Below, piece by piece: positions 1 to 26,886 of a DNA stretch of 26,886 bases. Under the pieces are notes generated by a model. It saw nothing but the letters and a program-made list of their open reading frames with translations. It searched no databases and had not been told where the DNA came from. The translations under genes were made by a program, and so were the position numbers. The first letter of the stretch is position 1. Every line of letters begins with the position of its first letter. This DNA comes from a virus. Lineage: Duplodnaviria > Heunggongvirae > Uroviricota > Caudoviricetes. The DNA is taken from IMG/VR virus record IMGVR_UViG_3300037790_000024; one strand, given 5' to 3'.

Positions 1-156
1 CCTAGTGGTTCTGACTGTTCCCCTCATGCAGCTCCTATAGAAACAGGATCTACAACTGTCTTTGTTAATGGCAAAGGTTGTGGAAGAATAGGAGATTTGA
101 TAACGGGGTGTACTGCTGTTTCTGAAGGTTCCCCTAATGTATTCGCGGGTGGCTAA
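1..156 (+). CDS. PAAR-domain spike-tip protein, 3' end (5' truncated by window)
   Basis: Frame 1 reads PSGSDCSPHAAPIETGSTTVFVNGKGCGRIGDLITGCTAVSEGSPNVFAGG*. This has the PAAR/T4 gp5.4-type features CxPH, GSxTVFVNG, GRIGD and GSPNVFAG. Stop overlaps the next ATG (TAATG). Not in the ORF track. Confidence 0.88.
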   Translation, partial: PSGSDCSPHAAPIETGSTTVFVNGKGCGRIGDLITGCTAVSEGSPNVFAGG

Positions 157-518
157 TGAATGATTTAAAATTAACAAACGATCATGATCTCTTAATAGAG
201 GGGGGAGATCTTGTTCTTATCAACAGTGAAGCAGAAGTAGCTGTTCAAAGTTTAAAGATAAACCTCTTAATGTTTAGAGGAGAGTGGTTCTTAGATAGTA
301 GTTTAGGAGTTCCTTACTTCCAAGAAATCCTTGGTAAAGTAACAAACAAAACTCTTGTTGATAATATTATTAAAGGAATTTCTACTAATAGCTACAACAT
401 CTACAGAGTTACAAGTTTGAATTCTACTATCTCTGACGACAGGACTTATGAAGTGAATCTTCTAGAAGCCTTAACAGAGGATGGAGAGATCATCAGTGTA
501 ACAAACTTACAGATATAG
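156..518 (+). CDS. Baseplate wedge protein (gp25/gpW-like)
   Basis: 120 aa with GEWFLDxxLGVPYFQEILGK motif, located between PAAR and baseplate J. Confidence 0.75.
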   Translation: MNDLKLTNDHDLLIEGGDLVLINSEAEVAVQSLKINLLMFRGEWFLDSSLGVPYFQEILGKVTNKTLVDNIIKGISTNSYNIYRVTSLNSTISDDRTYEVNLLEALTEDGEIISVTNLQI

Positions 519-527
519 GGAGGGCAA

Positions 528-1970
528 ATGCCTTTTACAAATAAAGGGTATGAAGTAAGACGCTTCAGAGACATCCTAGAAGAGATTAGAAGTGGCTTAG
601 AAGCTGGTCTAGGCACTCCCATCTCTTCAGACCCAGATAATGTCTTAGGAATAACTAACTCTATCTTCACTAACGAAGTGGCTAGAGTTGAAAACAACAT
701 ACAAGCACTAGTTCAGAATATATCCATCTTCACAGCAGAAGGTAGGTTTTTAGATGAGCTGGTCAGATACTTAGGTATTACGAGAAGAGGTGCTCAGCCA
801 GCAAACGGTAGTTTGAAAGTTTGGAGGAACGGGCAAGGTACTATTCCCACCTCTGTTAGATTCTCAAACAGTTTTGGTAACGAGTTTATCATTACTGGAG
901 GACTTACTCACAGTCTAGACTCTTGCGCAGAAGTATCTCTTGGGGTAGGAACAGTTGCTGAAAATGATGTGTTCACACTTCAGGTTAATACTATAGAGTT
1001 TACTTATACAGCAGGAGCTTCTGACACTGCCACAGACGTAGTAGACTACTTTGTTACTCAAATTTTTAACCAATTGGGGTTGACAACAGAGAACAACAGT
1101 GATATACTAAAGATCGTAGGGGAGAATGAAGATTTAAACAGCCTATCTATTGTTATAGAAGAAGGTTTCACTATCTCCGAGATTGCTGTGTTTGGATTCT
1201 GTGAATCAGTTCAAACTGGTGAGTTGGTAGTTCCAGAGAACACAATAACAACAATTGTAACTAATAACCCAGCTTTACTTCGTTGCAACAATCCATTAGC
1301 TTTTGAAAATGGTACAGACGAAGAAACAGATGAGGAACTTAGAGCTAGACACCAAAGAAGTATTCAAGTTGGGGGTAATGCAACAGTACCTTCTATTGTA
1401 GCTAGACTTCTCCAGTTAGCTAACGTAACCCAAGCTTACATTATTGAGAACAGAACTCTCACTACAGATGGAGAGGGAAGACCTCCTAAAAGTTATGAAA
1501 CTTTTGTTGTAGGAGGAGACCCCACTGTAATAGGTCAAGCAATCTGGGATTCTAAACCAGCAGGTGTTGAAACCTATGGAGACATCTCTACTATTATCAC
1601 AGATAACGTTGGGGTGCAACACTCTGTTAATTGGAGCAGACCAGAGAATGTATACATCTTCCTGAGAATTACCTATAAGCTTTATGATGAAGAAGTTTTC
1701 CCTATAGAGGGTGAAGATGTAATTGCTCAAGCTGTTGTAGATTATGGGGAGGAGCTACCTATCGGTAAAGACGTAGTGCCTACAAGATTTATCGGAAGCA
1801 TTTACAATGCTGTAGACGGTGTAGACACTGTTTTAGTTGAAGTAGGTTTCTCTACAGATATTGGAGACACTTCTCCTCCTTTAGGATATGGAACAGACAC
1901 TATCCCTATTGCCCAATCACAGGTAGCTCAGTTTACTCTTTCAAGGGTTACTCTAGTTCAAGACATATAG
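528..1970 (+). CDS. Baseplate J-like wedge protein
   Basis: 480 aa with AEGRFLDELVRYLGITR, GTDEETDEELRARH and GGNATVPSI motifs. GGAGG-like RBS upstream. Confidence 0.9.
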   Translation: MPFTNKGYEVRRFRDILEEIRSGLEAGLGTPISSDPDNVLGITNSIFTNEVARVENNIQALVQNISIFTAEGRFLDELVRYLGITRRGAQPANGSLKVWRNGQGTIPTSVRFSNSFGNEFIITGGLTHSLDSCAEVSLGVGTVAENDVFTLQVNTIEFTYTAGASDTATDVVDYFVTQIFNQLGLTTENNSDILKIVGENEDLNSLSIVIEEGFTISEIAVFGFCESVQTGELVVPENTITTIVTNNPALLRCNNPLAFENGTDEETDEELRARHQRSIQVGGNATVPSIVARLLQLANVTQAYIIENRTLTTDGEGRPPKSYETFVVGGDPTVIGQAIWDSKPAGVETYGDISTIITDNVGVQHSVNWSRPENVYIFLRITYKLYDEEVFPIEGEDVIAQAVVDYGEELPIGKDVVPTRFIGSIYNAVDGVDTVLVEVGFSTDIGDTSPPLGYGTDTIPIAQSQVAQFTLSRVTLVQDI

Positions 1971-1980
1971 AGGAAATTAG

Positions 1981-2793
1981 ATGATCCCTGAGAATATAAG
2001 TTTAAGGGATGAGGCAGAAAGCCTTGTCCCTATCCAATTTTTTGAAAAAACAACATTTAGGTTGTTGTTAGACCAGTATATTTCCCAGTTGCAAACCAGC
2101 GGGGATCAGTTTTTCGACATATTAAACTCTTTAAATATAGATGATGCCACAGGATACCTCCTAGATTGTGTTGGGAGCTATGTCGCTGTTCTTAGAAGAG
2201 GGGACACAGACGAAGATTTTAGAGAGAGAATCAGAAGAAGGGTGTTATCAGCCACTTCGGAAGGTACTCCTAATGATCTGCTCTCTTTGCTCAAACAAGC
2301 AACTAAGGCCACTGAAGTTAGAATATGGGAACACTTTCCAGTTTCTTCTATTCTATCCACTGATGGACACTTGATCCCTAACACTATAGTAAGTTCCATG
2401 CAAGCAGCTTCTCCAGCTACTAGCGGAGATGTTGCTATTTATTTGGACTACTACAACTCTGGTTTCATTCCAGTGGAGTTGGGAAGTCAGGTATTAAAAT
2501 TAGCAGATTCTAATCTATCTCCTTTTGCTACTGATGCAGACGAGTTTATTACAGTAGAAGATAGAATCTACAACGCAGGAGAAACAGACACTTCTGGGTT
2601 ACTGTCTGAATTTACTGGAGGACTAGGAAGCGGATCAGAGGCTTTCACAAGAGATGAGTTAGGAGTTCTTGTTGAGCTAATGTCTGAACAGAGTGGAATA
2701 TCTAACTTCAACTATGACTATGTTGAGCTGGCTGATACAGTAAATGATTGGTATTTATTAATGAATTTTGAAGTGCCGCAGGAGTTTAGTTAA
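1981..2793 (+). CDS. Baseplate wedge protein (gpI-like, partner of J)
   Basis: 270 aa with IDDATGYLLDCVGSYV..R.GDTDEDFRERIR..SEGTPNDL motif, directly after baseplate J. Confidence 0.75.
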   Translation: MIPENISLRDEAESLVPIQFFEKTTFRLLLDQYISQLQTSGDQFFDILNSLNIDDATGYLLDCVGSYVAVLRRGDTDEDFRERIRRRVLSATSEGTPNDLLSLLKQATKATEVRIWEHFPVSSILSTDGHLIPNTIVSSMQAASPATSGDVAIYLDYYNSGFIPVELGSQVLKLADSNLSPFATDADEFITVEDRIYNAGETDTSGLLSEFTGGLGSGSEAFTRDELGVLVELMSEQSGISNFNYDYVELADTVNDWYLLMNFEVPQEFS

Positions 2794-4061
2794 TGGCAGA
2801 AGACTTACAAACAATATTTGCTGATTCAGTAGCTAAAGCTGAAGCAGCAAGTGATATTGCCTATCTATGGGCAAACGGGGATGAAACAACCGTCATCCAA
2901 ACAGATTCTGGAGAACTACCTTCTCTGGCTAAATTTCAATTTGATAATGTAGGTGCTGGATCTTTTTCTGAGTTTGAAGTAGACCTTAGCTCTGGTAATG
3001 CAGTCATTACCTCTCAAGACTGGGTGGAGAATAGCTTTTTCAAAGCTTCAGGACATTCTGTAGAGAGAACTGTTACTTTACCCCCAAACCCAAAACTAGC
3101 TTATTTTCAAAATGCTGGTTCAGCTCCTGTTACTTTAATATTAGGAACAACTGAAGTATTAGTAGCTCCTAACCTAACTTTTGTTGTGTATACGGACGGT
3201 ACTAGTAACGGACTCCTGAATGTAACTTCGCACACAAAAATAGACACTATAACTAATACAAACCCTACAGCTTCTGATGATGAGTCTGAGGGCTATGTGT
3301 ATGGCTCCACTTGGTATAACACCTCTTCTGGTTTGGTTTACTTTCTAGTAGACAACACAGAAGGTGCTGCAATATGGGTGGACATCACTGGAGAGAGTGC
3401 TTCTACTATCTTAACTAAGATTAAGACAGTTGATGGAGCAGGATCTGGTTTAGACGCTGATCTCCTAGATGGTATTGATTCTTCAGAGTTTTTACAAAAA
3501 TCTCAGAATGAAACCATTACCGGACTTCTAACTATCGGGAACAACTCTGGGGATGACTCTGTATTAGACTTCACAGATGTTGCTAATTCCACTTTTAGAT
3601 CAATCTTATGGGCTAATGCTGACGGAGAGTGGCAAGTAGAGGCAGCAGATGGACTTCTATACACCTTATGGCACTCAGGAAATGATGGTGCTGGCTCAGG
3701 TTTAGATGCAGATACAGTGGACGGACTCCAAGGCAGTGAGATAGTCAATCAGGATAGTGATACAGGCGCTGCAAGTCTACCAACAGGGGATATTAGCCAA
3801 AGACCTAATACTCCCGTAGAAGGTATGTTTAGGTATAACAACGAAACTACTTCTTTTGAAGGCTATAGCAATGGAGACTGGGCTGGTGTTGGGGGTGCAT
3901 CTGGTGGAGCTGATAATCCTTTTGTGTACGAGAATGATGCCACTGTGACAGCAGACTATGAGATCACCTCTGGTAAGAATGCTATGTCAGCGGGGCCAAT
4001 TACTATCGCTGATGGAGCTACAGTTACAATTCCAGATGGAAGTGTTTGGACAATTGTATAA
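2793..4061 (+). CDS. Tail fibre protein
   Basis: 422 aa, Gly/Thr/Asp-rich. Two DGAGSGLDADxxDG repeats, GMFRYNNETTSFEGY motif, and C-terminal YENDATVTADYEITSGKNAMSAGPITIADGATVTIPDGSVWTIV, which I recognise from marine phage fibres. Follows the baseplate genes. Confidence 0.85.
   Translation: MAEDLQTIFADSVAKAEAASDIAYLWANGDETTVIQTDSGELPSLAKFQFDNVGAGSFSEFEVDLSSGNAVITSQDWVENSFFKASGHSVERTVTLPPNPKLAYFQNAGSAPVTLILGTTEVLVAPNLTFVVYTDGTSNGLLNVTSHTKIDTITNTNPTASDDESEGYVYGSTWYNTSSGLVYFLVDNTEGAAIWVDITGESASTILTKIKTVDGAGSGLDADLLDGIDSSEFLQKSQNETITGLLTIGNNSGDDSVLDFTDVANSTFRSILWANADGEWQVEAADGLLYTLWHSGNDGAGSGLDADTVDGLQGSEIVNQDSDTGAASLPTGDISQRPNTPVEGMFRYNNETTSFEGYSNGDWAGVGGASGGADNPFVYENDATVTADYEITSGKNAMSAGPITIADGATVTIPDGSVWTIV
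3432..3725 (+). repeat. Two 14-codon DGAGSGLDADxxDG repeats in the tail fibre (3432-3473 and 3684-3725)
   Basis: DGAGSGLDADLLDG and DGAGSGLDADTVDG, with synonymous divergence at the DNA level. Confidence 0.85.
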
Positions 4062-4088
4062 AAATTTTTAATTTTAAAGGAGGCTATA

Positions 4089-4328
4089 ATGGCTCAAGTA
4101 ATTATTTTTCAAAATGATAATGGTGGTGTTTCGGTAGTAAGACCTGTTCCAGCAATTCTTAAAACTCGCACTATTCAGCAAGTAGCTGCTAAAGATGTAC
4201 CAGCAGGTAAGTCTTATAAAATCATTGATGAAGCAGACTTGCCTAGTCGTGACTTTCGTGATGCTTGGACAGTGGATGAAGCTGACCTGACAGACGGTGT
4301 AGGCAATACATCAAACAAGTGGGAGTAA
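4089..4328 (+). CDS. Small tail-fibre-associated protein (assembly/chaperone-like)
   Basis: 79 aa with AAGGAGG RBS. The AAKDVPAGKSYKIIDEADLPSRDFRDAW motif resembles small genes that follow fibres in aquatic phages. Confidence 0.6.
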   Translation: MAQVIIFQNDNGGVSVVRPVPAILKTRTIQQVAAKDVPAGKSYKIIDEADLPSRDFRDAWTVDEADLTDGVGNTSNKWE

Positions 4329-4331
4329 GTT

Positions 4332-4682
4332 ATGACCACTAGGTTACGCGGTTCAGATAACTTTGACACCGAAGTAGGTCAGAAGGGCGCGGCTAAGGCG
4401 TGGGTCAACTTTAACGGTACGGGTACGGTTGCTATACGGGATAGCTACAATGTGTCGTCAATCACTGACAACGGTACTGGCAAATACACGGTTAATTTTG
4501 AAACGGCTATGCCGGATGCTAATTATAGTTTTACAGCTACAGCGGGGCTTAATGGAGGGGCAAATACACTTGCCGCACAAACAGAATCTCCTACAGTTAA
4601 CGGTGTTACGTTTAACGTAAGAACAACGAGTAATACTGTTTTTGATGCTGATTATTGTAATGCAACCATCCACGGCAACTAA
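4332..4682 (+). CDS. Stand-alone fibre-tip-like beta domain, paralogue A (AWVNF family)
   Basis: 116 aa with AKAWVNFNGTGTVAIRDSYNVSSITDNGTGKYTVNFETAMPDANY. Clear paralogy with 5009 and 5378. Confidence 0.65.
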   Translation: MTTRLRGSDNFDTEVGQKGAAKAWVNFNGTGTVAIRDSYNVSSITDNGTGKYTVNFETAMPDANYSFTATAGLNGGANTLAAQTESPTVNGVTFNVRTTSNTVFDADYCNATIHGN

Positions 4683-4696
4683 AAGGAAACAAAACA

Positions 4697-5005
4697 ATGG
4701 CACTAATCAACTTAGACCAAACGAAAGTAACAAAACAATTAGAAGAAAAATTAACTAGACAAGTTCAAAAGCGTCTTGATAATTTCGCTCAATCAAAAGG
4801 CTATGACGATGCTTTTACCTGCATTACTTATGAAGGGGATGGTAATCCTACCTTTGCAGCAGAAGCAGCCACCATGAAGCAATTGCGTAGTGATACATGG
4901 ACACAGTGTAATCAAATCCTTGCTGATGTAAAACAAGGAAATAGAGAAGCTCCTTTAGATATTTCAGAGATCGAATCAGAACTTCCAGTGCTGTCTTGGG
5001 GGTAA
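4697..5005 (+). CDS. Tail fibre assembly/chaperone-like protein
   Basis: 102 aa with RLDNFAQSKGYDD..C.TY...FAAEA...R..TW..C..IL.DV..G.R...ELP.L.W pattern, typical of genes directly downstream of fibres. AAGGA RBS. Confidence 0.6.
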   Translation: MALINLDQTKVTKQLEEKLTRQVQKRLDNFAQSKGYDDAFTCITYEGDGNPTFAAEAATMKQLRSDTWTQCNQILADVKQGNREAPLDISEIESELPVLSWG

Positions 5006-5008
5006 TCC

Positions 5009-5368
5009 ATGAGCGAAGTAGTAGCAAACAAATGGAGCAACCCAGACGGCACAGAAAACTATAAGTGTCGAGCGTGGGTGAATTTTGACGCAAGTGGCAC
5101 CCCATTTATCCGTGGTAACGGGAATATTTCATCTATCACAGACGAAGGTACAGGAAGGTTTGTTGTGAATTTTGATACTGCCCTTCCCGACGCCAATTAC
5201 TCAGTGAGCATCATTGCTCAGGGTGGCGGTAATGGTGTCACGACGATGATTAATACTCAATCAAACGACCCTTCACCACTCACGGTAAACGGCTTTCCTC
5301 TAAGGCTGGTCACCACATCCGGTACACTACTTGACTCATCAACAGTCTGTGCGAACGTTTTCCGTTAA
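5009..5368 (+). CDS. Stand-alone fibre-tip-like beta domain, paralogue B
   Basis: 119 aa with CRAWVNFDASG..NISSITDEGTGRFVVNFDTALPDANY. Confidence 0.65.
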   Translation: MSEVVANKWSNPDGTENYKCRAWVNFDASGTPFIRGNGNISSITDEGTGRFVVNFDTALPDANYSVSIIAQGGGNGVTTMINTQSNDPSPLTVNGFPLRLVTTSGTLLDSSTVCANVFR

Positions 5369-5377
5369 GGAGCCACT

Positions 5378-5740
5378 ATGAGTAAAGTAAAAACAAATGA
5401 ATTAGCTAATGTAGCGGACACAGAGAGTGTTCCAATTGGTGATGTGATAAATGGCAGTGCTAGAGCATGGGTCAACTTTGATGGGACAGGTACTGTAGCA
5501 ATCCGTGATAGTTATAATGTGTCGTCTATTACAGATAACGGCACAGGGAACTATATAGTCAACTTTGATACGCCTATGCCCGATGCTAATTATGCTGTGA
5601 GCGCTTCTGGTGATTTTACCGGAGTAACAGCGACTGTAGGAAACTCAAAAACTACATCCGAAGTTAATATCAGGTACTACACATCTAACGGGTCAGCCAC
5701 AGACAGTCCGCAAATGTCGGCAGCTATACACGGCAACTAA
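5378..5740 (+). CDS. Stand-alone fibre-tip-like beta domain, paralogue C
   Basis: 120 aa with ARAWVNFDGTGTVAIRDSYNVSSITDNGTGNYIVNFDTPMPDANY. Ends in IHGN like paralogue A. AAGGAG RBS. Confidence 0.65.
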   Translation: MSKVKTNELANVADTESVPIGDVINGSARAWVNFDGTGTVAIRDSYNVSSITDNGTGNYIVNFDTPMPDANYAVSASGDFTGVTATVGNSKTTSEVNIRYYTSNGSATDSPQMSAAIHGN

Positions 5741-5752
5741 AGGAAAACAATT

Positions 5753-5776
5753 ATGGCACAAGTAATTAGGAAATAA
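5753..5776 (+). pseudogene. 7-codon relic MAQVIRK*, probable remnant of a copy of the 4089 gene
   Basis: ATGGCACAAGTAATTA matches the first 16 nt of the 4089 ORF (ATGGCTCAAGTAATTA) at 15/16. It is preceded by its own AAGGA RBS and ends 1 nt before the 5778 ATG. Confidence 0.55.
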
Positions 5777-5777
5777 T

Positions 5778-6416
5778 ATGAAACTAGAACTTTTAAAAGC
5801 GATACCAAGCTGGGTGTTCTGGGCTTTTGCAAGGCTATCTGCTGTAATCATAGGTTTTTTTGTTGTAGCTGTTACCCTTCCTTTTAGAACTGAAGAACCA
5901 GTTCCTGAGGGGGGCGAAAAGCCTTATCCAGAACGTAAAATTGTTCATCTTCCTAAGTGGGCATGGCTTTGGGATAATGATGCTGAAGGTATGATGTCAT
6001 GGATGGATGAATGGCCTGAAATGTGTTGGAACGGTAAACCCGACTCATTCCTATCTATGTGGCAATGGGCAGCATGGCGTAATCCCGCAAACAACATGCG
6101 ATTTGTTCGTGGTATTGCAGTGTACATCCCTGAAGCCCACAGCTTCCAGTTCTGGGGGGATGCTAACGTAGACGATAAAGACTGGGAAAATGGTAAGGGA
6201 TGGAACTTTCTGAAGTGCAAAGGGAAGTACCTGACTTACTATGGTTTCAACTGGGTTGGTGATAAATACTATGCTCAGATTGGACACAAGATTGAACCAA
6301 AGCATTTTGAAGAAGGTTATGTTGATAACGCACCAGAACGCAAACTTTGGAAAGGGATGACATTTAGACCTTTTCAGAAGCGTAGAGACAACAGCAAATA
6401 TGAAGTGAACCAGTAG
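5778..6416 (+). CDS. Trp-rich phage protein with N-terminal membrane segment, function unknown
   Basis: 212 aa with 16 Trp, hydrophobic WVFWAFARLSAVIIGFFVVAVTLPF, and WLWDND and WAAWRNPANN motifs. Confidence 0.6.
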   Translation: MKLELLKAIPSWVFWAFARLSAVIIGFFVVAVTLPFRTEEPVPEGGEKPYPERKIVHLPKWAWLWDNDAEGMMSWMDEWPEMCWNGKPDSFLSMWQWAAWRNPANNMRFVRGIAVYIPEAHSFQFWGDANVDDKDWENGKGWNFLKCKGKYLTYYGFNWVGDKYYAQIGHKIEPKHFEEGYVDNAPERKLWKGMTFRPFQKRRDNSKYEVNQ

Positions 6417-6425
6417 AGGAATACA

Positions 6426-6752
6426 ATGGAAGATCTGTTATTAAAAGCACTAATGGCTCTCCTAACCTTCACTTGTGTTCTCCTAGGTATGATGTACCGT
6501 AAGATGGATAGCAGGGTTGGTAAGCTAGAAGACAACCAGACAGTTATTATAACAGACCTCCCTACCAACTATGTCTCTAAGGCAGAGCATAGAAGAGCTA
6601 CGGATATTATTAGTGAGAACCAAACAGTATCTTATTCTAGGCTAGAGTCTGCCCAACTAAGAATGGAAGAAAATTTCAGGAGAGAGTTGGAAAAACAGGA
6701 TATTAAACTAGATAGGATCTATGAAGAGCTTAAGGGGAAGGTGGATAAATGA
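6426..6752 (+). CDS. Single-TM coiled-coil protein (holin/antiholin-like candidate)
   Basis: 108 aa with an N-terminal hydrophobic helix, LPTNYVSK motif and charged coiled-coil tail. GAGG RBS. ATGA overlap with the next gene. Confidence 0.55.
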   Translation: MEDLLLKALMALLTFTCVLLGMMYRKMDSRVGKLEDNQTVIITDLPTNYVSKAEHRRATDIISENQTVSYSRLESAQLRMEENFRRELEKQDIKLDRIYEELKGKVDK

Positions 6753-7156
6753 ACGTTCTAATAGTAGAAAACGACACCACCGCTGTAGAGAGGTTAAAAG
6801 AGTTTGTCGAGAAGTTTGGGTATATTCCTACTGTCTGCTATGACGGTAGGAATGTATTAAATAACTTTAAAGATTTTGATATTATTATCTTGGACTGGAC
6901 TTTACCAGATATTTCAGGTTTAGAGCTTATCAGAGAAATTAGAAAAACTCACCCAGACTACCCTCCTTACATCATTATGGTTACTTCTTGTGCTTCCTAT
7001 GAAGAACACCAAACTGCTCTAGAAACAGGGGCTAATAGCTTTCTATCAAAACCTATCATAGATGCAGTTAAACTGCAAGCTCATCTAGACTTTGCATGTA
7101 AATCTGTATTAAAATTACGAGAAGAACAAACATCCTCAAGGAGGGATAATGGCTAA
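6749..7156 (+). CDS. Stand-alone response-regulator receiver (REC, CheY-like) domain protein
   Basis: 135 aa with LIVEND (beta1 acidic pocket, Asn at the usual second Asp), IILD49WTLPDISG (phospho-acceptor), IIMVT79 and GANSFLSK101P. No output domain. Confidence 0.9.
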   Translation: MNVLIVENDTTAVERLKEFVEKFGYIPTVCYDGRNVLNNFKDFDIIILDWTLPDISGLELIREIRKTHPDYPPYIIMVTSCASYEEHQTALETGANSFLSKPIIDAVKLQAHLDFACKSVLKLREEQTSSRRDNG

Positions 7157-7619
7157 ACCAACAGTTCTGCCAAGGTGGGCAGAAGTAGACGAACAAGACC
7201 CTATAACAGGGGCAGAGAATAAAGTAGAACCGACAGAAGAGTTTAAACTGTCTGGTTTAAAAAGAGGGGAGTTTCTTGCCAGAGTTTTTGTAAACTATCA
7301 ATTTAATCTGATTGCAGAATGGCTTGAGTATTTAAGTGCTAAAAGCACTGAGTATGATCTAACTGGTGGCACTGAGATTGATCCAGACAACGGGAAATAC
7401 CAAACGCTGTCTCTTTCAGAAAATACCACCCTGACGGAGACTATGGTTGCTGGGGATGAAGTGTACTTGCTAGTAACAGCAAATGGGTTCACTCTTACCT
7501 ACCCAGCCTCTTTTGACTGGGGGGATGCAGGAGAACCTACCTTAACCACCTCAAACCTGATCAGAGCAATAAAGATTGGCTCTACTGTATATCCAACTTT
7601 AGAATGGTCTAACACCTAG
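7149..7619 (+). CDS. Short tail fibre / baseplate-anchor protein
   Basis: 156 aa. N-terminal MAKPTVLPRWAE..EP...K.SG...NYQFN.I.EWL.YL resembles the myovirus fibre anchor domain. C-terminal LTYPASFDWGDAGEPTLT motif. Confidence 0.6.
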   Translation: MAKPTVLPRWAEVDEQDPITGAENKVEPTEEFKLSGLKRGEFLARVFVNYQFNLIAEWLEYLSAKSTEYDLTGGTEIDPDNGKYQTLSLSENTTLTETMVAGDEVYLLVTANGFTLTYPASFDWGDAGEPTLTTSNLIRAIKIGSTVYPTLEWSNT

Positions 7620-7629
7620 GAGATAATAT

Positions 7630-8430
7630 ATGGCAGAAGAAATTCTAATTCAGGTTAGTGACTTAGGGCAAATAACTGAAGTTGCTGCTGTAGACTTCAT
7701 ACATATAAAACAATTCACTGATAATGGTGACTATAAAATAACTGTAGAAGATTTTGCAGCTAGCTTACAAACAGAACTGGATCTAGGAGCCTTGGCTTTC
7801 CTAGACACTGTTAATAATACTCTTTGGTTGGGACAAGACCTTTCTATCTCTAATGGAGGTACAGGGGCTAGTGATGCTGGAAATGCAAGAACAAATCTTG
7901 AAGTGTATTCCAAAACAGAAGCAGATAATAAGTTTGCCTTAAAAGAAGATGCTGTCCAAATAGGTACAATCTTTATGTGGAGCGGTAGTATTGCATCCAT
8001 CCCAGCAAAATACCAGTTGTGTGATGGTACTAACGGAACTCCAGACCTAAGAGATAAATTTGTTATTGGTGCGAGACAAGATGATATTGGTGTAGCTAAA
8101 TCTAATATTACAGGGGCTTTAACTCAATCCGGTGGTAATAAGAATGCTGTTGTTGTAGCTCACACCCACTCAGCTAGTGCTAACGAGGCTGGAGAGCACG
8201 TTCACACCTTGTATGGTAATAATAGAGGCAGTGTATCTGGACAAACCTTAGCTCCGGGACTTTACAGGGATGATCCAGAGGGGCCATCAGAATTAGTCCG
8301 TAACGGAGGAACAATTAGACCAGCAGGTACACACAATCATACAGTGTCTGTGAATAGTTCTGGGGAGAGTGGAACTAACAAAAACCTTCCTCCGTATTAT
8401 GCTCTAGCATTTATTATTAAAACCAGCTAA
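7630..8430 (+). CDS. Tail fibre protein with phage tail-collar domain
   Basis: 266 aa with IGTIFMWSG..IP..YQLCDGTNGTPDLRDKFVIGA collar motif, HTH(S/T) His repeats and C-terminal NLPPYYALAFIIK. Confidence 0.88.
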   Translation: MAEEILIQVSDLGQITEVAAVDFIHIKQFTDNGDYKITVEDFAASLQTELDLGALAFLDTVNNTLWLGQDLSISNGGTGASDAGNARTNLEVYSKTEADNKFALKEDAVQIGTIFMWSGSIASIPAKYQLCDGTNGTPDLRDKFVIGARQDDIGVAKSNITGALTQSGGNKNAVVVAHTHSASANEAGEHVHTLYGNNRGSVSGQTLAPGLYRDDPEGPSELVRNGGTIRPAGTHNHTVSVNSSGESGTNKNLPPYYALAFIIKTS

Positions 8431-8432
8431 CT

Positions 8433-8744
8433 ATGGAACTTGCAATAACAACCTTCTTAGCAAAACATTCTTGGGGAGTTGTGTTTTTAGTAGCTATGAT
8501 TATTGTGTTTGTTTTTACACACATCTACGCTAAGTTGAATGACACATTTTCTAAGAAAGAAACTTTAGGGATTATTGATCTTAAGATAATGCCTTTGGTG
8601 GAGAGTATTGACAGGCACTCTAACCTTATTGAGAAACAAACTCTTGTGTTAGAGAAACTTAATGATTCCCTTCAGCTCCTGCACAAGGATATGTATTCTG
8701 TGAAGGAGAAGGTGGATAAATTAGAGAGACCTAAAGATGATTAA
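8433..8744 (+). CDS. Single-TM coiled-coil protein (holin-like candidate)
   Basis: 103 aa with TM segment WGVVFLVAMIIVFVFTHIY and a coiled-coil tail, directly upstream of the spanins. Confidence 0.5.
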   Translation: MELAITTFLAKHSWGVVFLVAMIIVFVFTHIYAKLNDTFSKKETLGIIDLKIMPLVESIDRHSNLIEKQTLVLEKLNDSLQLLHKDMYSVKEKVDKLERPKDD

Positions 8745-9156
8745 AATGCTACTTAACTTCCTCCCTCCTTGGGTTAAGTGGCTCCCAGTAGTAATCGGGG
8801 TAGCCCTTGGTGGCTACCTCTACTGGGATAACCAAAACTTAAAAGAGGAAATAGTAGCTACCTCTGTTGAACTAGCAGATGAGCAGAGAAGAAATTCTAT
8901 GCTTACCTTTCAACTAGAAGAACAGACTCAGAGAGCCGCTAGGCAGTCTCTAAGGCTAGAATCCTTACTAGGTAAGGCAAGGGTAGCTCAAGAGGAAAAT
9001 AATCGCTTAAACGCGATTCTAGACAGTTACAAAGGCAAAGAGGAGATAGCTCTTGAAAATCCTAAAGATGTTGAGCTTAGGGCTAATGATGCTTATAACA
9101 GCCTCTTGCTCAAGTTTGAATGCGAAACAGGAAATGATAGCTCCTGTTCAGAATAA
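8737..9156 (+). CDS. Inner-membrane spanin (Rz-like)
   Basis: 139 aa with N-terminal TM, long coiled coil and two C-terminal Cys (CETGNDSSC). Overlapped by a lipoprotein ORF. Confidence 0.8.
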   Translation: MIKMLLNFLPPWVKWLPVVIGVALGGYLYWDNQNLKEEIVATSVELADEQRRNSMLTFQLEEQTQRAARQSLRLESLLGKARVAQEENNRLNAILDSYKGKEEIALENPKDVELRANDAYNSLLLKFECETGNDSSCSE

Positions 9157-9409
9157 TATTACCATTCCAGCTAGGCCAGCTAGTGTAGTGGCTCCACAAG
9201 CCCCTGTTCATGTTATTACAGAACAAACACAGGCACAGAAGCTAGGAGAAAATCCTGTCTATATATGTAGGGTTTGGGATGATCAGATAGAATATTTCCA
9301 GTTTCAGAGAAACATTCTTAATTTTATAACAGAACAGAATCTACTTTTAGATTACTATGAAAACACTGTGAAAGATTTAAATGGAGGGGAAGATGAAATG
9401 GGTGAATAA
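9053..9409 (+). CDS. Outer-membrane spanin lipoprotein (Rz1-like)
   Basis: 118 aa with signal peptide MKILKMLSLGLMMLITAS-C (relaxed lipobox), Pro-rich linker and one further Cys. Starts 104 nt inside the i-spanin in another frame. Confidence 0.8.
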   Translation: MKILKMLSLGLMMLITASCSSLNAKQEMIAPVQNNITIPARPASVVAPQAPVHVITEQTQAQKLGENPVYICRVWDDQIEYFQFQRNILNFITEQNLLLDYYENTVKDLNGGEDEMGE

Positions 9410-9626
9410 CCTTGCTTACAGCATTAGAAGATTAAAGCTTATAAGTATTCTTTCTCTTATCTTCACTTTCTCTATGACGTATGAGTTTTTGTCTTGGGTG
9501 ATGACCTCTGATCCTACTGAGTTAGGAGAGGCACTAGCTGTGACAGGTATTATGACTACCTTGGTGGCACTAGTTAAATTCATATTTGAATTCTATATGA
9601 AAGAACCTAGAGATGACAATAAGTAA
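9381..9626 (+). CDS. Small two-TM protein, holin candidate
   Basis: 81 aa with two hydrophobic helices and charged C-terminus KEPRDDNK. GGGGAAG RBS. Last gene before the terminator. Confidence 0.55.
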   Translation: MEGKMKWVNNLAYSIRRLKLISILSLIFTFSMTYEFLSWVMTSDPTELGEALAVTGIMTTLVALVKFIFEFYMKEPRDDNK

Positions 9627-9627
9627 T

Positions 9628-9669
9628 AAAAATACCCCCTAAAGGAGAGATCCAATAGGGGGTTTTTTG
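9628..9669. terminator. Bidirectional intrinsic terminator between convergent operons
   Basis: ACCCCCTA (9634-9641) pairs with TAGGGGGT (9656-9663). Inner GGA-GAGA-TCC hairpin. A-tract on the left, T-tract on the right. Confidence 0.88.
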
Positions 9670-9678
9670 TATCTGGAA

Positions 9679-9885
9679 TTAATCCATTAAGTCCATCAAC
9701 TCTTGAGGGACATTTTTACCTTCAGACTCATAGATAGTTGTGAGAGCTTCACGTAACGTAGAAGTTTCATCAATATCGTATAAGTCTGCGAGAACAGCAG
9801 CAATGATAGCATACTTCTTCTCTAAGGCTATCAGGTAGGCTCTTAGATCTGTAAGAGCTTGAATAGCTTGACTTCCATCATTCAT
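9679..9885 (-). CDS. Hypothetical protein
   Basis: 68 aa, TAATG-coupled to the upstream gene, last gene of the minus-strand block. Confidence 0.65.
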   Translation of the reverse strand: MNDGSQAIQALTDLRAYLIALEKKYAIIAAVLADLYDIDETSTLREALTTIYESEGKNVPQELMDLMD

Positions 9886-10349
9886 TAAATAATTCCTTTG
9901 GCAATACCTTGGAGTGTTGGTTTGTTCATAGTAAGATTAGCTTCTTCTTCGGAGTTAGACTCAATAAAGCTTACAAGTTCTTTCTTACTCATGCCCATAA
10001 TTTCTTCCACTAGAGAAGAAGGTTCCTGAAATTCCTCCACTATTTCTTCTGTAGAGTCTCCTACTCCTTCGTCTACATCAGTGATAACATCTTCTTCAAC
10101 AGGCGGGGTAGTAACATCTTCCACTACTTCCTCTTTAGGAGGCTCTTCAGGAAGTTCATCCTCTACAGGAGGTGTATCCACCTCAGGCTCCACAACAGCT
10201 TCCTTGACATCAGAAGTGTTGTTCTGGAAAATCATGTAGCGAGAACCAAAACGGCGGGACATGCCTGATTCAATTTCCCCACCATCTTTTGTAATTTCTA
10301 CTACAGCATCTACCAGCTCTGGCAGGTTAGTACAAGTAATTTCTTTCAT
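9885..10349 (-). CDS. Acidic hypothetical protein with Glu/Pro-rich linker
   Basis: 154 aa with AAGGAG RBS. Low-complexity EEP/VEED middle region. Confidence 0.7.
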   Translation of the reverse strand: MKEITCTNLPELVDAVVEITKDGGEIESGMSRRFGSRYMIFQNNTSDVKEAVVEPEVDTPPVEDELPEEPPKEEVVEDVTTPPVEEDVITDVDEGVGDSTEEIVEEFQEPSSLVEEIMGMSKKELVSFIESNSEEEANLTMNKPTLQGIAKGII

Positions 10350-10358
10350 AATATCTCC

Positions 10359-10703
10359 TTAGTCTTTTTCTAACAACCATTCAGGGTCTTTACGCTCAAA
10401 CCCTACATACACTAAGCCAAAAATCTTGGGCTTATCTTCATTACGAGAGGCCACTGCCATGCAGATAGGTTTATGGAATACATGCATAACCTCAATTTCT
10501 CTCCCAATGTCCATGCCCATATCCTCTAAGCATTGCATTACAGTTTCCATGTCTAAGGCTGGGAGACCCATTAGAACATCTTTTGTATAATCAGAGCATT
10601 TCTGCATTCCTGATTTTGATAAGTGGGGTTGTTGTCCTGCATACACATAAAGATCCAAATAGGAAATCATGCGTGGTTCATACATTTCTTCATCAAATGC
10701 CAT
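10359..10703 (-). CDS. Hypothetical protein
   Basis: 114 aa with GGAGGAG RBS, tightly packed between neighbours. Confidence 0.7.
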   Translation of the reverse strand: MAFDEEMYEPRMISYLDLYVYAGQQPHLSKSGMQKCSDYTKDVLMGLPALDMETVMQCLEDMGMDIGREIEVMHVFHKPICMAVASRNEDKPKIFGLVYVGFERKDPEWLLEKD

Positions 10704-10718
10704 ATATTAATTCTCCTC

Positions 10719-11636
10719 CTAAACCGCCATAGATGGTTTGTTTTTAAAATCTGGTCGTGGATTGTAACCTACAATCTCCACATCCTCCCAAGTTAGGGAA
10801 AGCATGTCCTCCAGAGTGTTAATTGTTTTGTTTACAATAAACCTAGGACTCTTTAAAGAAACTTCTTTAATGGCATCAAAGTTTGTCATATACTCAATCA
10901 TGCCACTCTCCACTTGGTCTTTATAAAGATGAGAGTCACCAGCTTGGTACACCAGTTCTCCTGCCTCTAGCCCACACAGTTCAGCCACTAAATGAGTGAA
11001 CATACCGTAGTACATCAGGTTGTAAGGAAGTCCATACCCAACATCACTAGAGCGCATCCAAAACAAACAATCCAACTTACCATCTCGTACATTAAACTGA
11101 GTCATGATGTGACAAGGGAATAAAGCCCCTTGATCTGCTTCAGCAGGATTGTAATGGGTAGCAATGATCCTACGAGAAGTAGGGTTGTTTTTAATTTCAT
11201 CCACCATGTACTGAAGTTGGTCAAACTGGGTAGAACAAAAATCCCCACTTTTTACATCATAATCATAATAAGGAATTCCATTAAATTCCCGCAACTGAAC
11301 TCCATACATTCTCCCAAAATCACCTTCTTCAAGATAGTTGAGACCACGATTATCTAAAAACTCTCGTGTAGTGTTACCTTGCCAGATTTTAATCTTCTTC
11401 TCTTCAAGCTCTTTTGTCTGAGTTTTGCCGTTTAGCATAAACATTAGCTCTTCAAACGCAATCCGTGGAGCCACTTTCCGCAAACTAATTGCTGGCAGGG
11501 TGTTACCCTGTAAATTTGTAACAAGCATTTCCCCAAATAAGGAGTATGTTCCAACTCCGGTTCTATCATCACTAGGAGTGCCTGTCTGGATAATTCTAGT
11601 GATTAAGTCTCTATAGGCAATATCAATCTCTGCCAT
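10719..11636 (-). CDS. thyA: Thymidylate synthase
   Basis: DDRTGVGT, GRMYGVQLR, LFPCH (catalytic Cys), RSSD..GLPYN (Asn for dUMP specificity), GDSHLY, and C-terminal MAV. Confidence 0.97.
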   Translation of the reverse strand: MAEIDIAYRDLITRIIQTGTPSDDRTGVGTYSLFGEMLVTNLQGNTLPAISLRKVAPRIAFEELMFMLNGKTQTKELEEKKIKIWQGNTTREFLDNRGLNYLEEGDFGRMYGVQLREFNGIPYYDYDVKSGDFCSTQFDQLQYMVDEIKNNPTSRRIIATHYNPAEADQGALFPCHIMTQFNVRDGKLDCLFWMRSSDVGYGLPYNLMYYGMFTHLVAELCGLEAGELVYQAGDSHLYKDQVESGMIEYMTNFDAIKEVSLKSPRFIVNKTINTLEDMLSLTWEDVEIVGYNPRPDFKNKPSMAV

Positions 11637-11646
11637 AATCTCCTCC

Positions 11647-11823
11647 TCAGTTTAAAAATGCTAGTACATCTACAGAAAGTAAAAGAGCTGCTGCTAGATC
11701 TTCATCATTATCTAGATCAATATTATCTTTAAGTTTATTGTATTTACTCATAATACTGTGTTGATTGTCTGACTCTGCCACCACACCTTCTACAACCAAT
11801 CGTAGCATATCTAATTCATTCAT
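11647..11823 (-). CDS. Small hypothetical protein (58 aa, not in ORF track)
   Basis: MNELDMLRLVVEGVVAESDNQHSIMSKYNKLKDNIDLDNDEDLAAALLLSVDVLAFLN*. GAGGAGG RBS. Fills the nrdB-thyA gap exactly. Confidence 0.75.
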   Translation of the reverse strand: MNELDMLRLVVEGVVAESDNQHSIMSKYNKLKDNIDLDNDEDLAAALLLSVDVLAFLN

Positions 11824-11838
11824 ATTTCCTCCTCTTGT

Positions 11839-12951
11839 TTAAAACCCTAAATCAAACTCTTCATTTTCATCGTCTCTTCGCATCGTACCTACCCTGTACT
11901 GTCCATTTTGTTCTTCCTGAGGACTTGCTTGAGTTTTAGAGATGTTAAGCCATTGCTCCATAAAACGCAGGGGGTTTTTTCTTGGCATTGTATGGTTGCT
12001 AGGTAACTTAAAGAAATTAAAGACATCTTTGGAACAAAACAGATTCCATTGATTCAAGACATCTTCATTTAGCCCCACTTGAACGCGATTACCACCATCA
12101 AAAACATATCCATTCCACTCCATCTCAGAAGAGACAATTTCCTCAATCATGTCTTTAATCTGGTCTTTGCATTGCTCAAAAGCAATTTGACCACGCTCTG
12201 TCTTCATCTCATACTCTAGAACAGCTTTACGGAAAGGTACATGCACTTCCAGCTCATCTTGAGCAATTTTCTGTACAGCCTTACCTATAGGCATGAATAG
12301 GCCAGTGTCACAGATTGCAAATGTGATTGCAAAGCTAGACATAAACTGAATCCGTTCCATAGCATAAATAGCACAGTATAGCAAGAACACTTTATTATAA
12401 AGTTCTTGATCATTAGGGATTAGCCCCAGAGCATACTTATGAGATGCCTTATACCCCTCTTCAAACACCTTGCCTACAACACTAAGTCTTTGGGCAGCTT
12501 CTTGTACCGCCAGTATTTCATTTAAAATAACTCTTGGATTAGAGAAGCTAGATCTCACAATCTCTGAGTAGGTGGCAGCATGTACCACTTCATTATCACT
12601 AATACGCTGTTCAGCAGCCCACACCTCAGAAGAAGTGATGAAGTTGGACATAATGTTAACCAGAGACCTAGCAGCCACTGTATCGGCCTCCCACTGCCAA
12701 GCAAGGGTACGAATCATGATCTCTCTAGTGTCTTCACTACAGCTCTTAAAATCTGAAAGACAGGAGGAGTAGTTGAATTCATTCTCATCCCAGTCTAGAG
12801 ATTTCATCTCTTTGTATTTACTCCAAACTTTAGGATACACTTTGTTTATTGTATCGAAAATACCCTGAGACTGCCCTAGCCAAATGCTAGGGGTCTCATA
12901 ATCTGTCTTGTCTAAGTTAAGGATGTTTTGGTCAATCACATTAGAGGTCAC
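11839..12951 (-). CDS. nrdB: Class Ia ribonucleotide reductase beta subunit
   Basis: WDENEF, WEAD, NEVVHAATY (Fe ligands and radical Tyr), MERIQF and DELEVH. Start uncertain: the track gives 12999, but a GTG at 12951 has GGAGG 5 nt upstream and minimises overlap with nrdA. Confidence 0.95.
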   Translation of the reverse strand: MTSNVIDQNILNLDKTDYETPSIWLGQSQGIFDTINKVYPKVWSKYKEMKSLDWDENEFNYSSCLSDFKSCSEDTREIMIRTLAWQWEADTVAARSLVNIMSNFITSSEVWAAEQRISDNEVVHAATYSEIVRSSFSNPRVILNEILAVQEAAQRLSVVGKVFEEGYKASHKYALGLIPNDQELYNKVFLLYCAIYAMERIQFMSSFAITFAICDTGLFMPIGKAVQKIAQDELEVHVPFRKAVLEYEMKTERGQIAFEQCKDQIKDMIEEIVSSEMEWNGYVFDGGNRVQVGLNEDVLNQWNLFCSKDVFNFFKLPSNHTMPRKNPLRFMEQWLNISKTQASPQEEQNGQYRVGTMRRDDENEEFDLGF

Positions 12952-15190
12952 AACTTCCTCCTGCACATCCACGCTCATCTTCTCCAATAGCACCTCCATT
13001 TGAAGTTTTACTGTTCTGATAGTATCGGGTTTTCATACCAACTCTAGTCATATAGAAATAAAGTTGTAACATTTCAGAAGATGAAACAGTGTCGTCTCCT
13101 AAAATTTCCCTGTACAAATCAGCACTAATTGTTTGATCACACCACTTCTGCATGATTGCATAATCATCGATCAGGTCTTCAGAGGGAATATCCCAAGCCA
13201 GTTCATAATGATTAGCAAGCTTCTCTCCATCCTTAGCAGCCCAATAGGTAGTGATGTTATTGTCTGTTTTAATCAGACTTAATTCCCTGATAGGATAAGG
13301 CCCGTTAGGTTCTCCTACAGCCTTGCTGGAAGCTTCTGTAGGCATGTGAGCACAGAGAACCGAGTTACGAATACCACCATTCTCAATAATCCTAGCTCTT
13401 AAATCTTCCCAGTCATAGTTAGTGTTGTGCTCTACAATCATATCCACATTCTTGTTGTATGTGTCGATTGGTAGCCAACCCTCAGGCCACTTAGTTCTAT
13501 CAATCCAAGGTGCATTACCAAGCTCTTTACCTAGCTGCAAGGAAGCATTAGCCAGATGCCAGTAGTGCCTTTCTGCTACTTCATGGATAAACTCCTTACC
13601 CTCCTGAGTGGAGTATTTCTTCTTGTTCTTAGCCATTAAGTGAGCAAGGCCAACAATACCTACACCAGCACTAAGTCTTGCCTTGGCTGTAGCCCCAACA
13701 TGAGGAAGCTTGTATTCAGCTAAGTGGATACAAATGTCAATCATAAGCAGTGCATAATAGCAAGCCTTACGATATTGTTCTTCATCTTTGACATTAGCTA
13801 CAGCAACACCAGCAATAGTACAGATACCTACCTCACCTCTACGATGCAACTCTGTTGTGTAGAGATCTTCCATATTCTCATATTCAAGAGTAGGGATAAC
13901 AATCTCCTGACACAGATTACTGCTGTAGATAGTGTCTTTAAATGGAGTGTGAATGTTAATTTCATCAGTCCAATGCTGGTAGGCCCTCCCAGTTTCATAA
14001 GCTTCATTCAGGGATACTAACAACATCTCCCTAGCAGAAACATACACCTTCTCAAAGCTATCATCTTGTTCATATTTATTGTAAATAGCTTCAAACTCTT
14101 CAAATGAAGCACCGAATAAAGCTTCATATAAGTCTGGAGCTGTAAAGTTATTAAACAAGAAAATATCTTCTTTCTTCGCAGCTTTCTTTGCAAAAAACTT
14201 ATTACTACCTACACTGTAGTCCATACCACGGATCTTCATGTCCTCCGTAGACATAGGGTTCTTAAGTTGCAGCAACACTTCAATCTCAGGATCAAAGAAA
14301 TTGTAGTGCATAGTGGCAGCACCACCTCTTCCGTTTTGTAGGTTGGCATGGATAGCACCTACAAGATGCCGATAGTAGCCAAGCTTGCCTTGGTGTTTAA
14401 TAACACCTTTTCTAACTGGATCTCCCAGAGAGCGGGTTTTGTAAATTGCCCCAATTCCAGCACTCATGTAAGTCATTGTGTATGCAATATGGTCTGCAAT
14501 ACCCAAAGACTTAGCAGTGTCTCCAGCCGCAAGCAAACAACAACTAGCCAATCCCCGTAGAGGTGTTCCTAAGTTGACAAAGTTGGGAGTGGGAGCATTC
14601 AAAATCTTCTGACTAAACAGCTCGTAGAAGTTAGCCAAATCCATCATCTTACGGTTTTGTGGTCGGTTCTGAGAAAGAGCCATAGCCATTCGCATATAAA
14701 TGAATTGCTGAGACTCATACTCTTCCCCTGTCAGTTTATTTTTAAGACCATACTTCTGTCTAACTTGATGTAGCTCAAAGTAGGCAGATTTAAAGTCTAA
14801 ATGATGATTGATCAAACGCTCCGCTTGAATATACTCATCATCTGTAAAGTTTAAAGGCTCCATTAAACCTAAATTAATTAGTTTATCATGAAGCTCTTTA
14901 ATAGTTGGTTTGTTGTCATTGTACAGGTTTTTATTGATAAACGCTGCATACAATCTTCCTGCCATTAAGTTATAAGACCAGCTATCATAGTCTAAGCAGG
15001 TTTTAATTAGTCTTTCTTGTAAGAGAGTGGTCTTACATTTTTCTGGTAGGGTGGCAACTGTGTCTAGGACAACACTAGACCAGTCTACATAGCTGCCCAG
15101 TGTTTTAGCAGCCCATTCCCCCCAACCATTTAATTTTTCAGGAGAAAACTCCTCTTCACTTCCGTCTCGCTTAATTACTGTCTTGATCAA
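12941..15190 (-). CDS. nrdA: Class Ia ribonucleotide reductase alpha subunit
   Basis: N-terminal ATP-cone (VIKRDG), PTP..NLG, SCC, GRGGA, SNLCQE active site, TRYY, and C-terminal CAGGSC redox pair. Confidence 0.97.
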   Translation of the reverse strand: MIKTVIKRDGSEEEFSPEKLNGWGEWAAKTLGSYVDWSSVVLDTVATLPEKCKTTLLQERLIKTCLDYDSWSYNLMAGRLYAAFINKNLYNDNKPTIKELHDKLINLGLMEPLNFTDDEYIQAERLINHHLDFKSAYFELHQVRQKYGLKNKLTGEEYESQQFIYMRMAMALSQNRPQNRKMMDLANFYELFSQKILNAPTPNFVNLGTPLRGLASCCLLAAGDTAKSLGIADHIAYTMTYMSAGIGAIYKTRSLGDPVRKGVIKHQGKLGYYRHLVGAIHANLQNGRGGAATMHYNFFDPEIEVLLQLKNPMSTEDMKIRGMDYSVGSNKFFAKKAAKKEDIFLFNNFTAPDLYEALFGASFEEFEAIYNKYEQDDSFEKVYVSAREMLLVSLNEAYETGRAYQHWTDEINIHTPFKDTIYSSNLCQEIVIPTLEYENMEDLYTTELHRRGEVGICTIAGVAVANVKDEEQYRKACYYALLMIDICIHLAEYKLPHVGATAKARLSAGVGIVGLAHLMAKNKKKYSTQEGKEFIHEVAERHYWHLANASLQLGKELGNAPWIDRTKWPEGWLPIDTYNKNVDMIVEHNTNYDWEDLRARIIENGGIRNSVLCAHMPTEASSKAVGEPNGPYPIRELSLIKTDNNITTYWAAKDGEKLANHYELAWDIPSEDLIDDYAIMQKWCDQTISADLYREILGDDTVSSSEMLQLYFYMTRVGMKTRYYQNSKTSNGGAIGEDERGCAGGSCDL

Positions 15191-15803
15191 TCAAAGTTCC
15201 CCATTGTTTTGCGTGTTTGTCGATAATTGATTTAATGTTAGGTGGTGTATAGAAGCTAGGCTTCATCACCTTGTTATTCTCATTAAGGAATACAACATAG
15301 TCTTCTTTTGTATTTGTAACCACTCGTTGAGCTTTCCCCTGCGAAAGGATATACTCTTTTTCTTCTTTAATCTCAGGAGCTAGTTCAACTAGATCTTCTG
15401 TACTCAAGAATTTGGTGTAGTTGGACTTCACAACCTCCTCAATACACTCTACAATTAGAGCACCTCCATAACAGTCTATGGCTTCATTTAGCACTCTCTC
15501 CACTTCTTTACAAACTACGTTGTCAGGGTAGACATGGAATAGATACACTCCAGTAAAGAAAATATCTGCGATAGCATCTAGTTCTTCTACAAAGTCAACC
15601 TCTTGGATAGCTTGCTTAAGTTCTTTAAGTTCTTCCTCTACAATAGCTTGCTGTTGCTCCTCTGATGGAGGTTCGCTTCTAGCAATCTTATTCCAGAGCA
15701 CTGTTAGATCTTCTAATTCTTGTAAACTTTTGATAGTATTTCCTCCTTTTACGAGACCTTTATTATACCATGAATAAAGATCTGGTTCAAATAATTTTTC
15801 CAA
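15171..15803 (-). CDS. MazG-like / PRA-PH-type all-alpha NTP pyrophosphohydrolase
   Basis: EEELKEL...EELDAIAD, EVVKSNYTK and KVMKP..Y.PP motifs. Confidence 0.8.
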   Translation of the reverse strand: MEKLFEPDLYSWYNKGLVKGGNTIKSLQELEDLTVLWNKIARSEPPSEEQQQAIVEEELKELKQAIQEVDFVEELDAIADIFFTGVYLFHVYPDNVVCKEVERVLNEAIDCYGGALIVECIEEVVKSNYTKFLSTEDLVELAPEIKEEKEYILSQGKAQRVVTNTKEDYVVFLNENNKVMKPSFYTPPNIKSIIDKHAKQWGTLIDQDSN

Positions 15804-16359
15804 CTATTTCACTCCATTCCATAGGGACAAGGTTATGGATATTCTCCTCGCTTTGTGTGTAGTGGGTTTTAAACCAGATAGGTTTAGTTTTCTCTAATTT
15901 AACAAAGTGGTCTAATCGATCATCAATAAGATAATCTAGCGCACCATCCAAAAGATATTTTTCTTTTGTTGCGATAAAACCAAATTCAAACTCACAATTT
16001 CTTTCAAGCCATTGGTATTTTGATTTGTGGCTATTTCCTTTAACATGGGATACAAAAATGATCTCATGGCCTGCTTCGGATAGCTCTTTAAGGCTCTCCA
16101 GAGAGTTCATGACAGGCTCCACTGTTGCGTAGACATCTGTACCCCTCCAGAAGTCAAAAGGGCATACACCGTCATTTACAGGCTCTGGGAAGTAGGAAGC
16201 GAGATTATAATTTACAACACCACATCTATCCACCTCCTGTCCTCTGAACGCATAGAAAGGGAGGAATTTTCTCTCCCCTCCACACATTGCTTGCAACCAT
16301 CTATACCAAGCTTTATCAGAGGCTATAGTTACTAAGTCTACATCAACACCTATCTTCAT
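15787..16359 (-). CDS. HAD-family 5'(3')-deoxyribonucleotidase (NT5C-like)
   Basis: IGVDVD (motif I), IIFVS, KYQWL and LIDDR (motif IV). Confidence 0.82.
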   Translation of the reverse strand: MKIGVDVDLVTIASDKAWYRWLQAMCGGERKFLPFYAFRGQEVDRCGVVNYNLASYFPEPVNDGVCPFDFWRGTDVYATVEPVMNSLESLKELSEAGHEIIFVSHVKGNSHKSKYQWLERNCEFEFGFIATKEKYLLDGALDYLIDDRLDHFVKLEKTKPIWFKTHYTQSEENIHNLVPMEWSEIVGKII

Positions 16360-16721
16360 ACCACGGTCTCCATTTCTAAGTCTTCGGCATCAATCTCTGG
16401 AGAAGAGCAACTAACTAGAGTGATACCATAAGTTCCGTCTAGAGGAGGCATTCCCTCCACTTCTCCACTATCAAACTCTCTTCTAATAGAATAGAAGGAT
16501 TCTCCTGACACTACTCTAGCTAGCACGTAAGAAGCAATAAGAGAAAGCCCAGCTAAATTTCCAAAAACATCTTTACGGACTTCCTTTCCAGAGAAAAATT
16601 CATTGACAGCGCTCATCACATCAAAACCTTCTTCTAGGATCTTACTTACTGAATCCCAGTTTACTTCAAAGGTTGCCTCAGTTAAATCGTACAGAGGATG
16701 AGTAAATTTATATTTTTGCAT
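16356..16721 (-). CDS. Hypothetical protein
   Basis: 121 aa, coupled by TAATG and ATGA overlaps. Confidence 0.65.
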   Translation of the reverse strand: MQKYKFTHPLYDLTEATFEVNWDSVSKILEEGFDVMSAVNEFFSGKEVRKDVFGNLAGLSLIASYVLARVVSGESFYSIRREFDSGEVEGMPPLDGTYGITLVSCSSPEIDAEDLEMETVV

Positions 16722-17362
16722 TAACTTCCCTCCAGAAATCTTTCTACAATGTCTTTACAATAAGCGAAGTAGGACATAATATCCTTGGTGTTCCAAACAT
16801 CCTCTGTGTCTTCAATAACACCGTCTGGGATAAAGTCTCTACTGTCTCCTTCAAAATCTCCCCTACCTTTAATTCTGATCAACAGAATATTCTCTTGACC
16901 TATTTTTCTAATAAGAGGATTTAGTTCCTCTACAAAGCCAGTGCTGTCATCAATAGAGAGAGCGTCTCCGCGCATTGCTTTAACTCTAGCTTCTCCAAAG
17001 TATTCCTTGCCGAAAGCAGGCTTACACACCACTTCTGACACATAGATCATTGCTTCCCTCTGGGAGAGAGGATACATCTCGTTAGGAAACTTAACACTAG
17101 GCTCTCGCTTCAGCACTTTGTCCAGCCTCCACACTTCTTCCCCTCTCAACATAAAATTGGTGTTGGCAGTTTCTTTAAGGCTCCTGTTATTATAGATTCT
17201 CCAATACAGCTCTTCAGGAACACAGAATAGCTTCATAGTGAGTTCATGGAGGTGGTCTTTACATCTCCGATCCCTCATCTCTGGGTAAAGAGATTTTAGG
17301 TATTCTGTGAGGTCTGTCTTACCACATCCTTTACCACCGTTTAGTAGAATTATCTTACTCAT
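16721..17362 (-). CDS. Deoxynucleoside monophosphate kinase
   Basis: IILLNGGKGCGKT P-loop, R..M..VSE..CKP.FG..YFG, and D.GF.EE motifs. Confidence 0.8.
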   Translation of the reverse strand: MSKIILLNGGKGCGKTDLTEYLKSLYPEMRDRRCKDHLHELTMKLFCVPEELYWRIYNNRSLKETANTNFMLRGEEVWRLDKVLKREPSVKFPNEMYPLSQREAMIYVSEVVCKPAFGKEYFGEARVKAMRGDALSIDDSTGFVEELNPLIRKIGQENILLIRIKGRGDFEGDSRDFIPDGVIEDTEDVWNTKDIMSYFAYCKDIVERFLEGS

Positions 17363-17633
17363 CCACTACCTCTGTTTCTGGTTCTGGATCATTAGGTAAA
17401 CCTAGACAATACACTTCCCCGTTTTCTTTTAAGAACCAACCTTCGTAGTCTCTATCTAAAAATACCAGTTCCACTACCTCCCCTTCTTCAAAGTAAGGGT
17501 TGTCCTTAGTCAAATTTCTAAACTTATCCCCAAAAAAGTAGTCACCTTTAATCATCAGATTTTGATCAGAATTATCAGCAATTCCGAATACCATCTTAAT
17601 GAGTTGAATTTTATCTTCTACTGAAGTTTTCAT
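17355..17633 (-). CDS. Hypothetical protein
   Basis: 92 aa with GGAGG RBS. Confidence 0.65.
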   Translation of the reverse strand: MKTSVEDKIQLIKMVFGIADNSDQNLMIKGDYFFGDKFRNLTKDNPYFEEGEVVELVFLDRDYEGWFLKENGEVYCLGLPNDPEPETEVVDE

Positions 17634-17642
17634 ACCTACCTC

Positions 17643-17750
17643 CTATCCAAAAACTAATAGAGCAGCTAAAGCAATAAGGGCAGCATACCCTAGAGCCATT
17701 AGCACATTACCTGCACTGTTGTTGTAATTGTGTGAAGCTGGTTTACGCAT
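17643..17750 (-). CDS. 35-aa membrane microprotein (not in ORF track)
   Basis: MRKPASHNYNNSAGNVLMALGYAALIALAALLVFG*. GGAGA RBS. Fills the gap between neighbours. Confidence 0.7.
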   Translation of the reverse strand: MRKPASHNYNNSAGNVLMALGYAALIALAALLVFG

Positions 17751-17949
17751 TCTTATCTCCTTTTTCTACCCCCAAAGTAATCTTGTAAGGGATAGGCTCT
17801 ACCCGCCACACCTTAACTTTAGGAATATCCCAACCGTAGTTTGCAAATTCCTCTTGGAGTTGTTTTAAAGTGGCTTTAAAAATTTCACCATCATCAGGGT
17901 CTTCAAAAAAGAAAACCTCCTCTTCTGCTACTTCCTGTCCTTTAGCCAT
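17743..17949 (-). CDS. Hypothetical protein
   Basis: 68 aa, TAATG-coupled, GAAGGAG RBS. Confidence 0.65.
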   Translation of the reverse strand: MAKGQEVAEEEVFFFEDPDDGEIFKATLKQLQEEFANYGWDIPKVKVWRVEPIPYKITLGVEKGDKNA

Positions 17950-18128
17950 TATTCTTCTCCTTCCACAATTTTAAAAAGGATGTCTTTTGGAAGGACAAAC
18001 TGTTGATTACCGGAGTAGAAAGCCCAGCCTCCAGTTTTAGATTCCTCGATAGAATCCACTTCAATAGCCAACAAAGGCATGTCTAAAGACATATCCTCTA
18101 CGTTTTTATAAATCTTTACTTCTGCCAT
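17949..18128 (-). CDS. Small hypothetical protein (59 aa, not in ORF track)
   Basis: MAEVKIYKNVEDMSLDMPLLAIEVDSIEESKTGGWAFYSGNQQFVLPKDILFKIVEGEE*. AAGGAGG RBS. Confidence 0.75.
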   Translation of the reverse strand: MAEVKIYKNVEDMSLDMPLLAIEVDSIEESKTGGWAFYSGNQQFVLPKDILFKIVEGEE

Positions 18129-18137
18129 AAATCCTCC

Positions 18138-19772
18138 TTATAGATTTTCTTCAAAACGTGTACGAATTGTATCAAAATCTTCATCCAATGTCAACACACC
18201 ATCTTTAAACACTGTAAGAAGTTCCCCTTCCTTCTCTTCTTCAAAAGATACTTGGTCTTCTAAAGTGTAGAAGCCTTTTACATCTTTGTCAACTTTAAGT
18301 AAGCCTTTAGCAGACTTCTTAGTTCCATTGTCTGTAATAGGATCTTTAAAGATTTCCCTTGGTTCCCCATCTACAATACCAAAGGTGGCTTTCATAGCAA
18401 ACCCTAGGGTGTCTCGTGTGTTGTATTGGTAGGTGTAACTACCTACACCAAACACAATGTTGTCTGCTGAAAATCCTTTCTCAGCCAGTCTTTGTAGAAT
18501 TTCTACAGCACGTTGTCGTGTAATAGAATCGCCATAAATCAGTCCTACTCGCTCATTGAGGGTACGGTAGCCCTTATCTGTTTCAGCGCCTCCAAAGATG
18601 TTCCACAAGGTTTCTACAGCACCTTTAGCCTCTGACTCAGAGATTTCTTCAAAATCCCAGTCAGTATCCCAACCAGTATCATAAGCTTTAAATTTATAGT
18701 ATCTCCCTTCCCAGTAAACTGCCTCTGCATCAGAAACATTAATCATGTCAAAGTAGTTTTCAGGGTTTGCCTCAACCAACTTGTATCCAGTAATCACTTT
18801 AACTGGATCTCCAGAGTCAGGTCGAAACACCACTTTAGCCATACCCAAGTCATTAGGAACACGATTCAGAATCTCTTCTTTCAGTTCTACTGTGTATTCT
18901 GAAATAACTTTCCAGAAGTCCCAAGTGTCAGACACAATAGATACAATACCGGATGGGTAGAGATCTGTGATCAATCGACGGAATGTTTCGATCTCACTTT
19001 CTTTAGTACCCATACTCATAACAGAATGTTCTGTAGCAGGTACACTAGCCCCTACCAGCATATTCTCTGCGTTAGCTTTGTAGTAGTCTTCTACATAGTC
19101 AATCGCAGACACTGTATCTGTACCAGCAAAAGCCAACAGATGCCCCGCTCCGCTCATAGCAGCATCATAGGGGGTAGACATACCTCTGGAGGAGAAATCG
19201 TGGCAGGAGAACGGCATGAGGAGCTTATTAGCACCTGTCAGATTATAGTAGTATTCCATAATCTTACGAAATTCTCTTGCAATCGTAGCTGTTGTGTAAG
19301 ACTTCCACAGGCCATTACTGAGGACAGTTTCCAAGTAATTTGTCAACCAATAAAATTCTTCCTTAGTGTTCTGAATAGTGAACACAGGCACTTTAATAGG
19401 AGACACACTACCCTCTGGCAGGGCTTTAATCTCCACAGGGAGATAGCCCAGATCATGCAGAGCTTCAATGTGCTCTACAGGAATACTGTCAGCTCCTAGA
19501 GAAGTATCCATCCTACGTTTATACTTACGGACAGCTTTTGTTTTGTCTACATTAAAGAAGGTATCATTAAATAATTCAATCAAATACCATTTAACAAAAC
19601 CTGTCAAACCAAAGTTTACTACGTTACCATCCCAAAATGCTGTAGCTCCTTGGCTGTAAATACGATCTGATCGGGGAGTGAAATTACCATAGACAAACGT
19701 TGTGTTGTCTGGGTATTGTCTCCGGTGATCAGCTTTATAAAAGTCAATCTGACTTAGTGCATCAATCTTCAT
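18138..19772 (-). CDS. nadV: Nicotinamide phosphoribosyltransferase-family enzyme (NAMPT/NadV-like; probably NARP1 Namat)
   Basis: DFYKADH, HDFSSRG, GTDT, VPATEHSVM, VSDTWD, FRPDSGDP, IYGDSIT, FGVGSYTYQ..TRDT and KKSAKG. The symbol is family-level only. Confidence 0.93.
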   Translation of the reverse strand: MKIDALSQIDFYKADHRRQYPDNTTFVYGNFTPRSDRIYSQGATAFWDGNVVNFGLTGFVKWYLIELFNDTFFNVDKTKAVRKYKRRMDTSLGADSIPVEHIEALHDLGYLPVEIKALPEGSVSPIKVPVFTIQNTKEEFYWLTNYLETVLSNGLWKSYTTATIAREFRKIMEYYYNLTGANKLLMPFSCHDFSSRGMSTPYDAAMSGAGHLLAFAGTDTVSAIDYVEDYYKANAENMLVGASVPATEHSVMSMGTKESEIETFRRLITDLYPSGIVSIVSDTWDFWKVISEYTVELKEEILNRVPNDLGMAKVVFRPDSGDPVKVITGYKLVEANPENYFDMINVSDAEAVYWEGRYYKFKAYDTGWDTDWDFEEISESEAKGAVETLWNIFGGAETDKGYRTLNERVGLIYGDSITRQRAVEILQRLAEKGFSADNIVFGVGSYTYQYNTRDTLGFAMKATFGIVDGEPREIFKDPITDNGTKKSAKGLLKVDKDVKGFYTLEDQVSFEEEKEGELLTVFKDGVLTLDEDFDTIRTRFEENL

Positions 19773-19781
19773 CTAATCCTC

Positions 19782-20111
19782 CTATTTTCCGTGAAATTCT
19801 AACAGTTTACTTCCGTCAAAGGAGAAAAGCAAGTTTTCTGCTTCCTTCCCCCTAACTTTATTTTGTAACTCTCTTGTATCAGGATCTCTTGAGCTTTTAC
19901 ACATTTTATTCATATACATAGCATAGCCTGCACAATGTTGCTCTTTTACAGGCTTCTCAAGAAAGTCTTCTGTTGTCATGTGACAGGGCATTCTAATATC
20001 TAGTTGCACTAACTCGTGAAAGTCTTTAGCAGTGCTATGACCCCCAATCCATCCTGCCATTTGAGCTAAGAAAGGACATTCTCTACAAGGCTTTGTTTTA
20101 TTAAACTCCAT
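19782..20111 (-). CDS. Cys/His-rich small protein, putative metal-binding
   Basis: 109 aa with PCRECPF, PCH and HCAG. GGAGGT RBS. Confidence 0.65.
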   Translation of the reverse strand: MEFNKTKPCRECPFLAQMAGWIGGHSTAKDFHELVQLDIRMPCHMTTEDFLEKPVKEQHCAGYAMYMNKMCKSSRDPDTRELQNKVRGKEAENLLFSFDGSKLLEFHGK

Positions 20112-20119
20112 ACCTCCCC

Positions 20120-20902
20120 CTATACAATCCTAATTTTCTTCCCTAGAACTTCCTCAATCTGCTCTAGAGTCATTTCTTCTGGGGAGTTTTTATCATAAAC
20201 TACCTCCCAGCTATTCTCAAGTGAGTCCACAACTCCCTCTGGCTTAAACCAATTAAAACAAGTGGAGACAGCCAGATTGTGAGGAGGAGAATATACCTTT
20301 TCAATTTTTGTTAGGGTTCTGTCTGTAAGAGGCTCCCAAGTGCCGCCAGCAATGATATCTCCCATCTTAGTGCCTTTAAGCACCATAGCGAACGTAGTTT
20401 CTTCGACACTACTTTTATATTCCACCACCATCCCTGTCTTCAAGTTTTCTAAGGACAATATAAATCCTAACTCTTCCTCTGGGATTTCCTTCTCTAATAG
20501 ATTGCCATGCATATCACACTCCTTCCAAGAGTCTCCTAAATGAGCTTTCCATCTAAAGTCTACTGTTTCAATTTTATTATCTATGGGGCATATCCAAACT
20601 ACCTCGTTGTCACTCTTACGATGGAAATAGATAAGATCTTCATCTCCTTCACAATAGAAGAAATATCCTTCCCCATACAAAAATTCTTGCCAGCTAATCT
20701 CTTCTGCCTCTTTAGTATCAAAAAAATCTTTGTCTTGTTCTTCTCCATAAGTGATATACGTATCAACAAAAAGATAAGGTTGAGAGAGGTTCCTTAGCTG
20801 TCTTTTTTCTCCCCCGCCCCAGTAGATTCCTTCGCTAAAAAGCTTATTTTGAACCTTTCTAGAGACTTCCTTATTTGGCACTCTTATTTTAAACTTTGTC
20901 AT
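20120..20902 (-). CDS. Mosaic hypothetical phage protein
   Basis: 260 aa. N-terminal FKIRVPNKEVSRKVQ.KLF..G..W and C-terminal EMTLEQIEEVLGKKIRIV motifs are common in phage hypotheticals. Start abuts the stop of the prs-like gene. Confidence 0.65.
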   Translation of the reverse strand: MTKFKIRVPNKEVSRKVQNKLFSEGIYWGGGEKRQLRNLSQPYLFVDTYITYGEEQDKDFFDTKEAEEISWQEFLYGEGYFFYCEGDEDLIYFHRKSDNEVVWICPIDNKIETVDFRWKAHLGDSWKECDMHGNLLEKEIPEEELGFILSLENLKTGMVVEYKSSVEETTFAMVLKGTKMGDIIAGGTWEPLTDRTLTKIEKVYSPPHNLAVSTCFNWFKPEGVVDSLENSWEVVYDKNSPEEMTLEQIEEVLGKKIRIV

Positions 20903-21823
20903 TTAAAGATCTCCTTTGTTGTATTTAACAATGTCTTGCAGTGTAACATAATTCATTACAGTTTGGAAGCACATAATATAATCAATGTATGGCTTAAACT
21001 CTTCCAGAGGCTTAGAGAAGATACCATGAGTGACGTACAATGTCACTGTCTTTGCTCCCAGTTCCTTCAAACTTTTAGCCAAAATCTTAAATGTAGCTCC
21101 GCCATCACAGATGTCATCAAGAATTATAACATCCTTACCCTCTACGCTGTCAACCCCTACATACTCAGAGATCTTAAAAGATTTGATCCACCCTGTTGTT
21201 ACGTCTCTTTCCTTTTCACAAGTGATGTAAGGAAGTTGGTAGGAATAAGATGTATCCACTGTCTTTTGTCTAGCACCTTTGTCTGGAGCTACAAGAACAG
21301 TGTTGGCAGCACAAAGTCCAGTTAGTCTTTTCAGTACAGGAATGTCGTCCTTCCACAACTGTTTTTGAGCTGTATAGTTAAAGCAAGCCACTTGGGGTTT
21401 GTTCACCAACTTTACAGTCTCTCCAAGGATAGCTTGATCCAAATACTCTCTGACAGCAGACTCATTATGCAAATCATTAGTGATGATCTCCTTAAAGAAA
21501 AATCCCATCCCGCTCAAGAAAGGTTTTAGGGGAGAGAGGTTGCCATTCTCAAAGTTCCTGTCTGCTCTTGCAAAAGGAAAGTAAGGCAAATGAAGGATCT
21601 TGTCCACCTTATTAGCATCCAACACCCCTGCTGCACCAGAGAACAAAGTGTCAATAAACAGGTCTATAATAAAAGGAATTGTATCTGCTGGCTCATTTTC
21701 GATAGTGAGCACAACTTCCTTAGGAGCTTTACTTAGCTCAAACTTCAGGTAGCTAGCACCATCAGAAAATTTGTGGAATTTAACATCCACAGATTTGTTA
21801 TCTTCAATAATTGAAATAGTCAT
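20903..21823 (-). CDS. prs: PRPP synthetase-family enzyme (Prs-like; probably NARP1 Adps)
   Basis: FSDG, PYFPFARADR, DLHN, APDKGA, K.RD, IILDDICDGGATF and YVTHGIFS. The symbol is family-level only. Confidence 0.9.
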   Translation of the reverse strand: MTISIIEDNKSVDVKFHKFSDGASYLKFELSKAPKEVVLTIENEPADTIPFIIDLFIDTLFSGAAGVLDANKVDKILHLPYFPFARADRNFENGNLSPLKPFLSGMGFFFKEIITNDLHNESAVREYLDQAILGETVKLVNKPQVACFNYTAQKQLWKDDIPVLKRLTGLCAANTVLVAPDKGARQKTVDTSYSYQLPYITCEKERDVTTGWIKSFKISEYVGVDSVEGKDVIILDDICDGGATFKILAKSLKELGAKTVTLYVTHGIFSKPLEEFKPYIDYIMCFQTVMNYVTLQDIVKYNKGDL

Positions 21824-21834
21824 TCATTCCTCCC

Positions 21835-21871
21835 AATAAAAAAGCCGTTACCCAAATTAATGAGTAACAGC
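21835..21871 (-). terminator. Intrinsic terminator
   Basis: Minus strand: GCTGTTACTC-ATTAATTT-GGGTAACGGC (10 bp with two G-U pairs) followed by TTTTTT. Confidence 0.82.
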
Positions 21872-21897
21872 TTACTAGGTTTAAATCAAATTGTCAA
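21869..21897 (-). promoter_or_regulatory. Sigma70-type promoter for the prs-like/NAMPT-like operon
   Basis: TTGACA (21897-21892), 17 nt spacer, TAAGCT (21874-21869), in an intergenic gap. Confidence 0.78.
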
Positions 21898-21900
21898 CAC

Positions 21901-22836
21901 TTAAAGAGGATTCATCATCAAGCTTTGACGTTTTTCTTTGTCAAATGTGTTTACACGATCTCGCATGTGCTTACCACACTCTTGACATTGATACACATCA
22001 AACTCAGAGACATTAGTGTATGCTTTCTTATCCGTAAGTTCCACTTTATGTGAGCCACAACATACACAACGTCTAATTGCATCAGGATAGAAAACAGCAA
22101 CATTAGGATGTCTTTTATCGAATGCTCTAAGTTTTAGATACACTTCTTCCAACACTTCTACGTCTACAGTGTTGTAATCTACCATCTGTTTCCAAGAGAG
22201 GTCGTCTCCTTCCATACATCCTCTCCACAAAGATGCTCCAGAGTGAGGCAGTTTTTGACCCACACCTAAGTATCTTGCAATAGTGTCAAGACGGTTGGTA
22301 GGAAACTTAAACTGACTCTTAGCAATCTTAAGTGTGTCCACCAGTTTTGTAGGACTGATAGGGTCTAGACCAGCAACCAAGAATCTCGTGTTAGCCACCT
22401 TCCAATCAAAACCGGCTAAGTTGTGTGCGATAACAATATCCGCTTCAGAAAGAAGGGCATGTAGATCAGAAGCTAGCTCTGAGTCATCATAAGGATCTGC
22501 CTTATATCTTTCTTCATAGTAAGGGAGCGCATAGCTTGCAATACCGTCTTCTCCTAACCATTTAGCACAGAAGCTTAAGAGGTAATTGCTTCGTACAACA
22601 AAATCCTCTTGGATGTTTTGTTTATATCTACCAAAACCGTAGTATAACTCTGGGGCAGTTTCAATGTCAAACAAAAGAATCTTTGGTTTAATAACACCTT
22701 CAGGTTTTCGTCTAAAAAACTCTCTTAAATAGTCTGAAACTGTAGATTTAGGTTTGTCAATCTCTTTAGCAATCTGTCTCCAGCTCATGTTAGTGGATGT
22801 TGCTAACTCCACTGCGTCTATTTGCCAACCTTTCAA
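21901..22836 (-). CDS. DEDD/RNase H-like 3'-5' exonuclease with N-terminal HTH and C-terminal Zn ribbon
   Basis: MSWRQIAKEIDKPKSTVSDYL (HTH), LFDIET, HNLAGFD, YNTVDV, and CVCCG...CQECG. Confidence 0.85.
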   Translation of the reverse strand: MKGWQIDAVELATSTNMSWRQIAKEIDKPKSTVSDYLREFFRRKPEGVIKPKILLFDIETAPELYYGFGRYKQNIQEDFVVRSNYLLSFCAKWLGEDGIASYALPYYEERYKADPYDDSELASDLHALLSEADIVIAHNLAGFDWKVANTRFLVAGLDPISPTKLVDTLKIAKSQFKFPTNRLDTIARYLGVGQKLPHSGASLWRGCMEGDDLSWKQMVDYNTVDVEVLEEVYLKLRAFDKRHPNVAVFYPDAIRRCVCCGSHKVELTDKKAYTNVSEFDVYQCQECGKHMRDRVNTFDKEKRQSLMMNPL

Positions 22837-22837
22837 A

Positions 22838-23059
22838 TCAAATAACCCCCGCTTGTTTTAGTTTAATCATGTCGTCTGCGGAGTAGTTTCCACTGACAAT
22901 AAGATCCTGTACCACCCCTGTCTCTGATTTTTGTACAAAATTATTTACTCGGGATGGAGAATACTCCTCAAATTCTAGATTAGGAGATACATACCAAAGC
23001 ATTCCAGTGTTATCTCGGATGTTACCTGTTACAGGATCATAGTCTACAACTACCTTCAT
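22838..23059 (-). CDS. Hypothetical protein
   Basis: 73 aa with GGAGG RBS and ATGA overlap. Confidence 0.65.
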   Translation of the reverse strand: MKVVVDYDPVTGNIRDNTGMLWYVSPNLEFEEYSPSRVNNFVQKSETGVVQDLIVSGNYSADDMIKLKQAGVI

Positions 23060-23340
23060 ACTGCTTCCTCCAGAAACTCTATCCAGTGAGCACCTCCGTT
23101 ATAGTGATATGTATGAAAAGAGATGCTTCCATCTTCATTTTTGGTCACTTCTTCAAACCCACACTCATCTTGCTCTCTTCGCACTTCCCACTCAATAAAA
23201 TAGATTTCGTCCCCTAAGTTTATAAACCTATGCTCGGTTGTCCACTCTAAATCTTCCAAGTCAGCAGAAGGGAATAAGGCAAACACCTCTTCTTCTGTAG
23301 CAGGGTAGGCTACCCCTTTATTTCGTTCCATATCACTCAT
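23056..23340 (-). CDS. Hypothetical acidic protein
   Basis: 94 aa, coupled by ATGA overlaps. Confidence 0.65.
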   Translation of the reverse strand: MSDMERNKGVAYPATEEEVFALFPSADLEDLEWTTEHRFINLGDEIYFIEWEVRREQDECGFEEVTKNEDGSISFHTYHYNGGAHWIEFLEEAV

Positions 23341-23918
23341 GGTTCCACCCCATAATATTTTTCATAACACATCCTTCTTTTCTTAGCATTACTTACCTCC
23401 TCTTCCTTAAAACCTTGTTCTATAAGAAATTTCTTCTGAATAGCAGGTTTTTGTTTACAAGCTTTTATCACTTTTCTAAGCTGTCTAGCTTGTTCGATAG
23501 AAACACCATATCTGTCTGAATACGTCTTATCCTCATGACACTCTTTACATAGAAGTTGGAAATTAGACTCATCACAATAAAGGTTTGTTACAAACTGTTT
23601 TAAATGATCCATCTGAAGAAGAGTTCCAGCAGATTCTATATGATCCACCTGAACCTTAGATGAAGGAAACATTTCCCCACACCCATCACACTTACATTCA
23701 GTTCTATACCTAGTTTTGCCTTTCTTCTTTCCAGACTTGTATTTTAAGACGTTTCCTTTTTCATCTTTCAGGGGTATTTTCTTAGTTCTATTTTGTTTAA
23801 AGATGTTCTGAGGGGGATACTTCATCCAAGATCTTCGCAAGGCTCCTCTAAGCCACACCATATACTCAGACTCAGTTTTGAAGTGTTTCCCCTCTCCCCA
23901 AGGAACATTACTTGACAC
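23337..23918 (-). CDS. HNH endonuclease
   Basis: WLRGALRR.W, CxCxxC, VQVDHI and N.QLLCKECHxxKT. Confidence 0.85.
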   Translation of the reverse strand: MSSNVPWGEGKHFKTESEYMVWLRGALRRSWMKYPPQNIFKQNRTKKIPLKDEKGNVLKYKSGKKKGKTRYRTECKCDGCGEMFPSSKVQVDHIESAGTLLQMDHLKQFVTNLYCDESNFQLLCKECHEDKTYSDRYGVSIEQARQLRKVIKACKQKPAIQKKFLIEQGFKEEEVSNAKKRRMCYEKYYGVEP

Positions 23919-24987
23919 GATACTCCTTCATTAACTTGTAGAAAGTAGTGCTGTCTTTAGGAAATCTTCTCATCCAAAGAAGAACAAACATTTCTTCAGC
24001 TATTTGTAACCAATCTTTAGTTAGTTCTTCCCCCGTCTCCCAGTGCTCATAGGTGACAGGTTCTGGATACCACTCTTTGTAAGTGTCTACAACAGCTCTT
24101 AAGCACTCTTTAGGAGTGGTGAGGGGGTCTAGTAGCTCTAAGGCTTTTTTCTCGCCCCATTTCACCCCTGCAAGCTTTTTAGGGTTGATTGTATCTACAG
24201 GGTCTCCTATCAACATCTGCATACATAGAGATTTTAAACCATAAGCTCTAACCTTTCCTTTTTCATCAAGCCAGATCTTACCAACACCTTTCTCTGGGAT
24301 CTCGAATGGTTCGTCCATCTTATCCCAAACATACATAAGAGTGCCGTTGCACTGGAAGCTATCTTTATCTAGCGTTGCCTGAACCCCTTTTAAGTGATAA
24401 GCTATCATAGCCACCATATCATCTGTCTCAAAAGCTGGCTCTTCCATACTAGCAGAGGCAGAATACTCTGGAAGGTTGTCCAAATCTGTGTTAGGATTAC
24501 ACATATTAGCCACAATAGCTCCGTGGCGTTTAATTAAGTATTCTTTAACTTCTCTCAAGTGAACAGGCTTCTCTGTGTGTCTGTCTTTATACTTGTTGAT
24601 TGTTGCATGTCTGTCTCGGAAGTTGTTATGTCCGTCTAGCTCTAAAACAACAATGTATTTGTCTGTTTTACAGGATTTAAGCAGACCTTCGATTGTAGAC
24701 TTTGCGATATGTAAAGCATTAGCTACATCCTCTACTTCACGTAGGTCTTCTACTTCAAAATCTTCTTTAGACCAGAGAGGCTTTCCTTGTGCCTCTCTTG
24801 CCTCATTCATTTCTGCCAGTTTGCCACCAATGTTTTTACCCCTTCCCCAGAATTCAGTTCTATTTTCAAATTCCTGACTACTTCCAGAGGCTTTGTGAGT
24901 AACACGGATGTAGTTGTTTTCAACTGCGGCAGCAGATCGGTATGCTATTAAATCCCCATCAATTACAACAACAGGGGCTTCAGTCAT
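23908..24987 (-). CDS. 5'-3' exonuclease (PIN/FEN-like phage exonuclease)
   Basis: VIDGDLIAY, NFR, FETDD, DKD and LIGDPVDTI motifs. Confidence 0.88.
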   Translation of the reverse strand: MTEAPVVVIDGDLIAYRSAAAVENNYIRVTHKASGSSQEFENRTEFWGRGKNIGGKLAEMNEAREAQGKPLWSKEDFEVEDLREVEDVANALHIAKSTIEGLLKSCKTDKYIVVLELDGHNNFRDRHATINKYKDRHTEKPVHLREVKEYLIKRHGAIVANMCNPNTDLDNLPEYSASASMEEPAFETDDMVAMIAYHLKGVQATLDKDSFQCNGTLMYVWDKMDEPFEIPEKGVGKIWLDEKGKVRAYGLKSLCMQMLIGDPVDTINPKKLAGVKWGEKKALELLDPLTTPKECLRAVVDTYKEWYPEPVTYEHWETGEELTKDWLQIAEEMFVLLWMRRFPKDSTTFYKLMKEYRVK

Positions 24988-25216
24988 CTAGCTTCTCCAC
25001 AAGAGAGATAAAGGATTGGTAGGTGTCGGCAGCAGAGGCAAATCCACTTACTGATCCAATACACATACCTAACATTGCGTAATAGTTTGCAGCCACCTCT
25101 GTGTCTTTTGTTTTTGAAACTTCTGGTTCAATGGCTTCTAAGGTAGTGGCTAGTTTTAAAGCCCCTTGGTGGAATTCTGCCCAAGCAGCATCCAACTCTT
25201 TTCTATTAATTGTCAT
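24980..25216 (-). CDS. Hypothetical helical protein
   Basis: 78 aa with AAGGAG RBS. Confidence 0.65.
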   Translation of the reverse strand: MTINRKELDAAWAEFHQGALKLATTLEAIEPEVSKTKDTEVAANYYAMLGMCIGSVSGFASAADTYQSFISLVEKLDD

Positions 25217-25225
25217 TAAATCTCC

Positions 25226-25477
25226 TTACCCTACTAGTGATTCCCAAGCTTCTTCCAGTTCAGACCACTCACGTTTTTTCTTAGAAAACTGGTCTTTAAC
25301 ATAGACACGAGCCACTTTAGTAGCTTCAGCAATTTCTTCTTTAGGAATACCTTCTGGGTTATCTTCTGTGTATTTAAAGTCCAGCTTAAGTTCTTTAAGG
25401 TCTTCTTGCAGAGTTTCAATCTCTGTCAGAATGCTCACCGCACGTTCAAAAAATTCTTTTTGTGTTTTCTTTTCCAT
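25226..25477 (-). CDS. Small helical protein, possible GapR/T4 DsbA-like dsDNA-binding protein
   Basis: 83 aa with EIETLQEDLKELK.DFK...I....KV pattern and size. Tentative family call. Confidence 0.45.
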   Translation of the reverse strand: MEKKTQKEFFERAVSILTEIETLQEDLKELKLDFKYTEDNPEGIPKEEIAEATKVARVYVKDQFSKKKREWSELEEAWESLVG

Positions 25478-25674
25478 TATTGATCCTCCAAATCTCTTAA
25501 GTCTGATTCAAGTTCTGCTGCATAATTCTCAGCTTCACTCACTTGTTCTTCTAGATCCTCAATCTCACCCCTAGCATCTTCAAGTTGAGATTCAAGATCC
25601 TCACAATAAGATTCTAGGTTAGACAAAGCATCCGCTACTTTCTCTACTAAGTTGTCTAATTCAATACTTGACAT
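25477..25674 (-). CDS. Acidic coiled-coil protein
   Basis: 65 aa with L/I heptads. GAGGAGG RBS. Confidence 0.65.
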   Translation of the reverse strand: MSSIELDNLVEKVADALSNLESYCEDLESQLEDARGEIEDLEEQVSEAENYAAELESDLRDLEDQ

Positions 25675-25694
25675 TAAATTTCCTCCTCTAAGGA

Positions 25695-25711
25695 AGCCCC
25701 CGAAGGGGGCT
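25695..25711. other. GC-rich hairpin (weak terminator or mRNA stabiliser/processing site)
   Basis: Minus strand: AGCCCCC-TTC-GGGGGCT, a perfect 7-bp inverted repeat between the ssb-like stop and the next RBS. No U-tract on the sense strand. Confidence 0.6.
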
Positions 25712-25729
25712 AAGTGTTTGATTTACTTA

Positions 25730-26581
25730 CTAAAACGGGATATCATCGTCGTAATAGTCTTCCGCTTCCTGTTCTGGTTCAGGATCTTCTGGTGGAGGTG
25801 TTTCCTTCTTAGGAGCAGGTTTTTTCTTTGGAGCTGCTTTCTTTTTAGGGGCAGCTTTTTTCTTAGGCTCGTCCTTCTGTTCACCACGAATGTAGTCCAG
25901 AATAGCTGGCATTGTGTCTAGCGTTTGCTGGGCATACTCTGCGATAAGCTCTACAGAGCCAACAAACTTACATGCGTTAAGAACAGCATGGCCTACCGTA
26001 GCTCCCAGATCATAGTCAGAAACATCTGGGTTAGCTTCTTTATGAGATTTTTGAAGCTCTTGTGTAATGTCATGAATCTGACAGGCTACTTTTACAATCT
26101 CTTTTTGGTCTAGATCAAGATCGTGGTCTAACAGCTCCATAGCACAGTTGTAGGCATGGCCTGCTTGAATACCAGAGTTATCTCGTTTCTGATAACCACC
26201 TCCACGGTTACTCCCACTATTGTTAGCAGGAGCTTGTTGAGGGGCTTGCCCTGCTTCTAGTAACACTACCCTAGATGGAGTGGAATTGTAATTGGTGTAC
26301 TCACCGTTTTGCTGAATCTCAACTTCGATGGACACCTTAGCACCACGGGTTAGGTCTTGATAGGCATCGTCTGTGTCTTTCACTCGAATGGAGGATTCAT
26401 CCTGTCTTAATCCAAGACCAATACGATCTTCGTCTACAAGGATTTGAACCCCATACTCCAGCACATTACCATTTCTGGCTGTCACTGGGTTTTTCAATTT
26501 ATTAAAGAAAATTCCCTTAACTTCACCTTCTGCAAGAACAATCTCTTTACGAGTACGTGGGTCTTTTTCTGTAGTAATCAT
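25730..26581 (-). CDS. Single-stranded DNA-binding-like protein
   Basis: 283 aa with a beta-rich (OB-like) N-terminus, Q/N/G-rich linker, PKKKAA repeats and acidic tail ending DDDIPF. Lies in the replication/recombination cluster. Confidence 0.65.
   Translation of the reverse strand: MITTEKDPRTRKEIVLAEGEVKGIFFNKLKNPVTARNGNVLEYGVQILVDEDRIGLGLRQDESSIRVKDTDDAYQDLTRGAKVSIEVEIQQNGEYTNYNSTPSRVVLLEAGQAPQQAPANNSGSNRGGGYQKRDNSGIQAGHAYNCAMELLDHDLDLDQKEIVKVACQIHDITQELQKSHKEANPDVSDYDLGATVGHAVLNACKFVGSVELIAEYAQQTLDTMPAILDYIRGEQKDEPKKKAAPKKKAAPKKKPAPKKETPPPEDPEPEQEAEDYYDDDIPF
25808..25870 (-). repeat. Tandem PKKKAA-type repeats in the SSB-like protein
   Basis: EPKKKAAPKKKAAPKKKPAPKKE; 18-nt period with synonymous variation. 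Confidence 0.8.
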
Positions 26582-26584
26582 GTA

Positions 26585-26746
26585 TTACTTTTCTCCTCTT
26601 TTGGCTTTATCTCTAGCTGTTTTACCAGCTCGTGCTTTACCTGTCTTTTCAATCATCAGGTAATGTTTTGTCGGCAAACCTTCCATTGCTTTACGGTCTT
26701 TTGCTGACATATGCTGCTTAAGTGTACTTTGAGTGTCTTTACTCAT
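26585..26746 (-). CDS. Small basic protein (53 aa, not in ORF track)
   Basis: MSKDTQSTLKQHMSAKDRKAMEGLPTKHYLMIEKTGKARAGKTARDKAKRGEK*. AGGAGG RBS. 15 Lys/Arg residues. Confidence 0.75.
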   Translation of the reverse strand: MSKDTQSTLKQHMSAKDRKAMEGLPTKHYLMIEKTGKARAGKTARDKAKRGEK

Positions 26747-26770
26747 ATTTCCTCCTAGTGTGAAAAAATC

Positions 26771-26799
26771 TTGACAGGTGTGTTAAAATCTGCTAACCT
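26771..26799 (+). promoter_or_regulatory. Sigma70-type promoter, rightward (antisense to the minus-strand leader)
   Basis: TTGACA (26771-26776), 17 nt spacer, TG-C-TAACCT extended -10 (26794-26799). Confidence 0.65.
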
Positions 26800-26850
26800 G
26801 CAAATAAGCTTAAGTGTGTTTGAACTCTAACCTCCTTTAAAGAACCCTCG

Positions 26851-26879
26851 ATTATAACAAAGTAATTCTTCGTTGTCAA
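26851..26879 (-). promoter_or_regulatory. Perfect-consensus sigma70 promoter, leftward
   Basis: TTGACA (26879-26874), 17 nt spacer, TG-T-TATAAT (26856-26851). Confidence 0.92.
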
Positions 26880-26886
26880 CACACTT

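What the first reader, a model, noticed from the sequence alone, without database searches (positions are those of the whole stretch)
6426..7156. Orphan response-regulator receiver coupled to a membrane coiled-coil gene inside the tail/lysis operon
Seen: a 135-aa REC-only protein that keeps Asp49, Thr79 and Lys101-Pro but has Asn in the Mg2+-binding acidic pocket (E-N-D). It is translationally coupled to a single-TM coiled-coil gene (ATGA overlap) and overlaps the next fibre gene by 8 nt. No kinase or output domain lies in the window. Known: single-domain receivers act as phosphate sinks, adaptors or allosteric switches, and are not standard parts of lytic-phage late operons. From memory, LDW.LP..SG and LETGA resemble PhoB/OmpR-type receivers, and YIIMVT resembles PleD-type ones. 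Inference: a late-expressed module that reads or drains a host phosphorelay (e.g. phosphate status) to tune lysis timing through the TM partner, or that silences a host two-component defence or stress response. This is my best candidate for an undescribed system.
Basis: partly seen in the sequence, partly recalled or inferred. Interest (0 to 1): 0.8.

Follow-up and report, generated by a model that had tools for sequence, protein, structure and literature searches.

The report
Phage receiver protein with membrane partner
A marine phage carries a bacterial-type "receiver" switch protein co-translated with a small membrane-anchored helical protein, and the same gene pair sits in or beside the cell-bursting (lysis) genes of at least eight phage lineages. 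This suggests an untested switch that controls when the host cell is lysed.

Summary
Window 6426-6752 encodes a 108-aa protein with one N-terminal membrane helix and a helical tail. Window 6749-7156 encodes a 135-aa receiver-only protein (Pfam PF00072, E 1.9e-21; AF2 pLDDT 95). The two genes overlap by ATGA.

The receiver keeps D49, T79 and K101-P102. It has Asn at the metal-binding position DD2, so it is formally a pseudo-receiver.

The pair is not an orphan. A TARA phage of a different genome type carries both genes (47% and 42% identity, same overlap) between its o-spanin and endolysin. There, 29 synonymous and 1 non-synonymous codon changes show purifying selection.

Cultured Alteromonas phages of four genome types (V22, A5, PB15/XX1924, R8W/H4-4, R9Y1-3) carry an analogous coupled pair: a small membrane helical protein plus a receiver-only protein, next to holin, spanin or endolysin genes. 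Five complete genomes have one receiver each and no kinase or Hpt.

Published papers only list these receivers as "CheY-like/PhoB AMGs". My best reading (about 0.4) is a lysis-accessory module in which the receiver docks on a releasin- or antiholin-like membrane partner. The function is untested.

This scan has noted the same pairing before in other phages.

The parts
6426..6752 (+). 108-aa membrane partner. It has an N-terminal transmembrane helix with predicted N-out/C-in topology, a basic junction (YRKMDSR), and a cytoplasmic helical domain with a conserved DLPxNY loop and a KxEHRRAxDIxxENQ block.
   Evidence: ORF. Hydropathy and flanking charges. AF2 gives helix 2-43, loop 44-51, helix 52-107 at pLDDT 82. 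It is 42% identical to the TARA phage protein L008:9675-10004, E 3e-33. Weak match to phrog_462 (E 0.003; the TARA copy scores 3.4e-6). No Pfam family.
6749..6752 (+). ATGA start/stop overlap between the partner gene and the receiver gene, with an AAGGTGGA Shine-Dalgarno-like site inside the upstream gene.
   Evidence: Sequence. The same 4-nt overlap occurs in the TARA phage, PB15, XX1924, R8W and R9Y1. V22 and A5 have gaps of 2 and 1 nt.
6749..7156 (+). 135-aa receiver-only protein. DD1 is E7, DD2 is N8 (non-acidic), the phospho-acceptor is D49, with T79, F98 at K-3, and K101-P102. Helix alpha5 is long (residues 106-134).
   Evidence: Pfam PF00072 E 1.9e-21. AF2 pLDDT 95. Foldseek. Alignment A3. 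It is 47% identical to P0062 of the TARA phage.
5778..6416 (+). Upstream neighbour: a 212-aa membrane protein (DUF7338 on record; phrog_2143). Its role is unknown and it is not shown to belong to the module.
   Evidence: Distant relatives sit after tail-fibre genes in other viral contigs.
7149..8430 (+). Two tail-fibre genes (7149-7619 and 7630-8430) that separate the pair from the lysis genes in this phage.
   Evidence: phrog_4465 E 3e-9; phrog_5795 E 1e-23 and phrog_1800 E 2e-19.
8433..8744 (+). 103-aa protein with an N-terminal transmembrane helix, directly before the spanins. It is a holin- or releasin-like candidate.
   Evidence: Sub-threshold DUF2730 hit, E 0.043, and phrog_1625, E 0.0014. 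Hydropathy. No detectable similarity to the 108-aa partner.
8737..9156 (+). i-spanin (Rz-like).
   Evidence: phrog_739 E 3.8e-12.
9134..9409 (+). o-spanin candidate, overlapping the end of the i-spanin gene.
   Evidence: phrog_812 E 0.004. PF26831 Phage_T4_Spanin, weak, on record.
9393..9626 (+). 77-aa protein with two hydrophobic segments at the end of the + strand operon. It is a holin candidate by position only.
   Evidence: ORF. No family match. No similarity to A5 gp13.

Best explanation
The two genes form a conserved, co-translated, late-expressed module. A small bitopic inner-membrane protein (short periplasmic N-terminus, about 85-aa cytoplasmic helical domain) pairs with a soluble single-domain receiver.

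Shown: the pair is real, both proteins are conserved together, both are under purifying selection, and analogous pairs recur at the tail-fibre/lysis junction or inside lysis cassettes of eight phage lineages that encode no kinase.

Inferred: the receiver docks on the cytoplasmic domain of the membrane protein, possibly through its long alpha5 helix. The membrane protein acts as a lysis accessory factor, comparable to an antiholin or to the Mu gp25 releasin, which has the same size and topology. The receiver's conformational state sets when the holin or endolysin step fires.

In relatives with a full active site (TARA phage, V22, A5, PB15, XX1924, R8W, R9Y1), that state would be set by phosphorylation of the conserved Asp, from host kinases or acetyl phosphate. 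This would couple lysis timing to host physiology.

The window copy has Asn at the metal-binding DD2 position. It probably binds Mg2+ poorly and may work in a phosphorylation-independent or slowly cycling way.
For: - Same pair in an unrelated phage. P0062 is 47% identical to the receiver. Its upstream 109-aa gene is 42% identical to the partner. The ATGA overlap is the same.
- In that phage the order is holin (phrog_1356, E 4e-14), i-spanin, lipoprotein o-spanin, partner, receiver, M15 endolysin (phrog_894, E 1.7e-25).
- Purifying selection between two variants that are 92% identical in DNA. The partner has 20 synonymous and 1 non-synonymous codon changes and the receiver has 9 and 0. Two nearby genes have 20/9 and 24/9.
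- Analogous coupled pairs beside lysis genes:
  - V22: gp28 amidase, gp29, gp30, gp31 Rz-like.
  - A5: gp10, gp11, gp12 Rz-like, gp13, gp14 endolysin.
  - PB15 and XX1924: tail-anchored helical protein, receiver, then in PB15 an M15 endolysin and a GTA_holin_3TM holin; in XX1924 a 132-aa gene that I did not scan and a close copy of the PB15 holin.
  - R8W: holin gp46, gp47, gp48.
  - R9Y1: 121-aa membrane protein, receiver, lysozyme, all with 4-nt overlaps.
- All six N-terminal-TM partners have 0-1 K/R before the helix and 2-5 after it, so the helical domain is predicted to be cytoplasmic. The PB15-type partner is tail-anchored, which gives the same result.
- Mu gp25 releasin is a 99-aa N-out/C-in lysis protein with a basic junction motif (PMC9239132).
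- Five complete Alteromonas phage genomes have exactly one receiver each, no HATPase_c above cut-off and no Hpt.
- All eight receivers keep D, S/T and K. Only the window copy lacks an acidic DD2.
Against: - No experiment or expression data bears on function.
- In this window two fibre genes lie between the pair and the spanins. The only endolysin candidate found (Hydrolase_2 with a signal peptide) lies about 37 kb away.
- The junction between tail-fibre and lysis genes is a common place for accessory genes, so position alone can mislead.
- The partner proteins of the different lineages show no significant sequence similarity to each other. The best comparison (window/TARA against R8W/R9Y1) gives hhalign E 0.0036 at probability 3.8%. 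Common function rests on architecture only.
- The cultured lineages all infect one host genus, and the shared fibre modules are known to move between them (PMC10579305). The lineages are therefore not fully independent.
- DD2 = Asn argues against efficient phosphorylation of this copy (PMC12632262).
Confidence: 0.4

Rival explanations
1. Host-signalling interference unrelated to lysis. The receiver acts as a decoy or phosphate sink for a host (Alteromonas-type) histidine kinase or phosphorelay, held at the membrane near its target by the partner. It would reprogramme host physiology (motility, c-di-GMP, stress or nutrient responses) late in infection. This is the 'auxiliary metabolic gene' reading used in the literature.
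For: - The phages encode no kinase or Hpt.
- All cultured carriers infect one genus, as expected if a host-specific kinase is the target.
- The nearest bacterial relatives of the window/TARA receiver are N-terminal receivers of REC-GGDEF and REC-kinase proteins.
- Published annotations call these genes CheY-like or PhoB AMGs (PMC7289586, PMC8228385, PMC10579305).
Against: - It does not explain why the pair lies between o-spanin and endolysin, or between holin and other lysis genes, with overlapping reading frames.
- Late expression leaves little time to reprogramme the host.
- The window copy has a weakened metal site, which makes it a poor sink.
Confidence: 0.25
2. Membrane-level superinfection exclusion or counter-defence. 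The pair forms a membrane complex that blocks entry of competing phages or neutralises a membrane-associated host defence. The receiver fold would serve only as a protein-binding scaffold.
For: - The partner is membrane-anchored, and the window copy is a pseudo-receiver.
- Accessory genes at fibre/lysis junctions are often exclusion or defence genes (general knowledge).
Against: - Seven of eight receivers keep a complete phosphorylation site.
- The window is a strictly late structural operon with no extra promoter signal above chance.
- No PADLOC or anti-defence evidence was sought or found.
Confidence: 0.1
3. The pair belongs to the host-recognition (tail-fibre) module. It would serve fibre assembly or maturation, or be carried along with fibre genes by recombination.
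For: - V22 gp29-32 and A5 gp10-13 were reported as part of a shared host-recognition module (PMC10579305).
- In the window the pair is flanked by fibre genes.
Against: - The TARA, PB15, R8W and R9Y1 pairs are flanked downstream by endolysin or holin genes rather than fibre genes.
- V22 gp31 and A5 gp12 are Rz-like spanins, so the 'module' of that paper includes lysis genes.
- A cytoplasmic receiver on the inner face of the membrane has no obvious role in fibre folding.
Confidence: 0.07

Closest known systems
CheY-like / 'PhoB' receiver-only genes of Alteromonas phages (V22 gp30, A5 gp11, R8W gp48, PB15 and XX1924 'response regulator')
   Same: - Receiver-only proteins of 125-153 aa.
- Preceded by a coupled small membrane-anchored helical protein.
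- Placed after tail-fibre genes and next to lysis genes.
- No phage kinase.
- The window phage is a distant relative of V22 (baseplate 33% identity; same NAD-salvage, RNR and ThyA genes).
   Different: - Only 23-29% identical to the window receiver.
- In a tree the six cultured-phage receivers form one clade, while window and TARA group with bacterial REC-GGDEF/REC-kinase receivers. This may mean a separate acquisition.
- Those copies have acidic DD2.
- In the literature they are listed only as signalling AMGs, with no partner or lysis link.
Single-domain response regulators acting by protein contact (CheY, Spo0F, DivK, CpdR) and pseudo-receivers as defined in PMC12632262
   Same: - (beta-alpha)5 receiver fold with no output domain.
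- D, T and K are present.
- DD2-to-Asn is reported as the commonest pseudo-receiver substitution.
   Different: - Encoded by a lytic-type phage in a late structural/lysis operon.
- Paired with a membrane protein.
- No cognate kinase, Hpt or che genes.
- A long alpha5 extension.
Phage Mu gp25 releasin (DUF2730), compared with the 108-aa partner
   Same: [quoted passage not shown]
- Only a few periplasmic residues.
- A basic motif at the membrane/cytoplasm junction.
- A helical cytoplasmic domain.
- Encoded among late lysis genes (PMC9239132).
   Different: - The partner has no DUF2730 match.
- No receiver is associated with Mu gp25.
- The partner's cytoplasmic domain is not predominantly anionic (net charge 0).
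- The endolysins next to the TARA, PB15 and R9Y1 pairs show no hydrophobic N-terminal (SAR) segment in the translations I read.
Antiholins and cytoplasmic lysis-inhibition factors (lambda S107, T4 RI/RIII, N4 gp62)
   Same: Small accessory proteins in lysis cassettes that set lysis timing. T4 RIII is a cytoplasmic protein acting on a holin's cytoplasmic domain (general knowledge). N4 gp62 is a membrane lysis regulator (PMC12642591).
   Different: There is no sequence or fold relation. None of them contains a two-component receiver domain.

Membership tests
Response regulator receiver domain (Pfam PF00072) | Profile match above the curated cut-off, and a (beta-alpha)5 fold | tested here: met
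   76.7 bits against a cut-off of 30.2. AF2 model has five strands and five helices at pLDDT 95. Foldseek probability is 1.00 to the CpxR, VicR and PhoB receivers.
Canonical (phosphorylatable) receiver, as against pseudo-receiver (definition of PMC12632262) | All five active-site residues present: DD1, DD2, D, T/S, K | tested here: not met
   E7 (DD1), D49, T79 and K101 are present. DD2 is N8, in a column that is Asp in at least 90% of 30 receivers. By the paper's definition this copy is a pseudo-receiver. The TARA homologue and the six Alteromonas phage receivers do meet the feature.
Canonical (phosphorylatable) receiver | Actual Mg2+ binding and Asp phosphorylation | not testable with these tools
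   Needs acetyl-phosphate or phosphoramidate assays and metal-binding measurements.
OmpR/PhoB-family response regulator | C-terminal winged-helix DNA-binding domain (Trans_reg_C) | tested here: not met
   The protein is 135 aa. Only PF00072 is found, and residues 106-134 are a single helix. OmpR/PhoB proteins are merely the best short-word hits, at 33-37% identity over the receiver part.
PleD/WspR-type REC-GGDEF regulators | GGDEF output domain | tested here: not met
   No GGDEF domain. The nearest receivers sharing the PPYIIM motif belong to REC-GGDEF and REC-PAS-kinase proteins. This speaks to origin, not membership.
Alteromonas phage CheY-like gene with membrane partner (V22 gp29-gp30 type) | Receiver-only gene immediately preceded by a coupled small membrane-anchored helical protein | tested here: met
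   Window 6426-6752 and 6749-7156 with ATGA overlap. The same layout occurs in eight lineages.
Alteromonas phage CheY-like gene with membrane partner (V22 gp29-gp30 type) | Directly adjacent to a holin, spanin or endolysin gene | tested here: not met
   In the window two fibre genes (7149-8430) lie between the receiver and the 103-aa TM protein and spanins. The TARA homologue is directly adjacent.
Alteromonas phage CheY-like gene with membrane partner (V22 gp29-gp30 type) | Sequence relatedness of receiver and partner to the V22/A5/PB15/R8W proteins | tested here: inconclusive
   Receiver identity is 23-29%, no better than to bacterial receivers. The tree places window/TARA outside the clade of cultured-phage receivers, but a single origin is not excluded. 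The partners show no significant similarity.
Mu gp25 releasin / DUF2730 (for the 108-aa partner) | DUF2730 profile match | tested here: not met
   No Pfam hit at E <= 0.1 for the 108-aa protein. Only the separate 103-aa protein at 8433-8744 has a sub-threshold hit (E 0.043).
Mu gp25 releasin / DUF2730 (for the 108-aa partner) | About 100 aa, N-terminal TMD, N-out/C-in topology, basic junction motif | tested here: met
   TM at residues 4-22, no K/R before it and four within 12 residues after it. Compared with the description in PMC9239132. The topology is predicted, not measured.

The most novel reading that the evidence does not exclude
A two-component receiver docked on a small releasin- or antiholin-like inner-membrane protein is a new class of phage lysis regulator. 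It would let the phage set the moment of lysis according to host kinase or acetyl-phosphate signalling, or in pseudo-receiver copies like this one, by a phosphorylation-independent switch. The tree suggests, but does not establish, that it was recruited to lysis cassettes more than once.
Probability: 0.33. Interest if true: 0.85.

Novelty: new variant of a known kind. Interest (0 to 1): 0.66.

Why it matters
Lysis timing is the main life-history decision of a lytic phage. Known controls are holin-intrinsic clocks, antiholins, T4/N4 lysis inhibition and the Mu releasin.

A receiver domain wired into lysis cassettes would be the first link between bacterial phospho-signalling and phage lysis. 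It would give a mechanism by which marine phages adjust burst timing to host energy or nutrient state.

The idea can be tested directly, because several carriers (V22, A5, R8W, R9Y1-3, PB15) are cultured with their Alteromonas hosts. It would also correct the current habit of annotating these genes as 'PhoB/CheY-like AMGs'.

Tried and rejected
- Complex prediction of the receiver (30-row alignment) with partner residues 25-108 gave no verdict: score 0.00, controls not run. This is no evidence either way.
- No whole genome is held for the window, and the Logan contig cannot be searched as a genome.
- The megablast of the region against phages found nothing.
- The word-based protein searches found only the proteins themselves plus the TARA partner.
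- The IMG/VR scans with either protein, with the alignments, or with a back-translated EHRRA...ENQ motif found nothing.
- The one GTDB motif hit is a chance antisense match inside an FtsK-like gene of a high-GC MAG.
- The metagenome scan added only the same TARA phage and ordinary regulators.
- tblastn of the partner against 50,697 phage records found nothing.
- The idea that the 103-aa TM protein at 8433-8744 is a paralogue of the partner is rejected.
- Homology between the partner families was not demonstrated.
- I considered the conserved His (H55, 'EH' motif) as a DHp/Hpt-like phosphotransfer site. It does not fit the H-box patterns I recall, and no Hpt or HisKA profile matched, so it remains only an idea.
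- Most 'phage' records matching the receiver (Listeria/Enterococcus/Staphylococcus 'phage' contigs, Acinetobacter phage MD-2021a, and others) look like host DNA. 'Pseudomonas phage Y1' was checked and is a host Wsp operon.
- The N4 paper's 'Receiver domain' is an unrelated use of the term.
- The GC content of the pair (0.36-0.40) is only slightly below its surroundings, so it is not evidence of recent transfer.
- The promoter and terminator scan was no better than shuffles.
Full report
**1. What is in the window**

The + strand from about 150 to 9626 is one tightly packed late operon. It runs from baseplate genes through fibre genes to lysis genes. Gene junctions range from 37-nt gaps to 23-nt overlaps. 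No promoter or terminator signal exceeds the shuffled controls.

Within this operon:
- 6426-6752 encodes a 108-aa protein.
- 6749-7156 encodes a 135-aa protein.
- The two overlap by ATGA, with an AAGGTGGA ribosome-binding-like site inside the upstream gene.
- The next gene (7149-7619) overlaps by 8 nt. Its N-terminus matches a tail-fibre family, phrog_4465.

The genes that follow are a tail-collar fibre (7630-8430), a 103-aa TM protein (8433-8744), an Rz-like i-spanin (8737-9156, phrog_739 E 3.8e-12), an o-spanin candidate (9134-9409) and a 77-aa protein with two hydrophobic segments.

**2. The receiver**

- It matches Pfam Response_reg at 76.7 bits (cut-off 30.2), E 1.9e-21, over profile positions 1-109 of 111.
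- AF2 with a 30-row alignment gives pLDDT 95 and a canonical five-strand, five-helix fold. The last helix runs from residue 106 to 134, longer than a receiver needs.
- The best Foldseek matches are the CpxR, VicR, DrrB and PhoB receiver domains.
- D49, T79 and K101-P102 align with the D, T and K positions.
- Position 8 is Asn, in a column that is Asp in at least 90% of the aligned receivers. E7 occupies DD1.
- PMC12632262 states that DD2 binds the metal directly. It defines a receiver lacking any of the five residues as a pseudo-receiver, and reports Asn as the common DD2 replacement. On that definition this copy is a pseudo-receiver that still has its acceptor Asp.

**3. The membrane partner**

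- There is one hydrophobic stretch, at residues 4-22. No K/R precedes it and four lie within the next 12 residues. The positive-inside rule therefore puts the 85-aa helical part in the cytoplasm.
- AF2 models helix 2-43, a loop at 44-51 and helix 52-107, at pLDDT 82. The pTM is low, so the helix packing is undefined.
- No Pfam family matches. There is a weak match to phrog_462.
- The Atlas look-alikes are small viral proteins, plus N-terminal-anchor helices such as ATP synthase b and RNase Y.

**4. The pair is conserved in another phage**

An exhaustive profile-free search listed multi-receiver bacterial proteins above it (their repeated domains add up in the score). Among the 150 best it found one small single-domain relative, P0062 (143 aa, 47% identity).

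P0062 lies on a 48-kb TARA contig whose replication and structural genes differ from this window's (SNF2, DUF2800, Enc34, DUF5906, and a giant LPD22/ART-PolyVal protein). Directly upstream, overlapping by ATGA, is a 109-aa gene 42% identical to the window partner, E 3e-33.

The gene order on that contig is:
1. tail fibre
2. holin (phrog_1356 / DUF7940)
3. i-spanin
4. lipoprotein o-spanin
5. partner
6. receiver
7. M15 endolysin

The frames overlap from the spanin to the endolysin.

A second variant of that phage is 92% identical in DNA. Between the two variants the partner differs at 20 synonymous and 1 non-synonymous codons, and the receiver at 9 and 0. Two nearby genes show 20/9 and 24/9. Both genes are therefore under strong purifying selection. 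P0062 has an all-acidic D-D-D, so Asn8 is specific to the window lineage.

**5. Cultured relatives**

The closest cultured phage by baseplate protein is Alteromonas myovirus V22 (33% identity). It shares the NAD-salvage, RNR, ThyA and stomatin-like gene set.

| Phage | Type | Gene order around the pair |
|---|---|---|
| V22 | myovirus | fibre and chaperone; gp28 papain-like amidase; gp29 (125 aa, N-terminal hydrophobic segment, KKK junction, helical); gp30 (149-aa receiver-only); gp31 Rz-like spanin; gp32 (two TM segments) |
| A5 | schitovirus | gp10; gp11; gp12 Rz-like; gp13; gp14 endolysin |
| PB15, XX1924 | not classified below Caudoviricetes in the records; 37-41 kb genomes | 101-aa helical protein with a C-terminal TM (phrog_937, annotated 'hemolysin', E 1.8e-16); receiver. 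In PB15 these are followed by an M15 endolysin and a GTA_holin_3TM holin. In XX1924 they are followed by an unscanned 132-aa gene and a close copy of that holin. |
| R8W, H4/4 | Autographiviridae | holin gp46; gp47 (98 aa, TM plus helical); gp48 receiver; gp49 |
| R9Y1-3 | named as siphoviruses (vB_AmaS) | fibre; 121-aa TM-helical protein; receiver; lysozyme, all with 4-nt overlaps |

Further points from these comparisons:
- The PB15 receiver most likely starts 21 nt upstream of its annotated start, which restores strand beta1 and an ATGA overlap.
- All N-terminal-TM partners have the N-out/C-in charge pattern.
- All eight receivers keep D, S/T and K. Only the window copy lacks an acidic DD2.
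- Five complete genomes hold exactly one receiver each, no HATPase_c above cut-off and no Hpt.
- About 55 kb of the window phage's own contig shows no kinase family on record.

**6. Relationships between the lineages**

The receivers fall into four groups: window/TARA, V22/A5, PB15/XX1924, and R8W/R9Y1. Identity between groups is 23-33%.

In a maximum-likelihood tree with 28 bacterial receivers, the six cultured-phage receivers form one clade (support 95/90). Window and TARA group with bacterial receivers that share the PPYIIM motif (support 88/87). Those bacterial receivers are N-terminal domains of REC-GGDEF and REC-PAS-kinase proteins.

The bacterial sample was chosen by similarity to the window protein, so this placement is suggestive only. 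A single origin is not excluded.

The partner proteins of different groups have no significant similarity. The best comparison gives hhalign E 0.0036 at probability 3.8%. What is shared is architecture, coupling and position.

**7. Literature**

- A5 gp10-13 were reported as homologous to V22 gp29-32, with functions unknown. The CheY-like gene was counted as part of a shared host-recognition module (PMC10579305).
- R8W g48 was called PhoB and linked to low phosphate (PMC8228385).
- Full-text searches found no paper that connects these genes to the membrane partner or to lysis.
- The nearest characterised analogue of the partner is the Mu gp25 releasin. It is a 99-aa N-out/C-in lysis protein with a basic junction motif and a cytoplasmic domain whose mode of action is unknown (PMC9239132). 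The partner has no DUF2730 match.

**8. Interpretation**

Shown:
- The two-gene unit is real, coupled and conserved.
- It is under purifying selection.
- Analogous units recur at or inside lysis cassettes.
- No phage kinase is present.

Inferred:
- The receiver binds the partner's cytoplasmic domain.
- The partner acts on the holin or endolysin step.
- In the canonical copies, the receiver's phosphorylation state sets the timing.

I give the lysis-accessory reading about 0.4. I give about 0.25 to interference with host signalling unrelated to lysis. Membrane-level exclusion or defence and fibre-module roles get smaller shares.

For this particular copy, Asn8 makes phosphorylation-dependent control less likely than for its relatives.

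**9. Earlier notes of this scan**

After I had formed this reading, a word search returned eight notes on other genomes. They describe receiver domains, often with a small membrane protein, in or beside phage lysis cassettes. They are unchecked AI notes. They agree with what I found independently on this phage, the TARA contig and the Alteromonas phages, and I do not count them as evidence.

**10. Limits**

- The complex prediction gave no verdict.
- The window phage's host is unknown. Alteromonas or a relative is likely by kinship only.
- The cultured carriers infect one genus and exchange fibre modules, so the eight lineages are not fully independent.

Noticed in passing
window 4332-5740: Three paralogous small fibre-like genes (116, 119 and 120 aa; phrog_11355, E 5e-24 to 3e-14) lie in tandem, interrupted by an unrelated 102-aa gene.
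   Followed up: no
L017:1001-1453 (same phage contig, about 37 kb from the pair): The only endolysin candidate seen for this phage is a 150-aa Hydrolase_2 (SleB-like) protein with a signal-peptide-like N-terminus. It lies next to a Band_7/stomatin-like gene, far from the spanin cluster.
   Followed up: partly
window 8433-8744: A 103-aa protein with an N-terminal TM helix sits directly before the i-spanin. It has a sub-threshold DUF2730 (Mu releasin family) hit, E 0.043. It might be this phage's holin or releasin.
   Followed up: partly
window 6580-6625; L008, L024, L025, L026: A Glu-His pair occurs in the cytoplasmic helical domain of the window, TARA, V22, A5 and PB15/XX1924 partners (window H55 in KAEHRRA), but not of R8W or R9Y1. 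I could not tell whether the His has a role, for example in phosphotransfer or phosphatase action.
   Followed up: partly
L026:3992-4390 (Alteromonas phage PB15): The annotated start of the PB15 'response regulator' (4013) cuts off strand beta1. An ATG at 3992 restores it and overlaps the upstream stop by ATGA, as in XX1924.
   Followed up: yes
L031 (OQ572403, 'Pseudomonas phage Y1'): The receiver hit in this unverified phage record lies in a Wsp-type chemosensory operon (CheA-like, CheB-like, REC-GGDEF) followed by prfB. This is host chromosomal DNA. Many other receiver hits in 'phage' records look like host contigs too.
   Followed up: partly
window 18138-22836 (- strand): NAPRTase, a phosphoribosyltransferase-family gene (Pribosyltran) and neighbouring genes form a NAD/nucleotide-salvage block beside the RNR and ThyA genes, as in Alteromonas phage V22.
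   Followed up: no
L008:1-6665: The TARA phage encodes a giant protein of more than 2,200 aa with LPD22 and ART-PolyVal domains upstream of its tail fibre.
   Followed up: no
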